A DNA stretch of 64,000 bases, taken from assembly GCA_026705345.1 (NCBI GenBank), contig JAPPAV010000120.1, positions 13,748-77,747 on the forward strand, written 5' to 3'. This stretch comes from Gammaproteobacteria bacterium (GTDB lineage Bacteria; Pseudomonadota; Gammaproteobacteria; Pseudomonadales; Azotimanducaceae). A model generated the notes under the pieces. It ran no database searches and was not told where the DNA came from. It saw nothing but the letters and a program-made list of their open reading frames with translations. How positions within the stretch are numbered: position 1 is the stretch's first letter; the number at the start of each line of letters is the position of its first letter. Below are positions 1-64,000 of the stretch, piece after piece. Made by a program: the position numbers and the translations under genes.

Positions 1-678
1 CACGGCAATCATCGGCTGGCGGATCACGCCGTCCACGGCGAATGCTTCGTCTCGGACGTTGAGCCTGGGATCGTCGGCGAGCACGGTGCCGATCCCGGTG
101 ATGATGGCGCAACTCCGGGCTCGCCACGCTTGACCGTCGGCGCGGGCTTCGTCGGAGGTGATCCATTGGCTCTCGCCGTCCGCCATGGCGGTGCGACCGT
201 CGAGAGAAGCCGCGATCTTGACGCGCACCAGGGGCCGGCCGGCTGTGAAACGCATGACGAAACCCGCGTTGAGTTCGGCTGCCTCGGGCAGTTCGACGGT
301 GTCCACCACGATTCCGGCTTCGCGCAGGGTCTGGTAGCCCATGCCGACAACGCGCGGATCCGGATCCCCCATGGCACCCACGACACGGTGGACGCGACCC
401 CGGATGAGCGCGTCGGTGCAGGGCGGTTGTCGGCCGGTGTGGCAGCAGGGTTCCAAGGAGACGTAGACCGTCGCCCCCTCGACGTCGCCGCCAGCATCGG
501 CGATCGCGTTGGCCTCGGCGTGGGCCTCGCCGCTGCGGACATGCCAGCCTCGTCCGATCACCCGTCCATCCCGGACGATCACGCAGCCGACCCGGGGATT
601 CGGGGTCGTACTGTAGAGGCCGCGCGCCGCCAGTTCGACGGCGCGCCGCAGAAACAGGCGATCGACCTCCCCGATCAC
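1..678 (-). CDS. ribD: Riboflavin biosynthesis protein RibD (pyrimidine deaminase/reductase), C-terminus outside window
   Basis: The minus frame is open to the window edge and is not in the ORF track because it has no stop. It translates as VIGEVDRLFLRRAVELA...GWHVRSGEAHAEANAI...VYVSLEPCCHTGRQPPC (HAE...PCxxC deaminase zinc motif), then a RibD reductase-like region (KIAASLDGRTAM). It lies directly downstream of nrdR. The GTG start at 678 is inferred. Confidence 0.9.
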   Translation of the reverse strand, partial: MIGEVDRLFLRRAVELAARGLYSTTPNPRVGCVIVRDGRVIGRGWHVRSGEAHAEANAIADAGGDVEGATVYVSLEPCCHTGRQPPCTDALIRGRVHRVVGAMGDPDPRVVGMGYQTLREAGIVVDTVELPEAAELNAGFVMRFTAGRPLVRVKIAASLDGRTAMADGESQWITSDEARADGQAWRARSCAIITGIGTVLADDPRLNVRDEAFAVDGVIRQPMIAV

Positions 679-750
679 AGTCCTTCTAACTCTCTTGTCC
701 GCGGCAAGAGGCTCCCACCCGAATCCGCCTTCGATGCCGTATTGTCGCCA

Positions 751-1230
751 TCACTCGTCGGCCGGTGGTAACGCCGCCAACTCGACCTTGAGTCGCGCGA
801 TCTCCTCCGAGAACTCGCTGATGTCCTGGAAGTCGCGGTAGACGGAGGCGAACCGAACGTACGCCACCTGGTCCACCTTTTTGAGTTCCGTCATGACCGC
901 TTGGCCGACCACTCGCGACGGCAGTTCACGTTCGCCGGTCTCGCGCAGATCGTGCTGGATGCGGTTGATCATGGTCTCGCGCTGCTCCGTCGAAACCGGG
1001 CGTTTCTCCAACGCCCGGTCGAGTCCGGCGCGGAGCTTTTCCTCGTTGAACGGTTCCCGGGCGCCGTCGCTCTTTATGACCCGGGGCATCACCAGTTCCG
1101 CGCTTTCGAACGTGGTGAAACGTTCCGCGCAGGTCAGGCATTCCCGCCGACGCCGGACCTGGTCGCCCCCGGACACCAACCGGGAATCGATGACCTTCGT
1201 ATCGACCGCGCTGCAGAACGGGCAATGCAT
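751..1230 (-). CDS. nrdR: Transcriptional repressor NrdR
   Basis: 159 aa. It has an N-terminal zinc ribbon (MHCPFCS...[12 protein letters not shown]) followed by an ATP-cone, and resembles NrdR over its full length. Confidence 0.95.
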
Positions 1231-1330
1231 GGTTGGGATTGTAACGGAGGTGCCTCAACGGGCTCCCCTCACGCCTTCCGCCGTATGGGGCGGGTTCGAT
1301 CCGTCGCGCCAACCAAGCGACACGTCCGTC

Positions 1331-1368
1331 GCGGGCGACCACAAGGGTCGCCCCAGGGTCGCCCCTAC
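1331..1368. repeat. REP-type palindromic element (GTAG-headed hairpin)
   Basis: Minus-strand reading is GTAGGGGCGACCCTGGGGCGACCCTTGTGGTCGCCCGC, with stem GGGCGACC/GGTCGCCC and loop CTTGT. Its GTAG overlaps the radA TAG stop. Confidence 0.75.
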
Positions 1369-2744
1369 GGGTCCAGTTCGTTGATCACCCCCAACGCCTG
1401 CGCCAGCGATGCCACGGGATGTGCTTCGATGCCCGAAATCGCCTCGCGCGGGCGGTTCGCTCTCGGCAAGATCGCGCGCGTGAAGCCGTGCTTCTGCGCT
1501 TCCCGGAGGCGGTCCTGGCCGTTGGGTACGGGACGGACCTCGCCAGTCAGACCCAATTCGCCGAAGACGACGAGGTCTCTCGGAAGGGCGCGGTTCTTGA
1601 AGCTCGACATGGCGGCGGCAAGAAGCGCCAGGTCCGCGCCGGTCTCGCCGATGCGAACACCGCCCACGACATTGGCGAAGACGTCCTGGTCCGACAGCGA
1701 CACCCCGCAGTGCCGATGCAGCACGGCGAGATGCATGGCCAGCCTTTGGGCGTCGAGGCCGACGGCGACACGCCGGGGATAGCCGCCCTGGATGTCGTCA
1801 ACAAGGGCCTGGATCTCCACCAGGAGCGGGCGAGTGCCTTCCCAGGTCACGGTCACGACGCTGCCCGGGGCCATCTCCTTGGGGCGCTGCAGGAAGATGG
1901 CCGACGGATTGGATACCTCCTTCATGCCCTGATCGGTCATCGCGAACACCCCGAGTTCGTTCACGGCGCCGAACCGGTTCTTCAAGCCCCTCAGCGTTCG
2001 GTAGCGGCTGCCCGGCGGCGCGTCGAGCATCATGAAACAGTCGATCATGTGCTCCAGCACCTTGGGCCCGGCGAGATTGCCTTCCTTGGTGACGTGCCCG
2101 ACCAGCACCACCGCGACACCGGTCTGCTTGGCGAGACGGACGAGTTCCGCGGCGGACTCCCGCACCTGCGTCACGCTGCCGGGCAGGCTCTCGGAGGTCT
2201 GCACCTGCATGACCTGGATGGAGTCGACGATCACCAGCGCCGGCTTCTCGGCCTGCACGAGTTCGGCGATGCGTTCCACGGTGACTTCGGACGCCACGGT
2301 GAGGTCGTCGGCTGCCAGTTCCAGCCGTCGCGCGCGATCGGCAATCTGCTCCAAGGACTCCTCGCCGCTGACGTAGAGCACCCGGACATCGCTGCCGAGA
2401 GCGGTGGAGACCTGCAATAGAAGGGTGCTCTTGCCCGCTCCCGGGTCACCGCCCATCAAGGCGACGGACCCCGGCACGAAGCCGCCCCCGAGAACGCGGT
2501 CGAGTTCCGCGAAACCCGACGGAATCCGTCGATGGCCGGTGGTGCTGATCTCGAGGAGACGGGCCGAGCGCGGCGATTCGCCCGAGTAGCCGGCCCCGCC
2601 CGGCACCCGCCCTGCCTGGCTCGTCTTCGGCAGGATGAACTCGCGCAGCGTGTTCCAAGCGCCGCAGGTGGCGCACTGGCCCTGCCACTTGGTGTGTTCG
2701 GCGCCGCAGTCCGCGCAGACGAATGCGACCTTGGCCTTGGCCAT
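1365..2744 (-). CDS. radA: DNA repair protein RadA/Sms
   Basis: 459 aa. It has an N-terminal C4 zinc finger (CADCGAEHTKWQGQCATCGAWNT), a Walker A motif (GGDPGAGKST), a KNRFG motif and a Lon-like C-terminal domain. Confidence 0.95.
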   Translation of the reverse strand: MAKAKVAFVCADCGAEHTKWQGQCATCGAWNTLREFILPKTSQAGRVPGGAGYSGESPRSARLLEISTTGHRRIPSGFAELDRVLGGGFVPGSVALMGGDPGAGKSTLLLQVSTALGSDVRVLYVSGEESLEQIADRARRLELAADDLTVASEVTVERIAELVQAEKPALVIVDSIQVMQVQTSESLPGSVTQVRESAAELVRLAKQTGVAVVLVGHVTKEGNLAGPKVLEHMIDCFMMLDAPPGSRYRTLRGLKNRFGAVNELGVFAMTDQGMKEVSNPSAIFLQRPKEMAPGSVVTVTWEGTRPLLVEIQALVDDIQGGYPRRVAVGLDAQRLAMHLAVLHRHCGVSLSDQDVFANVVGGVRIGETGADLALLAAAMSSFKNRALPRDLVVFGELGLTGEVRPVPNGQDRLREAQKHGFTRAILPRANRPREAISGIEAHPVASLAQALGVINELDP

Positions 2745-4183
2745 TAACGGGATTCGTCGTCCCGGCCGTAGTCGTCGTCAACCGGTCCGGGTGGTGGCAT
2801 GCTGATGTCGTAGACCTCGCTATCGACGTGGTTGTCGAACCGCGTCAGCTCCGGCGTGAAGGTGAGCTTGATGGTGCCCACCGGGCCATTGCGCTGCTTG
2901 CCGATGATGATCTCGGCGACTCCCTTGTCCTCCGTCTGCTCGTTGTAGACCTCGTCGCGGTAGATGAAGAGGATCAGGTCGGCGTCCTGCTCGATGGCCC
3001 CGGACTCCCGGAGGTCCGACATGTAGGGCCGCTTGTCGTTGCGGCTCTCGAGGCTCCGGTTCAACTGCGAGCAGGCGACCAGCGGACACTTCATCTCCTT
3101 GGCGATCGCCTTCAGGGAACGCGAAATCTCGGAGATTTCGTTGGTTCGGTTGTCCTGTTCCCGGGACGGGCGCATGAGCTGCAGATAATCCACCATGATC
3201 ATCCTCAAGCCCCCGGCTTCCCGCTTGACCCGGCGCGCGCGGGCCCGCAGGTCGTTGGGCGTCAAGGCCGCCGTGTCGTCGATGTAGAGCGGTTTTTCGC
3301 GGAGTTGAATGCGGGCGGAATTGAAGCGCGGCCAGTCGTCGTCGCTCATGTTTCCCCACCGCATCGAGGTCTGGTCGATGCGGCCGAGGGAGGACAGCAT
3401 GCGCATGACCAATTGGTCCGCGGGCTGCTCCATGGAAAAGATCAGCACCGCGCCCTCGGTTTGGTCGGCCACCACCGCGTGTTCGGCGATATTCACCATG
3501 AGCGCCGTTTTCCCCATCGCCGGCCTGGCGGCAATGATGACGAGGTCGGAATCCTGGAAACCGGCGGTCTTGCCGTCGAGGTCGTTGAACCCCGTCGCCA
3601 AGCCGGTGATCGGATTGCGACTCTTGGATAGCGCATCGATTTTCTCGAACGCCTCGTCCACGAGAGGCGCGACAATCCGGGGGCCGGATTCGTTCAGCCT
3701 GTCCTCGCCGATCTCGAAGACCCGTTGCTCCGCTGCATCGAGCACCTCCGCGCTGCTACGCCCCTCGGGCAGGAAGGCGATATCGGTTATCTCGTTGGCG
3801 GCATGGATCAGTTGCCTAAGCGTCGACCGCTCCTTGACGATCTCCGCGTAGGTCTCGAGGTTCGACGTGCCAAGCGTGGCGTCCACGAGTTCCGTGAGAT
3901 AGGGGTTGCCCCCGACGCGGTCGAGTATCGCGCGGGTCGAGAGCGCACCCGACAGCGTCACGATGTCCAACGGCTTGTTGGTGTTCGCAAGGTCCGCCAT
4001 CACCTCGAAGATGATGCGGTGCTGCGGCAGGTAGAAGTCCGCGGGGCCGAGCTTGTCCGCCACCTTGTCCCACGCGTGTTCGTCGAGCATGAGGCCACCG
4101 AGCAGCGACTGCTCGGCCTCGTTGGAATGGGGCGGCACCTTCAGGCGGACGGGTGCCGGAGCAACTGGTGCGGGTTCAGCCAT
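2744..4183 (-). CDS. dnaB: Replicative DNA helicase DnaB
   Basis: 479 aa. It has the N-terminal PPHSNEAEQSLLGGLML motif, a Walker A motif (AARPAMGKTA) and the RecA-like DnaB C-terminal domain. Its TAA stop shares one base with the radA ATG. Confidence 0.95.
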   Translation of the reverse strand: MAEPAPVAPAPVRLKVPPHSNEAEQSLLGGLMLDEHAWDKVADKLGPADFYLPQHRIIFEVMADLANTNKPLDIVTLSGALSTRAILDRVGGNPYLTELVDATLGTSNLETYAEIVKERSTLRQLIHAANEITDIAFLPEGRSSAEVLDAAEQRVFEIGEDRLNESGPRIVAPLVDEAFEKIDALSKSRNPITGLATGFNDLDGKTAGFQDSDLVIIAARPAMGKTALMVNIAEHAVVADQTEGAVLIFSMEQPADQLVMRMLSSLGRIDQTSMRWGNMSDDDWPRFNSARIQLREKPLYIDDTAALTPNDLRARARRVKREAGGLRMIMVDYLQLMRPSREQDNRTNEISEISRSLKAIAKEMKCPLVACSQLNRSLESRNDKRPYMSDLRESGAIEQDADLILFIYRDEVYNEQTEDKGVAEIIIGKQRNGPVGTIKLTFTPELTRFDNHVDSEVYDISMPPPGPVDDDYGRDDESR

Positions 4184-4334
4184 CGCTTGTCCAATCCTTG
4201 GTCACGATACGAACAAGACTCGACCTCTCGACGGGCAACGTCAAGATGATGACCCGGTTGAAAACCGGTTAATTGATCGGTCGTTTGGGCTTGGAAACCC
4301 TGTGGATAGTGTCGTTGGCCGGGTGGTCGATGAC

Positions 4335-4781
4335 CTATTCCGCAACGACCTCGACCTGGATCGACTGGGTCACGTCGGCGTGGAACTGGACATCCACCTC
4401 GAACTCGCCAACCTCCCGGATCACACCGTCCGGCATTCGGACTTCGCTCTTCGCCACGGGCAGTACGGCATCCGTCAAGGCGCGGGAGATCTCCGTGGGG
4501 CCCACCGAGCCGTAGAGCCTGCCCTCTTCCGACGCGCGCGCGACGATGGTCACGCGCTGATCGACGAGCTTCGTCGCCCGCTCGTGGGCGTCGGTGAGCC
4601 GGGCGTTGGCCGCTTTCTCGAGTTCCGCCCGGCGTTCCTCGAAGACCGCGCGGTTCTCCGTGGTCGCGCGGACCGCCTTGCCTGTGGGAATGAGGTAGTT
4701 GCGGGCGAAACCGTTCTTGACCGAGACCTCCTGGCCTAGGTCGCCGACATTGGTGACGCGTTCGAGCAGAATGACGTTCAT
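4335..4781 (-). CDS. rplI: 50S ribosomal protein L9
   Basis: 148 aa. MNVILLERVTNVGDLGQEVSVKNGFARNYLIP is a canonical L9 N-terminus, and the gene follows rpsR. Confidence 0.95.
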   Translation of the reverse strand: MNVILLERVTNVGDLGQEVSVKNGFARNYLIPTGKAVRATTENRAVFEERRAELEKAANARLTDAHERATKLVDQRVTIVARASEEGRLYGSVGPTEISRALTDAVLPVAKSEVRMPDGVIREVGEFEVDVQFHADVTQSIQVEVVAE

Positions 4782-4783
4782 GG

Positions 4784-5011
4784 CTACTTGTGCTGGTCGG
4801 TATAGGGAAGCAATGCGAGATAGCGCGCACGCTTGATCGCGGTCGCCAACTGGCGCTGGTACTTGGCGCTAGTGCCGGTGATCCGGCTCGGGACGATCTT
4901 TCCGGTCTCCGTGATGTACTGTTTCAAGAGGTCGAGATCCTTGTAGTCGATCTCCTTGATGCCCTCCGCGGTGAACCGACAGTAGCGCTTGCGGGAGAAT
5001 CTGCGTGCCAT
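4784..5011 (-). CDS. rpsR: 30S ribosomal protein S18
   Basis: 75 aa. The motifs RKRYCRF...IDYKD...[43 protein letters not shown] identify S18. Confidence 0.95.
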
Positions 5012-5014
5012 CGT

Positions 5015-5482
5015 CTACTCCACCTCGGCGGTTTCTTCCGCCTCTTTGGGCGGTACCGCGGCACCGCGGTCGTCGTCGCGTTCCTCCTGGCGACGCGCCA
5101 CCCGGGCACGCACTTCCTCGTCGCGCCGGCGGTCGCGCTCGCGCTCCTTCTCCTGCTCACGCAACTCCTCTTCGTAGATCTTCGAGGTGCTGGTGTCGGC
5201 TTCCTGACGCTTGACGATGAGGTTGCGTATGACGGCGTCGTTGAACCGGAAGGCGCTTTCGAGTTCCGCCAAGGTCTCGTTCGTCACCTCGATGTTCATC
5301 AGGACGTAGTGCGCCTTGTGGATCTTCGCCACCGGATAGGCCAACTGACGGCGACCCCAGTCCTCCACGCGGTGGACGTGGCCGTTGCCGCGAGCGATCA
5401 GCGACCGGTAGCGCTCGACCATGCCGGGCACCTGATCGGAATGATCGCGGTGCACCATGATCACGACTTCGTAATGTCTCAT
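5015..5482 (-). CDS. rpsF: 30S ribosomal protein S6
   Basis: The ORF-track frame is 5015..5551, but the conserved S6 N-terminus [11 protein letters not shown] starts at 5482 and is preceded by AAAGGAG. The acidic and basic C-terminal tail is typical of S6. Confidence 0.9.
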
Positions 5483-5719
5483 TAGATCTCCTTTCGGTTT
5501 TCGCCTCCGCTCGGCGTTGTCCGCCGGCGTGAGGCAAGGAGCCGATGTCATGCGCCGTTACATGCGACGCGGGTGGGAATTGTAGGAGCGTCGGAACCTC
5601 GGGGCAACTGCGCGTCGCCATCCGGCGCGTTGGGAGAATGCTGCCCATTCTCCATTGGCCATTGCCTGGGTGTAGCCCGCGAGGGTCGCCTCCTACAGGC
5701 GCATCGGGAACAGCGACTC

Positions 5720-5778
5720 GTAGGGGTCGGGCTTGTCCCGTCCCGGCGCGCCCTTCGGGCGCGTTGGCTCGCCCCTAC
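5720..5778. repeat. REP-type palindromic cluster (two hairpins between GTAGGGG and CCCCTAC)
   Basis: The sequence is GTAGGGGTCGGGCTTGTCCCGTCCCGGCGCGCCCTTCGGGCGCGTTGGCTCGCCCCTAC. The right-hand CTAC is the TAG stop of the PhyH-like gene. Confidence 0.75.
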
Positions 5779-6566
5779 GCGTTGCCCTTCGTGCCGGGGA
5801 ACGCGGAAAGCATGAGGCGCGTGCGTTCGTTCAACACCCCGTAGAACCCCCGCGTCTCCGGATCCGGGTGGTCGCGCCACAACGTTGCCGGGATCGCCGA
5901 GTCGTTCGCCAGCGGCGCGCGGTCGCGGTGTCCGTAGTAGATCTGGACGGTCTTGCGCTCCGCGTCCGTCGGTCGGGTGGTCGCGGTGTGCAGGATCGCG
6001 GCGCTGCACAGCGCGCAAGTGCCCGCCGGTCCGTGAAGATCGTAGACGCCGCGACGCAACTGGGCGGCATTTTCGCCGAGGATCGGCTCGTCGACGGATT
6101 CCGGCGACAGCGAGAAGCAGTGGGTGTCCTCGTCGACGTCGGTCAGGTAGACCATGAGTTGCAGATAGTCGATGCGCAGCGGGTGGTCGAGCCAAGGGGC
6201 GCGGTCCCGGTGCCATTCTTGATGCGGCTCTCCGGAATACGCGGACATGCGCCTGAGCCCAATCTCGCCGAAGCAGGCCGGACCCCCGAGCAGCGACTCG
6301 ACGATGGACAGCAGCTTGGGGTGCCGGATCAAGCCGTCGAATGCGGGTGTGGTCACCAATGCGTCGTAGTTGGCCTCTTGGTAGTAGCCGTACGGGTGCC
6401 AGAAGTAGGGGTGGCGGCGGCGGTCCTCGTCGAAGAGGTCCAGCCAATGCGCGACTTCCACCGGGTCGAGAACGCAGCCTAGGTCGACGAACCCTTGTTG
6501 TCCGAAAGCGGCATGATGGTCCGTGACCATGTTTTGCGAACGTCCGTCAGCCACCGTTGGATCCAT
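5775..6566 (-). CDS. Phytanoyl-CoA dioxygenase (PhyH) family Fe(II)/2-oxoglutarate dioxygenase
   Basis: 263 aa. It has an HxD-type motif (EWHRDRAP), a distal His region and the general PhyH layout (GFVDLGCVL..., LMVYLTDVDEDTHCF). Confidence 0.75.
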   Translation of the reverse strand: MDPTVADGRSQNMVTDHHAAFGQQGFVDLGCVLDPVEVAHWLDLFDEDRRRHPYFWHPYGYYQEANYDALVTTPAFDGLIRHPKLLSIVESLLGGPACFGEIGLRRMSAYSGEPHQEWHRDRAPWLDHPLRIDYLQLMVYLTDVDEDTHCFSLSPESVDEPILGENAAQLRRGVYDLHGPAGTCALCSAAILHTATTRPTDAERKTVQIYYGHRDRAPLANDSAIPATLWRDHPDPETRGFYGVLNERTRLMLSAFPGTKGNA

Positions 6567-6610
6567 GCCCGCAGGGCACTATGCAAAGCGTTGGGACGTC
6601 GCGATTTCGA

Positions 6611-8293
6611 TTAAGCGTCGACCGGGTGCGCCATCGTCTCAATATACACACTGTGCTTCTCACCATCCGGACCGACGATGGAATGATCCCCATAGCTCTT
6701 AAAGGGCGCGTAGGGGACCAATAGGTTGAAACTCGACCGCGTCGTCGCGACCCCGCCGAGTTCTGTTAGGTGGCTCGCGGGCTCGTCGCGGCGTGGGGGC
6801 GTTGCCAACTCAATGGTGACGCCGTCGTCGTCGAACCGCTGCGCAAAAACATCGAAACGTAGGCCGCCCGCCTCGAATCCCGTCCAGTTCGACCGACCAA
6901 CGACGAGCTGAACGGTTGGCACCTTCACGCCATCGACAATCAATTTGAAGTCGACACGCGCCTGCACGTTCGGAGGAGGTGCCACGATCCACGCGTCAGC
7001 GAGCCACCCAAGGTCCGCAAGACCACCCTTAGGGGCGACCAGAACGGCCGTTGATTCAGGTCGGGCATCCAAGTCGAGCTCCGCCGCTACCAGGTGAATG
7101 AGTTCGTCGTAGCTGTTTCCGGCGGTGTCTGAGTCCACCTTCCAGTCGATGTCCACCGTCGAATCGTCCAGCCAGTCGTGGAGGTCGGGATGATAGTAGT
7201 AGTGTCGTGGATCGGAACCCGCAATCATGGATACGGTGCGCAAGCCCGTCGTCTGAAGGCGTACCCACGACAACTTGCCGTCAGCCGTAATGATCGTCAT
7301 CGGCGAGTCCGCTACCAAGGAGTCCTCGATAAAGGGCGGCGGGGCATCGTCGTCAAGCGTGGGACTGTCCTCGGCATTGACCGAGAAGTCGAGCACCAAC
7401 ATGGGAACAAGAACGATCGCAACGGCCGCCGCGAGGCGGTGGCGGACGCGAGCGGTCCTAAGCCGCTCGAGGTAGCGCAGCCTTCTAAGATTGAAGGATC
7501 GGCGACCGACCAGGGCGAGACCCGGAGACCGGTCCGTGGCTTCCCGAATCAGGGTGGCCAAGGTGATCCGATAGTCTCCGCGACCAAGCAGTTCGGCACA
7601 CACCTCGTCGCAGTCGTGCTCGAGTTCACGCCGCGCCAACCACACCCACAGCCAAACGCACGGCTGCCACCAGCAAAGGCATCGGATCAGTGTCAGGGCG
7701 GAGGCAATCTGCGGATGGCGCCGCCGAACGTGCACGAGTTCGTGGATCAGGGGGCCTCGCCCATGGTCTTTATCGAGATACCGCTCGCCGATCCACACCG
7801 TCGGGCGCAGAATTCCAGTGGCCGTCGCAATGTCGGAGTCCGGTACGATGCGAATCCGACATTTCGCCCGGCTCTTCTCCGGGACTCGGTTCATCAAGTG
7901 ACTGCCGTCGCGGGCGATGTCGTTCCAACGCCGGAGGATCGACCATTGTCGAAAAGCGAGCCATGCGAATGCCGCCAAGCCGAGTGCGGTGGCCGCCGTC
8001 AGGACAACGGACAGTGGAATCTCCAAGGCCCGAGGCGGGGCATCGGCGACCACGGCAGTCACGAAATCCACCGTGCCCAACGGAATCACCATGGGCAGGG
8101 CGTCGAGGACCGCTGTTGATCCGTGGGTGACAGGAATGGGAATCGCTGGCAGCAGCAGCCACGGCAGGGTGGTCAGCAAAAGCGCCACGAGGGCTGTCCG
8201 AAGTCGCCAGATCGCGGGGGCGGACCGGAGGCAGGCTAGGACGACGAGCGCCACCAGTGTCAGTTCCGCAGAGAGGATCAGATAGTCAATCAT
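6611..8293 (-). CDS. M56 family (BlaR1/MecR1-like) membrane metalloprotease sensor with a non-PBP C-terminal domain
   Basis: 560 aa. It has several N-terminal TM helices, an HExxH motif (IHELVHVRRRH) and a further TM helix, then about 270 aa of extracytoplasmic domain with no obvious penicillin-binding motifs. It overlaps the upstream blaI-like gene by 8 nt. Confidence 0.8.
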   Translation of the reverse strand: MIDYLILSAELTLVALVVLACLRSAPAIWRLRTALVALLLTTLPWLLLPAIPIPVTHGSTAVLDALPMVIPLGTVDFVTAVVADAPPRALEIPLSVVLTAATALGLAAFAWLAFRQWSILRRWNDIARDGSHLMNRVPEKSRAKCRIRIVPDSDIATATGILRPTVWIGERYLDKDHGRGPLIHELVHVRRRHPQIASALTLIRCLCWWQPCVWLWVWLARRELEHDCDEVCAELLGRGDYRITLATLIREATDRSPGLALVGRRSFNLRRLRYLERLRTARVRHRLAAAVAIVLVPMLVLDFSVNAEDSPTLDDDAPPPFIEDSLVADSPMTIITADGKLSWVRLQTTGLRTVSMIAGSDPRHYYYHPDLHDWLDDSTVDIDWKVDSDTAGNSYDELIHLVAAELDLDARPESTAVLVAPKGGLADLGWLADAWIVAPPPNVQARVDFKLIVDGVKVPTVQLVVGRSNWTGFEAGGLRFDVFAQRFDDDGVTIELATPPRRDEPASHLTELGGVATTRSSFNLLVPYAPFKSYGDHSIVGPDGEKHSVYIETMAHPVDA

Positions 8294-8678
8294 CTCGGGA
8301 GCTTCCTTCTTGTCGTGGTTGCTGCCGCGCCAGAAGGTCTTCGAGGTAGCGGTATTCCTCGGGACTCAGTCGCTCGTCGCGCAGCAGGAAATTCCACATC
8401 GGTCTACGGTCGCCGGCGAAGACGTGGGTCACGAAGCGTTCGAGCATGGATTGCTGGATCTCGTCGGGCGGGATGACCGCTTTGTAGAAAATGGTCCGGC
8501 CCTCCTGGCGACTGCGGACAAGGACGCCCTTGCGCTCCAGTCGGTCCATGATGGTCTTGACCGTGGAGTAGGTCACCCCGCGCGCTTCGGCGACCGCCCG
8601 GTGCACCTCGGGCGCCGAGCGTTCCTCGGCGCGCCATACCTGCTGCATTACATCCAGTTCGAACTCCGAGAGTTTCAT
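8286..8678 (-). CDS. BlaI/MecI/CopY family transcriptional repressor
   Basis: 130 aa. It has a winged-helix N-terminus (LSEFELDVMQQVW...YSTVKTIMDRLERKGVL) and is paired with a downstream M56 sensor. Confidence 0.85.
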   Translation of the reverse strand: MKLSEFELDVMQQVWRAEERSAPEVHRAVAEARGVTYSTVKTIMDRLERKGVLVRSRQEGRTIFYKAVIPPDEIQQSMLERFVTHVFAGDRRPMWNFLLRDERLSPEEYRYLEDLLARQQPRQEGSSRDD

Positions 8679-8683
8679 CCAGA

Positions 8684-8721
8684 ATCTCTACAAACGTCTA
8701 TATAGACAATTGTAGAGATTA
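8684..8721. promoter_or_regulatory. Candidate BlaI-family operator: 38-bp nested palindrome just upstream of the blaI-like start
   Basis: The sequence is AATCTCTACAA-AC-GTCTATATAGAC-AA-TTGTAGAGATT, with 11-bp outer arms and a perfect 12-bp inner palindrome. It contains the TACA/TGTA half-sites typical of BlaI/CopY boxes and is AT-rich in a GC-rich genome. Confidence 0.5.
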
Positions 8722-8732
8722 TGGGTGCCCTG

Positions 8733-9533
8733 TCAACTGCTTCGTTCGGCGCGTTGGCGAACGGCTTCGAACAGCAGGATCCCAAGGGCCACCGAGACAT
8801 TGAGGCTCGGCATGGTGCTTCGCATGGGGATGCGCACCAAGTGGTCGCAGCGCTCGCGGGTGAGCCGGCGCAGACCGCGACCCTCGCCGCCCACGATGAT
8901 CGCCGCCGCTCCCCGGTAGTCAACCTCCGTGTAGGTCATGGCGGCCTCGTCGTCTACGCCGCCGCTGACCCACACGCCTTGCGCCTGGAGCCACGCCAAA
9001 CGTCGCGCCAGGTTGGCGACCTCCACGACAAAGAGGCGCTCCATGGCCCCGCTTGCCGCCTTGGCCGCGGCAGTGGAAAGCGGCGCCGATCCATGCCGGG
9101 GAATCAGAACTGCATCCGCCCCGGCCGCCTCGGCGGTACGCAGACACGCCCCTAGGTTGCGCGGATCCTCGATGCCGTCGAGGACCACGAGCAACGGATC
9201 CTCGAACGATGGCCAACGCGCTTCGAGGTCCGATTCGGTGGACGGCGCGAACGCGTGCCTCTCGGCGGCAACCCCTTGATGGCCGACGACACCCTCGCTG
9301 TCCGAGCGTACGGTTGTTGCTCGCTTGAGGTAACGGTCGAGCGCTGCCCTGGGTACGCGCTCTATGCGGACCCCGGCCGCTCGCGCCGTTGCGGTCAACT
9401 GGGAGACCTGGCGGCTGCGCGGTCCGTCGGCAATGACCAGACGGCGCACGTCCTGGGGCGACATGTCGAGCAACGCCTTTACGCCGTGAACGCCGAAAGT
9501 CCAATCAGCGCCTGGCTGTTGCGTATCCGGCAT
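8733..9533 (-). CDS. rlmB: 23S rRNA (guanosine-2'-O)-methyltransferase RlmB (SpoU/TrmH family)
   Basis: The ORF-track frame is 8733..9872, but the conserved part starts at MPDTQQPGADWTFGVHGV (ATG 9533). It has SpoU motifs (LDGIEDPRNLGACLRTAEAAG, IVGGEGRGLR, IPMRSTMPSLNVSVA) and follows rnr, as in many proteobacteria. Confidence 0.85.
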   Translation of the reverse strand: MPDTQQPGADWTFGVHGVKALLDMSPQDVRRLVIADGPRSRQVSQLTATARAAGVRIERVPRAALDRYLKRATTVRSDSEGVVGHQGVAAERHAFAPSTESDLEARWPSFEDPLLVVLDGIEDPRNLGACLRTAEAAGADAVLIPRHGSAPLSTAAAKAASGAMERLFVVEVANLARRLAWLQAQGVWVSGGVDDEAAMTYTEVDYRGAAAIIVGGEGRGLRRLTRERCDHLVRIPMRSTMPSLNVSVALGILLFEAVRQRAERSS

Positions 9534-11526
9534 GACGCCTCCCCCGTCGACCCCGACGTCCGACCTGGCCCGCCAACGTGAGATCGATGCGTCCAGTGGC
9601 CACCGAGACCTCCTCGATGACGACCTCCAAACGATCCGCCAGCGTAAACCTCGCCCCGGACCGTTCCGCCACGAGGGCCATCGACTCGGGTGCGTAGTGG
9701 TAGTAGTCCCGGCCCAGCTTCGAGATGTGCACGAGGCCCTGCACGAACAGGCCATCGAGTTCGACGAACAAGCCGAACTCGACAACCGAGGCGACGGTTC
9801 CCGAGAACGTCTCGCCGATGTGCCCTTCGACGTAGACGCACTTGAGCCAGGCATCCACCGCGCGCTCCGCATCCTCCGCGCGCCGCTCGGTCATCGAGAT
9901 GTGGGCCGAGGCCGCTTCCAGATCGTCAAGGGACAGTCGTTCGCCCTTGAGCATCCGATGGATGAGCAGATCCGCGTAGCGTCGGATGGGCGACGTGAAG
10001 TGGGCGTAGGTCGACAGGGCCAGGCCGAAATGGCCGAGCCGGCGCGGTTCGTAGCGGGCCTGGGCGAGCGAGCGCAACACGAGGATCTCCCAAATCCACG
10101 GCGGCCAGGCGGACTTCTCGCGCGCCCGGGCGAGGACGGCGGACAACTCGGCAGGCGTCGGCGACGAGTTGGGAAGGCGTTCGCCGACAAGCCGCAGCGC
10201 CAGCGCGAGTGCCTCGATCTTCTCGGGCGCCGGCGGTTCATGGACTCGATACACCGGTGGCGGCGGGCGCCCCGTGCCGTCCTTTCGGGATTCGAGGTGG
10301 CTCGCCGCCGCCACGTTGGCGGCAATCATCGCCTCCTCGATCAGGCGATGCGCGTCGTTGCGCTCGATTGGTTCGATGGCCATCGGCATCCCCTCGTCGT
10401 CCAGTTCGATGGCTGTTTCCCGAGTATCGAGGTCGAGGGCACCGCGTTCGTCGCGTCGGGACTTCAACGCGCGGTAGACATCGTGCAGCGCGCCGAGCGA
10501 CGCAGCGACATCGTCCTCGACCGGAAGATGTCCACCCTCGAGCAAGCGTCCCACTTCCGTGTAGGTCAACCGGGCGTGGGAGCGAATGACCGCCTCGTAG
10601 AACTCGTGCCCGGACACGCGCCCGTCGCGGGTTAGCCGCATGTCGCAAACCATCGCCAGCCGGTCCTGACGGGGCACCAAAGAGCAGATCCCGTTGGACA
10701 GTTCCTCCGGCAGCATCGGGACGACGCGGTCCGGCAGATAGACGCTATTGCCCCGCTCGCGGGCTTCCCGGTCCAGTGCGGAGCCTGTCTTGACGTAGTG
10801 GGCCACGTCCGCGATGGCGACTACGAGACGCCATCCGTTTCGGCGCGCTACGGCGAAGACCGCATCATCGAAGTCTCGCGCGTCCGCCCCGTCGATGGTC
10901 ACTAGGGGTATGCCGCGAAGATCCTTCCGCGCCTCGGCAACGTTCCGAGGCACGGATTCAGGCACCTCGACCCGGTCTACTTCCGCTGGCCAAGAGGTGG
11001 GGATGCGGTAGACGGCCAACATCGCGGCGGTCGCTCGGGCCGACTCGCCCCCCGCTTCGACAAGGCGTTTGACGCGTCCGGTCACTCCGGCGAACGTCGT
11101 GTCGAGAATCTCCACCTCGATCACGGCCCCCGGCGGGGCGTGGGGTTCGTCCACGAGGTCGATGCGCTGCTTGTATTGCGGGTCCAGCGATTCGACGAAC
11201 CAGGACCGCGGTCTGCCATCCAGCCGCCCGATCACCGAGGACGGTGGCTTCGACACGGACTCTTCACCCTCGTCGGTGAGCCGATAACGTCCCTTCCTCG
11301 ACAGCGCGACGTCGCCACTGGCGACAAGCCCATCGACGACCCGACGCAATGTCCGCGACGCCGGACCCCGGGGAATGCGCAGGTGCCGGATCAACTCCGA
11401 CCAACTCGCCTCGCCGAGGGCGCCGATCGCGTCGCGGACCGCACCGGGCGCCAGACGGATGGTCGATCGCCGCTTCTGATGGTCTTCACCCGAGCGGTCG
11501 TGCCGTAGCAAGCGGCCCTTGGGCAT
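9505..11526 (-). CDS. rnr: Ribonuclease R
   Basis: It has an RNB catalytic region (IDGADARDFDDAV...YLPDRVVPMLPE), an S1 domain (GTVASVVEFGLFVELDGLFVQGLVHIS) and a basic tail. The start was chosen at MPKGRLL (11526), and the longer track ORF (to 11724) was rejected. It overlaps rlmB by 29 nt. Confidence 0.9.
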   Translation of the reverse strand: MPKGRLLRHDRSGEDHQKRRSTIRLAPGAVRDAIGALGEASWSELIRHLRIPRGPASRTLRRVVDGLVASGDVALSRKGRYRLTDEGEESVSKPPSSVIGRLDGRPRSWFVESLDPQYKQRIDLVDEPHAPPGAVIEVEILDTTFAGVTGRVKRLVEAGGESARATAAMLAVYRIPTSWPAEVDRVEVPESVPRNVAEARKDLRGIPLVTIDGADARDFDDAVFAVARRNGWRLVVAIADVAHYVKTGSALDREARERGNSVYLPDRVVPMLPEELSNGICSLVPRQDRLAMVCDMRLTRDGRVSGHEFYEAVIRSHARLTYTEVGRLLEGGHLPVEDDVAASLGALHDVYRALKSRRDERGALDLDTRETAIELDDEGMPMAIEPIERNDAHRLIEEAMIAANVAAASHLESRKDGTGRPPPPVYRVHEPPAPEKIEALALALRLVGERLPNSSPTPAELSAVLARAREKSAWPPWIWEILVLRSLAQARYEPRRLGHFGLALSTYAHFTSPIRRYADLLIHRMLKGERLSLDDLEAASAHISMTERRAEDAERAVDAWLKCVYVEGHIGETFSGTVASVVEFGLFVELDGLFVQGLVHISKLGRDYYHYAPESMALVAERSGARFTLADRLEVVIEEVSVATGRIDLTLAGQVGRRGRRGRRHAGYATARR

Positions 11527-11758
11527 GGCGGCGGTCTCTGCATAACAACAAGACGGCAGCGTAAGCGACCGGTGCCGGGAGTGCCATGGACAATCGGTTG
11601 TCCGATCCGATAACCGATTCCGCCGGGTGCGGACGATTTCAGCGATGTCGCACACGAATCCGGGCCGATGTCTGTAACGCCTGCGATCCAGGACGGGCCA
11701 TGCTTGACTTGCTTGCCCACCCATCGCGCCGCACCAGGAACACCTGTGGTACTTTCAG

Positions 11759-12544
11759 ATGATGACAACCGAACCGCCTCCCCCCGCAACGCGCACCGGC
11801 GCTGGCGCAGTATCCGTGCCGCCGTCCGTTGCGCCGCGGCCCTCGCTGGCCGGGCGCCACGCAAGGGCGCTTTACCGACCGGTGCCGCCGGTCGGATATG
11901 ACGACGAAGGCCACCCCGAGAGCGACTCTGCAACCGTGGAAAGCGTCACCCACGATGACATTCGGGCGTACGCGATCCGCGCGCTGCGGGTCCGGTACGC
12001 GGCCGACCCGGGCTTCTTCGCCGGAGGGGACCTCGGGCTCTTGTTCGAGCGCGGCAATCCGGCCGCCGTCATGGCGCCGGACCTCCTGGTGTCGTTCGGC
12101 GCAGGCGGTGGGGCGCGCTCGTCCTACAAGCTGTGGGAGGCACCGGTGCCTGACCTGGTGATGGAACTGCTCTCGCCGAAGACGTGGCGGCGCGATGTCG
12201 AGGCGAAACCTGCCCTCTACGAGGAGCTCGGCGTACGCGAGTTCTGGCTGTTCGATCCGTTCGGCAAGCTGCCGCGTCCGGTCAACGGCTGGCTCTTGGA
12301 CGCCGACGGCGCGTACGCGCCCGTACCGGCCCTGCCCGACGGCGGCTGCCGGAGCGCAGTGCTGGATCTCGACCTGGTGGCGCACGGCGACGGTTTCCGG
12401 TTCCGCGATCCGGTGACCGGCGAGCTCTTACCGGACCATGCGGAGACCGCCACGGCGCTCCGCGTGTCAGAGACCGCGCGGCGGACCGCGGAGACGCGCG
12501 TGGCTGAGCTGGAGGCGTTGCTGCGGCGATCCGACCACCTTTGA
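11759..12544 (+). CDS. Uma2 (DUF820) family putative endonuclease
   Basis: 261 aa. It has a PD-(D/E)xK-like core (APDLLV...PDLVMELLSPKT...YEELGVREFWLFDP) characteristic of Uma2 proteins. The start is uncertain. Confidence 0.65.
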   Translation: MMTTEPPPPATRTGAGAVSVPPSVAPRPSLAGRHARALYRPVPPVGYDDEGHPESDSATVESVTHDDIRAYAIRALRVRYAADPGFFAGGDLGLLFERGNPAAVMAPDLLVSFGAGGGARSSYKLWEAPVPDLVMELLSPKTWRRDVEAKPALYEELGVREFWLFDPFGKLPRPVNGWLLDADGAYAPVPALPDGGCRSAVLDLDLVAHGDGFRFRDPVTGELLPDHAETATALRVSETARRTAETRVAELEALLRRSDHL

Positions 12545-12612
12545 ATTGCTTTTGCCGACGCCGCCCGATGTGTGTTCAACCGCAGCCCGCTGTAGTAAAG
12601 TCGCGCGCCCAC

Positions 12613-12699
12613 GCCGAGGTGGTGAAATTGGTAGACACGCTAGCTTCAGGTGCTAGTGGGGGTAACCCCGTGGAGGTTCAAGTCCTCTCCTCGGCACCA
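12613..12699 (+). tRNA. tRNA-Leu (anticodon CAG), class II with long variable arm, CCA encoded
   Basis: The sequence is GCCGAGGTGGTGAAATTGGTAGACACGCTAGCTTCAGGTGCTAGTGGGGGTAACCCCGTGGAGGTTCAAGTCCTCTCCTCGGCACCA. The acceptor is GCCGAGG/CCTCGGC, the anticodon stem is CTAGC/GCTAG with loop TTCAGGT, and the T-arm is GGAGG-TTCAAGT-CCTCT. Confidence 0.9.
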
Positions 12700-12734
12700 A
12701 CGCAGGGAAGTTACGCCAGACCGGCCACGGAATC

Positions 12735-12826
12735 GTAGGGGACGGGCTTGTCCCGTTCCGCCAGTCCCCGGCTCATGATCAGCGGGCGACCGCGCGCCCT
12801 TGCGGGCGCGTTAGGGTCGCCCCTAC
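12735..12826. repeat. REP-type palindromic cluster
   Basis: The sequence is GTAGGGGACGGGCTTGTCCCGT...GGGCGACCGCGCGCCCTTGCGGGCGCGTTAGGGTCGCCCCTAC. The terminal CTAC is the TAG stop of the TauD-like gene. Confidence 0.75.
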
Positions 12827-13638
12827 ACCGGGCGGTCGCCCTTAACCGTGACGCGCATGCCACTGCGGGTTTCGGGAAAGTAGTCCCACATCGCCAGGTG
12901 CTGTACGCAACGGTTGTCCCACATCGCGACCGAATTCTCGCGCCACCGGAACCGGCATTGGAAGCGCGGCTTGGCAATGTGGGCGTAGAGGAAGGCAAGG
13001 ATCGCATCGCCTTCGTCCTTGGGCACCCCGCATAGCTCCGTGGTGAAGACCGAATTGACGAAGATGCCCTTGCGTCCGGTGCGCGGGTGCGTCCGGACTA
13101 CGGGGTGTTCAGCGCGCGGGTAGACCCGGTCGCGGTCGTCGCGGCCGATCCGCCGATTTCGATCCCGATAGTTCGGTCCACCATCGTGGATCGCGGTGAG
13201 GCTGGCCAGGTACGTCTGCATGGTGCCAGAGAGTGCTTCGTAGGCGGCGTACATGCTCGAGAACAATGTATCGCCGCCACCGTCGGGAGGAAGGGTGTGC
13301 AGGCGGAGGATCGACAGCATCGGCGGTTCCTCGTCGCAGCTGACGTCGGAATGCCACTTGTCGCCGGCCGTCCGTTTCGTCTTCGCATCGGCGTGGACCT
13401 TCAATACCTCGGGATGGCCCGGCGCCCCCGGCGGCGCACTCGGGTGGATGTGGAGTGGGCCGAAGCGTTCGCCCAGTGCCTTGTGCTGTTCGAGGTCGAG
13501 CTCCTGGTCCCGGAAAAACAGAACCTGCCTGTCCAACAGGGCCGCTTCGACCCGCGCGAAGCGGGCATCATCCAAGCGGGCGAGATCGACCCCGAGCACT
13601 TCGGCGCCGATCACCGGAGTCAGTGGTTCCACCTTCAT
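12823..13638 (-). CDS. TauD/TfdA family Fe(II)/2-oxoglutarate dioxygenase
   Basis: 271 aa. It has the HxD facial triad motif (WHSDVSCDEEPP), DTLFSSMYAAYEAL, the distal region HPVVRTHPRTGRKGIFVN and WDNRCVQH. Confidence 0.85.
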   Translation of the reverse strand: MKVEPLTPVIGAEVLGVDLARLDDARFARVEAALLDRQVLFFRDQELDLEQHKALGERFGPLHIHPSAPPGAPGHPEVLKVHADAKTKRTAGDKWHSDVSCDEEPPMLSILRLHTLPPDGGGDTLFSSMYAAYEALSGTMQTYLASLTAIHDGGPNYRDRNRRIGRDDRDRVYPRAEHPVVRTHPRTGRKGIFVNSVFTTELCGVPKDEGDAILAFLYAHIAKPRFQCRFRWRENSVAMWDNRCVQHLAMWDYFPETRSGMRVTVKGDRPV

Positions 13639-13744
13639 GCAGGGATTATAGGCACGATGGTCGAGTCAGCCTCAATGGCACCCCTCCCCGTGCTGGTCTA
13701 TGATCTTGCGGACAAGCAACGAACAATGGGTGGGGGGAAACACC

Positions 13745-15394
13745 ATGAGTCATGACCTCGTTATCCGGGGCGGCAGCGTCGTCGACGGAACCGGCGCCGA
13801 GCCATACCAAGCCGACGTCGCGGTCGACGGCGATCAGATCGTCGAGATCGGCAAGGTCGCCGGCAAGGGCAAGCGGGAAATCGACGCGGCGGGCTTGAAC
13901 GTGTCGCCTGGCTTCATCGATCTTCACACGCATTTGGACGCGCAGATCGGCTGGGACCGCGACGTTACGTCGGTTAGCTGGCACGGCGTCACCACGGCGC
14001 TGTTCGGGAACTGCGGTGTCACCTTCGCACCCTGCAAGTCCACCGACCGGGAATTCCTCGCCGGGATGATGGAGACCGTCGAGGACATCCCCAAGCAGGC
14101 GATCCTGCACGGCCTGCCCTGGAACTGGGAGTCGTACGGCGGTTATCTCGACGCCCTGGACCAGCTCGGTCCGGCGATCAACATATGCGGCCTGGTCGGG
14201 CACTGCGCGACGCGGTTCTACGTGATGGGCGAACGCGCGGTGGAGGAACCCGCGACCGAGGACGAGATCCGGCAGATCGCCGAGCTGGCGGGCCAGTCGG
14301 TTAAGGAAGGCGCGGTCGGCTTCTCGACCAACCGCCTGCCCCAGCACCGCCTGCCCGACGGTCGCTCCATTCCGGGCACCTTCGCGGATCGTGCCGAACT
14401 GCGCGCCGTGGCGAAAGAGGTCGGCACGCACGGCGGGATCATGCAGACCGTCTCGGACTTCCGCGAATTCGACGAGGAGTGCGACCTCATCGCCGACGAG
14501 GCGCGCATGGCGCGGGGTGCGCTTTTCAGCTGTGCGGCGGAAATCGGCACCGAGCGCCTCGACAAGCGGGTGTCCGCGATGCGGGCCGAGGGCCTGAACG
14601 TCACGTCGGTGACCGTTCCCCGCAGCGGCGGAGGCGTCGGCGGCTTGTCGACCAACAATTTCTTCCGCACGCCGGCCTGGAACGAAGTGCGGAAACTCGA
14701 CCTCGACGGGCGCGTGAAGGCGATCCGGGACCCCGAAACGCGGCAGCGTCTCGTCGACGAGGTTAAGGCGCAGGGCGACGCCGTCATCAACGGCATGCGG
14801 CGCTGGTTCTACATGGGCGATGCGGCGCGGCCCTGCTACACGCAGGACCTGTCGGACAATCTGCCTGCGATGGCGGAAGCCGCCGGCGAACATCCGGTCG
14901 AGACCTGGCTCAGACTGACCGACGAGACCAACGGCAAGGCGCTATTCCACATGCGCGGGTTCAACGTGAACCTCGATCACCTGGAGAAGCTGATCACCAC
15001 CGACTGGGCGATGCCTGGCCTTGGCGATGCCGGCGCGCACGTCAGCCAGATGATCGACTCCGGCTGGTCGACGTTCATCCTGTCGCACTGGCACCGGGAC
15101 AGTGGCGTCTATTCCATCCAGGAAGCGGTGCGGCGGATCAGCGCCGTTCCTGCACATGTCCTGGGGCTCGAGGACCGGGGCACGTTGGCCGTCGGAAAAC
15201 AGGCGGATATCAACGTGTTCGACATCGACCGCCTCGAAGAGCGCATGCCCAAGATCGTCCACGACTTCCCGTTCGGCGCACCGCGGTTCATCCAGCGGGC
15301 GGCGGGTTACCACGCGACCGTGTGCAACGGCAGCGTGATACTGCGCGACGACGAGTTGACCGGGGAATACGCCGGACGCGTGCTGCGCAGCTAG
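13745..15394 (+). CDS. N-acyl-D-amino-acid deacylase (D-aminoacylase) family amidohydrolase
   Basis: The start is at MSHDLVIRGGSVVDGTG. It has the metal-binding motif PGFIDLHTHLD and is about 550 aa, typical of the family. Confidence 0.8.
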   Translation: MSHDLVIRGGSVVDGTGAEPYQADVAVDGDQIVEIGKVAGKGKREIDAAGLNVSPGFIDLHTHLDAQIGWDRDVTSVSWHGVTTALFGNCGVTFAPCKSTDREFLAGMMETVEDIPKQAILHGLPWNWESYGGYLDALDQLGPAINICGLVGHCATRFYVMGERAVEEPATEDEIRQIAELAGQSVKEGAVGFSTNRLPQHRLPDGRSIPGTFADRAELRAVAKEVGTHGGIMQTVSDFREFDEECDLIADEARMARGALFSCAAEIGTERLDKRVSAMRAEGLNVTSVTVPRSGGGVGGLSTNNFFRTPAWNEVRKLDLDGRVKAIRDPETRQRLVDEVKAQGDAVINGMRRWFYMGDAARPCYTQDLSDNLPAMAEAAGEHPVETWLRLTDETNGKALFHMRGFNVNLDHLEKLITTDWAMPGLGDAGAHVSQMIDSGWSTFILSHWHRDSGVYSIQEAVRRISAVPAHVLGLEDRGTLAVGKQADINVFDIDRLEERMPKIVHDFPFGAPRFIQRAAGYHATVCNGSVILRDDELTGEYAGRVLRS

Positions 15395-15420
15395 CGACGG
15401 CACCGGTGGCGGCGCGAACC

Positions 15421-15518
15421 GTAGGGGCGACCCTAACGCGCCCGTCAGGGCGCGCCGTCGCCCGGAAGACGAATGGGGTGTCGCTGGCGGCTCGGGCGGG
15501 GACAAGCCCCGCCCCTAC
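15421..15518. repeat. REP-type palindromic cluster
   Basis: The sequence is GTAGGGGCGACCCTAACGCGCCCGTCAGGGCGCGCC...GGGCGGGGACAAGCCCCGCCCCTAC. Confidence 0.75.
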
Positions 15519-16617
15519 GGCGTCGTCACGGCGTGCCGTCTCGATCATCGCGTTTTCCGGCGGGCTGTTACTGTTGGGGCTCGGTACCGTCCGGGCGGCG
15601 GATGAGGACGCCGCGTCGGTCAGCGAGTCGGCGCTCTTCAACGATGTCCACTTCCACCTGTTGAACTACGTCCAGCGCGGCATCACGGCCAAGGACTACT
15701 TCAAGATCGTGGGCGGCCGCGTGGGCCGGGTCGCCATGTTCGGCATTCCGTTGCAGCAGAAATGGGACTACTTCATCTCGGGCGACCGGGCGCCGAACTA
15801 CTACCTGCTCTCGGACGCGGCGCTCTACTACTACTCGTTCGTCGACGCCGTCATCGCCATGGAATACCGGTCCCTGGATGAGGCGCAGCAGGCGCGTGTC
15901 GATCCGATGATCACGGGCTTCAATCCCACCGACATGTATGCCGCCGACCACATCCGACGCGTCCTCCTCACGTTCCCGGGCGTGTTCGCCGGCATCGGCG
16001 AGTTCAGCGTCCACAAGGAGTTCGTGTCGTCGAAGATCGCCGGCCATGCCGCTAGCCTGCGCAACCCGGCGCTGGACCGGATCCTCGAGGCCGTGGCCGA
16101 AATCGGCCTGGTGGCGATCCTGCACTGCGACATCGACACCGTGCGAGCAGGCGAACGGCCGACGCACTACGACGGCCTGCTCCGCGTGCTTGCCGCGCAC
16201 CCGGGCGCTTCGGTGATCTGGGCGCACACCGGGTTGGGGCGCTTCGTGGGCCCGGCCGATGAACACGTCGCGCTGCTCGAGGAAATGCTAGACGACCCCG
16301 GCTTCGACCATGTCGTGATGGATATCTCCTGGGACGAGGTCGCCAAGTACGTCGTTGCCACTGCGGACACCGCCGCTGTCTGGGCTGCGCTGATCGAGAA
16401 GCACCCGACGCGGTTCCTGTTCGGCACGGATTCCGTCGCGCCGTTGAACTGGGATCGCTACGCCAAGACCTACGTGGACTACGGACCTCTATGGCAGCGG
16501 CTGAGTGCCGAAACCCGAGCGCAGGTGGAGCGACTCAACTACGAGCGGGTCTTCGATGCCGCCATCCCCAAGGTGAGGGCCTGGGAACGCGATCAACTCG
16601 CCACGGCGTCCCGCTGA
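15478..16617 (+). CDS. Amidohydrolase-2/TIM-barrel metal-dependent hydrolase family protein, probably exported
   Basis: The track frame is 15322..16617. Its 5' part lies in a REP cluster, so an in-frame GTG at 15478 is proposed and the start remains uncertain. It has a signal-like RRAVSIIAFSGGLLLLGLGTVRA, an HxH motif (DVHFHLLNY), and HCDID, WAHTG and FGTDS motifs. Confidence 0.6.
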   Translation: MSLAARAGTSPAPTASSRRAVSIIAFSGGLLLLGLGTVRAADEDAASVSESALFNDVHFHLLNYVQRGITAKDYFKIVGGRVGRVAMFGIPLQQKWDYFISGDRAPNYYLLSDAALYYYSFVDAVIAMEYRSLDEAQQARVDPMITGFNPTDMYAADHIRRVLLTFPGVFAGIGEFSVHKEFVSSKIAGHAASLRNPALDRILEAVAEIGLVAILHCDIDTVRAGERPTHYDGLLRVLAAHPGASVIWAHTGLGRFVGPADEHVALLEEMLDDPGFDHVVMDISWDEVAKYVVATADTAAVWAALIEKHPTRFLFGTDSVAPLNWDRYAKTYVDYGPLWQRLSAETRAQVERLNYERVFDAAIPKVRAWERDQLATASR

Positions 16618-18062
16618 CCCCGGCGCAGAGTCGCGAACCAGAGGATCAGCACCGGAGCGAACCACGGTACGACGCGCTCGAACGGGTCTCCCGGCATGTG
16701 CGCGGCTTGAGACAGCATCGAGTCGGTGGGCGGGGCCGAGCCCAAGCTGAAGAACAGCACCGTGACGGCGAATCCCGACAACATCGCAGCGAGTGCCGGT
16801 CCCGCCTGGACGACATGGCCCATGACGCGGAACAACACGATCGGGCCGAACGCCGCGCCCAATGCCGACCACGCGAACAACACCCGGTTGAATATCGTGT
16901 CCGGCATGCTGAGGGCGAGGGCCACGGCCAAGGCGGCCACCGCGAACATCGCCGCCCGCGACGCCCACGCCTCGTGACCGGGGAATCGCCGATTGACGCC
17001 CATGTCGTGAGCGACCGCACCCGCCGCGGCCAAGAGCAGGGAGTCCACCGTGGACATGACGGCCGACAGCGTCGCCGCCGTCGCGATACCGGCGAGGACA
17101 AGCGGCAGGAAGTCGCTGGCCGCACGGTAGAAAAGCGCCTCGGCGTTGCCGATGTCGGGCACCAGCACACGGCCAGACAGACCCAGCGCAACCATGCCCG
17201 TGAACACCACGAGACCCCATCCGAAGACGATCCCGAACGCCTGCCGACGCTCCGCTTCGCCCTTGACCGCCATCAGCCGGGCCAGCAGGTGCGGCTGTCC
17301 CAGCGCGCCCAGGGACATGCCGACGAGACCCACCGTGAAACCAACCAGCACGAATCCCGCATGTCCCCCGCCGAAACTCAGGTATTCGGCGGGCATGGTT
17401 GCCGATAGCGCGGTCCAGACCTCCTCCGGACCGCCGGCGGCCGCCAGCGCCGCGATGGGAACGCCCACCGACACGATCATCATGATCGCCGCCTGCACGG
17501 TGTCGGTGACGGAAACCGCCCAGAAACCGCCGACCAGGGAATAGAACACCACGATCAGTGCGCCGATGACGATCGCGGAGGTGGTATTGACCGCAAAATG
17601 TTCGGTGAGCGCCGTTCCGGCAGCATCAAGTTGCGCCGCGACATAGAAGACGAAGCAAAACAGGACGAGGACACCGGCGGCTAGGGTGGCCACCCGCTTC
17701 CAATTCCCGTGGCCGTCCTGGACCAGGAAGTCCGTCAGGGTGACCTGTTGATGCTCGATCGACTCCTCCCGTACGCGGCGCCCGAAGTAGAGCCACACCA
17801 CGGCGTACGCGCCGAGAATCCCGGGAATCATCCAAAGCGCGCTCAAGCCGACGGCGTAGACGAACCCCGAGAAGCCGAGGATGACCCAGGCCGACGAGGT
17901 GCTCGCCGCGTAGGAGAGTCCTGCGACGAAGGGGCCGAGACCCCGGCCGCCGAGAAAGAAGTCCGCTTCGCTGCGATTCCGTGACGCCGCCCAGAGGCCG
18001 ATGAGGATCATCATCACCTTGTAGGCGACCAAGGTGACGAGGATGACGGTGGCTTCGCTCAT
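16593..18062 (-). CDS. Sodium:solute symporter (SSS) family transporter
   Basis: 489 aa with about 13 TM segments. The N-terminal motif FFLGGRGLGPFVAGLSYAASTSSAW is typical of PutP/PanF-type SSS proteins. Confidence 0.85.
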   Translation of the reverse strand: MSEATVILVTLVAYKVMMILIGLWAASRNRSEADFFLGGRGLGPFVAGLSYAASTSSAWVILGFSGFVYAVGLSALWMIPGILGAYAVVWLYFGRRVREESIEHQQVTLTDFLVQDGHGNWKRVATLAAGVLVLFCFVFYVAAQLDAAGTALTEHFAVNTTSAIVIGALIVVFYSLVGGFWAVSVTDTVQAAIMMIVSVGVPIAALAAAGGPEEVWTALSATMPAEYLSFGGGHAGFVLVGFTVGLVGMSLGALGQPHLLARLMAVKGEAERRQAFGIVFGWGLVVFTGMVALGLSGRVLVPDIGNAEALFYRAASDFLPLVLAGIATAATLSAVMSTVDSLLLAAAGAVAHDMGVNRRFPGHEAWASRAAMFAVAALAVALALSMPDTIFNRVLFAWSALGAAFGPIVLFRVMGHVVQAGPALAAMLSGFAVTVLFFSLGSAPPTDSMLSQAAHMPGDPFERVVPWFAPVLILWFATLRRGQRDAVAS

Positions 18063-18083
18063 CCGACTATCCGATCATGGCCC

Positions 18084-18470
18084 CTAGTCGATCGGTTGGT
18101 GGAAGTAGAAACACAATCCGTCCGGCGCGACGACGAAAAACACTTGGTACTTTCCATCGTCGCGCTCGTCGACGCGCGGGTTCCCGGTCTCTACGCCGTT
18201 CGCCGCCAATTCGTCGCTGGCACGCTGGATGTCCGTGACGAGGATGGCAGCACCGTCGTTGCTCGCGTCACCGCCGTTGATCGCGAACCCGATCTTCACG
18301 CCGTCGCGCTCGAGGATGACCGTCGGCACCGGTTCGTCACGACGTTCGACCTCGGTGAGACCGAAACGCTCCCCGTACCAAGCGGCCGCGCGGTCGATGT
18401 CCTCCACCGGCAAGGCGAGGACATCGTCCTGGAACGGATACGCCGCCTCGTAGAGCTTGGCTTCGCTCAT
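18084..18470 (-). CDS. VOC (glyoxalase/bleomycin resistance/dioxygenase) family protein
   Basis: 128 aa. It has a beta-alpha-beta-beta-beta module pattern (AAAWYGERFGLTEV...VKIGFAI...VFFVVAPDGLCFYFHQ). Confidence 0.75.
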   Translation of the reverse strand: MSEAKLYEAAYPFQDDVLALPVEDIDRAAAWYGERFGLTEVERRDEPVPTVILERDGVKIGFAINGGDASNDGAAILVTDIQRASDELAANGVETGNPRVDERDDGKYQVFFVVAPDGLCFYFHQPID

Positions 18471-18482
18471 CGCAGAGGCCGG

Positions 18483-20138
18483 CTAGGTCGTCAACCAGCC
18501 GAACTGCTGCGGCTTTCGCCCCGCCCTCGGGTTGAGCGGCACGTTGATCAACGTGGGGCCGTTGTAGGCCATGGCCTCGTCCAGCGCCGCTCGGAGATCC
18601 TTCGGATCTTCCACGTAGAAGCCCTTGCCGCCCAATGCCTCGAGCATCCCCTCGTAACGAGCGCCGTAGGTGAGGTTGCCCGGAGGCAGTGTCTGGCCTT
18701 CCTTGAGCGGGTGCACACCGCCGCCGATGCCGCCGTTGTTGAGCACGATCATCTTCACCGGCAGGTTGTATCGGACCATGGTCTCGAGTTCCATGCCGGT
18801 GAACCCGAACGCCGAGTCGCCCTGCACGGACACGACCGGCTTGTCCGGGTTGGTGACCGCCGCGGCAACCGCGAAGCCCAAGCCCACGCCCATGGTGCCG
18901 TACGTTCCGGCATCCAGCCGATGCCGGGCGAGCCGGTTCGGCATCTGCGTACGGCCGATGTCCATGGTGTTGGCACCTTCGCCGATGATGATGGCGTCGT
19001 GGGGCAGCCAGTCGACGATGTCCTTGAAGGCCCGGTAGTAGTTCGTGGGCGCCGAGTCGTCGTCGATCATCGGCTGCACGGCTTCCATGTTGGCCTGGGC
19101 CTTCTCTTGAAGGACGGCGCGCCATGGCGTCTCCGAGGGATAGAACCACTGGCGGTTGTCGAGCGCCCGGTTCAACTGGCCGACCACCGCCTTGCCGTCA
19201 CCCACCAAGGCGACCTCGGCCGGTACGTTGGCGCCGATCTCTTCCGGCTCGATGTCGAGCTGGATGATGCGTACATCCTTATTGAAGCGCGGCGGCAGGC
19301 CGTAATGCATGATCCAGTTGAGGCGTGCGCCCATCAGGAAGACCAGGTCGGCTTCCCGCAATGCCGTACTTCGAGCGGCACCCACGGAAAGGGGATCGTC
19401 ATCGGGCATCGTCCCCTTGCCCATCGGCGAGTTCAGGAACGGCAACTGGGTACGCTCGATGAACTCGCGGATCTCGTCTTCCGCCCGCGACCAGGCCATG
19501 CCTTTGCCGACCACCACCAAGGGTCGTTCGGCGGATTCCAGCGCGGACAGCGCCGCTTCCACGGCATCGGGATCGGCCATCGTGCGCGGCGGTTCCGGCA
19601 CGGCTGCCGCCTCGATGATCTCGTCCTCGTCGCATTCGCCGCGGATGATGTCGTCCGGGAAGTCCAGGTACACCGGTCCGGGGCGGCCGTACAGCGAGTG
19701 GCGAACCGCCTGGTTGACGTAGTACGGAATGCGGTGCACGTGCTCGATGGCATGGGCGTACTTGCAATAGGGCGCCGCCAGTTCGACCTGGCGCTCTTCC
19801 TGGAAGCCGCCCATGCCGTTCTGGTAGACCGGCGACGCGCCGCCGATCAGGATCATCGGCCAGCAGTTCTGCTTGGCGTTGGCGAGACCCGCGAAGGCGT
19901 GGATTACGCCCGGGCCGGACACCGTCAGACACGCCTGCGGCCGGCCGGTCAGGTAGCCGGCCGCATGCGCGGCGTAGCTCGCCGCCTGCTCGTTGCGCAT
20001 GCCGACATAGGTGATGCCCGCCCGCTGCGCTTCCGCCGCGAAGCCCTGCACCGGAAAGCCGACGATGCCGAAGATGTAGTCGACCCCCTGTTGTTTGAGA
20101 CTGCGCGCCATCAACTGCGCGCCGTTGACTTCTGCCAT
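18483..20138 (-). CDS. ThDP-dependent enzyme, oxalyl-CoA decarboxylase / 2-hydroxyacyl-CoA lyase-like
   Basis: 551 aa. It has an N-terminal Pyr domain (GVDYIFGIVGFPV...MRNEQAASYAAHAAGYLTGRP) and a ThDP-binding motif (GDSAFGFTGMELETMVRYNLPVKMIVLNNGG). It resembles Oxc/HACL over its full length and appears to form an operon with the VOC and SSS genes. Confidence 0.8.
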   Translation of the reverse strand: MAEVNGAQLMARSLKQQGVDYIFGIVGFPVQGFAAEAQRAGITYVGMRNEQAASYAAHAAGYLTGRPQACLTVSGPGVIHAFAGLANAKQNCWPMILIGGASPVYQNGMGGFQEERQVELAAPYCKYAHAIEHVHRIPYYVNQAVRHSLYGRPGPVYLDFPDDIIRGECDEDEIIEAAAVPEPPRTMADPDAVEAALSALESAERPLVVVGKGMAWSRAEDEIREFIERTQLPFLNSPMGKGTMPDDDPLSVGAARSTALREADLVFLMGARLNWIMHYGLPPRFNKDVRIIQLDIEPEEIGANVPAEVALVGDGKAVVGQLNRALDNRQWFYPSETPWRAVLQEKAQANMEAVQPMIDDDSAPTNYYRAFKDIVDWLPHDAIIIGEGANTMDIGRTQMPNRLARHRLDAGTYGTMGVGLGFAVAAAVTNPDKPVVSVQGDSAFGFTGMELETMVRYNLPVKMIVLNNGGIGGGVHPLKEGQTLPPGNLTYGARYEGMLEALGGKGFYVEDPKDLRAALDEAMAYNGPTLINVPLNPRAGRKPQQFGWLTT

Positions 20139-20220
20139 GTGGTTCCCCCACTCCTGTTCGAGTCAAGCCGTCTAACCTATCTCGCCGGAGTTTGTGAAGC
20201 AAACTCGATGCGCGCCGTCG

Positions 20221-20294
20221 GGGCGACCCTTGCGGTCGCCCGTGGCCGAATCTCGGTTGTCTCGGCAACGGGACGGGACAAGCCCGTCCCCTAC
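20221..20294. repeat. REP-type palindromic cluster
   Basis: The sequence is GGGCGACCCTTGCGGTCGCCC...GGGACGGGACAAGCCCGTCCCCTAC. Confidence 0.75.
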
Positions 20295-20338
20295 GACCGT
20301 GTTCCCTGCACGTCGGCGGCCCGGTCCGTTGCCGGTGC

Positions 20339-20896
20339 TTGGTATACTGTGATGTTGCTCGACTCGGAGCGGTCGTGACCATCTACATTACTAGCCTCGC
20401 CGACATGCCAAGTCTGGTGCGGCGGTTCGGCGTGCGCGACCTCGTGTCGATCATCCAGCCGAATGCTCAACCCCCTACACCACCGGAAGTCAAGCCTGCA
20501 CGGCACTACCGTTGCCCGGTCGACGACATCGTCGAACCCCGACCCGGCGAAGTAATGCCGCAGGCCGATCACATCGAAAATCTGATCACGTTCCTCCGGA
20601 CATGGGACGGAGAAACGCCTCTCCTGACCCACTGCCACGCCGGGATCAGCCGGTCCTCCGCCGTGGCACTGATCGCACACGTGCTGCAGACCGGCAATCC
20701 GGCCACGTCCGTGAAGGCGCTACGCAAAGCTTCGTCCTACGCATCGCCCAATCGGCGCATCGTCGCGTTGGCCGACTCGATCATGGGTTTCGACGGCGCC
20801 CTCGTCGCTGCACGCGAAAACATGGGCGCACCGATCTGGCAAACGGATCCCGACTACGTGAAGGAACCCGGTCGCTTCACGACGCTGGCCCTGTAA
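20339..20896 (+). CDS. Predicted protein tyrosine/dual-specificity phosphatase-like protein (CX5R P-loop)
   Basis: 185 aa. It has the HCHAGISRSSA active-site signature (HCxxGxxRS). The start is uncertain, and a GTG near 20376 is an alternative. Confidence 0.6.
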   Translation: MVYCDVARLGAVVTIYITSLADMPSLVRRFGVRDLVSIIQPNAQPPTPPEVKPARHYRCPVDDIVEPRPGEVMPQADHIENLITFLRTWDGETPLLTHCHAGISRSSAVALIAHVLQTGNPATSVKALRKASSYASPNRRIVALADSIMGFDGALVAARENMGAPIWQTDPDYVKEPGRFTTLAL

Positions 20897-20976
20897 GCCG
20901 GCCGGCAAGACTCGTGGCGGCCTCTCGGGACTTCATCCGTGGCCGGGTGACGGTCACCACGTCTTCAGCTAGGCCT

Positions 20977-21474
20977 GTGGGCGAGCAAGACAAACCGACC
21001 GCGACCAAGGACACGTACCTCTACTTCGCCTACGGCTCGAACATGTCCAGCGAACGTCTGCGCGTTCGGACCCCTTCGGCAACCTCATTGGGCAGAGCCC
21101 GACTGCCCGGGTACACATTGCGCTGGCACAAGCTCGGTCGCGACGGTTCCGGCAAGTGCGACATCGAGCCGTCGGACGCACCCGGCACGGCGGTCTGGGG
21201 CGTGCTCTACGAGATCGATCGCGCCGAAAGAGACGGTCTCGACGCAGCGGAAGGCCTCGGCATCGGCTACGACGAACACACGGTACGGGTAGAGGCAGAT
21301 ACCGTCGTCCGCGAAGCCGTCACCTACATGGCGAGGCCCGACAAGATCGACCCCGCGTTGCGCCCCCTGGATTGGTACAAGGCACACGTGATGCGCGGCG
21401 CAACCGAGCATGGATTGCCGGACGAGTACGCGCGGCGGATTGCAGCGGTGCCAGTCGGTGAACCGGCGATGTGA
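20977..21474 (+). CDS. Gamma-glutamylcyclotransferase (GGCT/AIG2-like) family protein
   Basis: This is the 3' part of track ORF 20512..21474. It has the YLYFAYGSNMSSERL signature (YGSNM) and later VWGVLYEI. The GTG start at 20977 (or 20947) is inferred. Confidence 0.7.
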   Translation: MGEQDKPTATKDTYLYFAYGSNMSSERLRVRTPSATSLGRARLPGYTLRWHKLGRDGSGKCDIEPSDAPGTAVWGVLYEIDRAERDGLDAAEGLGIGYDEHTVRVEADTVVREAVTYMARPDKIDPALRPLDWYKAHVMRGATEHGLPDEYARRIAAVPVGEPAM

Positions 21475-21522
21475 AACGCCGTTGCGAGTCGCGCCATGAA
21501 ATGACCGACGTCGAGTGCACGC

Positions 21523-22677
21523 CTACACAAGAGAACCTTCCCACAGTTGCTTGGCAAACGTCCGCGCGGGCAGAACATCTAGCCCGTCCTCGGTACGCCG
21601 AGCCCGTGGTTCGAGACACACCACCACACGTCTGCCTATGTCCGGGTGGTCCTTCACCAGGCTACGCAACCCCTTCAGATGCCGTGATGCGACTCGCCCG
21701 CCCGCTTTGGCTTCGACAGCGACGCGCATGTCGCCAACGACGAAGTCGACCTCGGTCCCGCCCGCCAGGCGCCAATAGGAAAGCTCGTCGCCTTGCTCGG
21801 TGTAGTCCAGATAGGCCGACAGCTCGTGGAAGACCCAGTTCTCGAACGCCCTGCCATAGAGTTCCGAACCGGGCACGAGCGGGCCACGCTTCGCCAGTCG
21901 ATTGACCACACCCACGTCCGAAAGATAGAACTTCGGCGCTCCCGTGACCCGACGCTTCGGACGTTTCCGGTACGCAGGAAGCCACCGACCGAGGAGCGTG
22001 TCCTCCAGAATCTCGAAGTACGACCTCGCCGTCGGTCCCGTGACGCCGCAGTCGGTACCGATGTTCGAAAAGCTGATCAGTTCGCCGTCGCTCAAGGCAG
22101 CGGCGTCCAGGAATCCGGAGAAGGCAGGTAGGTTGCGAACCAATCCCTCTGCAGCCACCTCCTCCTTGAGGTAGTCGCCGATGTAGGCGTCCAGCAGTCG
22201 TCCGGGTCGTTCCGAATCGAACACGCGCGGCAAATAGCCGTGGTTGAGCAAGCGGTCTAGGTCGAAGTCGGGGCCGATTTCGCCAGCCGTGAGCCCGTGC
22301 AGTTGATAGCGTAGCGCTCGTCCGCCCAACAGGTTGGCTGCACCGTACCGCACTTTGCGCGCACTGGAGCCGCAAAGCGCAAAGTGAACGCGTCGGTTTT
22401 CGATCAGCCAGTGGACCTCGTCGAGCAGCGCCGGAACCTTCTGAATCTCGTCAATGACGACTTGGGTCCCTTCGACGACGTCTTGAGCCTCAATCTCCTG
22501 TCGTAGCAGTTCGGGGTTTGAGGCATATCGCCTAAACTCGTCCGACTTCAACAGATCGATCCAGCGACATTCGCCGTATCGAGCCTTCAGGAGCGTGGTC
22601 TTGCCGGCTTGACGCGGTCCCCAGAGGAAGAAAGTCTCGTTTCCGGGCGCCGGCAGACGGATCTTTCGTTTGAACAT
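21523..22677 (-). CDS. AAA-type ATPase with C-terminal DUF4143-like domain
   Basis: The start was chosen at MFKRKIRLP (ATG 22677). It has Walker A (GPRQAGKTT), Walker B (VVIDEIQ), and a C-terminal EVDFVV...VAVEAKAG restriction-endonuclease-like fold typical of the DUF4143 family. Confidence 0.8.
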   Translation of the reverse strand: MFKRKIRLPAPGNETFFLWGPRQAGKTTLLKARYGECRWIDLLKSDEFRRYASNPELLRQEIEAQDVVEGTQVVIDEIQKVPALLDEVHWLIENRRVHFALCGSSARKVRYGAANLLGGRALRYQLHGLTAGEIGPDFDLDRLLNHGYLPRVFDSERPGRLLDAYIGDYLKEEVAAEGLVRNLPAFSGFLDAAALSDGELISFSNIGTDCGVTGPTARSYFEILEDTLLGRWLPAYRKRPKRRVTGAPKFYLSDVGVVNRLAKRGPLVPGSELYGRAFENWVFHELSAYLDYTEQGDELSYWRLAGGTEVDFVVGDMRVAVEAKAGGRVASRHLKGLRSLVKDHPDIGRRVVVCLEPRARRTEDGLDVLPARTFAKQLWEGSLV

Positions 22678-22680
22678 GCA

Positions 22681-22706
22681 CTTTAGAATATCATGATATT
22701 CCAAAG
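22681..22706. promoter_or_regulatory. 26-bp near-perfect AT-rich palindrome immediately upstream of the ATPase start codon
   Basis: The sequence CTTTAGAATATCATGATATTCCAAAG has one mismatch pair. It lies 4 nt from the ATG at 22677, in a visibly AT-rich 65-bp intergenic gap. Confidence 0.4.
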
Positions 22707-22742
22707 TAGAACTTTCAATATTTCGGTCCTGCCCTCCAAGCG

Positions 22743-23783
22743 TTACCGGTTTCCTGCCGCCGCTTCCCGCTTTGACCGAACTCTCTCCCCGTACGCCGCA
22801 TAGCGTTCCCACGCCATGAGGCCGTCGTGGGCGAAGTAGTCGTATTGCGGCCGTAGCGTCACCCGGCCCTTCGCGGGTTCGGTGTCGAACAGGCTGCAGT
22901 ATTTCTCGGCCGGCTGATCGTGGCCGGTGCCCGGCGGCGCGTCGAGTTGGCGTTCGTCCATGATGCGGTCGTTCTTGCCGAACGGGAACGGGGCGTAGAC
23001 ATCCACCAGGCCGGCGAACCGTACCGGGTTACGGTCCAGCGCTTCCTGGGTCACCGTCTCGCGGAACGGCTCCTGGGGCTGGAAGCGGGGCCGCATGTAT
23101 TCACACTGAAGTGTCATGCGCACGCCCGGTGTCGTCTTCGGGTACGAGCCGTGCCAAGTGTGGTTGCCCCAGATCACCATGGATCCCGCTTGAGCCTCCA
23201 CCGCATGCGCCTTGTCCGCCCAGTACTTGCTCTCCGGCGGTGTCGCCTGGCGACGCCAGCGGTGGCTTCCCGGCAGGAACGAGATGGCGCCGTCGTCCTT
23301 CGAGTAGTCGGTGAGCATCAGGTGGACGTTGGCATTGATATTGATCGGGGGGAGCGCGTCCCGGGTCGGATCGAGATAGTCGCCGTGGATGCCCGTGCGC
23401 CGTTCGCCGGGGCCTTTCACCCACGCATTGACGAGGCTCAGGATGCAGTTGGTGCCGAGCAGGTATTGCACGAGCCCGAGGCCCGCGGGGTTGTAGGTGA
23501 CCTTCTCGAAGATCGGATCCTCCCAGATCAGGAACCGAAGCTGGTCGTTGACGTTGTCCCAGCGGTCGATGTGCGTATCCAACGATCCGAAGCGGTCGGC
23601 GACGACGCGTTCCACCGCCTCCTTGACCTCTAGGTGGAACTCCGGCGGCCCGACCTTATCCGGTGGCACCACGGTGAACCCGAACGCCTCTAGTTCCGCG
23701 ACGTTGGACTCCAGGCCAAGTTGCTTGAGCTCCCCGTAGAGCAACGGCAGAGCGCCGGCGGATTCCCAGTTCTCGATCTCCAT
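22743..23783 (-). CDS. Phytanoyl-CoA dioxygenase (PhyH) family Fe(II)/2-oxoglutarate dioxygenase
   Basis: 346 aa. It has an HxD motif (GIHGDYLD), DDGAISFLPGSHRW, and a distal His region (WGNHTWHGSYP). Confidence 0.75.
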   Translation of the reverse strand: MEIENWESAGALPLLYGELKQLGLESNVAELEAFGFTVVPPDKVGPPEFHLEVKEAVERVVADRFGSLDTHIDRWDNVNDQLRFLIWEDPIFEKVTYNPAGLGLVQYLLGTNCILSLVNAWVKGPGERRTGIHGDYLDPTRDALPPININANVHLMLTDYSKDDGAISFLPGSHRWRRQATPPESKYWADKAHAVEAQAGSMVIWGNHTWHGSYPKTTPGVRMTLQCEYMRPRFQPQEPFRETVTQEALDRNPVRFAGLVDVYAPFPFGKNDRIMDERQLDAPPGTGHDQPAEKYCSLFDTEPAKGRVTLRPQYDYFAHDGLMAWERYAAYGERVRSKREAAAGNR

Positions 23784-23892
23784 GCTCTCCCCCTAAACCG
23801 GAGAGCGGCAGTTTGGCGGATGCGACGCGTTGGCGACAAGACCATCCTTGCCACGCTTAGAATGGTTCGCTTCGCAATGAGGAGGGAAACAG

Positions 23893-24900
23893 ATGGCAAT
23901 CGAACTGCGACTGTTCGGTCGTACTGGCGTACAAGTCAGCGACCTGTGTTTGGGAACCATGCTGTTCGGCACCCGCACCACGCGGGAAGAGTCCTACGCC
24001 ATCGTCGATCGAGCCATCGACGCCGGCATCAACTTCTTCGACTCCGCCAACGTCTACGGGCGCGGACGGAGCGAGGAAGTCACCGGCGAGGCGCTGAAAC
24101 GCAACGGCAAGCGGGACCGCATCGTGCTTGCGACGAAGTTCCACGGCGGCATGTCGGACGATCCCAACGACCGGGGTGCGAGCCGACGGCACATCGTTGC
24201 GGCTTGCGAGGCGAGCCTCAAACGCCTGGACACCGACTACATCGATCTCTATCAGATCCACCGGCCGCGGTCGGATACCGCCATCGACGAGACGCTGCGG
24301 GCGCTGGACGACCTGGTCCATCAAGGCAAGGTGCGCTATCTCGGTACCTCGACATTCGCGGCGTGGCAGTTCGTCGAGTCGCTGTGGGCGTCCGAGAAGT
24401 ACGGTCTCAACCGGTTCGTTTGCGAGCAGCAGCCCTACAACCTGCTCGACCGTCGCGTGGAACGGGAGCTCATGCCGATGGCAAGAACCTACGGCGTTGC
24501 CACGATCCCGTGGAGTCCGCTTGCCGGGGGTCTGCTCACCGGCAAGTACCGTCGCGGGGAGGAACCGCCGGAAGGAACGCGTTTCGCGACCGCTAACAGG
24601 GTCCAGTCGCGCCGCTTCAACGAGCGGGTCTTCGACATCGTCGACGGCCTCGAACCCCTGGCCCGCGCCCACGACACGACGGTGTCGCAGATCGCTCTCG
24701 CGTGGGTGATGGCGCAACCCGGGGTGACCAGCCCGATCGTCGGCCCGCGCACGATGGAGCAACTCGAGGACAACCTGGCGGCGGGGGAGGTGGAACTCAC
24801 CGATGACGACCGTCAGGCGATCGACCGTTTGATTCCGCCCGGTACCAACGTCGCACCGTACTACGAGGCGGACTTTGGGCCGCACCGGTTTCGGGTGTAG
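23893..24900 (+). CDS. Aldo/keto reductase
   Basis: 335 aa. It has the AKR signatures GINFFDSANVYG, DYIDLYQIHRP, GKVRYLGTSTF and PWSPLAGGLLTGKY. Confidence 0.9.
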   Translation: MAIELRLFGRTGVQVSDLCLGTMLFGTRTTREESYAIVDRAIDAGINFFDSANVYGRGRSEEVTGEALKRNGKRDRIVLATKFHGGMSDDPNDRGASRRHIVAACEASLKRLDTDYIDLYQIHRPRSDTAIDETLRALDDLVHQGKVRYLGTSTFAAWQFVESLWASEKYGLNRFVCEQQPYNLLDRRVERELMPMARTYGVATIPWSPLAGGLLTGKYRRGEEPPEGTRFATANRVQSRRFNERVFDIVDGLEPLARAHDTTVSQIALAWVMAQPGVTSPIVGPRTMEQLEDNLAAGEVELTDDDRQAIDRLIPPGTNVAPYYEADFGPHRFRV

Positions 24901-24998
24901 GGACGAGGCCATCGGGAACGCCTCGTAGGGGACGGGCTTGTCCCGTCCCGGGCGCGAGCAGCCCATGGCCTGCGGGCGACCACAAGGGTCGCCCCTAC
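24897..24998. repeat. REP-type palindromic cluster (three hairpins)
   Basis: The sequence is GTAGGGACGAGGCcatcgggaacGCCTCGTAGGGGACGGGCTTGTCCCGTCCC...GGGCGACCACAAGGGTCGCCCCTAC. The first GTAG contains the AKR TAG stop. Confidence 0.75.
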
Positions 24999-25043
24999 GG
25001 AGTTCTGCGGCGTAGACTGACCGTTCGGCATGTCGAGGGTTCA

Positions 25044-26660
25044 ATGATGTCCGATCCTGCGCAAGACGACGCCCCAAAGGTAGGCGGTCGCTACGCCAGC
25101 TACGTCACGGTCGTCTTGGTTATCGTCTACGTCATCAACTTCATCGACCGCCAGATCATCACGATCCTCGCCGAGGAGATCAAAGCCGACCTTGGCATTT
25201 CCGACGCCCAGATCGGGTTTCTCTACGGCACGGCGTTCGCGGTCTTCTACGCCATCTTCGGCATTCCCCTAGGCAGGCTGGCGGACACCTGGACGCGCAA
25301 GAATCTCATCGCCATCGGGATCGGGTTCTGGAGCCTGATGACCGCGCTCTCGGGCACCGCGCGCAGCTTCGCGTCGCTCGCTGCCTACCGGGTCGGCGTG
25401 GGCATCGGCGAGGCCAGTGCGACGCCGGCAGCGTTCTCAATGCTGTCGGACTACTTCCGGCCCGCGATGCGCGCCACGGTACTCGCGATCTATTCGAGCG
25501 GCATCTACATCGGCGCGGGCATCGGCATCTTCCTAGGGGGTTGGATCGTCGGTTCCTGGGAATCAGCCTATCCGGATCCGTCCCTCGCTCCACTCGGCCT
25601 GAAGGGCTGGCAGGCAGCCTACATCGCCGTCGGACTGCCCGGTCTCGTGATGGCGGTCTGGGTGGCCACGCTGCGCGAGCCGATCCGGGGATTGAGCGAA
25701 GGATTGGTGACCCCCGCGCATCCGCATCCCTTTCGGACGACGTTCCAGGAGCTGATGGCCGTGCTGCCGCCGTTCACGGTCTGGACGTTGGCTCGCGAGA
25801 AAGCCGACTCGCGGGTCATTGCACGCAACCTGCTCGGGGCAGTGATGATCGCCCTTGTTGCCTGGGGGCTGATCGAACTCACTTCGGATCCCGAGCAGTG
25901 GATCGCGCTGGGCATCGGCACCTATGCGGCTTTCTCATGGATCCAAGCGTTGGGCCTTCGAGACCCGGCGGCGTTCGCGATGATGTTCTCCTGCCGGGCG
26001 TTCGTCTACGCAGCCGTGGGATTCCCGACCATCGCCTTGGTCGCCTACGCATTCGGCGGCTGGGCACCGCCGTTCTTCATCCGGGTCTACGGCATCAGCC
26101 CGATGGAGGCGGGGCTCGTGTTGGGCCTGTCCTTCGCGCTCGGCGGTTGGCTCGGCACCACGCTGGGCGGCATCATCGCCGATCGGTTGAAACCCCGGAC
26201 CGGCAACGCCCGGGTATACGTGGGCCTGTTCTCGGTCGTCGGCACCGTGCCGACGGCGCTGGGCCTCCTATTGACCGACCATCTGATCACGGCCTACGTC
26301 TTCAACTTCATCGTGAGCGTGTTCGCCTCCTGCTGGATCGGCGCCGCTGCAAGCACGGTGAACGACCTCGTCATGCCGAGAATGCGGGCCATCGCGTCCG
26401 CGTTCTACGTCTTGATGGCAACGGTGGGCCTAGCCGTCGGCCCGTACGCGGTGGGCGAAATGAGCGACGTGTTGACTGGCACGGGGATGGTGCCCGGCGA
26501 AGCGCTGCGATGGAGCCTTTTGCTATCGCTATCGTTCCTGGCGATACCGGGGATCCTGCTCCTGCTTCTGCGCGGGGAGTTGATCCCGGCTGAAGCGAGC
26601 CGACTCGAACGGGCACGGGCGGCAGGTGAACCGGTCGGCCAGGAAGAAGCACAGGTTTAG
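25044..26660 (+). CDS. MFS transporter
   Basis: 538 aa with about 12-14 TM segments. It has the MFS loop motif GIPLGRLADTWTRKN between TM2 and TM3. Confidence 0.85.
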   Translation: MMSDPAQDDAPKVGGRYASYVTVVLVIVYVINFIDRQIITILAEEIKADLGISDAQIGFLYGTAFAVFYAIFGIPLGRLADTWTRKNLIAIGIGFWSLMTALSGTARSFASLAAYRVGVGIGEASATPAAFSMLSDYFRPAMRATVLAIYSSGIYIGAGIGIFLGGWIVGSWESAYPDPSLAPLGLKGWQAAYIAVGLPGLVMAVWVATLREPIRGLSEGLVTPAHPHPFRTTFQELMAVLPPFTVWTLAREKADSRVIARNLLGAVMIALVAWGLIELTSDPEQWIALGIGTYAAFSWIQALGLRDPAAFAMMFSCRAFVYAAVGFPTIALVAYAFGGWAPPFFIRVYGISPMEAGLVLGLSFALGGWLGTTLGGIIADRLKPRTGNARVYVGLFSVVGTVPTALGLLLTDHLITAYVFNFIVSVFASCWIGAAASTVNDLVMPRMRAIASAFYVLMATVGLAVGPYAVGEMSDVLTGTGMVPGEALRWSLLLSLSFLAIPGILLLLLRGELIPAEASRLERARAAGEPVGQEEAQV

Positions 26661-26675
26661 CGGGTCTTGGTCGGC

Positions 26676-26755
26676 GTAGGGGCGGGGTTCGTCCCCGCCC
26701 GCGTTTGCCCGCCCCCGCTTGTTTGCGGGCGGGCGACCACAAGGGTCGCCCCTAC
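26676..26755. repeat. REP-type palindromic cluster
   Basis: The sequence is GTAGGGGCGGGGTTCGTCCCCGCCC...GCCCGCCCCCGCTTGTTTGCGGGCGGGCGACCACAAGGGTCGCCCCTAC. The terminal CTAC is the TAG stop of the TauD-like gene. Confidence 0.75.
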
Positions 26756-27567
26756 GAAGGCTTGCCGCCCCTGACCACGATGCGGTGCATGATGCGCGCC
26801 TCGTCGTAGTCGCGGACGGCGTAGTGCATCACCGAGCGGTTGTCCCATAGCACGAGGTCGTTCAACTCCCAATGGTGACGGTAGACGAACTCCGGACGGG
26901 TGCAGTGGGCGAGTAGCCGGAACAGGAGCAGTTCGCTCTCGTCTTCCGGCATGTCGAGGATGTACTTGGTGAAGTTGCCGTTGACGTAGAGCGCCTTGCG
27001 GCCGGTTTCATCGTGCGTGCGTACCACCGGATGGACCGAGTCCTCGACATCGGGTCCGAACACCTTGCCGGTGTGGAACGCCGTGAGCCCGGCGATTCGT
27101 TCCTTAAGGTCCTCGGTCAAGTTCTCGTAGGCGAGGTGCTGGTTCGCGAACGCGGTGTCGCCGCCGGACGAAGGCAGGCGCTGCGCGTGCAGACCGGTGA
27201 TGAACGGCGGGGTCGAGTGCCAGGTCATGTCGGAATGCCAGCCGCCGCCGAAGGGATGAACGCCCCGGAAGAAGGTGAACTGCTTGGCGGCCTTGCTGCC
27301 GATGAACTGCACATAGTCTGTGTCGCGATGCTTGGTGGCCGGATGGGTAAGGAGGTCGCCCCAGCGGCGACCGAACGCCTCGAGTTCAAGCGCCGAGAGT
27401 TCCTGGCCGGGTAATACGAGCAGGTGATGTTCGAGAAGTAACTCGCGCAGTTCGGCGATCACGTGGGCTCCGCCATCCTGCGCGAGATCAATGCCTTCCA
27501 CCCGGGCACCCATCGCCACGCTGGCGCGGGTCGCGACCACGCCCAGTTGTTCCGCTGCTTCCGCCAT
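26752..27567 (-). CDS. TauD/TfdA family Fe(II)/2-oxoglutarate dioxygenase (second paralog)
   Basis: 271 aa. It has GWHSDMTWHSTPP (HxD), GDTAFANQHLAYENL, HPVVRTHDETGRKALYVN and WDNRSVMH. Confidence 0.85.
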   Translation of the reverse strand: MAEAAEQLGVVATRASVAMGARVEGIDLAQDGGAHVIAELRELLLEHHLLVLPGQELSALELEAFGRRWGDLLTHPATKHRDTDYVQFIGSKAAKQFTFFRGVHPFGGGWHSDMTWHSTPPFITGLHAQRLPSSGGDTAFANQHLAYENLTEDLKERIAGLTAFHTGKVFGPDVEDSVHPVVRTHDETGRKALYVNGNFTKYILDMPEDESELLLFRLLAHCTRPEFVYRHHWELNDLVLWDNRSVMHYAVRDYDEARIMHRIVVRGGKPS

Positions 27568-27700
27568 TTCCCTCTCCCCGATGGCCGAAACAACTGATCG
27601 TCGTGCATGGGAAGATTGTCGTCAAGGGCGGGGGCGGGGCGGGCAGTTGCGAGCTGCACCGCAGGTATCCATCTCCTTCCCCCGTGGGTCTTATCCACAA

Positions 27701-29737
27701 ATGCTGCACCACACAAATCGAAACACGGAGACGGACATCCGCGACGCGCAAGCCGGACGGCGGGACGCGTTGCGTAACCTCGTCCTGCGATTCCAGGATT
27801 CGGTCCTGGCCTACGCCCTCTCATTGCTCGGCGACTATCACCTTGCTGAAGACGCCGCGCAGGAGTCCCTGGTGACGATGATCCGCAACCTTGGGCAGCT
27901 TCGCGAGCCTGCGGCCTTCGTCGGTTGGCTGCGCACCATCGTGTTCAAGCACTGCGATCGCATCCGGCGGCGCCGGCACGTCGAGCTTGTGCTTCCGGAG
28001 GACGAAAGTCTGATCGACCACCGCGAAACACCGGACGAGGCCAAGGCCATCGACGAGATCGGCGCCTGTGTGCAGCGCGCCGTGGCAGCGCTGCCCGCAG
28101 CCCAGCGCGAGGCGGTCATTTTGTACTACATGAGCGACATGTCGGGCCCCGATGTCGCGGCCTTCCTCGGACTACCGCTTACGACGATCAAGAAACGCCT
28201 GCACGACGCCAGATCGACACTCAAGAGGAGAATGGCAAAGATGACCGAGGACTTCCTGCACGAGAACCGACCGTCCCGGGACGACGTCTTCAGCGAACGT
28301 GTGCTGCGCCTGGCAGCGCCCGACCGCACCGTAGACGCGCCTGCGATCTACAGCCTGTTCGAAGCCGAGGATCATCCGAGCCGACGGGAGTGGCGGGCGG
28401 GACGGCTGTCGGACAGCCACGCCGACTGGGAGGTGTCGCGCGCGGCGTTCATCCGCGAGAACGGGGCGGAGAGGCTGGTGGGGGCCGTCAATGCCTACGA
28501 CCTTATGCTGCGGATCGGATCGGCGGAGGTCCGGGCATGCGGCTTCAATGGCGAGGTGCTGGATCCCGACTTCGGTAACCGCGACGACGTACTGGCGCCG
28601 GCGTACAGGGACGCGGTCCGCGCGATGCGCGAGGCGGGCTACGACATGGCGGTGACATTCGACGACGAAGCGTTCTGGCTGGGCAACGGTTTCACGCTCG
28701 GCTGGCGCGCCCTTCAGTGGCGCGTGGCGACCAGCGATCTGCCGAGCGGGACGACTCCCGATCTCGAGCGAATCGACGCCGTGCACCGGGACGACCTTGC
28801 GGCCGCGTTCAACGACAGCCACGCCGCGCTCACCGGAACCGTCCGTCGTCCGACCTATCGTCGAAACAAGCATCCGGGCTTGTTCATCGCTCACGTTTGG
28901 AACGGGCAGGGAGACAAAGGCGGATCCGCCGACGGCTATGTCAGCGTGAGCCCAGATCGTCGATTCACGTTAGCGATCAGCGAGGTGTCTCGACTCGATG
29001 CGGGGGACGCAATTGTGCTGCTCGAAGCACCCGGCTGGCCCGAGGATGTCCAGCTCGCCGATCCGGTGCTCGACGTCCTCGACGCCGGTCGCCGCTGGCG
29101 TCTCCGGTCGGACTCGACGCGGGTCATCGTGACGCGTCTGGGCGATGACCTGGAATGCGTCATCCCAAGCGACGCTTCCCTCTGGGTCGATGAAGTTGCC
29201 GGCGACGCGGACACCTGTCTCGCCGTGATCCGCGCCATCGCCGAGGCCTGGGAGTGCGACGAGGTGTTGTTCGACCGGCTGCACTACAAGAGCGCAGTCG
29301 GCACGAAACTGCGCCAGATGGGCTCTTGCCGCCTGGCGACAGGGACGCGGCTAGGAAAGGCGCGTTGGTACGTGGTGCGGATCGTCAATCTAGCGTCGGT
29401 GCTCGGCAAACTTGGTCCAATGTTGCTCGCACGGTTGATGGCTTCGCCCCTGTCGGCATGGCGCGGCTCGCTGACCATCGTCCTTCTGGACCAGGCGGCA
29501 ACCGAACGCGTAACCATCGACTTTGGCGACGAGGGAGTAACGATCTACGACGCGCCCACGATGGAATCGGACCACGCGATCATTGGCGATCAAGCCATCG
29601 CCCAGTTATTGCTGGGCTGTGAAACCGCCGACGAGATCGCGGCCGTGAACGGCATCGACGTTCGCGGGGACGCAAGGCGCCTGCTCCCGATCCTGTTTCC
29701 GGTGCAGTACCCGCAGATGGGCAACCAAGCGTTGTAG
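27701..29737 (+). CDS. ECF (sigma-70 family) sigma factor fused to a ~480-aa C-terminal Eis/GNAT-SCP2-like region
   Basis: The start was chosen at MLHHTNRN (ATG 27701). Region 2 is AEDAAQESLVTMIRNL...FVGWLRTIVFKHC and region 4 is LPAAQREAVILYYMSDMSGPDVAAFLGLPLTTIKKRLHDARSTLK. A long extension follows, and its last ~60 aa (IIGDQAIAQLLLGCETADEIAAVNGIDVRGD...LFPVQYPQM) resemble the Eis C-terminal SCP2-like module. Confidence 0.7.
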   Translation: MLHHTNRNTETDIRDAQAGRRDALRNLVLRFQDSVLAYALSLLGDYHLAEDAAQESLVTMIRNLGQLREPAAFVGWLRTIVFKHCDRIRRRRHVELVLPEDESLIDHRETPDEAKAIDEIGACVQRAVAALPAAQREAVILYYMSDMSGPDVAAFLGLPLTTIKKRLHDARSTLKRRMAKMTEDFLHENRPSRDDVFSERVLRLAAPDRTVDAPAIYSLFEAEDHPSRREWRAGRLSDSHADWEVSRAAFIRENGAERLVGAVNAYDLMLRIGSAEVRACGFNGEVLDPDFGNRDDVLAPAYRDAVRAMREAGYDMAVTFDDEAFWLGNGFTLGWRALQWRVATSDLPSGTTPDLERIDAVHRDDLAAAFNDSHAALTGTVRRPTYRRNKHPGLFIAHVWNGQGDKGGSADGYVSVSPDRRFTLAISEVSRLDAGDAIVLLEAPGWPEDVQLADPVLDVLDAGRRWRLRSDSTRVIVTRLGDDLECVIPSDASLWVDEVAGDADTCLAVIRAIAEAWECDEVLFDRLHYKSAVGTKLRQMGSCRLATGTRLGKARWYVVRIVNLASVLGKLGPMLLARLMASPLSAWRGSLTIVLLDQAATERVTIDFGDEGVTIYDAPTMESDHAIIGDQAIAQLLLGCETADEIAAVNGIDVRGDARRLLPILFPVQYPQMGNQAL

Positions 29738-29740
29738 TCC

Positions 29741-30493
29741 TCAGACGCCCTTCAATGCGTTCTCTTTGAAGGCTCTCGCGCCGGCGGCAACCCAAGGTCC
29801 CGTCGACGTGAAGAAACACCTGACGCCGATCTCCGCGAAACGCTGGACATTGTCGTTCATGCACAGCGTACCGGCGGTTCGGCCCGCGGCAACGATGCGA
29901 CGCAGCGAATCCTCGATCTTCTCCTGAACGTCCGGGTGGCCGACATCGCCGATGTGACCCATTGACGCCGCGAAGTCGGACGGCGCGACGAAGAACACGC
30001 CGATGCCGTCGACTTCGAGGATCTCGTCGAGGTTCCGCCAGGCCACGATGTCCTCGATGAGCGCGATCAGAAGCGTCTCGTCGTTGGCGCGGGCGAGGTA
30101 GTCACCGACGCCGTAGCCTTGACGGCTCGTGAACAGACCACGCTTGCCGAGCGGCGGGAACTTGCCGCCCGCAACCACGTTCTCGGCATCCGCGCGAGTG
30201 TCGACGTGGGGCACGACGATGGCTTGGGTCCCCCGGTCCAAGGTGCGGTAGATGAGGGCCTGGTCGTTGCGGTTGACGCGCACCAGCGAGGTCATTCCCC
30301 AGATGTCGCAGGCCCGGGTCAGGTTCCCGAGATCGGCGGCATCGACGCCGCCGTGCTCGCCTTCAAGCCAGATGCCGTCGAAGCCGACGGGACCGAGGGC
30401 GTCGATGTCGTCCGCGTGCGTGACGCCGCCCACGATGAACGCGGGTTCACCGGCCTCCAGTTTGCGGCGGACCCGATTGGGGCGTAGTTCCAT
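29741..30493 (-). CDS. HpcH/HpaI family 2-keto-3-deoxy-acid aldolase
   Basis: 250 aa. The motifs GFDGIWLEGEHGG, VRVNRNDQALIYRTLDRGTQAIVVPHV, PPLGKRG, IALIEDIVA and FFVAPSDFAASMG fit the HpcH_HpaI fold. Confidence 0.85.
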   Translation of the reverse strand: MELRPNRVRRKLEAGEPAFIVGGVTHADDIDALGPVGFDGIWLEGEHGGVDAADLGNLTRACDIWGMTSLVRVNRNDQALIYRTLDRGTQAIVVPHVDTRADAENVVAGGKFPPLGKRGLFTSRQGYGVGDYLARANDETLLIALIEDIVAWRNLDEILEVDGIGVFFVAPSDFAASMGHIGDVGHPDVQEKIEDSLRRIVAAGRTAGTLCMNDNVQRFAEIGVRCFFTSTGPWVAAGARAFKENALKGV

Positions 30494-30531
30494 GGGATTC
30501 CTTTTCTCGTAGGGGGCTCGGGAACGTCAGG

Positions 30532-31641
30532 CTACCACTGGATCCAACGACCGTGCGCACTGCGTAGCACGGACAGCAACCTGGTTGAACGGCCACCTTC
30601 CAGGCGGGTGGCCTCAAGGCGCTCGCCCTCCGACGAGATGTGGAATAGTGGACGCGATTGGGCTGCCGCACGCAGCAGACCTGCGAAGGACTCCCGCGCC
30701 TGCACGGGAAATTGGTTCAGCGCGTGACAATGGAACACGCAGAGCGCGGCATCGGCCGGGGCTTCGGCGACGAGGTCCGGCAGCCGCTCGAGCGCGTCCC
30801 CCGCCTCCACGCGGGGCGGTTGCTGCAGCCACACCTCCCGCGCGGACGCGAGCAGTGCGGTTCGATCCGCATGCTCGGGCCAGATCAATGCTTCGAGCCA
30901 TCGGTACTGCTCGTCGTCCGCGAGATCGATCGGATTGAGATCCACGCCCGCGGAAAAGGACACCTCGGGGAAGCTCGACGGCAACGGCGGCATCTCGCCC
31001 CGGCTTTCGCACGCGATACGCACAGGGGATCGACCGGAACCGAAGGCGGCGCCGTTGGAGTACCGGTAGTCGAACCGGTTCCACAGCAGGTTCAGTCCCG
31101 CCCCGGCACCGATGTCGATCAGGGCGAGATCCCGACCCGTCTCCCGGGCGATGACGCAGAACGCCGGCATCAGGTGCGAACACCGGCCCACCTCGTTGGT
31201 CTGCACGTTCCGCGTTCGAACGAGTTCCGCGATCCGGTGCGCGTGCGAGCGGCAGAACGCGTCAAACTCGTACGCTAGGCCTCGAGCGGGCGCGGCACCC
31301 TCGGCGGCGCGTCGGTAGTGATGTCCAAGCGGCGCATCCGGGGTGTCGGCGACAAGACGTTTGACGGCGGCAAACAGCAGATTCGGGATCGGTTGTCCAA
31401 GTCGACATTCGCGGGCCAAGGCGAGCAAAGGCCCGCGAACGGCCACGTATCGGGAGAGCAGGGCGTAGGTCGGCGAATTGACGCTCATGCCAGAACCCCC
31501 CGGTGCGCATTCGAGGTCGGCAAACGCGTTGAACCGCGCCGCCAGCGCGGAGTCCGTGCGCCGTCGCCGGTTCAGGTCGACGTGATCGCGGCCCGGGATG
31601 CCGTCGTCCGTTGGGCCGCTAACGGGATTTTCGTTCGTCAA
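30532..31641 (-). CDS. DUF2332 family protein
   Basis: 369 aa. The motifs SPTYALLSRYVA, NLLFAAVKRL, VQTNEVGRC, IDIGAGAGLNLLWNRF and GVDLNPIDL resemble DUF2332 as I recall it. The TTG start overlaps the upstream stop (TTGA). Confidence 0.6.
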   Translation of the reverse strand: MTNENPVSGPTDDGIPGRDHVDLNRRRRTDSALAARFNAFADLECAPGGSGMSVNSPTYALLSRYVAVRGPLLALARECRLGQPIPNLLFAAVKRLVADTPDAPLGHHYRRAAEGAAPARGLAYEFDAFCRSHAHRIAELVRTRNVQTNEVGRCSHLMPAFCVIARETGRDLALIDIGAGAGLNLLWNRFDYRYSNGAAFGSGRSPVRIACESRGEMPPLPSSFPEVSFSAGVDLNPIDLADDEQYRWLEALIWPEHADRTALLASAREVWLQQPPRVEAGDALERLPDLVAEAPADAALCVFHCHALNQFPVQARESFAGLLRAAAQSRPLFHISSEGERLEATRLEGGRSTRLLSVLRSAHGRWIQW

Positions 31642-32339
31642 GGCATGTAGGGCATCGGGCTCGGCCCCAACTGCGTCTCAAGCATGGGCTGAGCCATCTG
31701 CACGAACTCCGAGACCATCGGACGGCTTTCCCGCGGATCGATGATGTCCTCGATGTTGAACGCTTCCGCCGTGCGGAAGGGCGACGACAGCGCTTCGAGC
31801 TTCGCCTCGATTTCCGCCTGCTTGGCTTCGGGATCGTCGGATTCGGCGATCACCCGCCGATAGGCCGCCGAGACACCGCCCGGGGTCACCGGATTGGTGG
31901 GAATGTAGGTGCGCCCGATCTGCTCGAAGGTCTTGACGCTGCCGCCCGTGGCGTCGAGCAGTCGGATGAAAGGCAGCTTCCAATCCAACGCCATTTTCTG
32001 GGCATGGCCGCCCTTGTTGCCGATGCCGCCGTCCGACGCGCCGCCGCGCACCGTGAAGTCACCCGCCGTCAGCACCGCCTTGCGACCGTTCAGGTCGCCG
32101 AGGCCGATGATCATGTTGGAGGGGCGGACATGGACGAGCTTGTCGTTCTCGTAGGTGGCCGCCCCGGCGAGTTGGCCGATCTCCTGGAACGATCCTCCGT
32201 CGGTTATGAGATCAATACGCTCCCGAACGGTCAGCTTGCCGCGCCGTCGCTGCTCGGCAATGCCGGCCTCGCCGCCCATCTCCTCGGCGAACGCCCGCCG
32301 GCGTTTCATTTCCTCGATTTCCGGCTGCCAGACCATCAC
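31638..32339 (-). pseudogene. Acyl-CoA carboxylase carboxyltransferase (PccB/AccD5-like) remnant with in-frame internal deletion
   Basis: It is 233 aa against about 510+ aa for the family. The N-terminal ~155 aa (GKLTVRERIDLITDGGSFQEIG...DFTVRGGAS...LLDATGGS) runs straight into the family's C-terminal tail (SSPFRTAEAFNIEDIIDPRESRP). Confidence 0.55.
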
Positions 32340-32452
32340 TCGTCCTCCCCCAAGCCAAGACCGCGCACTTTAACGCATGGGAACAAGACCGCCGTCACCC
32401 CGCAGGTCATAAAACGGATGGAAACGGATGGACAAACGGATGCATTAGGCGC

Positions 32453-33541
32453 ATGCTCTATTGGATGGAAACGGATGACCAAATGGATGGGCGGTTTCGA
32501 CCATCCAAACCGCAGGTTGACAACGAGCTGCTCCGACTCGTCGCCCAGATCGACGAATTCAAAGGCGCTTGGCAGGCCATCGGACGTCTCGCGCCGGATC
32601 GGCTGGCCAGCCTTCGCCGCGTCGCCACGATAGAGAGCGTCGGCTCGTCCACCCGCATCGAAGGCGCAACGCTCGGCGATGGTGAAGTCGAGCGCTTGCT
32701 CGCCAACATCGAAATGCGGTCCTTCGCGACCCGGGACGAACAGGAGGTAGCGGGCTACGCCGACGCTATGCAGACGGTCTTCGCCCATTGGGAATCCATC
32801 GAGCCAACGGAAAACCACATCAAGCAAATCCATCTCGAACTGCTGCGCTACTCCACAAAGGACGAGCGCCATCGCGGCGAATACAAGACGCGCCCCAACC
32901 ATGTCGAAGCATTCGACCCGGACGGAAGGAGTCTAGGTATCGTGTTCGAGACGGCGACACCATTCGAAACCCCCATGCGGATGGCCGACCTCGTTGGCTG
33001 GACGCGCCGGAGACTCGACCGGCAGGACCTTCACCCCCTGCTGGCAATCGGGGTGTTCGTTGCCACGTTGCTCGCCATCCATCCCTTCCAGGACGGCAAC
33101 GGACGGCTGTCCCGGATCCTCACAACCCTGCTACTGCTCCGCAGCGGCTATGCATACGTGCCGTACAGTTCGCTGGAGAGCGCGATTGAACGGAACAAGG
33201 ACGGCTACTACCTCGCTCTCCGACAGACTCAACGCTCGCTTGGAACCGACACACCGGACTGGCAACCCTGGCTCTCGTACTTCCTGACGGCATTGCGACA
33301 GCAAAAGGACCTCCTAGGTCGGAAGATCGATCGCGAGCGGCTTCTCCTAGGCAATCTTCCCGACCTTTCCGTCCGGATCCTGGAGATCGCCCGAGAACGG
33401 GGCCGCGTCACCGTCGCCGATGCCGCCAAGGCCACCGCCACAAGCCGCAATACCGTCAAGGACCACGTCAGACGCCTAGTGACGGCGGGCCACCTCGCAA
33501 GGCACGGGGCCGGACGGGGAACGTGGTATGCGCCAGGCTGA
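32453..33541 (+). CDS. Fic family protein (AMPylase/adenylyltransferase-type), C-terminal winged-helix
   Basis: 362 aa. It has the canonical Fic motif HPFQDGNGRLSRILTTLLLL. The true start may be the ATG at 32483, because the first codons overlap a GGATG repeat array. Confidence 0.85.
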   Translation: MLYWMETDDQMDGRFRPSKPQVDNELLRLVAQIDEFKGAWQAIGRLAPDRLASLRRVATIESVGSSTRIEGATLGDGEVERLLANIEMRSFATRDEQEVAGYADAMQTVFAHWESIEPTENHIKQIHLELLRYSTKDERHRGEYKTRPNHVEAFDPDGRSLGIVFETATPFETPMRMADLVGWTRRRLDRQDLHPLLAIGVFVATLLAIHPFQDGNGRLSRILTTLLLLRSGYAYVPYSSLESAIERNKDGYYLALRQTQRSLGTDTPDWQPWLSYFLTALRQQKDLLGRKIDRERLLLGNLPDLSVRILEIARERGRVTVADAAKATATSRNTVKDHVRRLVTAGHLARHGAGRGTWYAPG

Positions 33542-33914
33542 TCGTCTTGCGATGTTGGACTCCACACCTGAGCGGGCAGCCTGGTTAGCCAGTCACCCGT
33601 TGGCGTACCAACAAATCCGCCGCGTATGTACCGTCTTCCCTCGCTTTCGCCCGGACGACGGACTCGCCGTCTACCGCCGAGCCTTTCCGTTGTGACCGCG
33701 CCACCGCCTGCTGCATCGCACGACTGAGAGCGCGCGTCGGCCGAGGCGGACCAGCCGACCACGTCGGCGTGGTTGCCACGAGGCGTCGAGTTCGTTCCGT
33801 ATGCGGTGCCGCTGTGCTGGGTCCATTCTGCCCCATCGTGCCTCCATCCCGCCGTCATTGGCGCGTTTGGGTGGACCTTTTATGGTACATTGCGGGTAAT
33901 GATCGAAGCCAAGC

Positions 33915-34247
33915 GTGTCCGCGGTGTTCTATCGCACCGAGGACGGTGCAGAACCAGTGCGTGCATGGCTGAAGTCCATGGCGAAGAAGGATCGCTTCAA
34001 GATCGGCGTAGACGTCAAGACCGTCGAGTTCGGTTGGCCGGTGGGTATGCCGCACTGTCGACCCTTGGGCAACGGGCTGCACGAAGTGCGCACCAATTTG
34101 GAGAACAGGACAGCCCGCGTTCTGTTCTTCATCGCTGACGCCCACATGGTGCTGGTCCATGGCTTCGACAAGAAAACACGCGCAACGCCGAGAGCGGACA
34201 TGGCCCTGGCATTGGACAGGAAACGCGAGTGGGAGACATCCACATGA
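33915..34247 (+). CDS. Type II toxin, RelE/ParE superfamily (HigB/Gp49-like)
   Basis: 110 aa. FYRTEDGAEPVRAWL...CRPLGNGLHEVRTNLENRTARVLFFI...MVLVHGFDKKTRATP is the phage Gp49/HigB-type pattern. The toxin-first order and ATGA overlap with an HTH gene support this. Confidence 0.75.
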   Translation: MSAVFYRTEDGAEPVRAWLKSMAKKDRFKIGVDVKTVEFGWPVGMPHCRPLGNGLHEVRTNLENRTARVLFFIADAHMVLVHGFDKKTRATPRADMALALDRKREWETST

Positions 34248-34549
34248 CCAACGGACGAAACCCCCACCTTGGCGGCACGCTCGACGAGTTGCTGGAGGAA
34301 GACGGAGCATTGGCCGATGCCCATGCGATCGCCGTCAAGCGTGTCTTGGCATGGCAGGTCGGCCAGACGATGACGGATCTGCGCATCACCAAGAGCGAGA
34401 TGGCCCGACGCATGGGGACCAGTCGCTCTGCGCTGGCCCGCCTGCTCGACCCGGAGAACCCGTCGGTGACCCTGCTGACGTTGGACAGGGCCGCGACCGT
34501 GCTCGGCAAGCGACTCACCGTCGACTTTGCCGATCGCAAGACCGCCTGA
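34244..34549 (+). CDS. XRE-family HTH antitoxin (HigA-like)
   Basis: It has the helix-turn-helix ITKSEMARRMGTSRSALARLLDPEN. Its start overlaps the toxin stop. Confidence 0.75.
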   Translation: MTNGRNPHLGGTLDELLEEDGALADAHAIAVKRVLAWQVGQTMTDLRITKSEMARRMGTSRSALARLLDPENPSVTLLTLDRAATVLGKRLTVDFADRKTA

Positions 34550-34555
34550 GCGGGT

Positions 34556-35251
34556 ATGCGTAGACCAAGCGGACGTTTTGCGCCCGGAGTAAGACCCGTG
34601 GGCTACGACCCGGCATTCCCGCGGACACACTACGATGGTGTGGCCGACAAGGAGTGGAACCGGCTGACACGCAACCGGCGGGGTGAGCTCAACTTTCTCG
34701 TGCACATGGACGTGTTGCGGCAGCACATCACGGCCGACATGGATGTGCTGGAGATCGGGGCCGGGGCCGGCATCTACACCAAAGAACTGGTGCACATGGC
34801 GCGGCGGCTCGTTGTATCGGACCTCTCCGAGGTGCAACTCGCCCTAAACCAAGACCATATGCGCGATCTCGGCGTTCTCGACCAGGTGGATGAATACCGG
34901 GTCTTGGATCTTGCGGACTTGAGTGCACTCGACGCGGCATCGTTCGGCGCTGTGGTCTGCGTGGGCGGTCCCTTGAGCTACCTGCTCGACAAGGAGTCCG
35001 CCGGTGTACGCCAAATCCTGCGGGTCTTGAAATCTGGCGGCATCGCGGTGGTCGGCGTCATGTCGCTGATCAATACCCTGGTGCTTTTCATGGGCATGCT
35101 ACCCGCGGAGAAGGAGGCCAATGGAATCGACAACCTGCGCTGGATGCTCGAAACCGGATTCCAGGACCGCGAACACAGCCATCAGACCGAACACTACTGC
35201 CACATGATGACGAGTGGCCGTTGCCACGGCCGCACCCTCCGTTCGTCGTGA
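34556..35251 (+). CDS. Class I SAM-dependent methyltransferase, 3' end apparently truncated or replaced
   Basis: It has motif I (VLEIGAGAGIYT), then LVVSDLS and VVCVGGPLSYL. The reading frame runs into an out-of-frame PhyH-like gene fragment at about 35190-35250. Confidence 0.6.
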   Translation: MRRPSGRFAPGVRPVGYDPAFPRTHYDGVADKEWNRLTRNRRGELNFLVHMDVLRQHITADMDVLEIGAGAGIYTKELVHMARRLVVSDLSEVQLALNQDHMRDLGVLDQVDEYRVLDLADLSALDAASFGAVVCVGGPLSYLLDKESAGVRQILRVLKSGGIAVVGVMSLINTLVLFMGMLPAEKEANGIDNLRWMLETGFQDREHSHQTEHYCHMMTSGRCHGRTLRSS

Positions 35252-35313
35252 ACGTCGTGATCGCCGTCGACGACTTCACCCAGGAGAACGGTGCCACGGT
35301 GTTGGTTCCCGGT
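35194..35313 (+). pseudogene. PhyH-family dioxygenase fragment (upstream piece, 5'-truncated and cut by the Mu-type insertion)
   Basis: The frame of track ORF 35221..35421 reads LLPHDDEWPLPRPHPPFVVNVVIAVDDFTQENGATVLVPG. This is the HxD...DDFTxENGAT...PG(SH) core of PhyH proteins, and it stops making sense at 35314. Confidence 0.7.
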
Positions 35314-35365
35314 ACGATGCCGACAAATATTTTGCAGCACGACAGACAACTACGTTGCAGCAAAT
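35314..35365 (+). repeat. Left terminal inverted repeat with two putative transposase-binding sites
   Basis: TTGCAGCA occurs at 35332-35339 and 35355-35362. The first site lies 18 nt from the terminus. Confidence 0.75.
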
Positions 35366-35429
35366 CAGGTGAGTCTTGGAGCGCAGTAACGGGCCATCTT
35401 GGCCCACAGAACGGGGTATAGTCTGCGCC

Positions 35430-35936
35430 ATGCCCGCACGGTCGAAAATCGGTCGGCTCCCGCAAAACGTCAGGGCGCGCCTCGATGCCCGGCTCATGGC
35501 GACCGGCTTCGGGCAACACCAGCAACACGCCGAATGGCTCGCCGAGCAGGGACACCCCGACATATCGCGCGCCGCCGTTCAGCGGCACTCGGCAGCGCTC
35601 GCGCGACGTGTCGAAAACATCGACGCGGCGACCCGCAAGGCGACGGCGTTCATCGACGCCACGAACGACGACCACGGCGCGCTGGCGGAGGCATCGCTGC
35701 GCCTCATCCAGGACAAGATACTCGAACTGATGATGGCGGGCGAAACGCTCAGCCCGCGCGACGCGTCGCTGGCCGCCAATGCCCTGGCCAAAGCGGCGCG
35801 GGCGTCGACCGCCATCCAGCGCGAACGCCGCAAGACCCTGCGCGAAGCGGCGCAGCGGGCCGTCGCCGCAGGCCGGGAGCACGGCATACCGCGCGACTTC
35901 GAGGGCGTCATGCGCCGCGCCATCGAAGGCGGCTGA
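35430..35936 (+). CDS. DUF3486 / phage Mu gp27-like protein (putative small terminase-like DNA-binding protein)
   Basis: MPARSKIGRLPQNVRARLDARL...HAEWLAEQGHPDISRAAVQRHSAAL matches the conserved N-terminus of DUF3486 (Mu gp27) proteins as I recall it. The start was chosen at ATG 35430. Confidence 0.65.
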   Translation: MPARSKIGRLPQNVRARLDARLMATGFGQHQQHAEWLAEQGHPDISRAAVQRHSAALARRVENIDAATRKATAFIDATNDDHGALAEASLRLIQDKILELMMAGETLSPRDASLAANALAKAARASTAIQRERRKTLREAAQRAVAAGREHGIPRDFEGVMRRAIEGG

Positions 35937-36115
35937 ACCGGACCTGAACGCGGGCCGCCGAAGGCCCTTGACACCCCGCGCGCGCGGGCGCAAAGTCGGG
36001 GTTATGAGATCGTTCATTACTCCCTCCAATCTCTTGCACCGGCCCGCCGTTCGGGAACACGAACGGTCTCATAACCCGTTTCCGTTCGGTCGGGTCGGTG
36101 CAGGAGTCCTAGACA

Positions 36116-36511
36116 ATGGAAAAAAACAACCCCTTCGCCCAACCGCGCGAACCCAATCAGTCGGGCCTCGCGGCCCGCGCCCACGAGACGCTGCGCTGCA
36201 TCTTCCCCGAAGACTTCGCGCCGACGCCGGGCAACATCTTCAACGCGGCGGGACGGACGCGAGCCGTCGCGCAACTGCTGTTCAACGCGATCCGGGGCGA
36301 GAGCTTCGTGCCAGCCGAGCAGGAGGAAGACAACGAAATCCTGCAAGGTATCGCGGACGGTCTTCGCGTGCTGGCGGGCATCGCGGAGGTGCAGGCGTCG
36401 GTGCTGTGGGAAGTCACGCTGAGCGGGGTTGACAACGATAGCGCCCGCGCGCTGCTGGCCGACACGCTAGCGCCCAAGGAAGCCGACCAGGACAAGGAAG
36501 CCGACCGATGA
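36116..36511 (+). CDS. Hypothetical protein (acidic, element-borne)
   Basis: 131 aa with coding-like composition. Its stop overlaps the transposase ATG (ATGA). I recognise no family. Confidence 0.5.
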   Translation: MEKNNPFAQPREPNQSGLAARAHETLRCIFPEDFAPTPGNIFNAAGRTRAVAQLLFNAIRGESFVPAEQEEDNEILQGIADGLRVLAGIAEVQASVLWEVTLSGVDNDSARALLADTLAPKEADQDKEADR

Positions 36512-38319
36512 GCCAGCCAGCAACGCAACTGATCCCGACCGCGCTGCCGCGAACGCCCGCGCCACGTCCCGCCGCCGCCGAAACGCTGGAGTTCAAACGC
36601 CACGTCGTGCAGCGGGTGATCGCCCTCATGCACGACGGCGCGACGTTCCGCGCGGCGGTCGTGGCGGTCGCAGACACCGAGGTCTGGCCAACTGGCGCGA
36701 AGCGCGGGAGACTGGTCAGCGAACGCAGCATCGCGGGATGGTACTCGCAGATGAAGCGCCGAGGCGCGACCGGCGTGGTACGCCAGCCGCGCGGCGACAT
36801 CGGGCGGCGGCGCGTCGCCATATCCCGCAAGTGGGACAAGCTCGCCGAGCGGTGCGGTATCGACGCCGAGGGCCGCGAGCGGATCGCCGCCGAAATGGTC
36901 GAGGCGATACGCGGCGCGTACCAGTCCGGCGTCGCCAGCGCCTCGCAGGTGCAATACGACGTGCGCCCCGACCTGCGCGACAAGACGAAGGCGGCGGCGA
37001 CGGTCCCGCCGGACGACGCCGAACTGTTGAAGGCGAGCCGGATACCGGAAGACTTCATCCGCCGCTACCAGATCGACAAGCTGCACGCGATCCACCGCGC
37101 CGACAAGGGGCGCTGGTCGAACGAGATCGTTGCGCGCGTCAAGCGCAGCCGCGAGGGCCTGCGCCGCATGGAGTGGGTCGCGGGCGACGTTCACCCGCTC
37201 GACGTGGTGCTGCGCCGCGACGACGGCTCGACGTTCCACCCGTCGCTGATCGCCTGGGAGGACCTGGCGACCAACGACCTGTTTCTGTCGGTGGCGACTC
37301 CCGAGAAGGGCCGCAACGTGGGGCGCGCCGACATAATCGAGTCGTTCGCGGAAATGTCCGCCGACAGCCAATGGGGCGTGCCGACGAACCTCTACCTGGA
37401 CAACGGCAAGGAGTACAACGGCCTGGAACTGGCCGACGACATGATGGCGCTGTCGAAGCTGGCGAACTCCGAACTCAACCTGTGGGAGGACCGCGAGGCG
37501 TTCGACTCGCGCCGCCACGGCGTGCTGCGTTCGACGGCGTACCAGCCGCAGGGCAAGATCATCGAGGGGTTCTTCTCCAACTTCGAGAGGTACCTGTCGC
37601 GGCTGCCGGGCTACACCGGCGGCGACCGCATGAACAAGCGGACGGACGTGCTCGGCCACAAGCCGACGCCGTACACCGCCGGGGTGGCGAAGTTCAAGGA
37701 AGACGTGGAGAGCGCGCTAATGGAATACCGGCAGGTGAAGCAGCGCGGCCACCTGGACGGCAGGAGTCCCCACGAGGCGACACAGGAGCAGATCGACAAG
37801 GGCTGGCGGAGCGTGGTGCTCGATCCCTCGCACCTCAACATCGTGTTCGCCGACGTGCACCGGCGGCAGGTGCAGAGCGACGGCATCCACTACGGCAAGC
37901 GCATCTACTACAGCGACGCGCTCAAGCAGCGGACGCTGCCGGGCCAGTGGGTGCAGGTGCGCGTCCCGATCATGGGCGACGGCGAACTGCTGTACGTGAT
38001 GGACGGCGACGGCAACCCCGTCTGCACCGTCTCGGAGGCTCCCGTCTACGCGCAGGACGACCTGCGCGGGCCGAACGAGATCAAGCGCCGCAAGCGCGCG
38101 CAACTCGCGCACCTGGCGGCAACGCGGGTCGACTTCGACGCCGACGCGGGCGCGCGGATGCGCCGCGCGGCGAGCGTCGATCCGGTGCCGCAGGCGCAGG
38201 TCGGCGCGTATCTGTCGGTCGACCCCGGATGGGCGAAGCTCGCGGACGAGGGGCGGGAACTGCTGGAAGGGCCGCGCGCCCCGGCGCGCGCGCCGAAGAC
38301 GACGGAGGGCGGAGCATGA
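36508..38319 (+). CDS. DDE transposase, Mu (MuA)/retroviral integrase superfamily
   Basis: 603 aa. The candidate catalytic triad is D227 (EWVAGDVHPLD), D298 (LYLDNGKEY) and E353 (PQGKIIEGFF). The spacing of 71/55 is close to the MuA D-D-E spacing as I recall it. It also has an N-terminal HTH-like region. Confidence 0.8.
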   Translation: MSQPATQLIPTALPRTPAPRPAAAETLEFKRHVVQRVIALMHDGATFRAAVVAVADTEVWPTGAKRGRLVSERSIAGWYSQMKRRGATGVVRQPRGDIGRRRVAISRKWDKLAERCGIDAEGRERIAAEMVEAIRGAYQSGVASASQVQYDVRPDLRDKTKAAATVPPDDAELLKASRIPEDFIRRYQIDKLHAIHRADKGRWSNEIVARVKRSREGLRRMEWVAGDVHPLDVVLRRDDGSTFHPSLIAWEDLATNDLFLSVATPEKGRNVGRADIIESFAEMSADSQWGVPTNLYLDNGKEYNGLELADDMMALSKLANSELNLWEDREAFDSRRHGVLRSTAYQPQGKIIEGFFSNFERYLSRLPGYTGGDRMNKRTDVLGHKPTPYTAGVAKFKEDVESALMEYRQVKQRGHLDGRSPHEATQEQIDKGWRSVVLDPSHLNIVFADVHRRQVQSDGIHYGKRIYYSDALKQRTLPGQWVQVRVPIMGDGELLYVMDGDGNPVCTVSEAPVYAQDDLRGPNEIKRRKRAQLAHLAATRVDFDADAGARMRRAASVDPVPQAQVGAYLSVDPGWAKLADEGRELLEGPRAPARAPKTTEGGA

Positions 38320-38774
38320 ACCGTCCGCGTTACATCTTCGACGACTCCCCCGGCTGGCTCCAATTCCACAAGGACGCCCTGGTGGATCGGTATTGGCGGA
38401 TGCTGCACGGCAAGCGCCCGTATTGGTCCTCCATCGGACGGGTGACGGACGAAGACCGCGCCGCGTTCCACGAGTGGCTGCAACAGGCGGTAGGCGTGGA
38501 TCACGTCAATTTCCTCACCCTCGAAACGGTGATCACGGCGCGCGATCTGCTGCTACAAGCCGAGGACGCCGGGGTTTGCGACGAGGGGCCGAGCCACCCG
38601 CTGACCTTCGGCGAACTGGAACGCGCCGTAGGGCTGACGGTCGACGACTGGCAGCGGCTGGCGGAGCGCGTCGCCACCACCTGGCCCGGCGGGTTTCCCT
38701 GCCCGCCGGACGACGACGGAGAGTACAATACGGCGGTGCCGGACCTCTCGATATGGGAGCCTGACGAATGCTGA
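38316..38774 (+). CDS. Hypothetical protein (occupies the MuB position but has no ATPase motifs)
   Basis: 152 codons forming the 3' end of track ORF 36738..38774. Its ATG overlaps the transposase stop (ATGA). I see no Walker motifs. Confidence 0.5.
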   Translation: MNRPRYIFDDSPGWLQFHKDALVDRYWRMLHGKRPYWSSIGRVTDEDRAAFHEWLQQAVGVDHVNFLTLETVITARDLLLQAEDAGVCDEGPSHPLTFGELERAVGLTVDDWQRLAERVATTWPGGFPCPPDDDGEYNTAVPDLSIWEPDEC

Positions 38775-39238
38775 CGCTAACCGAACTGGTCGACGGCTAC
38801 ATGGAACGCAAGTACGAGCCGCTGCACCTGATTTTCTACGACGTGTTCGTGGAGGCGCAGCGCGTCCGCGCGGCCAACCCCGACGACACGAACGCGGCGC
38901 TGATCGAGGCGCACGTCGAACTGGCGAGCCTCGCGGCGACGCTGGTCGCGGGCGAGATCGAGAGCGGTTTGAAAGACGACGCGGGCACCATGCGCGAACA
39001 GGTCTTCAACGCAGCGCTGGTGGCGATGGCCGCCTGGCACTCGCTCCAGGGCGCGGACCTGGGCGAGCATCAGAACCGCCTCGCGCGGGTGGCGCTGGTC
39101 GAGACGATAAACGTCGTGATGCAGCACGTCGAAAGGCCGCAAATCGCGAAGCACCATCGGGAGATTTGGGGCGACGTGCCGCGCAGGCGGAGCCGCGCGC
39201 TGCTCGCCCGCATGGAGCGGCTGGCCGAAAATGCCTGA
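38768..39238 (+). CDS. Hypothetical protein
   Basis: 156 aa, predicted helical. It overlaps both neighbours by 7-8 nt, which suggests translational coupling. Confidence 0.5.
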   Translation: MLTLTELVDGYMERKYEPLHLIFYDVFVEAQRVRAANPDDTNAALIEAHVELASLAATLVAGEIESGLKDDAGTMREQVFNAALVAMAAWHSLQGADLGEHQNRLARVALVETINVVMQHVERPQIAKHHREIWGDVPRRRSRALLARMERLAENA

Positions 39239-39695
39239 CGCCGACGCATTCGACCCCGCCGCCGATCCGGCCTGGCGGGCCGTCATGGCGGCCAAGGCCG
39301 CCGTCGAAGACGCCAGCGGCGGCGGCGATTCCGTGTCGCGGCTGGCCGCCGCCGAGGTCAAGATGGCCGCGTTCGTGGTCCAGGGATTCATCACCGAAAC
39401 CCTGCGCGGCGCGACGGTCGAGGAAACGCTGACGGTGCGCAACGCGGCGATCCTCACGGCGCAGATGGCGGTGGCGCGGCTCGCGGGCGATCCGCGCGCC
39501 GATTCCGCCGACGCGCAGGCCGCGCGGGCCGAAACGCTCGAACAGGTGCTCAACGTCGGCGAGGCGTGCCTTGCGCGCGCGGCGGCGGCGGAGCGGCGCG
39601 CGGCGGTGATGCAGGAGACGGTCAGACTGCTCCGAGAGACGCTCGAGGCGATCCAGGCCGCCGACGCCAACGGGCGCGGCCCGGAGGTCCACTAA
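39231..39695 (+). CDS. Hypothetical protein (Ala-rich, helical)
   Basis: 154 aa in an operon position directly upstream of the capsid gene. I recognise no family. Confidence 0.45.
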   Translation: MPDADAFDPAADPAWRAVMAAKAAVEDASGGGDSVSRLAAAEVKMAAFVVQGFITETLRGATVEETLTVRNAAILTAQMAVARLAGDPRADSADAQAARAETLEQVLNVGEACLARAAAAERRAAVMQETVRLLRETLEAIQAADANGRGPEVH

Positions 39696-39734
39696 CCAAA
39701 GCTCATCCATCCACAGGGACGAAAGGAGTCCGAT

Positions 39735-40673
39735 ATGGAAGTCACCCACGGCAATCTGCAAACCCTCGAACGCACGTACTCGACGGCGTTCCGCGAGGGC
39801 TACGACCAGGCGCCCCGCGACCACGAGTCGTTCGCCATGACGATCCCGAGCGGGTCGCTGACTCAGGAGTACGCTTGGCTCGGCCAGTTCCCGTCGCTCA
39901 ACGAGTGGTCGGGCGAGCGCATCATCCGGGGGATCAACCAGCAGGGGTTCGCGATCCGCAACCGCCTGTTCGAGTCGACCGTCGGCGTCCAGCGCACGAC
40001 CATCGAGGACGACCAGTACGGCGTGTACGGCCCGCTCATGCGGGAGATGGGGCGCGCCGCGTCCGACCACCAGGCGCAGATGGTCTACGGCCTGTTGGCT
40101 CAAGGGTTCACGCGGAAGGGGTACGACGGGCAGTACTTCTTCGACACCGACCATCCCGTCAGCAGCAGCGCGGGCGGCACGACGAAGCTCTACTCGAACG
40201 ACGGCGGCGGCAACAACGCCGAGGCGTGGTTCCTGGTCGACGCCTCGCGGATGGTCAAGCCGATCATCTTCCAGGAGCGGCTGCGGCCCGAGTTCACGAT
40301 GCTCAACCAGGCCGACGACGAGCACGTCTTCATGCGCGACGAGTACCTGTACGGCATCCGCGAGCGGAGCAACGTCGGGTTCGGATTCTGGCAGACCGCC
40401 TACGGTTCGAAAGACGAGCTAAACGACACGAACTACAAGACCGCGCGCGAAGCCATGCGGGGCGTCAAGGGCGACGAGGGCCGCCCTCTCGGCATCACGC
40501 CGACGCACCTGATCGTGCCGCCGACGATGGAGGAGAAGGGCCGGGAACTGCTGGTTTCGGAGCGGTCGGCGGACGGCTCCACCAACGTCTGGTTCGACAC
40601 GGCGACGCTTGTCGTGACGCCCTGGCTCTCGGCGGGAACCACGCTCGACGAGGGCGGCGGACTGGAATCGTGA
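39735..40673 (+). CDS. Mu-like major head subunit (gpT family)
   Basis: 312 aa. YAWLGQFPSLNEWSGERI...FESTVGVQRTTIEDDQYGVYGPLMREMGRAA...GYDGQYFFDTDHPV...NVGFGFWQ follows the conserved gpT pattern. Confidence 0.8.
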   Translation: MEVTHGNLQTLERTYSTAFREGYDQAPRDHESFAMTIPSGSLTQEYAWLGQFPSLNEWSGERIIRGINQQGFAIRNRLFESTVGVQRTTIEDDQYGVYGPLMREMGRAASDHQAQMVYGLLAQGFTRKGYDGQYFFDTDHPVSSSAGGTTKLYSNDGGGNNAEAWFLVDASRMVKPIIFQERLRPEFTMLNQADDEHVFMRDEYLYGIRERSNVGFGFWQTAYGSKDELNDTNYKTAREAMRGVKGDEGRPLGITPTHLIVPPTMEEKGRELLVSERSADGSTNVWFDTATLVVTPWLSAGTTLDEGGGLES

Positions 40674-41686
40674 CGCAGGCCGCAATCGCGCTCGGGCGCG
40701 CGTCGGAGCTACCGGCGGAGCCGCCCGAGTGGGTGGACCTGCTGCCGTCCGGCGCGGTCCTGGCGCGCGACGGGCGGCGCTGGACGGTCGCGGATCCCGA
40801 GGCGGTCGCCGCCGCGAGCCGCGAGCGGGCGGGCGCGACGGATCCCGCCATCGACTACGAGCACCAGTCGCACCGCACGGCGGGGGAGGCTCCCGCCGCC
40901 GGATGGATCAAGGAGATACGCGCCGAGGGCGGCGCGATCCGGGCGCGCGTCGAGTGGACCGCGCACGCGGCGGCGCGCATCCGCGCGCGCGAGTACCGCT
41001 ACCTGTCGCCGACGTTCCTGTTCGACGCCGAGACGGGCCGCGTCCGGGCCGTGACCGGCGCGGCGCTCACCAACACCCCTGCCCTGGACCTGCCCGCGCT
41101 GGCGCGGGCGCGAGACGGAGAACCCGAGATGAACGAGGCGCTAAAGGCCCTGCTGGCCGTGTTCGGCCTGGACGACAACGCGGCGGCGGATGCCGTCGAA
41201 AGCGCGGCGGCGGAGGCGCGCCCGGCGCTCGCCGCGTACCGCAAGCTCAAGGAGCGGGCCGACGCCGAAGGCACGACGGTCGACGAACTGGCGACCGCCG
41301 CCGCCCGGACCATTCCCGATCCGGCGCAGTACGTGCCGCGCGCGCAACTCGACACGGCGCTGGCGCGGGTGGTCGAACTGGAATCCACGACGACGGACGA
41401 GGCGCTCGCCGCCGCCGTCGGCGGCGCGATCCGCGACGGCAAGCTCCCGCCGTCGCAGCGGAAGTGGGCCACGGCCTACGCGCGGGAGAACCTCGACGGC
41501 TTCCGGGCGTTCGTCGCGGGCGCGCCGGTGCTGATCCGCCCCGGACGCGACGGGCGCGGCGCGCCGGGCGACGGCGGGAGGCCGTCGACGCACGGCCTGA
41601 CCGAAGCCGAACTGGCCGTCTGCCGCGCCGTGGGCGTGTCTCCCGAGAAGTATGCTGGCCTTCCGGGCCGTGGCGAAGCGGCCTAG
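40670..41686 (+). CDS. Mu-like prophage protein I (gpI head protease/scaffold family)
   Basis: Its GTG overlaps the gpT stop (GTGA). PEWVDLLPSGAVLARDGRRW...IDYEHQS...AAGWIKEIRAEGGAIRARVEWT...YRYLSPTF is the gpI signature. The Ala-rich coiled C-terminal half fits a scaffold. Confidence 0.75.
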   Translation: MTQAAIALGRASELPAEPPEWVDLLPSGAVLARDGRRWTVADPEAVAAASRERAGATDPAIDYEHQSHRTAGEAPAAGWIKEIRAEGGAIRARVEWTAHAAARIRAREYRYLSPTFLFDAETGRVRAVTGAALTNTPALDLPALARARDGEPEMNEALKALLAVFGLDDNAAADAVESAAAEARPALAAYRKLKERADAEGTTVDELATAAARTIPDPAQYVPRAQLDTALARVVELESTTTDEALAAAVGGAIRDGKLPPSQRKWATAYARENLDGFRAFVAGAPVLIRPGRDGRGAPGDGGRPSTHGLTEAELAVCRAVGVSPEKYAGLPGRGEAA

Positions 41687-41909
41687 CCGCCGCTACAGCG
41701 CCGCCGAGCGCGCGATGGTGCGGGCCGCGTTCGCGGAGGCCGCCCGGCTGCTCGGCGCGCCGCTGGACGACGACCAACTGGACGCGGCGGCGCGGATCGC
41801 GACCACCCCCGGAATCGACCGCGACACCGCCGCGCGCCGCCTGAACCGGGAGGCCCGCCCCCTGTTCGACGCCGTGAAGCGGATGCTCGCCAGGACGGGG
41901 GAGGCGTGA
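41652..41909 (+). CDS. Hypothetical small protein
   Basis: 85 aa from the ORF track. It overlaps the gpI 3' end by 35 nt, and an alternative start lies at 41715. Support is weak. Confidence 0.3.
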   Translation: MLAFRAVAKRPSRRYSAAERAMVRAAFAEAARLLGAPLDDDQLDAAARIATTPGIDRDTAARRLNREARPLFDAVKRMLARTGEA

Positions 41910-41910
41910 C

Positions 41911-44265
41911 GTGCCGCTAGGCCGGGGCGACCTCGAACTGGCGCTGCGGGTGCGCGCCGACCTGCGCCAGGCCGTCGGGGAACTGAACCGCCTGACGGCG
42001 GCGGTCGGCAAAACGGACGCGAACACGCGGCGCGGCGCGAAGGCGAACCGCGAACTGTCGCGCACCGTCCAGCGCGTGGCGCGCGACGCGCAACAGGCCG
42101 CCCGCTCGCTGGACCGCTTGGACCGCGAGCAGCGGCAGACCGCCGCCGGTGCCGAGCGCATGGAGCGCGCCGCGAGGGGCGCGGGATCGGCCTGGCGGCG
42201 GTTCCGCACCTTGGTCGCGGCGGGCGGCCTCGGCCTGCTGCTCCGCGAGGTGGTGCAGGCCGGGATCGAGTTCGAGGCGTTCGAGCAGAAGCTCCGCTTC
42301 GCGACGGGATCGGCGGCGGGCGCGACGGCGGAACTGGCGTTCCTGCGCGCCGAGGCCAACCGCCTCGGGATCGACTTCAACGTGCTCGCCGAGAGCTATT
42401 CGAACTTCGCCGCCGCGACGCGGGACACGCCGCTGGAACAACAGACGCGGGAGATATTCACGGCGTTCGCCGAGGGCGCGCGCGTGCTCCGCCTGACTCG
42501 CGAGCAGACGCGCGGCCTGTTCCTGGCGCTCGAGCAGATCGTGTCCAAGGGCGTGGTCAGCGCCGAGGAACTGCGCCAGCAGCTGGGCGAGCGGCTGCCG
42601 GGCGCGCTCCAGATCGCGGCGCGGGCGCTCGGCGTGACGACCGAGGAACTGAACCGGATGCTGGCCAGCGGCGAACTGCTGTCGACGGAGTTCCTGCCGC
42701 TGTTCGCGGCGGAGGCCCGGCGCACGTTCGGCGCGGACGTTCCCGAGGCCGCGAACAAGGCCGACGCGTCCATCGCGCGTTTAGGCAACGCGTTCCGCGA
42801 CCTCAAGGTCAGGATCGCCGAATCGGGCGTGCTGGACTTGACTGCGGCCTTGGCGGAGGCGGCCGCGGCGGGCATCCACGCGGCCAACGAGGCCGATCGG
42901 ACGCTAGGCCAGCGGCTCCAGGAGCGCGTGAGGATGGACCGACTGCGCGAACTGCTGGCCGAGCAGGCGGACCTGCGCGACCAGATCAACGCCGCGCTGG
43001 ACCGCGACGAGGCGCTGTACGCGCAGTACCTGCGCCAGCGGCTGGAGGGACTCGCGGACGATGTGCGCGACGCGGCCCGCGCGGTCCGGGCGGTGTCGGG
43101 CGCGCCGCCGCCGCTCGGGGAGATTCCGCCGGTTCCCGTCGGCGGCAGACGCCCCCGGCCCGAGCCGCCGCATCCCGAGCCAGCGCCGGTCGACCCGGAG
43201 TTTCTCGCGCGGCTGGAGAAGGAGAACCGCGCGATCCTCGGCATCTACGACCGCCGCCGCGCGAGCGCCGCCGAAACGCGCGACACGCTGCTCGGCTACC
43301 TGTCGGAGCAGACGGAGGGCTACGCGGAACACGTCGCCGCCGTGCAGACGTGGTACGACACGGTGCTCAAGGGCATCGCGGAGGACGAGGCCGCAGACGC
43401 CGAACGGCGCGCCGAGGCGAAGGCGGCGGCGCGCCAGCGCGAGATCGAGGCCGACGAACGGGCCGCCGCGAGCGCGGAGGACGCCGCACGGCGCGCGAGG
43501 GAGGCGGCGGCGCGCGAGGCCGAGCTAGCGTACCGCTCGGCGCGGGACGCCCTAACGGGCGCGCACAGGGCGCTAGGCGACATCGCCGAGCTTGCGACGG
43601 ACGCCGGGGCGGAGGCCGAGAGCGCCATCGTGAACGCGTTCCACGGCATTGAGGACGCGTTCGAGCGGCTGCGGCGGACGGGCAAGGCGAGCTTCGGCGA
43701 CCTGGTCGACTCCGTGTTGGCGGACGTGACGCGGCTGCTGCTGCGGCTCCAGGTGACCGGCCCGTTGGCGCTGTTCCTGCAATCGCTGCTAGGCGGCGCG
43801 GGGCAGGTCGGGCTGCCGCTCGGCGACGGCTCCCGGTTCGCCGGGTTCGCCCACGGCGGCGGGATCGCTGGATCGCTCCGCACCGGGCGGCGGCTGGACG
43901 CCGCCGCGTTCGCCTTCGCGCCGCGACTGCACAGGGGAGGCTCAGCGTCCGTATTCCGGCCAGCAGTCGCTCGTGGGATTCCGGGCCTGCGCGACGACGA
44001 GATTCCGACCATCCTGGAGCGCGGCGAGGGCGTGTTCACGCGCGAGCAGATGGCGGCGCTCGGCGGCCTCGCGGGCGGGCCGCGCGAGGTGGTGGTTCAG
44101 ATACGCAACGAGAGCAGCCAAGAGATCGAGGCGAGCGACGCGACGGCGGAGTTCGACGGGATGCGGCGGATGGTCGTCGGCGTCGTGTTGAACGACCTGC
44201 AACACGGCGGGGACATATCCCGCGCCCTGCACGGTGGGTTCGGCCTGCGGCGGAGGCCGATTTGA
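41911..44265 (+). CDS. Phage tail tape measure protein
   Basis: 784 aa with a GTG start. The conserved tape-measure core is TREQTRGLFLALEQIVSKGVVSAEELRQQLGERLPGALQIAARALGVTTEELNRMLASGELLSTEFLPLFA. Long coiled-coil Ala/Arg/Glu-rich segments follow. Confidence 0.8.
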   Translation: MPLGRGDLELALRVRADLRQAVGELNRLTAAVGKTDANTRRGAKANRELSRTVQRVARDAQQAARSLDRLDREQRQTAAGAERMERAARGAGSAWRRFRTLVAAGGLGLLLREVVQAGIEFEAFEQKLRFATGSAAGATAELAFLRAEANRLGIDFNVLAESYSNFAAATRDTPLEQQTREIFTAFAEGARVLRLTREQTRGLFLALEQIVSKGVVSAEELRQQLGERLPGALQIAARALGVTTEELNRMLASGELLSTEFLPLFAAEARRTFGADVPEAANKADASIARLGNAFRDLKVRIAESGVLDLTAALAEAAAAGIHAANEADRTLGQRLQERVRMDRLRELLAEQADLRDQINAALDRDEALYAQYLRQRLEGLADDVRDAARAVRAVSGAPPPLGEIPPVPVGGRRPRPEPPHPEPAPVDPEFLARLEKENRAILGIYDRRRASAAETRDTLLGYLSEQTEGYAEHVAAVQTWYDTVLKGIAEDEAADAERRAEAKAAARQREIEADERAAASAEDAARRAREAAAREAELAYRSARDALTGAHRALGDIAELATDAGAEAESAIVNAFHGIEDAFERLRRTGKASFGDLVDSVLADVTRLLLRLQVTGPLALFLQSLLGGAGQVGLPLGDGSRFAGFAHGGGIAGSLRTGRRLDAAAFAFAPRLHRGGSASVFRPAVARGIPGLRDDEIPTILERGEGVFTREQMAALGGLAGGPREVVVQIRNESSQEIEASDATAEFDGMRRMVVGVVLNDLQHGGDISRALHGGFGLRRRPI

Positions 44266-44885
44266 CACCTCGTTTCGAGGACCTTCAGGCCGTGGCATGG
44301 AGCAACTTGCTGTCGGGCGTCCGCGACGCGATATATGCGCAGGTCGACTTCAGTCGGCTCGCGCCACACGCCACCGAACCGTACTCGACGGTCGCGCTAA
44401 CGGGGGAGGATTGGCTGTGGCTCCAGAGTCATTTGCGTCGGGCCGTAACGTTCCACGCGGACCTTTGGGGAATTCGGCTCAGAGACGAAGGGGGGTTGGA
44501 CCCGCTCGAACCGCTGCTGTTCATCCGCAGCGGCGCGGCGTCCCTACGCCCTTGGCGCAGTGACAACCCGCCGGACGCGGGCGACCCAATCGTCAGGTCG
44601 CGCGCATTGACGACGATTGCGGTTTTGCAGGACGACCCCGATTGCGTCTTGGAGGCGTTGACGCTTGGGGATGGAGACTCTCGCGGTGTCGACCTGCTGC
44701 GCAACCGGCGGTTCGCCCCGGGCGACGACGCCAACAACCCCACCGGGCCATGGTTTCGTTATTCCGGCGTTGATGGCGCGACGTTCCGGGCGGAGTACCA
44801 ACGAACAACTCCGTTGGCAGCGAGTGCGGGCAGGACCGTGGACAGCATTGTCTCCTATGCCCACCATTACTACCCGCGTCCCTAG
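44262..44885 (+). CDS. Hypothetical protein (last gene of the element)
   Basis: 207 aa. Its TTG start overlaps the tape-measure stop (TTGA). I recognise no family. Confidence 0.45.
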   Translation: MTPRFEDLQAVAWSNLLSGVRDAIYAQVDFSRLAPHATEPYSTVALTGEDWLWLQSHLRRAVTFHADLWGIRLRDEGGLDPLEPLLFIRSGAASLRPWRSDNPPDAGDPIVRSRALTTIAVLQDDPDCVLEALTLGDGDSRGVDLLRNRRFAPGDDANNPTGPWFRYSGVDGATFRAEYQRTTPLAASAGRTVDSIVSYAHHYYPRP

Positions 44886-44952
44886 GTCGTTTGTTCCTCT
44901 ACCACCTGCTCCCGCGAAATCCCGTTTGATCCCGGAAAATCCCGGCTTTCGC

Positions 44953-45003
44953 CGTTGCTGCAAACTAATTATCGGTTGCTGCAAAACAATTTTCCGCCTC
45001 GTA
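44953..45003 (-). repeat. Right terminal inverted repeat with two putative transposase-binding sites
   Basis: TGCTGCAA (the reverse complement of TTGCAGCA) occurs at 44956-44963 and 44977-44984. The last site lies 19 nt from the terminus, mirroring the left end. Confidence 0.75.
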
Positions 45004-45392
45004 CCGGTTCGCACAAGTGGCATGACCAGGAGGTGCGTCAGCCTCCCGATGTCGGGACCGTCCAGATGGAGATGGGTGTCGGCTCGCTGTTGGCTTGGAC
45101 CGGCGCCATGTGGCACGGCGGGGGCGCCAACAAGACCAAGGATCAGAGCCGGCTCGCCGTCGACATCAACTTCAACCTCTCGTACCTCCGCCAGCAGGAG
45201 AACCAGTACATCGGTGTCCCGCGGGAGGAAGTCGCGAAAATGCCCGAGCGACTACAGCGCGTGCTCGGCTATCAGCAGGGCATGTCGATCGCCGGACCCG
45301 GCATGGTGGATCTGCGCGACCCGCTGAAGATGATGGACCGGGTGCATTTCGGGTACGACGTCAACGGCCCCGACATGCCCGCTATCGGCTAG
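45004..45392 (+). pseudogene. PhyH-family dioxygenase fragment (downstream piece of the gene split by the element)
   Basis: GSHKWHDQEV...GSLLAWTGAMWHGGGANKTKDQSRLAVDINFNLSYLRQQEN is the PGSHKW plus distal-His (WHGGG) C-terminal half of PhyH proteins. It is in frame with the 35194-35313 piece once the insertion and one TSD copy are removed. Confidence 0.8.
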
Positions 45393-45432
45393 CAATCCTC
45401 GAGAGCCCGCCGGTCCAAAGAGGCCGATGCAA

Positions 45433-45753
45433 TCACGCCTTCTCGCCGTAGTGCACCGCCAGGCCGATCAGCAGGATCAATCCAACCAAAGCCAGGCAAC
45501 TGATGGCCCACACTTCGAGGTTGACAATCCCGGGGCCGGCCAGAAATGTGGCCGCCGACCAGTAAAGCGTTGCGATCGCCAGCCTCGGCGTGGCGCGAAT
45601 GCACGCCACGGCCACCACCGGGGTAACGAAGCACACCAGCACAGCGGGCGTGGCAATCGCCATGCTGGGTACGAACGCGAGCATCGAGAGGATCAAGGCT
45701 ATCGAACAAATCGTGACGGGGACGCGTCGTGGTGTGGTGTCGCTTGCCGTCAT
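45433..45753 (-). CDS. Small hypothetical membrane protein
   Basis: 106 aa with three strongly hydrophobic segments. I recognise no family. Confidence 0.45.
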   Translation of the reverse strand: MTASDTTPRRVPVTICSIALILSMLAFVPSMAIATPAVLVCFVTPVVAVACIRATPRLAIATLYWSAATFLAGPGIVNLEVWAISCLALVGLILLIGLAVHYGEKA

Positions 45754-45796
45754 GTCGCGCCCTAGCGGGTGACGTGGTCGGTTTTGACCATCCTAG

Positions 45797-45850
45797 TGGA
45801 GCCGGAGGGAATCGAACCCTCTCCCGCCCCGGGCCCAGCCGGGCAGCCCC
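45797..45850 (-). other. tRNA-like 3' fragment (variable-arm-like hairpin, T-arm, acceptor 3' strand), possible integration-site remnant
   Basis: The minus strand reads GGGGCTG-CCCGGCTGGGCCCGGG-GCGGGA-GAGGGTTCGATTCCCTC-CGGCTCC-A. It has a canonical T-arm (GTTCGATTC) and an acceptor 3' strand, but no D-arm or anticodon arm can be drawn and no CCA is encoded. Confidence 0.3.
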
Positions 45851-45881
45851 GCAGCCGACTGTAACGTTTGAAGAGCCCGAG

Positions 45882-47153
45882 TCAAGGACGTTGCCGCCGT
45901 GTCGGCTCTCGAATCACGCCGTCGGCAAACAAGCGGTTGATTGCCGGTTCGGACAGGCCGGCCTCGGTGAGAATCTCCCGCGTGTGCTTGCCAAGTGCCG
46001 GCGACGCCGACGTCGTCGACAACGGCGTTTCGCTGAACCTGACGGGGGGCGCGACGACGGTCATGCCGCCGACCTCTTCGTGTTCCAAGCGTGTCAGGTA
46101 GCCGTTCTCCCAAACGTGGGGATCCTCGAAGATCTCGTCCTTCAACCGGTATTCGCCGGCCGGCAGGCCCGCCGCGTCGAATTTCGCGAGCCAGCGGGCC
46201 GTAGTCTCCTCCGCCAATCGGGCGGCTGACCGGCGGCGCATCCGACGTGTGTGGGCGGCGATGTCGTCGATCTTGAAGTTTGGATCCGTCAACGCCGGGT
46301 CTTCGATGCCGAGCAGCTTGGCGACTCTCACTTGGAGTCCGCGGCCACCGGCGGCGATGACGATGTAGCCGTCCTTGGTCTCGAAGAAACCGTAGTAGGG
46401 CGGGTTGATCGACGGCTTCAGGGTCTCGCGTTCACCTAGCACGTCGGTCAGGGTTCGACCGTCTGCGAATGCCGTCTTCAAGTGCTCGACGAAGCCCTTG
46501 CGCCAACCGTCCACGGCGTCGACGTGGTGGATCGAGTTGTTCTGGATCACAAGGGCGGCCTGGAGAAGCGACACATCGAGCTTCTGTCCCACCCCCGTTC
46601 GCTCTCGGTTGTAGAGGGCGGTGGCGATGCCCCAGGCCATCAACAGTGCCGCCGTGTAGTCCACGAACGGATCGGCCGGCGGTCTCGGGCCCGATTCCGT
46701 CATCGGCGTCATGCCCGTGTATGCCTGCAGGAGAATGTCCATGCCTGGCTTGCCTGCCAATGGACCCTTTGGGCCGAATGCGGTGTTCTGGGCGTAGACG
46801 ATGCGCGGGTTGGCGCGGGAGACTGTCTCGTAGTCGAGGCCCAGTTTCTCGCCTTGTCCCGGTCGGAAGTTGACGATCGTGACATCGGCCTTGTGCAGCA
46901 AGCCCTGCACGATCCGTGTGATGCGAGGGTCCGAAAGCTGCAGCGCGATGCTGCGCTTGCCGCGGTTCTTGTTGAGGTATTGGCGCGCCTCGGTGGGCGA
47001 GAAGCGGGTGCCGTTGCGTCTCGCGTCGTCGCCAACCAGTGGTTCGACCTTGATCACGTCGGCACCACCATCGGCGAGCAGTTGGCCACAGTACGGGGCG
47101 GCGATGAAACGGCCGAGTTCGATGACCTTCAAGCCGGTGTATGGACCCTGCAC
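45882..47153 (-). CDS. Family III CoA-transferase (CaiB/BaiF/Frc family)
   Basis: The start was chosen at GTG 47153, which is preceded by AAAGGAG, and the long 5' extension of track ORF 45882..47603 was rejected. LKVIELGRFIAAPYCGQLLADGGADVIKVEP and NKNRGKRSIALQL are family III signatures. Confidence 0.85.
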   Translation of the reverse strand: MQGPYTGLKVIELGRFIAAPYCGQLLADGGADVIKVEPLVGDDARRNGTRFSPTEARQYLNKNRGKRSIALQLSDPRITRIVQGLLHKADVTIVNFRPGQGEKLGLDYETVSRANPRIVYAQNTAFGPKGPLAGKPGMDILLQAYTGMTPMTESGPRPPADPFVDYTAALLMAWGIATALYNRERTGVGQKLDVSLLQAALVIQNNSIHHVDAVDGWRKGFVEHLKTAFADGRTLTDVLGERETLKPSINPPYYGFFETKDGYIVIAAGGRGLQVRVAKLLGIEDPALTDPNFKIDDIAAHTRRMRRRSAARLAEETTARWLAKFDAAGLPAGEYRLKDEIFEDPHVWENGYLTRLEHEEVGGMTVVAPPVRFSETPLSTTSASPALGKHTREILTEAGLSEPAINRLFADGVIREPTRRQRP

Positions 47154-47182
47154 GCTTGCTCCTTTGGGGATTCGATTGACAC

Positions 47183-47207
47183 GGGACGCCACAAGGGCGT
47201 CCCCTAC
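47183..47207. repeat. REP-type hairpin
   Basis: The sequence is GGGACGCCACAAGGGCGTCCCCTAC. The CTAC is the TAG stop of the LLM gene. Confidence 0.7.
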
Positions 47208-48040
47208 GGGAGGTTCTCGGCGTGCCTGTCCAATAGCGGCAACACTACGTCCGCACCTGCGGACGGCACCGACAGGATGGCGCGGTCGATGCCGGCTTCG
47301 CGGTAGAGGTCGAGCAAGGCGGCGTCTGACGGCGCGCCGAACACGTTGATGGTCAAGGTGGCCATGTCGCGTTCCGCGGCATCGGCCACGGCGCGCAGTC
47401 GAGCGACGCCTTCGTGGGGATCGAATCCGCCCCGGGCGCGTGGCAGCCAGCCGTCGCCGTAGTCGACCACGCGGCGCAGGGTGTGGATCGACTCGCCGCC
47501 GATCAGGATCGGCGGATTGGGCTTCTGCACCGGTTTCGGGTACGACCACACCGGGTCGAAGTCGGTGAACTCGCCGTGGAACTCGGGTTCCTCCTCGGCC
47601 CACAAGGTCTTCATCGCCTTGGCGCGTTCGCTCATCACCCGGAAACGCGTGGCGAACTCGGTGCCGTGGTTCTCCATCTCCTCCGCGTTCCAGCCCGCGC
47701 CGATGCCGACGTCCACGCGTCCGTTGGAGAGCAGGTCGAGACTGGCGATCTCCTTGGCGGTGACGATGGGGTCGTGTTCCGGCAGAAGGCAGATGCCGGT
47801 GCCGACACGCAGCTTCTCGGTTGCTGCGGCCGCTGCCGTCAGGGCGACGAAGGGGTCCAGCGTATGCCAGTACTCCTTGGGCAGATCCGATCCGCCCGGC
47901 CAGGGGCTCCGGCGGCTTGTCGGAATGTGGGTGTGCTCCGGGACGAACAGCGACTCGAAGCCTCGGGCTTCCACTTCCCGGGCGAGGTCGTCGATGCGTA
48001 TGGCGTAGTCGGTGGCGAACATGCAGGTGCCGATTTTCAC
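47204..48040 (-). CDS. Luciferase-like monooxygenase (LLM) class oxidoreductase, F420-dependent Rv2161c-like subgroup
   Basis: 278 aa. MKIGTCMFATDYAI...GFESLFVPEHTHIP...LDPFVALTAAAAATEKLRVGTGICLLPEHDPI...GRVDVGIGAGWNAEEME...PPILIGGES...GDGWLP matches the LLM pattern. Confidence 0.8.
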   Translation of the reverse strand: MKIGTCMFATDYAIRIDDLAREVEARGFESLFVPEHTHIPTSRRSPWPGGSDLPKEYWHTLDPFVALTAAAAATEKLRVGTGICLLPEHDPIVTAKEIASLDLLSNGRVDVGIGAGWNAEEMENHGTEFATRFRVMSERAKAMKTLWAEEEPEFHGEFTDFDPVWSYPKPVQKPNPPILIGGESIHTLRRVVDYGDGWLPRARGGFDPHEGVARLRAVADAAERDMATLTINVFGAPSDAALLDLYREAGIDRAILSVPSAGADVVLPLLDRHAENLP

Positions 48041-48084
48041 GTTGGTTGATTCCTTGTTGTCGTGCTGGTGGCGTCGGTAAGAGC

Positions 48085-48109
48085 GGGCGATGACAAGCGT
48101 CGCCCCTAC
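48085..48109. repeat. REP-type hairpin (degenerate)
   Basis: The sequence is GGGCGATGACAAGCGTCGCCCCTAC. Confidence 0.6.
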
Positions 48110-48127
48110 GGCGAAACGGCTAGTGGC

Positions 48128-48940
48128 TCAATGTTCCATCACTGCGCCGCCGTCCTGGTTGATGGACTGTCCGTGGATCCACGACGCGGCCTCGGTGCAG
48201 AGATAGGCGACGAACTCGCCGACCTCGTCGTCGCTACCCCAGCGGTTGACGGGATCGCCGGGACGTTTGCGCTCCGGACGGTCGTCGGGCCTCACGTCGT
48301 CCATGCGGGACGTGTCCACCGCGCCCGGGCACACGCAATTCACGTTGACGCCCCGTGGTCCGAACTCACGCGCCATGGACTGGGTCATGCCGATCATGGC
48401 GAAATTGGCGGCGTTGTAGGCCAGCGTGTTGGCGCTGCCGCGCTTGCCGGCGATGGACGCGATGTTGACGATCTTGCCGCCTTCGTCCTGGCGGTAGATG
48501 TGCCGAATCACGGCCTGTGTACACAGGAACGTGCCGCGGACCTTGACGTCGACCACGCGCTGGAACAGGTCGGGATCCAGCGTTTCGACAGTCGTTCGAT
48601 CCGCGCCCCGGGCGATGGCCGCGTTGTTGATGAGAATGTCGATGCGGCCGAGTTCGCCGACAATCCGCTCCACAGCCGCGTTGATCTGCTCCAGGTTGGC
48701 GACATCGAACACCAGCGGCAACGCCCGCCGTCCGCATTCGCGGATCTGATCGGCGACACTCTCCACATCGCGCCACCCGAGGGCCTTTTCGTCGTCCGGA
48801 AACGTCGCCGGGTCGCGGCCCGTGCCGCTGATCGCCACGTCCGCGCCGAGACGTGCCAGCGCGACAGCAGCCGCCCGGCCGATGCCGCGCAGTCGTCCTG
48901 CGCCTGTAACCAGGGCTACCTTGCCGTCGAGTTCCGCCAC
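48128..48940 (-). CDS. SDR family oxidoreductase
   Basis: 270 aa counted from the 3' end of track ORF 48128..49738, with a GTG start 2 nt after the upstream stop and a GGAGG upstream. It has TGAGRLRGIG (TGxxxGxG), NNAA, and the catalytic YNAANFA (YxxxN rather than YxxxK). Confidence 0.8.
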   Translation of the reverse strand: MAELDGKVALVTGAGRLRGIGRAAAVALARLGADVAISGTGRDPATFPDDEKALGWRDVESVADQIRECGRRALPLVFDVANLEQINAAVERIVGELGRIDILINNAAIARGADRTTVETLDPDLFQRVVDVKVRGTFLCTQAVIRHIYRQDEGGKIVNIASIAGKRGSANTLAYNAANFAMIGMTQSMAREFGPRGVNVNCVCPGAVDTSRMDDVRPDDRPERKRPGDPVNRWGSDDEVGEFVAYLCTEAASWIHGQSINQDGGAVMEH

Positions 48941-48942
48941 GA

Positions 48943-50130
48943 TCAGGCCTCCGTTCCAACGACGCCGGCTTCGACGAGACCGTCGATCTCCGCGCCTGCG
49001 AGGCCAAGATCGGACGCGAGCACCTCGCGGGAATGTGCGCCCAGGAGCGGCGCCGCGCTGATCGGCACCGTACTCTCGGACATCCGCGCCGGCCAACCGA
49101 GCAGCTTGATCGGTCCCGCGGCCGGATGGTCGAGTTCGTGCACGAAGCCACGCTCGACGAGATGCGGGTTGCGGTACAGGTCGCTGGTGTCGAGAACCGC
49201 ACTGGCCGGAACGCCGCCCTCCGCGAGCTCGCGCATGGCAGCGTACTTGTCGCGCTGACTGGTCCACTTGGCAATTTCCGCCACGATCGCATCGCGATTG
49301 CGGTATCGGTCCCGGGGATCCTGGTAGCGCGGGTCGTTGAACAGGTCCTCGCGACCGACCACCCGGCAAAGCGCCTCCCACATCCGACCCGTCACCGCCA
49401 TGATGTAGACGTAGTCGTTGGGGCCATCGCCCCTGCAGGGGTATAGCGTCATGTTCGGCGTCGCGCCATTGCCCGAGCGCCCCACTGCCCGCTCGCCGTA
49501 GCGGCCGCTGGCGGTGGCCGTCCGCAGGTAGTAGGTCATCGCCTCCTGCATGGAAATCTCGATGAGCTGGCCCTTGCCGGTGTTCAGTCGTTGCACGTAG
49601 GCGGACACGATGGCGAGCGCCATCTGCACCCCCGTACCGGCATCGCCGGTCGTCGGTCCCGGTCGCATGGGCGGGCCTTCCGCCTCGCCGGTGATCGAGA
49701 ACGCGCCCGCCGCCGATTGCGCCACCATGTCGAAGCACTTGTAGTCCGACCAGGGTCCGGAGGTGCCGAAGCCCTTGATGCGACCGTAGATGATGTCCGG
49801 CTTGACGGCCTTGAAAGCGTCGTAGTCGATGCCAAGCTTCTCGACGACGCCCGGCCCGTAGTTCTCCACGAAGACGTCGTAGTTGGGCAGCATGTCGAAC
49901 AGCAGTTGCCTCCCGTCTGGCTTCGACAGATCGATCACGACGCTGCGTTTGTTGGAGTTCCAGACCATGAAGTACTCGCTGCTGCCGCCGATACCGCGAC
50001 CGGGATCACCGTGGCCGGGACGCTCCACCTTGACCACGTCGGCCCCGAGCCAGGCCAAAGCCTGGGTGCAGGACGTGCCTGCCTCGTACTGCGTCATGTC
50101 CAGAACGCGCAATCCGTCGAGTGCTGGCAT
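48943..50130 (-). CDS. Family III CoA-transferase, formyl-CoA transferase-like
   Basis: 395 aa. LRVLDMTQYEAGTSCTQALAWLGADVVKVERPG and NSNKRSVVIDL are present, and the overall length and order resemble Frc/YfdW. Confidence 0.85.
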   Translation of the reverse strand: MPALDGLRVLDMTQYEAGTSCTQALAWLGADVVKVERPGHGDPGRGIGGSSEYFMVWNSNKRSVVIDLSKPDGRQLLFDMLPNYDVFVENYGPGVVEKLGIDYDAFKAVKPDIIYGRIKGFGTSGPWSDYKCFDMVAQSAAGAFSITGEAEGPPMRPGPTTGDAGTGVQMALAIVSAYVQRLNTGKGQLIEISMQEAMTYYLRTATASGRYGERAVGRSGNGATPNMTLYPCRGDGPNDYVYIMAVTGRMWEALCRVVGREDLFNDPRYQDPRDRYRNRDAIVAEIAKWTSQRDKYAAMRELAEGGVPASAVLDTSDLYRNPHLVERGFVHELDHPAAGPIKLLGWPARMSESTVPISAAPLLGAHSREVLASDLGLAGAEIDGLVEAGVVGTEA

Positions 50131-50161
50131 CGGCTGACTCCCTTTGGTTTTCCCAGTTTTC

Positions 50162-50638
50162 CTAAAGGTGGTTCGCGAGATCGTCCGCGATCTGGGCCGG
50201 CGTTACCCGGGGTTCGTAGCGGGCCACTACCTGCCCCTCGCCGTCGACGAGGAATTTGGTGAAGTTCCAGGCAATGTCGGCGTTGCCATCGGATCTCGGC
50301 TGCTCGGATTTCAGGAACTCGTAGAGGTCGCAGGCATCGTCGCCGTTGACCTCGATCTTGGCGAACATTTGGAAGTTGGCGTCGTACGTCGAGCGCGCGA
50401 ACTCGAGGATTTCCTCGTTCGACCCGGGTTCCTGGCGACCGAACTGGTTGCAGGGAAATCCGAGCACCTTGACGGCACCTTCTTCTTCAAGGGTACGCAG
50501 ACCTGCGTACTGACGCGTCATCCCTCACTGACTAGCCAGGTTGACCACGAGGCACGCGGCGCCCTTGTACTTCTCGAAGCCGAGCGGCTCCCCCGTGATC
50601 GTGGCCATGGTGAACTCGTGGAATCGCACCACTTCCAT
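50162..50638 (-). CDS. Glutathione peroxidase, predicted selenoprotein (in-frame UGA at 50525-50527 read as Sec)
   Basis: Track ORF 50162..50521 is only the C-terminal two-thirds (LGFPCNQFGRQEPG, WNFTKFLV). The same frame stays open upstream of one TGA and reads MEVVRFHEFTMATITGEPLGFEKYKGAACLVVNLASQ-U-GMTRQYAGL. This is the GPx active-site motif VNxASxUGxT, with TGA at the Cys/Sec position. Confidence 0.8.
50493..50510 (-). promoter_or_regulatory. Candidate bacterial SECIS apical stem-loop
   Basis: The RNA reads GUACGCAGGUCUGCGUAC, a 7-bp stem with a GGUC loop that starts 14 nt after the UGA. The core GCAGGUCUGC is identical to the apical SelB-binding hairpin of E. coli fdhF as I recall it. 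Confidence 0.65.
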
Positions 50639-50697
50639 CCCCTCTGCTAGCATCGGTAGCCGGTCGATTATTGCGAAGTGGAGAGGGTTAGCAAGTC

Positions 50698-51760
50698 ATG
50701 TCCGCCACCGAACTCACCCTCGAGGAGAAACGACGCTTCCTCGCCGACGGTTTCATCGTCATCCGCGAAGCGGTACCCCGGGAACTGACCTTCCGGGCCC
50801 GCCGCGCCGTTAATATGCATGCGGCGCGGGAAGGCGTTCGTCGGCCCTACCACGATCTCGCCGGCGACAGCCCGCTTCCCGACCTCGTCAACAAGAGCCG
50901 CCTCGGCGAGATCATGCGCAACACCATGGGGCCGTACGATCCGCCGCAGAGCGCCTTCGCCGCGATTCTCTATCCCCAAGCCGAGACCACGGCGCCGAAC
51001 TACGGCTGGCAACCCCACGTCGACGGAATGTGGTACTCGCCAGCCCTGCCGTCCGCGGACGAGGTCGATTCCTGGGAAGCGCCGCGAACCCACCATTTCG
51101 GCAGGGGGGACGCCACCGAGATGGGCGCCAACAAGACACCGTTCTTCCAGGATCCCGAATGCAACTTGGCACTCGGCAGCTTCACGGCCTTCGTCGGCGT
51201 AGCCCTCAACGACCAGACCGAGTTCGGACGCGGCAACCTGTGCCTCCTGAAAGGCGCCCACGAGGAGGTCGAAGCGTTTTTTCGTATGCAGCGCGACGCC
51301 GGCGGGAACGTCGGTCCCGAGGGTCCCGGCTGGCCGCGGCTGGCGCCGCGCCAGGACGGCGGCGTGACGCTCGACCCCCATGCCACAGCCGGTGCGCGAC
51401 AAATTCGTCGCCGACGCGGAGGTGGTCGACGGCGTCGCTTGGCCGGAGCCGACTGCGATCCTGCTCGACGAGGGCGACGCCGTGATCGCGCTGCACGCCT
51501 GTCCCCACGGGGGCAGCGTCAACGCCGGTGCCGATCCCCGCATGAACATCTACTTCCGGCTACGACACGAACGACCCGGCGGCGCGACGGTCCTAGGCGA
51601 CAGCGACCACCCGGACCGGGGCTGGGAAGGCCAGTTCCTCGACTATGCCGACGACTACGATCCGTGGCGGGTCGCGGTCGACGCCATGTGCGATCACTGG
51701 AGCGAATGGGACGGCATGGCGGACGTGGTGGCCCAAGCTCGCGGCGACGCCGAGGAGTAG
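50698..51760 (+). pseudogene. PhyH-like Fe(II)/2OG dioxygenase, frameshifted paralog of 58208..59302
   Basis: The 50698 frame matches the paralog up to GPEGPGWPRL... and then turns Arg-rich nonsense. The homologous C-terminal half (VRDKFVAD...LHACPHGG...RMNIYFRLRH...DHPDRGWEGQFLDY...WSEWDGM) continues in the 51380..51760 frame. The switch is at a CCCCC run at 51375-51379. Confidence 0.7.
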
Positions 51761-51774
51761 TGCTGACTGGCCGG

Positions 51775-52188
51775 CTACTCTTCGCCTTCGCGAACCGGGA
51801 TTACCTCTACGCCGTCGAAGCGCGCAGCGACACGTCGATCGAACGTATACAGGGCAGCATCGGCTCGTAGGCAGGCCGCGATGATCATCAGGTCAGAGAA
51901 GTCCGCGGCCCCGGTGTGATAGTGCGTTGCTGACCAAAGGACGTCGCGCGCCTCCTCCAATACGATCTCATCCGTCACGTGCATTTCCAGCAACGTCCGC
52001 TCTATCTGGTCGCGCGAAAATCCGTAGGACCGTTCGAGCACTCGTACGAGTTCGACAAGTACCTCACGACAGACGTAGGCGGGGTTCTCCGCCGTCAGCG
52101 ACTCCGCGACATTCCGCACGGCTTCGGACTGCTCCGCGTGATCCGCGACTAGGTAACGCACCAAGGCGGCGGTATCGAGAGCGATCAT
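51775..52188 (-). CDS. vapC: PIN-domain toxin VapC
   Basis: 137 aa. It has the MIALDTAALVRYL N-terminal acidic residue, a later D in FSDLMIIA, and a 4-nt overlap with an upstream AbrB-type antitoxin gene. Confidence 0.8.
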   Translation of the reverse strand: MIALDTAALVRYLVADHAEQSEAVRNVAESLTAENPAYVCREVLVELVRVLERSYGFSRDQIERTLLEMHVTDEIVLEEARDVLWSATHYHTGAADFSDLMIIAACLRADAALYTFDRRVAARFDGVEVIPVREGEE

Positions 52189-52415
52189 GTGCGTCCACCA
52201 TGCTCGACGGCCCGCTCCATGTCGGATAAGCCGATGGGTGGCCCCTCATACTTCAACGTCCCGAACAGCCGACCGATGGGTCGCACACGGAAAATCCGCA
52301 CTTCGAGCGGCAGAATCACGTAGCGAACGCGGTCCCCGGGCGACACCCCCAATGCTTCACGGACCGGTTTGGGGAGTGTTGTCTGCCCTTTCGATGTAAG
52401 AACCGACTCAATCAT
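52185..52415 (-). CDS. vapB: AbrB/MazE/SpoVT family antitoxin VapB
   Basis: 76 aa. LTSKGQTTLPKPVREALGVSPGDRVRY is the SpoVT/AbrB looped-hinge-helix motif. Confidence 0.8.
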   Translation of the reverse strand: MIESVLTSKGQTTLPKPVREALGVSPGDRVRYVILPLEVRIFRVRPIGRLFGTLKYEGPPIGLSDMERAVEHGGRT

Positions 52416-52520
52416 CCTTGGAAAACTCGCCTAGTTCCTTACTCTAGGAGAGAGTTCCACACCAAAATCGATTTGGCAAGGACACGGTGACGGGGCCGTA
52501 TTGCTCGCGCCGGCCAGCTA

Positions 52521-53672
52521 ATGAAGTACCCTTCGGGGCCAGCGAACACGAGCCAGACAACCATGAGCAATGGTCTCGCGATCAGTCTCTTCCACGGCAA
52601 CTGGTTTCTGCGCAACGAACCCAAGCTGGCTCTGAGCGACAAGGAACGGGCGTTCATCGTCGCGGCACTCGGTCAAACGCCGAAGCGCTGGGATGGCGAA
52701 CCCGACGGGTCGAGCATGGTCGAGATGCTTTCCGATGCGCCCGACCTTCTCGACAGAATCGGAATTCGGTTGCTGTCGGTGGCCATCGGTATGCGCGGCT
52801 GCGGCCCTACGGTCGCCCTGCTGCTCGAACGCGGCGTCGAGCTGGATATCGACAAGTCCGCCTACAATGTCCTCCACGAAGCGGCCTGGGCCGGGGCGAC
52901 GGACACCCTCGAGGCGGTGTTCGAATCGGGCGTGTCGGACGCAACGCCGGTTTCCGTGAAGAAACCGCATACCGGCTGGCCCGACAACGTGTCGCTCATG
53001 TACTGGGTAGCCTGGGGTGGCTATCCCGATCTCGCGAGACTGCTGACCGCCCACGGCGCCAGCATCCACCATGAACTCCCGATCAAGGGCAATGGCGAAC
53101 GCGGCACCACCTCATTGCACGAAGCGGTTGCGCCGGGCCCATGGAAGGACGACAGCGCCCTGCGCTCGAACCGGGGAAAACGCGAGGTGGCCCAAGTCCT
53201 CATCGATGACGGAGCCAACTACGATGCCTATGCGGCGTGTGGACTCGGCGATGTCGACCAGTTGCAAGCGCTCATCGATGCCGATGTGGAGGTCTCGAGG
53301 GTTGCCGATGACTATGGAATGACACCCCTGCACTGGGCGGCGCGGGCGGGCGCCGTCGATTGTGCGGACCTCCTCCTAGCGCACGGTGCCGATGTCGACG
53401 CGCCGAACAAGGCACGCCGGGCACCGCTGCAACTGGCGGCGGAAGCCGATCAAGCCGAGGTCATCCGCCAGCTCGCCCGGCACGGTGCCGACCTCGACAC
53501 CCAGGACCGCAAGGGGCGCACGCCGCTGCACCGGGCAACCTACGAGGGCCAAGTTGCGGCTGCCGAGGCCCTGCTCGAGGTTGGCGCCGACCCCACGGTG
53601 CTGAACAAGCGCGGCAAGAACGCTTTCGAGATCGCCCGCAAGGACGCCAAGTACTTCAAGGACCGCGCGTAG
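52521..53672 (+). CDS. Ankyrin repeat protein
   Basis: 383 aa. It has several 33-aa ANK units (GMTPLHWAARAGAVDCADLLLAHGADVDAPN, RRAPLQLAAEADQAEVIRQLARHGADLDTQD, GRTPLHRATYEGQVAAAEALLEVGADPTVLN). Confidence 0.85.
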   Translation: MKYPSGPANTSQTTMSNGLAISLFHGNWFLRNEPKLALSDKERAFIVAALGQTPKRWDGEPDGSSMVEMLSDAPDLLDRIGIRLLSVAIGMRGCGPTVALLLERGVELDIDKSAYNVLHEAAWAGATDTLEAVFESGVSDATPVSVKKPHTGWPDNVSLMYWVAWGGYPDLARLLTAHGASIHHELPIKGNGERGTTSLHEAVAPGPWKDDSALRSNRGKREVAQVLIDDGANYDAYAACGLGDVDQLQALIDADVEVSRVADDYGMTPLHWAARAGAVDCADLLLAHGADVDAPNKARRAPLQLAAEADQAEVIRQLARHGADLDTQDRKGRTPLHRATYEGQVAAAEALLEVGADPTVLNKRGKNAFEIARKDAKYFKDRA

Positions 53673-53803
53673 GGGACACCCTGGGGACACCTTTGTGGTG
53701 TCCCGTGGCAAAGCCAAGCCGTCCTGAAGCCGCGACTGGCGACGGCGCGCCCTTGCGGGCGCGTTCGGCGCGCCCTGCGGGCGGGGACAACCCCGCCGCC
53801 TAC
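53669..53803. repeat. REP-type palindromic cluster (four hairpins) between convergent genes
   Basis: The sequence is GTAGGGGACACCCTGGGGACACCTTTGTGGTGTCCC...GGCGCGCCCTTGCGGGCGCG...GGCGCGCCCTGCGGGCGGGGACAACCCCGCCGCCTAC. Both terminal GTAG/CTAC motifs are stop codons, of the ankyrin gene and of the 53800 gene. Confidence 0.75.
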
Positions 53804-55362
53804 GGGGATCGCCCGTCCGACCCGTTCTCGGTGTCTCGGTGGGCACGGAGCTCGGCCGCCGCCTTGGCTTTCTCGGCCGGTGAGTCGATCGCGTTGACCA
53901 GCCGTTCGGCGGTGTCCGTGTCCAATAGCCGCAATCGACTCGACACCATGGCGACGAGCGCCCGGTCGCGCACCAGCCCGGACGGATACTCCATGACGGC
54001 CTCCATCGCCGCCGGCGAGTCTCTTGCCGACCAGACGGCGAATACGCGTGCCACCAACGGCGCGGTTTCCGCCGCGCTACCGAGCGTTGTCACCCAGCGC
54101 AACGCGTCCGACGGCTCTGCCCTTGTCGCCAGCACTAGTGCCGCCACCATGCGCAACGAGATGTCGTCGACCTCCGCGGTAAGCTGTCTGGCCAATTCGG
54201 GGTCTGACTCCTGGATATCGGCCAGGACAAATCCAAGCGTGTTGTTGCGAATCGGCTCATCCAATTCCATCGTCCAGGCGACGGCCCATTCCGGATCCTC
54301 GCGTGCCAAACGGCGACCGACGCCCAGCGCATAGCGTCGCCGGTTGGGCAGGTCCATCTCGTCGAAGGCCGCAAGCGCGAGATCCAACTCGCCCTCCTCG
54401 AGCATCACGGCGAACACGGCAAGCTGGGCCTCGAGCCGGGCTGGTCCCTCCGGAAGTGCCTCCACCAGCGACTCCGCCTCCGCCAGGTCCGTCTTCGCAA
54501 GCGCCGCGAAGGCAGGCCCCACCAGGCTGGCCACTGCCTCGAGATCCCGCGTCAGCAGCCAGTCCACCGCTGCGCGTGGGTCCGCCTCGGACCAAGCGCC
54601 CATGGCGCGGCCGAGCCAAAAGCCCTTCAGATCCTTGTCGCCATTCCAACCGAGAATCGCCGCCACGGCACCGGCCGGATCCTCGGCCGCCCAGGCTGCG
54701 GACACGGAAATGATCTCCCGGTAGCGCGCCCTTACGTCTTCGATGGCCGCGATTCGAGCCAACGCCTGGTCGTAGGGTTCGGCAGCGCGAGGCGGGGCCG
54801 CCCGCTCGATCTCGACGAGGTTCTCCCGTGTACCGAGCCGTTCGGCAATCGACGCACGCTCCGACGCGGAGAGGTCGAGATCAAGAATGGCACGGGCTGC
54901 GTCCTCCTTCATGACCATCGAGAGATGGGACGCCCGTGCCACGGCCGCCTCCAGGTCCACATGCGCCCAGGCGCGGAACACCACTTCCAGGATCTGCGGC
55001 TTCGCATAGTTGCCGAGGGCGTGAGCGGCGGCCGCGCCCGGTTCGAGGGACGCGAAACGGACGTAGAGCACGCGCGCCGCATCGTCCTTCTGGGGCGATC
55101 CGGACTCCGCGCCGAGAGCCGCCAGCAATGCTTCGATCCGTTGCCGATCGGCATCCGCGACGAAACGATAGAGCGTTGCATTGCGCTCGAAGCGGTTCGG
55201 GATCGCGATGATTCCGGCCAGGGCGCCCTCGGTGGTCGTCTCGGAGGCGTCCGCGTCCGGCGACGCCTGGGCGGCGGACGGTCTTGCGCAGATGCACATC
55301 GTCGACACGAGGGCCATGACGAACACGCCCATCACGAATCGAGACCCCGCCGAGCGCATCAA
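53800..55362 (-). CDS. Hypothetical exported alpha-helical repeat protein (paralog A)
   Basis: 520 aa. It has a signal-like N-terminus (FVMGVFVMALVSTMCICARPSAAQA) and a recurring motif W..DP..A..W (AWSEADPRAAVDWLL, AAWAAEDPAGAVAAIL, VWSARDSPAAMEAVM). It is a paralog of the upstream gene. Confidence 0.6.
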   Translation of the reverse strand: MMRSAGSRFVMGVFVMALVSTMCICARPSAAQASPDADASETTTEGALAGIIAIPNRFERNATLYRFVADADRQRIEALLAALGAESGSPQKDDAARVLYVRFASLEPGAAAAHALGNYAKPQILEVVFRAWAHVDLEAAVARASHLSMVMKEDAARAILDLDLSASERASIAERLGTRENLVEIERAAPPRAAEPYDQALARIAAIEDVRARYREIISVSAAWAAEDPAGAVAAILGWNGDKDLKGFWLGRAMGAWSEADPRAAVDWLLTRDLEAVASLVGPAFAALAKTDLAEAESLVEALPEGPARLEAQLAVFAVMLEEGELDLALAAFDEMDLPNRRRYALGVGRRLAREDPEWAVAWTMELDEPIRNNTLGFVLADIQESDPELARQLTAEVDDISLRMVAALVLATRAEPSDALRWVTTLGSAAETAPLVARVFAVWSARDSPAAMEAVMEYPSGLVRDRALVAMVSSRLRLLDTDTAERLVNAIDSPAEKAKAAAELRAHRDTENGSDGRSP

Positions 55363-57125
55363 GAATCCTCCTCGTCGTCGGACGCGTCGTCGTCCTCCGC
55401 CGGCAGGAACTTGCGGTATCGCTCGGCCTTGCGCTGCCGTGGATCGATATCGGTGAAGTACCGATACAGGATTTGTGCGGTGGCAGCCTGCTGTTCGGGC
55501 GTTTCGATGGAGTCGAACAGGCGTTCCGCCAAGCGGATGTCGTGGCCAGCGACGTTTGACATCATCGCGGCGGCGGCACGGTCGCGCGTGGGGCCGCCGC
55601 GGGTCTCCAACAAGGCCCGCGAGGCACCCCCGGGGTCCGTGCGGGACCAGGCATCGAACACCTGTACAACGAGCTTTTCTCGCTCTGTCTCGGGTCGGAA
55701 GTCACGCGCCCAGGCCAATGCCTCCCGGGCATCGCGCTGGACCTGCTGTGCGACGAGACCGGACGCGGCGGCGGTACGGATGGCGGGGTCTTCGATGGCG
55801 TCGAACAGACGCAGGGTCTCGGCATGGTCCCTGAAGTACAGGCGTCGGAGGACCGCCGCGACTTCGCGTGGACGAATGCGGCGGTCGAGGGACAACGCCC
55901 AGTCGACGGCTTCCTTTGGCGACCGTTCGTTGACCAATTCCTGGCTCAGTGCCATCGTATTCTGCGACTGCTCCTCGACACTCAAGGTTTCGAAGAAGCG
56001 CAACGCTCGATCCAGGTCGGTTCGCGCGAGTGCCCACAACACGCCACCGGCCGCCCTTCGGCGAAGCGGCTCCGGAAGGTCCGCAAGACGGACGATCGCC
56101 TCCCCGGGCGCTCGTTCCGCCAACACGGACAGAACTACCGGGACGAAACGCTGCGCGTCGACAGGATCACGACCCATTGCCCAGGTCAACGCCGCGCGTG
56201 CATCGTCTTGGCTCCACTGCACCATGACTCGGGACTTGAGGAACGTAGCCATCGGCATGCTCGGCGCAAACCCGCCGCCGGTCACGAACGGCTGATACTC
56301 GTCGTCCGTGGTCCACGACTCGACCGCCGCCATGGCTGCCGCCGGGTCCTGCATGGCCCACTCGATCACGATTCGATCGACGAGGATCTGCCGCACCAGG
56401 GACTCCCCTTCGAAGCTGATCGCTCGTTCCCAGGCATCGGCGTGGGACTCCCCGTCATGCCTCGCGTGGGATCGCGCTTCGATCTCCGCCAAGAGGTACG
56501 CGCTTCGCGAAAGCTGGGGTACCCCGGTCATGAGTTGAGCCTGACGCTGGACGTTGCTCACGGGTCCGGTCTCGTCCAAGCGCGCCACCATGGTCTGCAG
56601 CTCCGCGCGCGGCAGATCGAATTCAAGCAACGCCCGGGAGGCCGCGGCCTTGGCGGAAGGAAGCAACGTCCCCGCGCGTGCCGCCGCCGCTTCGGGGTCG
56701 AGCTGCCCCCAGGTCCGGAAGATGGCGGCCAGCCACGAGGCCCTGGTCTCGCCCCGCAACGCATGTCGAAGAGCCGCTTCCGGGTCAAGCACCGTGAAAC
56801 GGATGTAGAGCACGCGCGCAACGTCGGAACGGTGGCGCGTGGCCGGTAGCGTATCGACCTCCCCGAGCCACTCCTCGACGCGCATCCGCGGTGCGTCCCC
56901 GATCAAGGCGTAGAGGGCCGCATTGCGGGCGAAGTCGTCTTCGATCGAGGCGATGTCGGCCAGCGTCGCGGCGCCGGGCTCGAGCGCGGGAAGCGGGGCG
57001 ACCCCGGACGGCTCCAATGGCGCAGCTTGATCCTCGGTGATCGGTCGAAGTGCTTCAGGGCCGACAACGAAGTATGCGACCACGAGAACCAAAGCGACCG
57101 CTAGCAAGGCGATGCTCCATCGCAT
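55359..57125 (-). CDS. Hypothetical membrane-anchored alpha-helical repeat protein (paralog B), acidic C-terminal tail
   Basis: The start was chosen at MRWSIALLAVALVLVVAYFVV (57125), and the track ORF extends to 57275. It has the same repeat motif (RTWGQLDPEAAAARA, VQWSQDDARAALTWAM, DAWSRTDPGGASRALL). It ends in DDDASDDEEDS, and its stop overlaps paralog A's start. Confidence 0.6.
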   Translation of the reverse strand: MRWSIALLAVALVLVVAYFVVGPEALRPITEDQAAPLEPSGVAPLPALEPGAATLADIASIEDDFARNAALYALIGDAPRMRVEEWLGEVDTLPATRHRSDVARVLYIRFTVLDPEAALRHALRGETRASWLAAIFRTWGQLDPEAAAARAGTLLPSAKAAASRALLEFDLPRAELQTMVARLDETGPVSNVQRQAQLMTGVPQLSRSAYLLAEIEARSHARHDGESHADAWERAISFEGESLVRQILVDRIVIEWAMQDPAAAMAAVESWTTDDEYQPFVTGGGFAPSMPMATFLKSRVMVQWSQDDARAALTWAMGRDPVDAQRFVPVVLSVLAERAPGEAIVRLADLPEPLRRRAAGGVLWALARTDLDRALRFFETLSVEEQSQNTMALSQELVNERSPKEAVDWALSLDRRIRPREVAAVLRRLYFRDHAETLRLFDAIEDPAIRTAAASGLVAQQVQRDAREALAWARDFRPETEREKLVVQVFDAWSRTDPGGASRALLETRGGPTRDRAAAAMMSNVAGHDIRLAERLFDSIETPEQQAATAQILYRYFTDIDPRQRKAERYRKFLPAEDDDASDDEEDS

Positions 57126-57307
57126 TCGCCTCGGCGACGCTTGTGCGGATTCGCTCACGGCACACCTCGAGGAATACGAGTGCGATGCTACGAGAATAGC
57201 ATCGCGCGCTACCGACTGACAGTTCCATGCGGGTGGGTGTCCGTCGGCCTCGGCCCGACGATAGTCCGGCTCCACACCTGTCGGCGGACCTGTATGATTC
57301 GGCGGCT

Positions 57308-58153
57308 ATGGCTACGCCGGTGATCGACGCCCAGGTCCACGCCTACGAGCGCGACCGACCCGAGCGGCCGTGGATCGGGTTTCTCCACGGACCGCCGGAA
57401 GTGACCGGCGATCAGATGGTCGCCGCAATGGACGAGGTGGGCGTCGACGGCGCGATCCTCGTCTCGCCCTACAGCATGTACCGCTACGATCCGAGCTACG
57501 CGTTGGCGGTCCATGCCAAGCATCCCGGACGATTCGGCCTGGTCAAGCCGTTTGACCCCGCCGACGACGACGTCGCGGAACAGGTGCAGGAGTGGGCCCA
57601 CCTCGAAGGCGTAGTCGGTGCGCGGATCATGCTGCCCGATCCGTTCGCGGTGGAAGGCGACGACCCGGGTCTGAACCGAATCCTGGCAGCAGGCGGCAAG
57701 ACCGCCTTGACGGTGAACGTCCTGTGCTGGGGCAATGCGCCGCTGCTCGGCGGCTTGGCGGAACGCAATCCCGACACGCGGATCGTGCTCGACCACCTCG
57801 GACTTAGGCAGCCGTTCCAGCCGCCGGCGCCACCGGAACCTTTCGCCGATTTGCCCAAGGTGCTGGCACTCGCCCAGTACGACAACGTCGCGATCAAGAT
57901 CACCGGCGCCTGCACGCTGTCCCATCAGGGATTCCCGTTCGACGACATATGGGATCCGCTGCAACGTATCTTCGACGCGTTCGGCATCGAGCGCTGCTTG
58001 TGGGGCACCGACTGGACCCGGGCCGTGGCGCTCTTGACCTACGCCGAGGGAGTCGGCGCGTTTCGCGTCACGGACCGCCTCGGCGACGGGGAGCGGTCCG
58101 CCCTCATGGGCGGCAACGCGCAACGCGTCTACGGATTCACGCCCAAGCGATGA
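57308..58153 (+). CDS. Amidohydrolase-2 family (TIM-barrel metal-dependent hydrolase)
   Basis: The start is at MATPVIDAQVHAY (the HxH-like VHAY metal site). The motifs VLDHLG, KITGA and WGTDW are typical of the family. Confidence 0.8.
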   Translation: MATPVIDAQVHAYERDRPERPWIGFLHGPPEVTGDQMVAAMDEVGVDGAILVSPYSMYRYDPSYALAVHAKHPGRFGLVKPFDPADDDVAEQVQEWAHLEGVVGARIMLPDPFAVEGDDPGLNRILAAGGKTALTVNVLCWGNAPLLGGLAERNPDTRIVLDHLGLRQPFQPPAPPEPFADLPKVLALAQYDNVAIKITGACTLSHQGFPFDDIWDPLQRIFDAFGIERCLWGTDWTRAVALLTYAEGVGAFRVTDRLGDGERSALMGGNAQRVYGFTPKR

Positions 58154-58207
58154 GGTGAACCCGAACATCGCTTAGAATCACTTGCAGGGAGAACCGGGGG
58201 GAGACAA

Positions 58208-59302
58208 GTGACCCACGCACTCACGCTGGAACAGAAACAAGCGCTCTACGACGACGGCTACGTGGTTCTGAAGAACGCCGTGTCGCAGGAACTCGTCGAC
58301 GCTGCCATCGACAAGATCCGCAACCCCGAAGAAGGGGTCTACGTCGGAGGTACCAAGGAGCTGACCGACCTGGTCAACGCCTCGACGGTCACACCGATCC
58401 TGCACGAGGCAATGGGCTACTTCGATCCGCCCATCGTCTGCCAGGTGGGCGCGAACCGGGTGCGCAAGCCCGGCAACCACTTCAACAACCTCGGCTACCG
58501 GGACAAGGACCAGCCCTACTACGGGGCGGAATCGCACATGGACGGGCTGTGCACCATCGGCGTGCCGCAGGAGGTCCAGACGGGCACCCCCGACGAAATC
58601 TACAACAACTACATCTCGTCAGGCCCCAAGGGCGACATCGGCCGTAGTCCCGAGGTGATGGGCCACAACAGCGTGCCCCTTTTCGAGGATCCCGAAATGA
58701 CGCTGGGGATGGGCAGCTTCACGACGTTCGCGTTCGTATGCCTCAGCGACCAGACCCGCGAAGGCTGCGGCCAGACCGCGCTGCTCAAAGGTGCGCACCA
58801 TGTCACCGAGAAGTTCTTCCGCTGGCAACGCGCCGTCAACGACTGCATCGGGCCGGAAGGTCCGGGCTGGCCGCGTCTCAACTACCACGCCGCGAACCGC
58901 TGCGGGCACGTCTACCTCCCGGAGTCCGTGCGCGAGCAATTCCTCGACGACACCGCCGAGGCGACCTCCGACGGCGTGCGTTGGCCGAGACCCACGCAGG
59001 TTCTCATGGAGCCGGGCGACGCCTGCATCACCCTGTTCCACATGCCGCATTCCGGTACCCGCAACGAGGGTACGGAAACCCGCATGAACATCATCTTCCG
59101 GATCCGCAACAAGAAGCGCCAACCGGACAAGATGGTCAACGGCGTCTCCGACCACCCGGACCGGGGCCAGCGCGGCGAGTGGCTGGACTACGAGGACGGC
59201 AACAATCCCTGGGAGCGGTCCAAGAACGCGCTTTGCGACATGTGGGACGAATGGGAGGGCATGAAATCGGTGGTTGAAGAACGCCAGCGATCAACAACTT
59301 AG
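58208..59302 (+). CDS. PhyH-like Fe(II)/2-oxoglutarate dioxygenase (intact paralog of 50698..51760)
   Basis: 364 aa. It has the N-terminus LTLEQKQALYDDGYVVLKNAV, an HxD motif (ESHMDG) and a distal His (LFHMPHSG). It is collinear with the frameshifted copy. Confidence 0.7.
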   Translation: MTHALTLEQKQALYDDGYVVLKNAVSQELVDAAIDKIRNPEEGVYVGGTKELTDLVNASTVTPILHEAMGYFDPPIVCQVGANRVRKPGNHFNNLGYRDKDQPYYGAESHMDGLCTIGVPQEVQTGTPDEIYNNYISSGPKGDIGRSPEVMGHNSVPLFEDPEMTLGMGSFTTFAFVCLSDQTREGCGQTALLKGAHHVTEKFFRWQRAVNDCIGPEGPGWPRLNYHAANRCGHVYLPESVREQFLDDTAEATSDGVRWPRPTQVLMEPGDACITLFHMPHSGTRNEGTETRMNIIFRIRNKKRQPDKMVNGVSDHPDRGQRGEWLDYEDGNNPWERSKNALCDMWDEWEGMKSVVEERQRSTT

Positions 59303-59594
59303 CCAAAATAATCCACACAAAAACGAGCCCAAGCGGTTGATTAGACCTCTACGGAAGCGTCCCGCCTATTCGCCGGGCACGGTTAGCTACTCCTGCGCCG
59401 GTTTATGGCTGTTGCATTCAGCGGGTGGCCCGACAGAAGCGGGCTCCCTACTGGAACGCTGTTATCGCGGGGACGGACGCTAGTCGATGGTGCAGGTGGG
59501 GTCAAGGCTCATGCCCCATTGGACTGCCCGGAGAAGGCCGATGTTCCTCGCCGTGCTACGCTTTCTCCGGGCAGTCGGATCAAGGCAATCGAGT

Positions 59595-60344
59595 ATGAGA
59601 ACCGCCCTGGCGATGACCGCGTTCGCGGCCAGCATCGCGGTCAGCGAAGACGCCGTCGCCACCGATTTCCGAGTCCCGCAAGGCGGCGGGAAGCTGCCGA
59701 CAATCGCGCTCGTGGAATGCTTGGCGGAGGAAGGAAGCCGCTCGGAGGGCGAGTATTGCCGCACGACCTACGAGTGCAGTTCGATGCGGGACGGCACCGA
59801 GGTGTCGGGTACGTTATGGGAAGGTCTGACCTACCACGACGGTCGTCGGGTCACCTTGGGGACCGATCAGATCGCCAACCAGCGCGCCTGCAAGCTGACG
59901 GTCGACGACGACGCCAAGGTCACCTACTACACGGCCTACCGACCGGACGGACCCGGGGGCGAGATCGTTGCGTTCACTAGAACGAGCAGCTCGACGAGCA
60001 CGCATACGACGGGGAGCTTCAGCGTTTCTCCGAACAACATGCTGGGACAATTCCTCTCGCACAACTCCGTCCGTGCCGACACGCTGGATGATTGGGTGGA
60101 CCGCGTGTGTGCCGACATCGAGGACGAGGACGAGGAAACAACCTGCCGACGCGAGAACGACAACGCCGGTTTCTACGTGGAAGGAATCGCCGCGACCGAA
60201 AAAACGGGGTGCTACGTCGAGACCACGATCCGAAGTCAGCTCTCGAACGAGCGGAAGACATGGTTGAGAAAACTCGTCACCTTATGGTCCGACCGGGGTG
60301 CTGAGACTTCGTGCGGGGACGACGATGGTGAGGACGATGGCTGA
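59595..60344 (+). CDS. Hypothetical secreted Cys-containing acidic protein
   Basis: The start was chosen at MRTALAMTAFAASIAVSEDAVA (signal-like) within track ORF 59487..60344. It has an Asp/Glu-rich C-terminus. I recognise no family. Confidence 0.4.
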   Translation: MRTALAMTAFAASIAVSEDAVATDFRVPQGGGKLPTIALVECLAEEGSRSEGEYCRTTYECSSMRDGTEVSGTLWEGLTYHDGRRVTLGTDQIANQRACKLTVDDDAKVTYYTAYRPDGPGGEIVAFTRTSSSTSTHTTGSFSVSPNNMLGQFLSHNSVRADTLDDWVDRVCADIEDEDEETTCRRENDNAGFYVEGIAATEKTGCYVETTIRSQLSNERKTWLRKLVTLWSDRGAETSCGDDDGEDDG

Positions 60345-60570
60345 GTCCCACGTTCAGCGACTTCGCATTTGGCTGCGCGGTTTGGAGGCGCAAGGCGACC
60401 GGATTCGGTGACGGAAGTTCACGGCGTCCGGCGTCTGGGCATTTCGGCGTCTTCTCGAATTCGGTCGCGGATACCCGGAACCGCGTTCTTCCCTACACAT
60501 CGCCGCCCCTGCCTCCTGCATCGACCGCCGATACGCTGATCCGGTGGGTATGCTTGGGGCTTCCAATGCC

Positions 60571-61791
60571 ATGCAGACCATCCGCATGAACAGGCGCCTC
60601 GCCGCTTTCGCGCCAGCCGTCGCCGCCGCGTTGGGCGCACAGGCCGACACCATCCCCTACTTCCCTGCCGCGAGCGACCCCGACCTGCAGGGCTTCGTCC
60701 GGGTGGTCAACCATTCCGGAGAGGACGGCGAGGTGTCCATCCGGGCGACCGACGACGCCGGCACGGTCTTCGAGCCCATCACGCTGGACATCGGCGCGGG
60801 CGATACGGTCCACTTCAACTCGAACGACCTCGAACTCGGCAACGAGGCCAAGGGGCTGTCGACCGGCGTCGGCGCGGGCACCGGCGATTGGCGGCTGGAG
60901 ATCGACGGCGGCCCGAAGGTGCAGACCCTCGCCTACATCCGCACGCCCCGGGACGGGTTCCTGACCGCGATGATGGACACGGTGCCGCGCATCGGTAACC
61001 GGCACCACGTGCCCGTGTTCAATCCGGCAAGCAACGTCGACCAGGTGAGCAGGCTTCGGCTGGTCAACGCGGAGGACGAACCGGTCGAGGTGGCTGTTAC
61101 CGGGATCGACGACGACGGCGCGCAGTCGACGGCAAGTCTAACGGTTCCGGCGCGCAGCGCGTTGACCGTGACGGCGGCGGAACTCGAAGCGGACGGGCTG
61201 GGCGACGGCAGGGGCAAGTGGCAGCTCCTGTTGGTGGCCGATGCCCCGCTGAACCTGCTGTCCACGCCGACGGGGCACGTCACGAACCTGTCGGGTTCGC
61301 CCAGACTGCTCTGGCGCGGGCTGGTGGTGGAGGAGGAGTCGCGCTGCCCCGATGCGAAGTACGACCGGGACGAGTACGGCAGCAGCTACCGCAGCATGGA
61401 GGACGACATCATCGAGGAACTCGGCGCGATCTTCGATCCGTACACCGGCGTCTGCTACGACTCTGAGAGCGAGACGACCATCGACCACATGGTCGCACTG
61501 CACCAGGCGCACCACAGCGGCATGTGCTTCGCGGACACGGAGACGAAGCGGACGTTCGGGGGCGACATCCTCAACCTCACTCTGGCGGCCGAGGAGGTCA
61601 ACGGCAGCAAGGGCTCCAAGGACGCGTTCAACTGGATGCCCGAGATGAACAAGTGCTGGTTCGCCCGGCGCATCGTGGACGTGAGGCTCAAGTACGGGAT
61701 GACCGTGGACAGGGCCGAGGCGGAAGCCCTGGAGCTTGTCCTCGCCGGGTGGGAGAGCACCGAGATCGTGAAGCCGGATTGTGCCGACTAG
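60571..61791 (+). CDS. Secreted nuclease: duplicated N-terminal beta-rich module plus C-terminal DUF1524-type HNH endonuclease domain
   Basis: It has a signal peptide (MQTIRMNRRLAAFAPAVAAALGAQA). The C-terminus FDPYTGVCYDSESETTIDHMVALHQAHHSG...ILNLTLAAEEVNGSKGSKDAFNWMPEMNKCWFARRIVDVRLKYGMTVD..E matches the DUF1524 pattern (DPYTG...IDHxVxL...NL...N.SKG...W.P...C.Y...VK..Y.L.V). Confidence 0.7.
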   Translation: MQTIRMNRRLAAFAPAVAAALGAQADTIPYFPAASDPDLQGFVRVVNHSGEDGEVSIRATDDAGTVFEPITLDIGAGDTVHFNSNDLELGNEAKGLSTGVGAGTGDWRLEIDGGPKVQTLAYIRTPRDGFLTAMMDTVPRIGNRHHVPVFNPASNVDQVSRLRLVNAEDEPVEVAVTGIDDDGAQSTASLTVPARSALTVTAAELEADGLGDGRGKWQLLLVADAPLNLLSTPTGHVTNLSGSPRLLWRGLVVEEESRCPDAKYDRDEYGSSYRSMEDDIIEELGAIFDPYTGVCYDSESETTIDHMVALHQAHHSGMCFADTETKRTFGGDILNLTLAAEEVNGSKGSKDAFNWMPEMNKCWFARRIVDVRLKYGMTVDRAEAEALELVLAGWESTEIVKPDCAD

Positions 61792-61821
61792 GAACCTCGT
61801 TCTAGGACCGACTCGGGCATC

Positions 61822-62493
61822 ATGAGTGAGAGCAGCCGAACCTCGAGGAGAAAACCGAACACGGAAGTTCTGGCATTCGACTGCGGTCAGGACATCGTCG
61901 GCATTCTGGATATCAAGACCGGCGAGTACTTGCCCTACCGAGGTGGGCGAATGATCGAAGGTGCGCGACGGATACTCGACTGCGCCGGCGAGGTGGTCAG
62001 CTACAACGGCATACGCTACGACCTGGACGAGCTTGCCGAGATCGTCGGCGTGGAGACGACCGACAACCTCGCGCTGAACGGTGAGCATCGGGACATGCAG
62101 GTGATCGCGTCGGCACGTTGCTGGCCGCCCGACGAGGGAACCGAGCCAATCTTGGGAACAGGCCTGGTCAGCATGTACGAACGCTGCCTGGGTGGCGACC
62201 TTCCCGATCCGCCGTCCCACGTCATCGACGAGTACGAGCGGTCAAACTGGCGGGACTGCTATATGGCGGGGGAGCTATGGAAGGAACTGGCGGCGAATTG
62301 GCGTCACCAGATCGACATGGAATGCGGGAAACCACAGTGCGCGATTCGAGCCGGGTTCAACCCTATCGACATTGGCAACGACATTCGCAGGTGTCCAGAT
62401 TGCGGGACCACAATAGAACCAGGCGACGACGGGTGCGATGACCTGCTCTTTGGCGACGACGAGCGCGACTTCGTTCATGTTCCGCCCGACTAG
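61822..62493 (+). CDS. Hypothetical protein, RNase H-like/DEDD exonuclease-like N-terminal region plus C-terminal zinc ribbon (tentative)
   Basis: 223 aa. VLAFDCGQD...VVSYNGIRYDLDEL resembles the ExoI/ExoII layout of PolB-type/YprB-like exonuclease domains, but the ExoI DxE is replaced by DCG. The C-terminus has CPDCGTTIEPGDDGC. Confidence 0.35.
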   Translation: MSESSRTSRRKPNTEVLAFDCGQDIVGILDIKTGEYLPYRGGRMIEGARRILDCAGEVVSYNGIRYDLDELAEIVGVETTDNLALNGEHRDMQVIASARCWPPDEGTEPILGTGLVSMYERCLGGDLPDPPSHVIDEYERSNWRDCYMAGELWKELAANWRHQIDMECGKPQCAIRAGFNPIDIGNDIRRCPDCGTTIEPGDDGCDDLLFGDDERDFVHVPPD

Positions 62494-62844
62494 AGCGAAT
62501 CGGGGCTGGCGTTCCGAGCATCGAAGTCGCTGAACCGGGTCACTGGCGCGCCCACTCCGGGAGCCGCTGGTTCCGCTTCAACACGTCCCGTTGTGCCATC
62601 AGCGCGTCGAAACATGGGCGCGGGGCGTCACCGTCCCGCCTTTGGCGGCACCCGGAAGGGCCAATCGGGAACACCAGCGGAGCGATGGTGGCGGAGTTGA
62701 CCAGTGTTCCCTTCGGCCAGTAGGCTTCCGACCGCCAATCAAGGCTGATACGGCGCTCGCGATCATCGCCCAGCGTCTGCGACACCTGCCCAGTGGTGCG
62801 AAAGGCCGGAGAGACGGCCACATCAAACCACGAAGGGGGAGGCT

Positions 62845-63492
62845 GTGACTTCAAACAAGCTCCTGATGGGCGACTTGCTGGCACTCGACCGATGTCCTCA
62901 CTGCGAGATTGCCAAGCCACTACTGGCGGCACACCCGAATTTCAACTTCATGAAGATCGCCGAAACGGCAAATGTACTTTGGACCGTGTATGTATGCACA
63001 GCATGCAACAATGTTGCGACTGCTAAAGGGAGCCCCGAGGGGAACCACGTCTACGTCGATGATTTGTTCCCGAAGGCGAGAGTTGTGGACACGGAACTAC
63101 CGGAGGTCGGTCGAACCTACCTACAGCAAGCCCATCGTTCGCTCGGCGATGCGCCGGACGGTGCAGCCATGCTCGCGTCTTCGTCGATAGAGGCGATGAT
63201 TAAGGACAAAGGTGTCGGGAAGAAGCGCGAAAAACTGACGGATCGAATCAACCAGGCTGTCGAGGATGGGTTGATCACGAAGGGAATGGGCGATTGGGCA
63301 CACAAGGTTCGACTCGAGGCCAACGATCCTAGACACGCCGACGAAGCTGCCCCGCATGTGACGCGAGAGCAGGCTACGGTGTTGGTCGAATTCGCCGAGA
63401 CGCTAGGACACATCCTTTACGTTCTACCCAGCCTGGTAGCCAAAGGCATCAGCGATGCGAATGAGGCGGAAACCCCTGCGGATGAACGATAA
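62845..63492 (+). CDS. DUF4145 domain protein with N-terminal CxxC...CxxC zinc finger
   Basis: 215 aa. It has CPHCEI...CTACNN, then YLQQAHRSLGDAPDGAAMLASSSIEAMIKD...WAHKVRLEANDPRHAD...ATVLVEFAETLGHILY, which is the DUF4145 helical pattern. Confidence 0.65.
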   Translation: MTSNKLLMGDLLALDRCPHCEIAKPLLAAHPNFNFMKIAETANVLWTVYVCTACNNVATAKGSPEGNHVYVDDLFPKARVVDTELPEVGRTYLQQAHRSLGDAPDGAAMLASSSIEAMIKDKGVGKKREKLTDRINQAVEDGLITKGMGDWAHKVRLEANDPRHADEAAPHVTREQATVLVEFAETLGHILYVLPSLVAKGISDANEAETPADER

Positions 63493-63520
63493 CGGTCGTA
63501 GTAGTGATCTTCCGGGGTCA

Positions 63521-64000
63521 ATGCCCGCGAACGTCAACGTGGTGTTCGAAGGCATGTTGGATGGCGACAACGAGGAAACATTGCGAGAAATCGCTAATGT
63601 CCTCGCGGGTCATATGAGAGTGATCAGCGAGCACATCGACATATCGATGCTTGATCGAGTGACGATTGCCACGGACTACGCCACCGCGGTTGCAAACGTG
63701 GATCGAGGAATCGAAGTTTCGGATCACACGAATCAACCGACGAATGACGGAATTGCTATAGGCGTTGCTATGACAATCTCGGTGCTGCGCGATGGCGTCG
63801 CCAAGAGCCACATCGTTTTTGCCCATGAGGCTGTACGAGCAATCGCGGACCCAAATGCCGACGAAGCATACCGCTTGGCGCTTTATATGGTAGCGCACGA
63901 GTGCGCTCACGTTGAAGGGCAGCACAAATTCAACACAGCCTTCCCGAACCTAATACTGCGCCCCGCGCCAGAATCGTGGGATTCGCTCGACCACAATAAA
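63521..64000 (+). CDS. Hypothetical HExxH-motif protein, 3' end outside window
   Basis: This plus frame is open from ATG 63521 to the window edge (alternative in-frame ATG at 63482), and is absent from the ORF track because it has no stop. It contains VAHECAHVEGQH (HExxHxxGxH, near-metzincin). The region is visibly AT-richer. Confidence 0.45.
   Translation, partial: MPANVNVVFEGMLDGDNEETLREIANVLAGHMRVISEHIDISMLDRVTIATDYATAVANVDRGIEVSDHTNQPTNDGIAIGVAMTISVLRDGVAKSHIVFAHEAVRAIADPNADEAYRLALYMVAHECAHVEGQHKFNTAFPNLILRPAPESWDSLDHNK

Follow-up and report, generated by a model that had tools for sequence, protein, structure and literature searches.

How did a PhyH-type dioxygenase gene come to be interrupted by 9,690 bp of DNA (35313/35314-45003), and what kind of element is this? 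We analysed the 64-kb stretch of gammaproteobacterial DNA that contains the locus (hereafter the window), for which a precise insertion of a Mu-type transposable element had originally been predicted. The element holds 11 tightly packed genes on the same strand; their coordinates, with those of its ends and of the interrupted gene, are given in Table 1.

Table 1. Features of the element and of its insertion site, in window coordinates
Feature	Coordinates	Strand	Remarks
PhyH-type gene, left fragment (...DDFTQENGATVLVPG)	35216..35313	+	already 5'-truncated
Target duplication, left copy	35309..35313	.	CCGGT; or CCGG (35309-35312) if T35313 is the element's first base
Left end, tip TACGATG	35313..35362	+	sites L1 35320-35339, L2 35343-35362
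Mu gp27 homolog	35430..35936	+	adjoins left end; PF11985 (DUF3486) 1e-27; phrog_426 'terminase small subunit' 3e-24
131-aa ORF	36116..36511	+	stop overlaps transposase start; no family match
MuA/TnsB-superfamily DDE transposase, 603 aa	36508..38319	+	Pfam, PHROG, family profile
152-aa ORF	38316..38774	+	at MuB position of relatives; no P-loop, no family match
156-aa ORF	38768..39238	+	GC3 0.89; no family match
154-aa ORF	39231..39695	+	GC3 0.90; no family match
Mu gpT-type major capsid protein, 312 aa	39735..40673	+	PF10124 3e-116, positions 1-289 of 289
Mu gpI-type head protease/scaffold, 338 aa	40670..41686	+	PF10123 8e-70; phrog_328 4e-78; full-length
85-aa ORF	41652..41909	+	directly 5' of tape-measure gene; position only
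Tail tape-measure protein (TMP), 784 aa	41911..44265	+	TMP_3 + Tape_meas_lam_C
207-aa ORF	44262..44885	+	GC3 0.75, below other element genes; no family match
Right end, tip (reverse complement) TACGAGG	44956..45003	-	R1 44977-44996, R2 44956-44975
Target duplication, right copy	45004..45008	.	CCGGT
PhyH-type gene, right fragment	45004..45392	+	resumes at ...SHKWHDQ, on to stop

The element occupies a precise site in a damaged gene

Part of the right gene fragment is annotated by NCBI as a PhyH-family protein of 138 aa (P0115). When the element and one repeat copy were removed, the rejoined protein matched positions 121-211 of the 213 in the Pfam PhyH profile (PF05721) in a single stretch spanning the junction, and aligned without gaps to homologs of 269-280 aa at 66-75% identity. 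The protein P0129, likewise gap-free against the rejoined protein, reads ...ENGATVLVPGSHKWHDQ...

The original prediction had suggested seeking an uninterrupted copy of the gene in related genomes or metagenomes. Two such loci, L007 and L008, are syntenic with the window (DNA identity 84-93%) and derive from a related MAG and a metagenome; they align across the junction, reading ...CTGGTTCCCGGTTCGCACAAATGG..., and CCGGT is present once, at the very point of insertion. The insertion of 9.69 kb by an element of the Mu transposition superfamily is thus real and as precise as first proposed. The alternative reading, a GTAC overlap that would restore VPGTGSHKW, is refuted because the empty site has one CCGGT.

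The proposal of a split gene stands, with one correction: PhyH is continuous across the junction, but the gene is not otherwise intact. A second lesion is found at junction 35215/35216, where 663 bp of L007 are missing from the window, removing the first ~131 PhyH codons relative to that locus; the N-terminal 120 positions of the PhyH profile are absent because of this separate deletion. The PhyH-type gene is damaged already, apart from the insertion.

An identical element sequence occurs in three other assemblies, only one of which reaches a junction, with the same left flank; the independent assembly L001 is 100% identical over the left junction and 8.7 kb of element sequence. Only one insertion of exactly this element is known. 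As a separate observation, a methyltransferase is broken in L007 at the same locus.

Inverted ends carry paired putative transposase sites

A repeat search found inverted arms of 31 nt with 84% complementarity (35309-35339 and 44977-45007), and gapped local alignment of both tips (51 and 49 nt) gave 39 identical positions and a score of 26. By comparison, 20,000 random pairs with the same spacing in the window scored 8.8 on average (sd 2.0), and none of them reached 26. Each end contains two 20-bp putative transposase sites ending in TTGCAGCA, with the consensus CNGAnAAnTnnnTTGCAGCA over ~20 bp, spaced 23 bp and 21 bp within the ends and inverted between them. The motif TTGCAGCA occurs five times in the 64 kb against 1.08 expected, and four of the five occurrences are the end sites, two per end. 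Inverted ends of ~50 nt, each with two repeated sites 21-23 bp apart, had been predicted; both were recovered, the latter as sites of ~20 bp, and against random expectation both stood out, with 0 of 20,000 random pairs as similar and five motif copies where about one (1.08) was expected.

These data bear on whether the locus might be an assembly chimera, its source being a metagenome-assembled genome, or the end similarity a product of chance. We regard this as negligible: L001 repeats the left junction and 8.7 kb of element without a mismatch, the end similarity lies above all random pairs and the flanks rejoin exactly on the syntenic empty site, with one CCGGT in common.

A target duplication of 5 bp had also been proposed. 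CCGGT is present on both sides, with one copy in the empty site, but the duplication may be 4 bp (CCGG). The tips are symmetric only with T35313 in the element, both then beginning TACGA... and lying 19 nt from the first site, and on this placement the duplication is therefore 4 bp; a 5-bp duplication would require a one-base offset between the tips. Among relatives of the element, L004 has a duplication of only 4 bp (ACGC), and L084 has GTTT(T), with the same 4-/5-bp ambiguity. The tips of these two relatives begin TG, and those of the element TA. Mu prefers targets of the form N-Y-(G/C)-R-N, which CCGGT fits.

The transposase and its cargo are of Mu type

The transposase matched PF09299 (Mu-transpos_C, 7e-07) and phrog_310 (transposase, 3e-36), with D227, D298 and E353 in invariant alignment columns. 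By phmmer it had no match among PDB sequences; the family profile alone gave matches to solved structures, TnsB at 1e-11 and MuA (4FCY) at 1e-8. Its relatives, of ~700 aa, have an N-terminal HTH domain of ~100 aa that is missing here. The preceding 131-aa ORF was considered as a split-off copy of this domain and rejected, as no similarity to it was found. Among 50,697 deposited phage genomes, there was no relative of the transposase above 26% identity.

The slightly better profile match to TnsB than to MuA could suggest a Tn7/Tn5053-type transposon, in which TnsB/TniA is accompanied by a target selector and an AAA+ regulator, and multi-site ends with a possible 5-bp duplication are common to both groups. 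Several observations make this very improbable. The element has no AAA+ gene, no ORF matched an AAA family as would be expected of MuB, and the Walker A (P-loop) motif is absent from all six frames. No TnsC/TniB ATPase or TniQ/TnsD was matched among the ORFs of the element. Besides the Pfam Mu-transpos_C domain in the transposase itself, the cargo consists of homologs of Mu gp27, gpT and gpI, and MuB, GemA, Mor and CI-type repressors occur in relatives. The DDE transposase, these three homologs and the two-site ends bear out the original assignment: the element is Mu-type.

Virion genes are retained in a compact, incomplete set

The gene adjoining the left end encodes the gp27 homolog, which by annotation would be small-terminase-like. 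The closest capsids are 55-58% identical to that of the element, and the nearest capsid, protease and TMP lie in full-size Mu-like phage loci, with 55-60% identity in the best-matching segments. L373, a full-size Mu-like siphophage locus, has a TMP of 859 aa; to it, the shortened TMP of the element is 57% identical in an N-terminal segment and 44% in a C-terminal segment. The element is a mosaic, with capsid, protease and TMP nearest to L373-type phages, yet the L373-type transposase is unrelated. The capsid gene lies 5' of the protease gene (T then I), the reverse of the order in RC1, MP22 and RcapMu, and the TMP gene is the second gene after I. Between them, the 85-aa ORF sits where a tail-assembly chaperone would, and its position suggests this identity.

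Searches of the six family-less ORFs against PADLOC (5,027 defence models) and NCBIfam gave no match, and homologs of these ORFs were undetectable in other compact loci. A DNA repeat had suggested that the 156-aa and 154-aa ORFs are paralogs, which BLASTP rejected. AlphaFold2 prediction of the 207-aa ORF without an alignment gave an unusable model (pLDDT 36.6). An Rfam search found no match and a scan for sigma-70 promoters found none; terminator-like sites were not commoner than in shuffles.

Large terminase (TerL), portal, F, tail tube and lysis/endolysin genes had no match anywhere in the 64-kb window, the element included. Within the element, no HTH-repressor family was matched for a repressor or Ner, gp27 occupying the left end, although a regulator may be hidden among the family-less ORFs; GemA and Mor are absent, no integrase was matched and there is no primase or replication-initiator gene. 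Because large terminase, portal, tail tube and lysis genes are absent, the element would make no virions alone. It is 95% coding, 7 of its 10 gene junctions overlap and GC3 ranges from 0.75 to 0.95 across all its 11 ORFs. Rather than a plain transposon or a whole Mu-like prophage, the element is a transposable-phage derivative that is compact and non-autonomous.

This gene content might also be the residue of a grounded, decaying Mu-like prophage, in which a full-size transposable phage entered PhyH and internal deletions later stripped away most of its genome, leaving a functionless remainder. Every gene for autonomous virion production is missing, a single insertion is known and the surrounding locus is decaying too, as seen in the 663-bp deletion and the broken methyltransferase of L007. 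Both ends and the duplication are nonetheless perfect, and random deletions would not leave what is seen here: 11 uninterrupted ORFs, all with strong coding GC3, at high coding density and with overlapping junctions. Moreover, the T-then-I order, with TMP two genes past I, is not derivable from the canonical order by deletion alone.

Compact relatives recur in distant hosts

Of 132 related loci, 32 have gpT or gpI no more than 7.5 kb from MuA, compared with 14-18 kb in reference phages; this measure alone over-counts compact elements, since Mu-like phages differ in gene order (L373, for instance, has I and T directly after the repressor region). About ten relatives are bounded by ends or adjacent host genes as units of 8-10.5 kb. 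Matching ends were found in L004 (8.18 kb), L045 (~8.4 kb), L050 (~8.1 kb), L051 (~9.3 kb), L073 (~8.2 kb) and L084 (9.94 kb), the termini of L050, L051 and L073, like those of L023/L024, not being placed to the base; in L004, L020, L037 and L072, host genes begin immediately after the last phage gene. Altogether, Mu-like elements of 4-10.5 kb recur in Alpha-, Beta- and Gammaproteobacteria and in other phyla. Their carriers include Roseomonas genomospecies 6 ATCC 49961, Pusillimonas noertemannii DSM 10065, Brucella endophytica CGMCC 1.15082, Chelatococcus caeni DSM 103737, Rhodopseudomonas palustris JSC-3b and strains of Microvirga. In 23 of 25 classified cases, the nearest transposase of a compact locus was also from a compact locus.

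The relatives carry different subsets of late genes: gp27 only, I and T, T, I and TMP, or, in the element of the window, all four. A TMP gene is also present in L084, L038 and L034/L039, and weakly in L020. The sole late gene is gp27 in L023/L024, L060 and L057; L023/L024 are two 4,146-bp copies, 100% identical, in one chromosome, and L057 has an MmeI-type restriction-modification cargo. MuB is present in L004, L084 and L371, and relatives also carry GemA, Mor and CI-type repressors; unlike most of them, the element of the window is without repressor, MuB, GemA or Mor. For the L034 and L039 elements, dN/dS was 0.08 for TMP, 0.08 for gpT and 0.15 for gpI (dS 0.43-0.55), values which indicate that the capsid, protease and TMP genes of this compact pair are under purifying selection. 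The two share the same left flank in two species, and a search for their right end did not find it.

Some candidates were set aside. L021, with a 22-nt terminal repeat, was excluded from the count; an IS4-type transposase lies inside it and the repeat may be another element's. A common insertion site by HI0933-type genes (L020, L037) was unsupported, the two genes not being close homologs. The end pattern TTTTGCAGCAN{13,15}TTGCAGCAA proved too loose, and its hits in metagenome contigs (at least 120) and viral contigs (14) were all due to chance, sharing neither DNA nor proteins with the element. The element itself had no megablast match in collections of phages and plasmids. This recurrent group of compact mini-Mu elements is apparently undescribed.

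For the decay of a once full-size prophage, the relatives offer one further argument: a left flank common to L034 and L039 in two species, with the right end undetected, is expected of an old immobile copy. Against this stand equal reduced gene sets with intact ends in distant hosts, transposases that cluster and the strong purifying selection on the structural genes of the compact pair. We consider decay an unlikely account.

The relatives also raise the question of whether such elements are autonomous Mu-family transposons that are never packaged, with phage-derived genes as cargo in a non-virion role; capsid, protease and tape measure might act as decoys against incoming Mu-like phages, or benefit the host otherwise. 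Transposition inside one cell needs no more than a transposase and ends, a 4.1-kb element with gp27 and MuA is present as two identical copies in one chromosome, the MmeI-type system of one relative shows that these elements do carry defence genes, and purifying selection is compatible with any function, virion or not. However, the element had no match among the 5,027 defence models, and its capsid and protease are full-length family matches. The kept genes, the packaging-specificity candidate gp27 and size-determining virion parts, are more easily explained by particle formation, and elements that are never packaged would have no evident route between the distant hosts of the relatives. This reading is quite unlikely in our judgement.

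A satellite-like mini-Mu as the favoured explanation

On balance, we favour the view that the element is a satellite-like mini-Mu which would depend on a helper phage. Its gene content is of the satellite type, with gp27/TerS-like, capsid, protease/scaffold and TMP genes present and TerL, portal and tails absent. In the mechanism we propose, the transposase would pair both ends, and Mu-type strand transfer would move the element; a full-size Mu-like helper phage would supply terminase, portal, tails and lysis for spread between cells. The element's own gp27 could specify packaging from the adjacent left end, and its own capsid, scaffold/protease and tape measure could fit head and tail size to a genome of ~10 kb. 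The group as a whole may live as parasites of full-size Mu-like phages. A helper phage was not found, and the 64-kb window has no other Mu-like gene.

The retention of capsid, scaffold/protease and tape measure is unusual, these being the parts that fix head size and tail length. We know of no satellite that carries a tape-measure gene, nor of a precedent for that part of the mechanism. The retained gene set predicts small heads and short tails with ~10 kb of DNA, a testable outcome, and since several carriers are cultured strains, the idea is directly testable.

A broader proposal, which we put forward tentatively and hold to be possible rather than probable, is that this element, together with its relatives, represents the first transposable phage satellites to be recognised. 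The family would be widespread and made up of Mu-type elements of 4-10.5 kb, multiplying by transposition, spreading via hijacked full-size Mu-like phages and keeping gp27 and/or size-setting virion genes to build their own small particles. Known phage satellites integrate by site-specific recombinases, and a satellite lineage based on Mu-type transposition would, if true, be a satellite lifestyle of a new type and would account for many of the small "Mu-like prophage remnants" in proteobacterial genomes. Even under more modest readings, these loci belong together as a coherent family of compact Mu-type elements under selection, and deposited phage genomes contain no member of its transposase clade. 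We found no literature on Mu-type satellites or natural mini-Mu elements. A paper on a helper and its satellite concerns a P4-like integrase element (PMC4936722).

Comparison with known systems

The Mu-like phages Mu, the D3112/MP22 group (Casadabanvirus), RcapMu and Rhodobacter phage RC1 have in common with the element a MuA-superfamily DDE transposase with a Mu-type C-terminal domain, several inverted putative transposase sites per end with a short target duplication, and homologs of gp27, gpT and gpI, its capsid being 46-47% identical to those of RC1 and MP22. At 36-40 kb, compared with 9.7 kb, these phages possess MuB, repressor/Ner, GemA/Mor, lysis, TerL, portal, F, tail tube and tail tip genes that the element lacks. 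The element further differs in placing the capsid gene before the protease gene, in having no N-terminal HTH in the transposase and in tips that begin with TA instead of TG. The defective Mu-like prophages reported from bacteria such as Haemophilus, Neisseria and Deinococcus are likewise Mu-like remnants without a full virion set and are regarded as incomplete versions of ordinary Mu-like genomes, whereas the layout here is compact, intact and re-ordered, and recurs with matching ends and signs of purifying selection.

Tn7-like, Tn5053/Tn402 and CRISPR-associated TnsB elements share a TnsB-related DDE core and multi-site ends with the element; it differs from Tn7-like and Tn5053/Tn402 transposons in having neither TnsC/TniB nor TniQ/TnsD, and in a cargo of phage structural genes. 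P4, SaPI/PICI, capsid-forming PICIs, PLE and PICMI resemble it in small size and an incomplete virion gene set. Known satellites redirect packaging through their own small terminase and capsid size through their own capsid or scaffold, and the element has genes of these kinds; the defence cargo of such satellites is likewise seen in one relative (L057). P4, PICI and PLE, however, use an integrase and an att site, in place of which the element has a Mu-type transposase and inverted ends. It also differs from known satellites in carrying a tape-measure gene and no primase or replication-initiator gene.

The laboratory mini-Mu, made up of Mu ends and A, with or without B, and packaged by helper Mu, is similarly short, with Mu-type ends and transposase, and shows that the proposed lifestyle is mechanically possible; for the element, the need for a helper is our inference. 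Packaging of laboratory mini-Mu is by headful into full-size heads, with much host DNA included. That construct is engineered, whereas the element is natural and brings its own capsid, protease/scaffold, tape measure and gp27.

A Mu-type element in a dioxygenase gene

Removal of the element and one repeat copy rejoined a protein that matches Pfam PhyH in a single stretch (positions 121-211 of 213). It aligned without gaps to homologs of 269-280 aa across the junction (...VLVPG/SHKW..., 66-75% identity), bearing out the split PhyH-like gene of the original prediction. One homolog, P0129, comes from contig L007 of a related "Gammaproteobacteria" MAG, where the uninterrupted gene lies in the same order as in the window (Fic, ..., PhyH, a small reverse ORF, CoA-transferase). 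By blastn, L007 matched both flanks of the element (see table), and the aligned empty site, ...CTGGTTCCCGGTTCGCAC..., holds only one CCGGT. The empty-site check set out with the original prediction is thus passed, and the GTAC overlap that had been offered as an alternative junction is ruled out.

Relative to L007, the window has lost 663 bp, comprising the 3' part of the methyltransferase region, a spacer and the first ~131 PhyH codons; the deletion and the insertion are therefore two independent lesions in the dioxygenase gene. The deletion does not end at the tip of the element; its edge is 98 bp away. The two contigs also differ in what lies between the methyltransferase and the conserved Fic gene, a variable spot adjoining the insertion site. 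The only tRNA gene of the window has no relation to the element.

Coordinates of the element, its surroundings and features of comparison loci
Feature	Sequence	Positions	Details
Element	Window	35313/35314-45003	9,690 bp
Inverted-repeat arms	Window	35309-35339 / 44977-45007	31 nt, 84% (repeat search)
Last gene of element	Window	44262-44885	207 aa
Left flank match	Window; L007	35215-35316; 5394-5495
Right flank match	Window; L007	45004-47129; 5488-7561
Deletion	Window; L007	junction 35215/35216; 4731-5393	663 bp
Variable interval	Window; L007	33553-34578; 1339-4250	779-aa Clp_N protein in L007
Toxin-antitoxin pair	Window	33915-34549	Gp49/HigB-like toxin, HTH antitoxin
tRNA-Leu(CAG)	Window	12613-12699
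Identical copies	L023, L024 (both OZ242015.1)	8390-12535 in each	4,146 bp
MmeI-type gene	L057	9776-12655	959 aa
Microvirga elements	L034, L039	~9.5-19.6 kb
Siphophage locus	L373 (ENA ctg6192c)	1-20879

Similarity between the element's ends reaches ~65 nt in a MAFFT alignment. Local alignment of the 70-nt tips gave a score of 26 (51/49 nt aligned, 39 identical), in keeping with the predicted inverted ends of about 50 nt; 20,000 random pairs drawn from the window at a distance of 9.6 kb had a mean of 8.8 (sd 2.0), and none reached 26. One of these control pairs of 70-mers scored 25, and a second inverted repeat may thus be present elsewhere in the window. The repeated sites were also recovered: 1.08 copies of TTGCAGCA would be expected in 64 kb and there are five, four of which form the end pairs, with a spacing of 23 bp in the left pair and 21 bp in the right pair. 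All four can be aligned over ~20 bp, with the consensus CNGAnAAnTnnnTTGCAGCA.

CCGGT is present at both flanks and fits the target preference of Mu, N-Y-(G/C)-R-N. The duplication stands; its length may be 4 bp or the predicted 5 bp. With T35313 counted in the element, both tips read TACGA, each 19 nt from its first site, which leaves CCGG (4 bp) as the duplication; a 5-bp duplication (CCGGT) would shift one tip by a base against the other. This terminus pattern is repeated in L004 (TG... tips, flanks ACGC, 4 bp only) and L084 (TGGA... tips, flanks GTTT(T)), two relatives whose ends are clear. The element has its own transposase gene and paired multi-site ends, and Mu-superfamily transposition placed it here; the observation is confirmed, and the original interpretation of the insertion gains both support and precision. 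No other insertion of exactly this element is known: three other assemblies hold the identical sequence, and L001, the sole one reaching a junction, has the same left flank. There is next to no probability that the insertion is an artefact.

Gene content

The element carries 11 ORFs, all on the forward strand, with a coding share of 95%, overlaps of 4-35 nt at seven of ten gene junctions and coding-type GC3 (0.75-0.95) throughout. Its GC content (0.66-0.76) exceeds that of the flanks (~0.64). The last gene, for which homologs were not found, has a GC3 of 0.75 against 0.82-0.95 in the other element genes and a host-like local GC of 0.645; it may be a later acquisition.

The recognizable products are Mu gp27/DUF3486 (PF11985, 1e-27; PHROG "terminase small subunit"), a 603-aa DDE transposase (Mu-transpos_C; phrog_310, 3e-36), the Mu gpT capsid (3e-116) and gpI protease/scaffold (8e-70), both matched over their full length, and a 784-aa tape-measure protein (TMP_3 and Tape_meas_lam_C; TIGR02675). 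Six ORFs (131, 152, 156, 154, 85 and 207 aa) had no match in Pfam, PHROGs, NCBIfam or PADLOC. In an alignment of transposase relatives, D227, D298 and E353 are invariant with MuA-like spacing, and the family profile matched the solved structures of TnsB (1e-11) and MuA (4FCY, 1e-8). The ~100-aa N-terminal HTH domain of ~700-aa relatives is missing. No P-loop motif occurs in any frame of the element, which therefore lacks MuB, and no repressor family matched within it. A Tn7/Tn5053-type identity is very improbable, as the element has neither an ATPase nor TniQ. Searches by tblastn with proteins of the full-size Mu-like phages RC1, MP22 and RcapMu found no TerL, portal, F, tube or lysis genes in the whole window, and the element alone is unable to make virions.

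Compact relatives

The closest relatives of the element's transposase show at most 47% identity to it and those of its capsid at most 58%; no transposase among deposited phages exceeded 26%. The build of the element nevertheless recurs. Members of its transposase clade occur in 132 loci that we classified, drawn from GTDB genomes, from IMG/VR and from look-ups. In 32 of these, no more than 7.5 kb separates the transposase from a gpT or gpI gene downstream (14-18 kb in the three reference phages), a criterion that over-counts compact elements because gene order varies among Mu-like phages. In the full-size locus L373, the protease and capsid genes directly follow the repressor region, with no terminase or portal gene ahead of them; the reference phages therefore understate how much gene order varies in Mu-like phages.

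About ten loci are small units with defined limits. Matching ends delimit L045 (Chelatococcus, ~8.4 kb), L050 (~8.1 kb), L051 (~9.3 kb), L073 (Latescibacterota MAG, ~8.2 kb), L084 (Methylocystis, 9.94 kb) and L004 (Roseomonas, 8.18 kb), the last with host genes on both sides; L020, L037 and L072 (at most ~8.3-10.7 kb) are delimited by the ordinary host genes that begin after their last phage gene. Some relatives carry a repressor, MuA, MuB and GemA/Mor, then I and T. An extra tape-measure protein of 658-752 aa occurs in L084, L038 and L034/L039, and weakly in L020, while the T-before-I order of the window's element is common to L084, L034/L039 and several viral contigs. In the smaller relatives L023/L024, L060 (~6 kb) and L057, gp27 is the sole late gene. 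The copies in L023 and L024, 100% identical and at separate sites of a single chromosome, hold a gp27-like gene and a 694-aa MuA-type transposase, and the L023 flanks have GCTTGT(G) in common with a one-base offset. In L057, a repressor, MuA, MuB, GemA and gp27 are followed directly by an MmeI-type restriction-modification gene, which may be defence cargo.

The element could instead be a decaying prophage, and L034/L039, in which no right end was detected, advise caution in reading such units as functional. However, compact loci group together by transposase: for 23 of 25 classified cases, the closest neighbour was compact too, with compact loci only a third of those classified. Between the two Microvirga elements, L034 and L039, dN/dS was 0.08 for the tape measure and gpT and 0.15 for gpI, at dS of 0.43-0.55. 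The window's element is a mosaic, its capsid, protease and tape measure being closest to those of L373 (55-60% identity in the best-matching segments), where the transposase is unrelated and I precedes T, the canonical order; the layout is not obtainable by simple deletion from one phage. Clustering, low dN/dS and mosaic make-up therefore favour function, and decay is unlikely. Between L034 and L039, the tape-measure, gpT and gpI proteins are 86-94% identical and the transposases only 57%, which suggests exchange of early modules between related elements.

Proposed mode of spread

Because the element has no virion machinery of its own, we infer that its most likely way of spreading is as a satellite, with a full-size Mu-like phage as helper, although no such helper was found for it. 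The gp27 gene adjoins the left end, the end at which Mu has its pac site, and gp27 would recruit the large terminase of the helper. Heads assembled from the element's own capsid and protease/scaffold would be of a size to fit ~10 kb, not 30-40 kb. Its tape measure is shorter than the 859, 1,027, 1,231 and 1,232 aa of full-size phages examined (a fifth, in L372, has at least 828 aa and runs off the locus) and would specify a shorter tail; we know of no precedent for a tape measure in a satellite. By analogy with MuA, whose N-terminal domain binds enhancer and operator, the lack of the transposase's N-terminal domain and of a repressor suggests that control may come from the helper or from read-through from the host gene, PhyH, which has the same orientation. 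Alternatively, the element might be a transposon that uses its phage genes for something other than virions, for example to interfere with phages entering the cell; we consider this quite unlikely.

Comparison with known systems

The insertion itself is ordinary; the interest lies in the element's build and in the family of relatives that it revealed. Neither Mu-type satellites nor a natural capsid-carrying mini-Mu turned up in full-text literature that covered few subscription journals, and a prior description is possible. Only tentatively, at somewhat less than even chance, do we propose that the element stands for a class of satellites that is truly new. In the way it works, the element resembles a Mu-type transposon. 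It differs from Mu-like phages in lacking MuB, virion and lysis modules and TG tips, and from Tn7-type elements in the absence of the two components named above. Its gene logic is similar to that of phage satellites, but these use an integrase whereas the element uses a transposase.

What the first reader, a model, noticed from the sequence alone, without database searches (positions are those of the whole stretch)
35430..44885. Compact transposable element with capsid, protease/scaffold and tape measure genes but no portal, large terminase or tail genes: candidate transposable phage satellite
- **Recognisable content:** The element has a DUF3486/gp27-like gene, a MuA-like DDE transposase, a gpT-like major head protein, a gpI-like protease/scaffold and a 784-aa tape measure protein. 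It also has six unknown ORFs.
- **Operon structure:** Almost all genes from 36116 to 44885 are linked by ATGA/GTGA/TTGA or 7-8 nt overlaps, so they look like one operon.
- **Missing functions:** I found no MuB-type ATPase, repressor/Ner, lysis genes, large terminase, portal, sheath/tube or baseplate genes.
- **Non-Mu order:** The gp27-like gene lies left of the transposase, and gpT precedes gpI. In Mu the order is A ... gp27, gp28, gp29 ... I, T ... tape measure.
- **Why not simple decay:** Intact ends, a target duplication and intact tightly coupled ORFs argue against a randomly eroded prophage.
- **Hypothesis:** This may be a mobilisable mini-Mu that parasitises a full-length transposable helper phage, for example by redirecting capsid size or packaging. 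It could instead be a domesticated particle module. I am not aware of a described capsid-encoding satellite that moves by Mu-type transposition.
Basis: partly seen in the sequence, partly recalled or inferred. Interest (0 to 1): 0.85.

Follow-up and report, generated by a model that had tools for sequence, protein, structure and literature searches.

The report
Compact Mu-type transposon carrying capsid genes
A 9.7-kb Mu-type jumping element sits intact inside a bacterial gene and carries its own capsid, capsid protease, packaging-specificity and tail-ruler genes but no portal, packaging motor, tail or lysis genes. Similar small elements occur in other bacteria, so it is most likely a parasite of a full-size Mu-like phage, a kind of phage satellite I could not find described.

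Summary
The element spans 35314-45003 (9,690 bp). It has imperfect terminal inverted repeats, each with two TTGCAGCA sites, and a CCGGT target duplication. Removing it restores a PhyH reading frame.

It holds 11 plus-strand genes that cover 96% of its length:
- **Recognisable genes:** gp27/DUF3486 (small-terminase-like), a MuA/TnsB-type transposase with D227/D298/E353 intact, gpT capsid protein, gpI protease/scaffold and a 784-aa tape measure protein.
- **Orphan genes:** six ORFs with no detectable homologue.
- **Missing functions:** there is no P-loop ATPase in any frame. There is also no repressor, MuB, GemA, large terminase, portal, tail or lysis gene.

The capsid-then-protease order is reversed relative to all 75 Mu-like viral loci examined.

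The element itself is a singleton. However, its transposase clade contains many other 8-10 kb elements built as repressor-A-B-GemA-(I)-T-(tape measure), with no portal or terminase. One of them (L226) repeats the T-I-small ORF-tape measure order, and three have demonstrable inverted-repeat ends. Their capsid proteins keep 58-68 of 70 near-invariant residues.

Random prophage decay is therefore unlikely. A helper-dependent transposable satellite is the best reading, at about 0.5 confidence. No helper has been identified and no function has been tested.

The parts
35309..35313 (.). Left copy of the target-site duplication CCGGT
   Evidence: Direct repeat with 45004-45008. Joining the flanks with one copy restores the PhyH frame.
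35314..35429 (+). Left end: terminal inverted repeat with two TTGCAGCA sites (35332-35339 and 35355-35362, 23 nt apart)
   Evidence: (I4).
35430..35936 (+). g1, 168 aa, Mu gp27/DUF3486 family (small-terminase-like, probable packaging specificity)
   Evidence: Pfam PF11985 1e-27; phrog_426 'terminase small subunit' 3e-24.
35985..36115 (+). Structured g1-g2 spacer with a 16-nt inverted repeat and a long hairpin just upstream of the g2 start; possible regulatory leader or operator
   Evidence: MFE -60.6 kcal/mol, z = -5.6 against shuffles. No Rfam match.
36116..36511 (+). g2, 131 aa, orphan ORF, translationally coupled to the transposase gene (ATGA)
   Evidence: GC1>GC2<GC3 coding pattern. No Pfam, PHROG or PADLOC hit.
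36508..38319 (+). g3, 603 aa, MuA/TnsB-family DDE transposase (D227, D298, E353); lacks the N-terminal domain of about 80 aa present in its ~700-aa relatives
38316..38774 (+). g4, 152 aa, orphan ORF in the position where MuB normally sits; no P-loop
   Evidence: Only itself found among 5.8 billion proteins. No Walker A. AF2 pLDDT 45.
38768..39238 (+). g5, 156 aa, helical orphan ORF
39231..39695 (+). g6, 154 aa, Ala-rich helical orphan ORF; not a paralogue of g5
39735..40673 (+). g7, 312 aa, Mu gpT-type major head protein, full length
   Evidence: PF10124 3e-116. Keeps 67-68 of 70-71 near-invariant residues. Nearest relative 54% identical.
40670..41686 (+). g8, 338 aa, Mu gpI-type protease/scaffold, full length, downstream of the capsid gene (reversed order)
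   Evidence: PF10123 8e-70, covering 1-329 of 330 profile positions. Residues matching all 18 near-invariant aligned columns kept, including H65 and S113. Gene order.
41652..41909 (+). g9, 85 aa, orphan ORF overlapping the g8 3' end, directly upstream of the tape measure gene
41911..44265 (+). g10, 784 aa, tail tape measure protein
   Evidence: TMP_3 1e-27 and Tape_meas_lam_C 2e-16. 40% identity over 271 aa to the tape measure protein of a 34-kb Mu-like siphovirus contig, L012.
44262..44885 (+). g11, 207 aa (NCBI aa), orphan ORF
   Evidence: Only itself found among 1.84 billion cluster representatives. AF2 pLDDT 37.
44886..45003 (+). Right end: array AATCCCG / GATCCCG / AATCCCG (44918-44944, about 10-nt phasing), then two inverted TTGCAGCA sites (44956-44963 and 44977-44984)
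   Evidence: The same right-end layout occurs in L205, L226 and L091.
45004..45008 (.). Right copy of the target-site duplication CCGGT

Best explanation
This is an intact, compact, non-autonomous Mu-type transposable element. It most likely lives as a satellite of a full-size Mu-like siphovirus.

**Shown:**
- It inserted by DDE transposition into a PhyH-family gene, leaving a Mu-like short target duplication.
- Its ends and transposase catalytic residues are intact.
- It encodes full-length, conserved capsid and protease/scaffold proteins, a gp27-type small-terminase-like protein and a tape measure protein.
- It encodes no ATPase of any kind and no portal, large terminase, tail, lysis, repressor, MuB or GemA gene.
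- Diverged elements of the same compact design recur in other genomes.

**Inferred mechanism:**
1. On infection or induction of a helper Mu-like phage, the single operon is switched on, possibly through the structured g1-g2 leader or a helper activator. The element has no repressor of its own.
2. The transposase copies the element. It either uses helper MuB in trans or works without it.
3. gp27 directs the helper's large terminase to the element's own end.
4. Its own capsid protein and protease/scaffold build shells around the helper's portal, possibly small ones suited to a headful of about 10 kb.
5. Helper tails complete the particle. The element's own tape measure protein either sets tail length or travels with the DNA into the next cell. 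This role is unexplained.
For: - **Precise insertion:**
- **Intact DDE transposase of the MuA/TnsB family:**
- **Functional-looking structural genes:** capsid and protease are full length and keep near-invariant residues.
- **No essential virion machinery:** no P-loop anywhere and no hit for any missing function.
- **Coding quality:** coding density is 96% with coupled genes. All orphan ORFs show the GC1>GC2<GC3 pattern of real genes.
- **Order not reachable by deletion:** gp27 lies left of the transposase and T precedes I, whereas 75 of 75 loci have I before T.
- **Recurrent compact design in the same transposase clade:**
  - L091 (Roseomonas genomospecies 6 ATCC 49961): 8.2 kb with inverted-repeat ends.
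  - L097 (Acetobacter aceti plasmid pAACEN2).
  - L100, L003 and L016.
  - 15 of 80 metagenome loci have I and/or T within 4-7 kb downstream of the transposase gene.
  - L226 has T-I-small ORF-tape measure.
  - L199 and L205 have T followed by a tape measure gene. L205 is bounded by inverted sites about 9.2 kb apart.
- **Selection on the capsid gene:** capsid proteins of these elements keep 58-68 of 70 near-invariant residues despite only about 40-60% identity.
- **Shared right-end layout:** the AATCCCG array next to transposase sites occurs across these elements.
- **Precedent:** a PICI (PmCI172) is reported in a P. multocida strain whose resident prophage is a Mu-like myovirus, and it forms small capsids (PMC6893505).
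Against: - No helper was identified. The window holds no other Mu-like structural gene, and the rest of the MAG could not be searched.
- The element is a singleton. All proteins are singleton 90% clusters and the nearest transposase is 47% identical. All recovered copies share the same sequence, and the one that reaches a flank (L005) shows the same left junction. There is therefore no direct sign of recent movement.
- It lacks the repressor, MuB and GemA that the related compact elements keep, and its capsid protein does not group with theirs. It may be an independent construction.
- No known satellite carries a tape measure gene without other tail genes, and I can offer no tested reason for it.
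- A portal-less capsid module must co-assemble with a foreign portal. That is plausible but unproven.
- The six orphan ORFs give no functional information, and their structure predictions failed.
Confidence: 0.5

Rival explanations
1. It belongs to a reduced Mu-like lineage that now lives only as a plain transposon. The capsid, protease, gp27 and tape measure genes would be leftover cargo with no present role in particle formation.
For: - Many relatives of this transposase sit in visibly decayed or truncated Mu-like regions: L092, L094, L099 and L101.
- The element is a singleton with one known insertion site.
- No helper is seen.
Against: - Deletions alone cannot produce the gp27-A and T-I order.
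- Genes are tightly coupled, with 96% coding density.
- Capsid and protease keep essentially all near-invariant residues. So do the capsid proteins of 13 other compact elements at 40-60% identity, which indicates continued selection on the capsid gene.
- The T-(I)-tape measure module recurs in L226, L199 and L205.
Confidence: 0.2
2. It is an anti-phage interference cassette carried on a transposon. Decoy capsid, protease, small-terminase-like and tape measure proteins would poison assembly of incoming Mu-like phages and protect the host. The element itself would gain no transfer.
For: - It encodes only parts of the head and tail pathway that co-assemble with many partners.
- Other members of the transposase clade lie next to defence-like genes in L098 and L101.
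- Assembly-blocking defences are known (PMC10884400, listed; not read in full).
Against: - None of the six orphan ORFs or g1 matches PADLOC.
- Strong conservation of full-length, catalytically intact capsid and protease is not needed for a decoy.
- Interference and satellite transfer are not mutually exclusive in known satellites.
Confidence: 0.1
3. It makes helper-independent particles or compartments, such as portal-less HK97-type shells or a gene-transfer-agent-like device, for the host or for itself.
For: Capsid protein plus protease/scaffold can in principle form shells without a portal. That rests on general knowledge of HK97-fold capsids and was not tested here.
Against: - There is no packaging ATPase, portal or lysis function in the element.
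- A tape measure protein has no role without a tail.
- The element sits on a mobile, recently acquired segment of higher GC (0.70-0.76) than its flanks (about 0.64).
Confidence: 0.05
4. It is an assembly artefact or chimeric MAG contig.
For: - The sequence comes from a metagenome-assembled genome.
- Two ENA assemblies break at the same internal position, 38355.
Against: - Three other assembled contigs (one Logan, two ENA) are 100% identical over 34907-43969, which includes the left junction.
- The inverted ends, the target duplication and the in-frame restoration of PhyH are not expected from a chimera.
Confidence: 0.02

Closest known systems
Bacteriophage Mu and Mu-like transposable phages (D3112/B3-type siphoviruses); laboratory mini-Mu
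   Same: - MuA/TnsB-type DDE transposase.
- Ends with repeated transposase sites and a short (5-bp) target duplication.
- gp27, gpT and gpI families, plus a siphovirus-type tape measure protein.
   Different: - One quarter of the size.
- No repressor/Ner, MuB, GemA/Mor, lysis, large terminase, portal, gp30 or tail genes.
- The transposase lacks the N-terminal domain of its relatives and has no tblastn match to any cultured Mu-like phage except 26% to Mushu.
- gp27 lies left of the transposase, and T precedes I.
- Mini-Mu constructs are man-made and carry no capsid genes (from my own knowledge).
Capsid-forming PICIs (cfPICI)
   Same: A small element that encodes its own HK97-type capsid protein, protease/scaffold and small terminase, and lacks a large terminase and tails.
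   Different: As I recall their description, cfPICIs use a tyrosine integrase, have their own replication module, and encode a portal and head-tail connectors. This element uses a Mu-type transposase, has no portal or connectors, and carries a tape measure gene.
SaPIs and the Gram-negative PICI PmCI172 (reported in a P. multocida strain whose resident prophage is a Mu-like myovirus)
   Same: - Packaging is redirected by an element-encoded small terminase, and capsids are sized to a small genome.
- PmCI172 gives a precedent linking a satellite with small capsids to a Mu-like resident prophage (PMC6893505).
   Different: Those elements integrate site-specifically and remodel helper capsid proteins. 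They do not encode their own capsid protein, and they do not transpose.
Compact repressor-A-B-GemA-(I)-T-(tape measure) Mu-like elements found here (L091, L097, L100, L003, L016, L177, L199, L205, L211, L213, L226, L234); I found no published description
   Same: - Same transposase clade (30-38% identity).
- gpT capsid protein, with or without gpI protease and a tape measure gene.
- 8-10 kb, with no portal, terminase, tail or lysis genes.
- L226 shares the T-I-small ORF-tape measure order.
- Shared right-end AATCCCG array.
   Different: - The window element lacks their repressor, MuB and GemA/Mor, has gp27 at its left end, and has six orphan ORFs.
- Its tape measure protein is of the TMP_3 type, not PhageMin_Tail.
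- Its capsid protein groups with full-size siphoviral Mu-likes (L009, L012) and not with theirs.

Membership tests
Complete Mu-like transposable phage | MuA-family DDE transposase with an intact catalytic triad | tested here: met
   D227, D298 and E353 are invariant in a 32-sequence alignment. The profile hits TnsB (8aa5, 7svw) and MuA (4fcy, 1bcm).
Complete Mu-like transposable phage | Inverted ends with multiple transposase sites and a 5-bp target duplication | tested here: met
   Two TTGCAGCA sites per end and a CCGGT duplication. A 4-bp reading is not excluded.
Complete Mu-like transposable phage | MuB ATPase, repressor/Ner and GemA/Mor regulators | tested here: not met
   No Pfam or PHROG hit, and no Walker A motif in six frames.
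Complete Mu-like transposable phage | Large terminase, portal, gp30/F, tail and lysis genes | tested here: not met
   None in the element or elsewhere in the window.
Phage satellite (general sense) | Intact mobility module but an incomplete virion and packaging gene set | tested here: met
Phage satellite (general sense) | The reduced architecture is conserved across diverged elements, so it is a lineage trait and not decay | tested here: met
   L091, L097, L100, L003, L016, L199, L205, L226 and others. Transposases are 30-74% and capsid proteins 39-64% identical.
Phage satellite (general sense) | Induction, packaging and transfer depend on a helper phage | not testable with these tools
   Needs induction experiments or virome read data.
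Phage satellite (general sense) | A compatible helper is present in the same host or community | tested here: inconclusive
   None in the 64-kb window. Loci with a large terminase gene 7-12 kb downstream of the transposase exist in the same clade (L180, L194, L207, L208, L216).
cfPICI | Tyrosine integrase and a PICI-type replication/regulation module | tested here: not met
   No such domains. Mobility is by a DDE transposase.
cfPICI | Own portal and head-tail connector genes together with capsid, protease and small terminase | tested here: not met
   Capsid, protease and gp27 are present. Portal and connectors are absent.
Compact repressor-A-B-GemA-(I)-T-(tape measure) Mu-like elements (defined here) | Transposase of the same clade, with gpT capsid within a few kb and no portal or terminase | tested here: met
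Compact repressor-A-B-GemA-(I)-T-(tape measure) Mu-like elements (defined here) | Repressor, MuB and GemA early module | tested here: not met
   Absent from the window element.
Compact repressor-A-B-GemA-(I)-T-(tape measure) Mu-like elements (defined here) | Tape measure gene directly after the head genes; right-end AATCCCG array | tested here: met
   The tape measure gene follows the head genes as in L226, L199 and L205. The array is shown.

The most novel reading that the evidence does not exclude
The window element and the 8-10 kb relatives found here form an undescribed, widespread class of phage satellites. They would replicate and move by Mu-type transposition and bring their own capsid shell, often their own protease and tape measure protein, and here also a small terminase. 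Portal, packaging motor, tail and lysis would be taken from a full-size Mu-like helper. The two kinds of structural gene they keep are the ones that set virion dimensions: capsid plus scaffold for head size, and tape measure for tail length.
Probability: 0.4. Interest if true: 0.9.

Novelty: new variant of a known kind. Interest (0 to 1): 0.78.

Why it matters
All well-studied phage satellites (P4, PICI/SaPI, cfPICI, PLE) integrate with site-specific recombinases. A satellite built on a replicative Mu-type transposon would add a new way for satellites to amplify and spread. It would insert almost anywhere, mutate host genes as it does here, and could mobilise flanking host DNA by headful packaging.

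A gene set reduced to capsid, scaffold/protease, small terminase and tape measure would also give a natural minimal system for studying how head size and tail length are set.

Related elements sit in cultured strains: Roseomonas genomospecies 6 ATCC 49961, and a plasmid of Acetobacter aceti NBRC 14818. The idea can therefore be tested at the bench now.

Tried and rejected
- **Concatenated orphan-ORF search:** searching all six orphan ORFs as one query in the 5.8-billion-protein index returned nothing, not even the proteins themselves. I treat this result as uninformative and it cost one search.
- **Genome-collection scan with the transposase:** it gave only four loci at 33-37% identity. The window's own genome is not in that collection.
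- **Viral-contig scans with g5 and g11:** no relatives.
- **Single-sequence phmmer of the transposase against PDB:** no hit. The profile search worked.
- **tblastx of the window against Mu-like loci:** it was swamped by high-GC compositional matches and was discarded. I replaced it with tblastn of phage ORFs.
- **AlphaFold2 of g11 and g4 without an alignment:** pLDDT 37 and 45, so no fold search was run.
- **g5 and g6 as paralogues:** rejected.
- **g2 as the missing N-terminal transposase domain through a frameshift:** rejected on sequence grounds.
- **Mosaic origin of T and I from discordant nearest neighbours:** no clear signal.
- **Sigma-70 promoter and terminator scan:** nothing above chance.
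- **Rfam:** nothing in the element.
- **Inverted-repeat ends of L097, L016 and L226:** they could not be defined.
- **Five literature searches for a Mu-type transposable satellite and three related searches:** no description found. The library covers open-access papers only.

Full report
**1. What is in the sequence**

The window comes from a metagenome-assembled Gammaproteobacteria genome (78-kb contig, locus tags OXH68_*). Because the DNA is 65-75% G+C, the mechanical ORF list is full of shadow ORFs. I therefore used a codon-position GC plot and start-codon inspection to define 11 plus-strand genes:

| Gene | Coordinates |
|---|---|
| g1 | 35430-35936 |
| g2 | 36116-36511 |
| g3 | 36508-38319 |
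| g4 | 38316-38774 |
| g5 | 38768-39238 |
| g6 | 39231-39695 |
| g7 | 39735-40673 |
| g8 | 40670-41686 |
| g9 | 41652-41909 |
| g10 | 41911-44265 |
| g11 | 44262-44885 |

- All 11 show GC1>GC2<GC3, the pattern of real plus-strand genes in a high-GC genome.
- NCBI's calls for the MAG match mine.
- Junctions are ATGA, ATGA, ATGCTGA, ATGCCTGA, GTGA and TTGA overlaps, one 35-nt overlap and one 1-nt gap. Coding density is 96%.

**2. Gene identities**

Pfam and PHROGs give:
- g1: Mu gp27/DUF3486 (1e-27; PHROG 'terminase small subunit').
- g3: Mu-type transposase (Mu-transpos_C 7e-7; phrog_310 3e-36).
- g7: Mu gpT major head protein (3e-116, full length).
- g8: Mu gpI protease/scaffold (8e-70, profile positions 1-329 of 330).
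- g10: tape measure protein (TMP_3 plus Tape_meas_lam_C).

*The six orphan ORFs.* g2, g4, g5, g6, g9 and g11 match nothing in the following searches:
- Pfam.
- PHROGs, even at E<=10.
- PADLOC.
- tblastn against 50,697 phage genomes at E<=0.01.
- tblastn against 80 Mu-like viral loci.
- g4 finds only itself in 5.8 billion proteins.
- g11 finds only itself in 1.84 billion cluster representatives.

They are therefore not recognisable fragments of portal, terminase or tail genes.

*Absent functions.* No Walker A motif exists in any of the six frames of the element. That excludes MuB, a large terminase and any other P-loop ATPase.

**3. The transposase**

- In an alignment with 31 homologues, D227, D298 and E353 are invariant, with MuA-like spacing.
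- The profile reaches TnsB and MuA structures in the PDB.
- g3 lacks the N-terminal domain of about 80 aa that its ~700-aa relatives carry.
- By analogy with MuA domain I-alpha, which binds the enhancer/operator, this loss fits the absence of any repressor and operator region. That link is an inference.
- g3 has no tblastn match in cultured Mu-like phages apart from 26% identity to Faecalibacterium phage Mushu. It represents a poorly sampled clade.

**4. Ends and insertion**

- The arms 35309-35339 and 44977-45007 are 84% complementary.
- Each end has two TTGCAGCA sites. Four of the five matches in the window lie there, against 1.08 expected.
- The flanks encode the two halves of a PhyH-family dioxygenase.
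- Deleting 35314-45003 and one CCGGT copy gives ...LVPGSHKW.... This matches Pfam PhyH as one uninterrupted stretch (1e-20, against 2e-6 for the right half alone).
- This is a precise insertion with a 5-bp duplication, as for Mu. Because CCGGTACG is partly palindromic, a 4-bp duplication with symmetric TA termini cannot be excluded.
- The element is 70-76% G+C over most of its length, against about 64% in the flanks. That suggests acquisition from elsewhere.

**5. Is it simple decay?**

- In all 75 IMG/VR Mu-like loci that carry both genes, the protease/scaffold gene precedes the capsid gene. Here the order is T then I, joined by a GTGA overlap.
- gp27 lies at the left end, upstream of the transposase. 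Deletions alone cannot produce either arrangement.
- g8 keeps the residue found in all 18 near-invariant aligned columns of 62 relatives, including H65 and S113. In one further column it has a gap.
- g7 keeps 68 of 71 near-invariant residues.

**6. Relatives**

*Close copies.* There are none. Every protein is a singleton at 90% identity among about 15 billion sequences. The nearest transposase is 47% identical, on a 2.8-kb contig. The nearest capsid protein is 54% identical. Three other assembled contigs contain the identical sequence, and the one that reaches a flank (L005) shows the same left junction.

*Context of the transposase's relatives.* This proved informative.
- **Roseomonas genomospecies 6 ATCC 49961 (L091):** an 8.2-kb element, repressor-A-B-x-GemA-x-I-T-x-x. 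It is bounded by inverted GGGAATTATCCTGCACTG sites with TG...CA termini, and host genes lie on both sides.
- **Acetobacter aceti NBRC 14818 plasmid pAACEN2 (L097):** regulator-A-ATPase-x-GemA-x-x-protease-gpT-connector-x-x, between plasmid genes.
- **Other loci:** L100, L003 and the 9.15-kb IMG/VR contig L016 repeat this design.

Among these elements the transposases are 37-74% identical and the capsid proteins 39-64% identical.

*Metagenome scan.* A scan with the transposase alignment returned 80 loci.
- 15 have I and/or T within 4-7 kb downstream of the transposase gene.
- About five have a large terminase gene 7-12 kb downstream and may be full-size phages.
- **L226 (1.28-Mb contig):** reads repressor-A-B-x-GemA-x-T-I-135 aa-tape measure (PhageMin_Tail 1e-23), then a host methyltransferase. 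This is the same T-I-small ORF-tape measure order as the window.
- **L199 and L205:** T is followed directly by a 675- or 732-aa PhageMin_Tail protein.
- **L205:** bounded by inverted AGsTATTTGGCGG sites about 9.2 kb apart.

*Shared features and contrast with viral contigs.*
- The right ends of the window element, L205, L226 and L091 all carry an array of AATCCC(G)-like repeats at about 10-nt phasing, just inside the transposase sites.
- Capsid proteins of 13 such elements keep 58-68 of 70 residues that are near-invariant in 69 full-phage capsid proteins.
- Among about 155 capsid-centred IMG/VR loci, 112 show a large terminase or portal gene and only L016 is compact.

**7. Interpretation**

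The recurrence of one reduced design is hard to reconcile with independent random decay. The design combines a transposition module, capsid, optionally protease and optionally tape measure, and never portal, terminase, tail or lysis. It recurs at deep divergence, with intact ends and conserved capsid residues.

A capsid protein under selection in an element that cannot package DNA by itself implies a partner that supplies the portal, packaging motor, tail and lysis. That partner would be a helper phage.

The window element is a divergent member of this group, or a parallel construction. It has lost, or never had, the repressor, MuB and GemA. It has a gp27-type small-terminase-like gene at its left end and six orphan genes. 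Its capsid protein groups with full-size siphoviral Mu-likes (L009, L012) and not with the compact clade.

The proposed mechanism is:
1. The helper triggers expression of the operon.
2. The element's own transposase copies it.
3. Its own gp27 redirects packaging.
4. Its own capsid and scaffold build the shells.
5. The helper provides the portal, terminase, tail and lysis.

This mechanism is inferred by analogy with SaPI and cfPICI biology. A PICI (PmCI172) reported in a P. multocida strain whose resident prophage is a Mu-like myovirus, and which forms small capsids, gives a partial precedent (PMC6893505).

The tape measure gene recurs in at least four elements and is not explained by any known satellite strategy. 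The pairing of capsid/scaffold with tape measure, the two determinants of virion dimensions, is striking, but I cannot test it.

**8. Limits**

- No helper was found.
- There is no evidence of recent movement, induction or packaging.
- Structure prediction for the orphan ORFs failed.
- Eight literature searches found no description of a Mu-type transposable satellite or of these compact elements. The library holds only open-access papers.

**9. Verdict**

- The satellite interpretation is the best-supported hypothesis, at about 0.5. Next come a transposon-only relic lineage (0.2) and an assembly-interference cassette (0.1).
- If confirmed, this would be a new variant of phage satellite.

Noticed in passing
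L091 (Roseomonas genomospecies 6 ATCC 49961, QOKW01000002) about 9083-17262; L097 (Acetobacter aceti NBRC 14818 plasmid pAACEN2) about 10799-19451; L016, L100, L003, L177, L199, L205, L211, L213, L226, L234: This is a recurrent, apparently undescribed family of 8-10 kb Mu-like elements: repressor-A-B-GemA-(Mor)-(I)-T-(tape measure), with no portal, terminase, tail or lysis genes. Two examples are in cultured strains.
   Followed up: partly
window 44918-44944; L205 17895-17920; L226 about 19130-19165; L091 about 17180-17205: An array of three AATCCC(G)-like repeats at about 10-nt phasing lies just inside the right-end transposase sites and is shared by diverged compact elements. The motif is not enriched in the window overall (12 matches against 10.8 expected), so this is a local architecture. 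It may be a binding array for a packaging or accessory protein.
   Followed up: partly
window 35985-36115: The g1-g2 spacer folds much better than shuffled sequence (-60.6 kcal/mol, z = -5.6). It has a 16-nt inverted repeat (GGTTATGAGATCGTTC / GAACGGTCTCATAACC) and a long hairpin ending 10 nt before the g2 start. It has no Rfam match. It could be the control point of the operon.
   Followed up: partly
window 32000-35313: The PhyH host gene is also truncated at its 5' side: only profile positions 111-211 remain, starting near 35190. Upstream, in another frame, lie a methyltransferase ORF (34556-35251), a small HTH antitoxin-like ORF ending at 34546 and a Fic/DOC-wHTH gene (32453-33541). These sit in a lower-GC block, which suggests a second, separate rearrangement or island at this site.
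   Followed up: partly
window 38355 (ends of L006 and L007) and 43969 (end of L005): Two independent ENA assemblies of the same sequence both stop at window position 38355, just after the transposase gene. This could reflect a variant or a second element sharing the g2-g3 segment in those samples.
   Followed up: no
window 36508-38319: The transposase lacks the N-terminal domain of about 80 aa found in its ~700-aa relatives, which is analogous in position to MuA domain I-alpha. This loss coincides with the absence of a repressor and operator region.
   Followed up: partly
L090 408-4463 (minus strand) next to A-B-GemA; L008 8259-9897: In two relatives the gp27-like gene lies to the left of the transposase on the opposite strand. 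In L090 it is followed by a 167-aa ORF, a gpI protease gene and a pentapeptide-repeat gene, with no terminase or portal gene between. This is another non-canonical compact layout.
   Followed up: no
L099 (Phaeobacter inhibens plasmid pDOK1-1-1); L098 (Mesorhizobium plasmid pWSM1497); L101: Other members of the transposase clade carry quite different cargo. L099 has a myovirus tail module only, after an unannotated transposase remnant. L098 has an SbcCD-like nuclease/ATPase pair. L101 has reverse transcriptase and PRTase genes next to repressor-A-B-GemA.
   Followed up: no
L217 9674-21431; L236 9656-21295; L223: Three loci have A and B followed, about 9 kb downstream, by a large tape-measure-like ORF (892-1087 aa in L217 and L236; TMP tblastn hit only in L223). 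No gpT-type capsid gene was detected between them. These may be compact elements with a different capsid type.
   Followed up: no

Follow-up and report, generated by a model that had tools for sequence, protein, structure and literature searches.

A predicted selenocysteine-containing glutathione peroxidase gene with an in-frame SECIS-like hairpin in a sponge-associated gammaproteobacterial lineage

Selenocysteine (Sec)-containing glutathione peroxidases (GPx) have been on record in bacteria since 2005, through Sargasso Sea data and comparative genomics that described a UxxT motif and included Treponema denticola (PMC1088965; PMC1794560), and a 2026 review lists bacterial Sec-GPx as 'predicted with high confidence' and not experimentally verified (PMC13188914). 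The SECIS element of bacteria is described as a stem-loop directly past the UGA whose small apical loop contains a G (PMC1088965). Here we describe a GPx gene in a 64-kb stretch of DNA (the whole stretch analyzed, referred to here as the window) in which the catalytic codon is a UGA and is followed by a hairpin of this kind, with a 7-bp stem and a GGUC loop. The predicted protein resembles the bacterial GPX-like selenoproteins of T. denticola (WP_010957027.1) and of the Sargasso Sea in belonging to PF00255 and in having its peroxidatic Sec in a UxxT motif, which reads U-G-M-T in the window (PMC1088965; PMC1794560; PMC13188914). According to published descriptions, it also shares with them a SECIS that follows the UGA at once within the coding region and contains a G in its small loop. 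It differs from them in its host, which belongs to the sponge-associated and marine Pseudomonadales and resembles Ca. Azotimanducaceae MAGs. No paper dealing with the selenoproteins of sponge symbionts came up in a literature search. The locus is a new predicted Sec-GPx in a sponge-associated gammaproteobacterial lineage, from a known family and unsurprising to a specialist.

Two further groups of relatives frame the comparison. Mammalian GPX4 has the same Sec/Gln/Trp/Asn tetrad, likewise lacks a resolving Cys 18 residues past the Cys of the FPC motif (FPC+18), and has the same short, monomer-type architecture with no oligomerisation loop. In contrast to the window gene, where the predicted SECIS lies in the coding region, GPX4 has a SECIS in the 3'-UTR that works with SBP2 and eEFSec. 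The Cys-type GPx, among them E. coli BtuE and yeast Gpx3/Orp1, are atypical 2-Cys, thioredoxin-dependent enzymes that share the fold, the tetrad and the Q-Y-x-G-L and FPCNQF motifs with the window protein and are 45-60% identical to it. They differ in having an active-site Cys together with a resolving Cys (51/52), where the window protein has a predicted Sec and Ala86.

The minus-strand frame of the gene contains 163 codons from ATG 50653 (50653-50162) with one internal stop, a TGA at 50527-50525, in agreement with the preliminary description, which had read a GPx frame open through a single TGA. The translated flanks of this codon are VVNLASQ-*-GMTRQYAGLRTL, with GMTRQY directly after the stop. 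Coding-like composition is found on both sides (GC3 of 0.89 upstream and 0.78 downstream). The start codon is uncertain. GTG 50632 (156 codons) is the most likely one, since a GAGGGG motif precedes it by 6 nt and the closest homologues begin at the aligned position, with 'MARFHEF'. ATG 50638 (158 codons), the start given in the preliminary description, remains a candidate, as does ATG 50653, from which residues are numbered here. Gene callers of the Prodigal type cut the gene into a 37- or 42-aa ORF and a 119-aa ORF. A screen of the whole window for in-frame TGA codons with coding-like sequence on both flanks returned the GPx gene and three further selenoprotein candidates, which were dismissed as gene-boundary or antisense artefacts. 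TGA is the normal stop of 10 of the 20 neighboring called genes, including the CoA-transferases, the SDR and a phage tape-measure gene, which indicates that the genetic code is not reassigned. The coordinates of the features are collected in Table 1.

Table 1. Positions of the predicted Sec-GPx gene, its sequence elements and its neighbors in the window.
Feature	Position	Strand	Basis or remark
Predicted Sec-GPx CDS, complete	50162..50653	-	163 codons, 1 internal stop (translation)
UGA, predicted Sec, residue 43 from ATG 50653, peroxidatic position	50525..50527	-	aligned with C/U of GPX4 'ASQCGKT'
UGA-hairpin spacer, 14 nt, G-M-T-R and part of Q	50511..50524	-	sequence
SECIS-like apical hairpin GUACGCA-GGUC-UGCGUAC, 18 nt, 7-bp stem	50493..50510	-	folding, conservation, covariation
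Catalytic Gln codon, Q74 in GRQEP	50432..50434	-	GPX4 alignment; motif conserved in all homologues
Ala86 codon at resolving-Cys position, 18 residues past FPC Cys	50396..50398	-	Sec/Cys-form comparison
Catalytic Trp-Asn codons, W129 and N130 in WNF	50264..50269	-	GPX4 alignment
GPx terminator, TAG	50164-50162	-	
Shine-Dalgarno-like GAGGGG (putative role)	50639..50644	-	read from sequence; 6 nt upstream of GTG 50632
Sigma-70-like promoter match TTGCTA-16-AATAAT	50667..50694	-	consensus match only; 1 found, 0.1 expected
CoA-transferase family III, operon gene 1	48943..50130	-	Pfam E=4.6e-107; begins 31 nt past GPx stop
Short-chain dehydrogenase/reductase (SDR), operon gene 2	48128..48940	-	ordinary TGA stop
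Luciferase-like monooxygenase (LLM), operon gene 3	47204..48040	-	
Second CoA-transferase family III, operon gene 4	45882..47153	-	
Divergent neighbor ORF	50698..51870	+	94% conserved in L002, first 227 residues

The gene had been described as heading a minus-strand operon, and the four downstream genes were located in order (CoA-transferase, SDR, LLM, CoA-transferase). The GPx/CoA-transferase/SDR order is retained in 14 related loci (L001-L014). Upstream, the neighboring ORF on the plus strand had no Pfam or NCBIfam match. A Prodigal ORF on the opposite strand (50668-51381, minus) was rejected, being 78% conserved in L002 versus 94% for the plus-strand ORF that it overlaps. The divergent intergenic region, of 45-60 bp, holds the promoter match, and together with the divergent neighbor this places the GPx gene first in its transcription unit.

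In a profile search in which Cys was put in place of the stop, the frame matched Pfam PF00255 (GSHPx) with E=1.7e-36 and 124.5 bits (cut-off 27). The match covers residues 11-115 and all 108 profile positions (1-108), and it spans the TGA. The best match among solved structures was GPX4 (E=1.6e-40). Alignment with GPX4 and with homologues places the TGA in the catalytic Sec/Cys column, and the Cys-type homologues bear this out with 28 TGA forms set against 52 TGC/TGT forms in that column, so that the family and the catalytic position proposed in the preliminary description both held. The tetrad is complete in the window protein, with U43 (in NLASQ-U-G), Q74, W129 and N130. Of the 145 Sec forms 137 have WNF (the others were without the motif or truncated), as do all 52 Cys forms. 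The window protein scored below the NCBIfam equivalog cut-offs for BtuE (143.8 versus 270 bits) and Gpx7, and is for this reason treated as a generic GPx and not as a member of either of these subfamilies. Compared with GPX4 and other Sec-GPx sequences, the sub-clade of the window lacks 4 residues after its active-site helix.

The Sec and Cys forms differ at a second position. At 18 residues past the FPC Cys, where yeast Gpx3 has its resolving Cys82, 51 of the 52 Cys forms have Cys. Only 5 of the 145 Sec forms do, whereas 116 have Ala, 18 have Val and the rest have another residue. About half of the Sec forms, including the window protein (Cys108), have a Cys 40 residues past the FPC Cys. The loss of the resolving Cys in the TGA forms points to a GPX4-like mechanism with one selenol and an external thiol. 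The Sec forms are thus most likely GPX4-like enzymes with a single redox-active selenol that would be regenerated by an external thiol.

To place the TGA among relatives, genomes were scanned with one genome per species and the best 80 of 492 relatives were kept. Within these best 80 of 492, 27 of the 79 related genome loci have TGA at this very codon (L001-L028 minus L026) and 52 have TGC or TGT there, and all 19 genome loci at least 71% identical to the window protein were TGA forms. The hosts of the TGA forms belong to four phyla and include sponge-associated and marine Pseudomonadales and Ca. Azotimanducaceae MAGs, one member of the Myxococcota, one of the Planctomycetota and three Acidimicrobiia. 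Complete genomes of the lineage with the TGA form include OZ220680.1 and OZ241908.1, and the complete MAG chromosomes OY282519.1, OZ242340.1 and OZ220737.1 have it as well. Upstream of the TGA, every TGA genome locus has 30-35 codons of conserved GPx sequence. Conservation of these N-terminal codons in homologues had been set beforehand as a test that could refute the Sec reading, and the reading passed it.

Metagenomes were searched with the pattern TGA-GGN-NTN-ACN-NNN-CAR-TAY plus downstream CNQF codons, which leaves the 3' arm of the hairpin unspecified. At least 120 metagenome contigs had TGA at the codon, and nearly all of the matches listed had at least 30 open codons in the GPx frame upstream of it. 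The earlier statement that Sec-GPx are uncommon in bacteria is right for cultured genomes, where they are rare, but does not extend to marine and sponge metagenomes, where they are common.

The hairpin that the preliminary description had proposed 14 nt past the TGA was located there, with its 5' arm GUACGCA at 50510-50504, its GGUC loop at 50503-50500 and its 3' arm UGCGUAC at 50499-50493 on the minus strand, and it codes for Q-Y-A-G-L-R-T. In isolation it folds at -8.5 kcal/mol, and it is also present in the minimum-free-energy fold. Folding energy was nevertheless dropped as support for the hairpin, because the stability of the 66-nt region is indistinguishable from that of shuffles (z=0.12) in a window of 65.5% GC. 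About 4.8% of the TGA trinucleotides in the window precede, at a suitable distance, a 7-bp hairpin of some kind whose loop contains a G. As neither fold stability nor a generic hairpin is exceptional here, the significance of the element rests on its position and on comparison with relatives. The window contains the 18-nt hairpin itself only once, and even at 3 mismatches the expectation is 0.04 matches. The 10-nt core of the hairpin, GCAGGUCUGC, is expected in 0.17 copies per window. The other exact core found, GCAGGTCTGC at 30675-30684 on the minus strand, was set aside as a chance occurrence, lying inside an uninterrupted 369-aa ORF (as F-A-G-L-L) with no UGA near. Rfam searches at gathering and permissive thresholds returned no SECIS family at this site, and Rfam appears to contain no model capturing such an element.

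The closest known element is the SECIS of E. coli K-12 fdhF (NC_000913.3), which reads UGA CACGGCCCAUCGGUU GCAGGUCUGC ACC. The two share all 10 nt of the apex, the GGUC loop closed by GCA/UGC and a position in frame downstream of the UGA. The lower stem is not conserved. The fdhF element folds with a bulged U, whereas the window stem pairs perfectly over its 7 bp with no bulge, and the loop stands at nt 22-25 from the U of the UGA in fdhF but at nt 25-28 in the window, one codon farther. Both the bulged U and the spacing between UGA and loop matter for E. coli SelB. The element probably works in the manner of the fdhF SECIS, but the missing bulge, the shifted loop and the unconserved lower stem keep it from fully belonging to the E. 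coli type. The fdhF likeness claimed in the preliminary description accordingly stands for the apex and not for the bulge or the spacing.

In the TGA forms the hairpin is conserved at the level of nucleotides. In 26-28 of 28 TGA sequences Q-Y-A-G-L-R is written CAG TAC GCA GGT CTG CGT, while the flanking codons are free, with four Thr and three Gly codons in use, for example. GCA and GGT are otherwise rare choices for these residues (in the Cys forms, GCA in 2/25 and GGT in 2/45). The frozen bases run from base 3 of the Gln codon to base 2 of the Thr codon, which are the exact limits of the stem. Synonymous sites in the spacer vary freely, and the length of the spacer was constant in 135 of 135 distinct sequences. 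The Cys forms (n=52) have Q or E where the TGA forms have R, and their synonymous sites are free.

Covariation was assessed in an alignment (A1) of 135 distinct sequences, pooled from genomes and metagenomes, that covered the TGA and the following 45 nt. The helix was paired in 92.9% of cells, with 14 compensatory cells. One type of compensation replaces C-G with U-A (TAC to TAT with CGT to CAT, R to H in the protein) and the other replaces G-C with A-U (GCA to ACA with CGT to TGT, which changes A to T and R to C in the protein). In 42 sequences a U-A pair has become a wobble U-G, with T changed to A in the protein. It was also observed that amino acids are altered in such a way that the stem pairs are kept. 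None of 500 shuffles reached the observed paired fraction, number of compensatory cells or covariation score. The covariation is modest, with changes on both sides in 3 of 7 pairs and a similar covariation score in a -2 slide control. The hairpin proposed in the preliminary description is in this way supported by nucleotide-level conservation and covariation across relatives, and RNA structure, beyond the protein sequence, is under selection.

Close relatives with a Cys codon offer a further view of this constraint. Four full-length Cys-form proteins from the protein database (P0001-P0004), 71-76% identical to the window protein, keep QYAGLR and have no resolving Cys, and we take them to be Sec-to-Cys revertants within the clade. 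In P0004 (locus L207) the region reads GCG GGG CTG CGC GCG and in P0001 (L208) GCG GGG TTG CGG AGC, and the hairpin is lost in both. P0002 (L209 and L210) reads ACA GGC CTG CGT, where a change left uncompensated weakens the stem, and the hairpin of P0003 (L211) is intact. Of these four lineages of close relatives with TGC or TGT, three thus show decay of the hairpin. Close genomes of the Cys form include the 4.12-Mb contig ctg150444c. The relaxed constraint in TGC/TGT forms ties the function of the hairpin to the UGA.

Searches for the Sec machinery covered the 64-kb window and 1.2 Mb of related loci. Here tblastn with E. coli SelA, SelB and SelD found no selA, selB or selD (there was one match to a generic GTPase), and ARAGORN found no tRNA-Sec (selC). 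In Gammaproteobacteria selC may lie within selB (PMC13188914). We infer the presence of this machinery in the host from the GPx gene itself.

Taken together, we estimate a probability of about 0.93 that the locus is an intact gene for a Sec-containing GPx of the GPX4-like, monomeric type, a prediction drawn from comparative sequence data. One competing reading accepts that the hairpin recodes the UGA but has a residue other than Sec inserted, such as Cys delivered by a SelB-like factor with a tRNA-Sec-like tRNA(Cys), as happens in some bacteria. The hairpin evidence speaks to SECIS-type recoding and not to the identity of the residue, and Cys forms do exist in the same clade. However, the apex of the hairpin equals that of a bona fide Sec SECIS, and the Cys relatives use plain TGC or TGT with decayed hairpins, which suggests that the UGA form gains something beyond Cys. 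The UGA forms have moreover lost the resolving Cys, which fits selenium chemistry, and insertion of another residue seems quite unlikely. Termination at the TGA, to give a 42-aa peptide and a separate, shortened GPx of 119 aa from ATG 50521, would match the split made by Prodigal-type callers, and this ATG lies only two codons past the TGA. Such a product would, however, have neither the catalytic residue nor the beta-alpha unit with which the thioredoxin fold begins. This ATG is unconserved, since half of the TGA forms have Leu or Phe in its place, and it is preceded by no Shine-Dalgarno motif, and the 35 codons upstream are conserved as GPx, all of which makes a true stop very improbable.

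The TGA could also be a nonsense change from TGC/TGT in a Cys-type GPx, leaving a pseudogene with a coincidental hairpin. A single substitution suffices for TGC to TGA, chance generic hairpins occur at the 4.8% of TGA trinucleotides given above, and sel genes were not found in the window or the 1.2 Mb of related loci. Against this, the same TGA recurs in about 147 independent sequences from four phyla, both halves of the gene are under purifying selection with the hairpin bases frozen, and the closest genome relatives (at least 71% identity, among the best 80 of 492) all have TGA. These comparative data effectively refute a pseudogene, for which we see next to no likelihood. An error of sequencing or assembly deserves mention because the window belongs to a metagenome scaffold, ENA ROBB21-1_SAMN13943209_METAG-scaffold_316 of 77.9 kb, but an identical protein with the same split occurs on contigs from three separate samples. 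Given the TGA in about 147 other sequences, an error is already refuted and is the least credible of these explanations.

If the UGA is indeed read as Sec, SelB·GTP·Sec-tRNA(Sec) would bind the 18-nt hairpin at its GGUC loop closed by GCA/UGC and bring Sec to the UGA, competing there with RF2. The SECIS would lie inside the coding sequence for Q-Y-A-G-L-R-T, of which Q-Y-A-G-L is also conserved in Cys-type GPx. To this motif the Sec forms would have added R-T, completing the 3' arm of the stem, and frozen the synonymous positions. In the enzyme, with Sec43, Gln74, Trp129 and Asn130 and no canonical resolving Cys, the selenenic acid would most likely be reduced by glutathione as an external thiol, and less likely through an internal disulfide that thioredoxin then reduces. 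The gene stands first in an operon that also encodes CoA-transferases, an SDR and a flavin-type monooxygenase, and plausibly serves to clear hydroperoxides made during that catabolic pathway.

It is also conceivable, if rather doubtful on present evidence, that the Sec-GPx with its built-in hairpin is a portable unit that has moved among at least four bacterial phyla and could be read by distant SelB proteins, perhaps even that of E. coli. The suggestion that a distantly related SelB could read it stems from the identity of the apex with the SelB-binding site of E. coli fdhF. If this were true, the gene would provide a natural, directly expressible bacterial selenium peroxidase and a clean case of a SECIS arising within a pre-existing conserved motif, Q-Y-A-G-L.

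Current understanding is not overturned by this Sec-GPx locus. Its main value is the correction of annotation, and it is also a tidy example of a SECIS and a peptide motif encoded together. Public protein databases hold dozens of clusters of 119-aa, catalytically dead 'GPx', and since gene callers split Sec-GPx genes, the selenoproteomes of marine bacteria and sponge symbionts are probably undercounted. The sequences fit a dual-coding picture in which the hairpin relaxes after a change from UGA to a Cys codon and the use of Sec is coupled with loss of the resolving Cys. For the organisms themselves, the gene would imply selenium use by Pseudomonadales-type symbionts and high-efficiency removal of peroxides at the head of a CoA-transferase/monooxygenase operon.

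Close relatives of the Sec-GPx, the window's glutathione peroxidase (GPx) gene with a predicted selenocysteine codon, have a cysteine codon in its place at loci L207, L208, L209/L210 and L211. These genes still encode QYAGLR, the residues specified by the Sec-GPx SECIS hairpin, and lack the resolving Cys that in Cys-type GPx typically lies 18 residues after the FPC Cys. The hairpin itself was found to be decayed in three of these lineages and intact in one. Judged from their sequences, the Cys-codon genes look like products of recent Sec-to-Cys reversion. When the Cys108 column was compared among the relatives fetched as L001-L206, a Cys was present in about half of the Sec-type GPx but in only about 4 of the 52 Cys-type proteins. 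Cys108 is a candidate alternative resolving thiol that might act on the selenenic acid.

In a minority of the metagenome TGA-form GPx genes the sequence after Q-Y differs (QYKGLE, QYADLQ, QYTALQ and others; loci L089, L090, L109, L119, L129, L133, L169, L183, L190, L194 and L196), and a hairpin in the Sec-GPx register does not form in these 11 loci. Presumably these genes rely on a SECIS of another form; a few may be eukaryotic.

Within the window, the hairpin core GCAGGTCTGC has a second exact copy at 30675-30684 (-), inside a 369-aa ORF where it falls in the codons F-A-G-L-L. No in-frame TGA lies close by, and the copy is a chance match rather than a second SECIS. No tRNA-Sec was found within the 64-kb window.

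Features of the window and of the Cys-codon relatives
Feature	Position	Strand	Remarks
tRNA-Leu(CAG)	12613-12699	+	sole tRNA in window
Mu-like protease and major-head (gpT) genes	within ~40160-44265		prophage segment
Prophage tape-measure protein	41911-44265	+	PF20155, PF09718
Cys108 codon of Sec-GPx	50330-50332	-	40 residues past FPC Cys; NGDDAC motif
Type II toxin-antitoxin pair	51775-52415	-	MazE/PrlF-type antitoxin (76 aa), PIN-domain toxin (137 aa)
Ankyrin-repeat protein	52521-53672	+	383-aa ORF; 369 aa as called on source scaffold
Cys-codon GPx genes	~1001-1480 in each of L207, L208, L209/L210, L211		71-76% identical to Sec-GPx

Upstream of the Sec-GPx, gene callers place a 237-aa ORF at 50668-51381 (-), overlapping a plus-strand ORF at 50698-51870 that matched nothing in Pfam or NCBIfam. 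Conservation in relatives is far higher for the plus-strand ORF (94% vs 78% in the TGA-form locus L002), and by this comparison it is probably the real gene at the overlap, rather than the called minus-strand ORF. About 1.6 kb beyond the downstream end of the operon is a Mu-like prophage segment (~40160-44265). The antitoxin and toxin genes of the type II pair overlap by 4 nt. Ankyrin-repeat proteins are often reported for sponge symbionts, and the one encoded here is consistent with the closest relatives coming from sponge MAGs.
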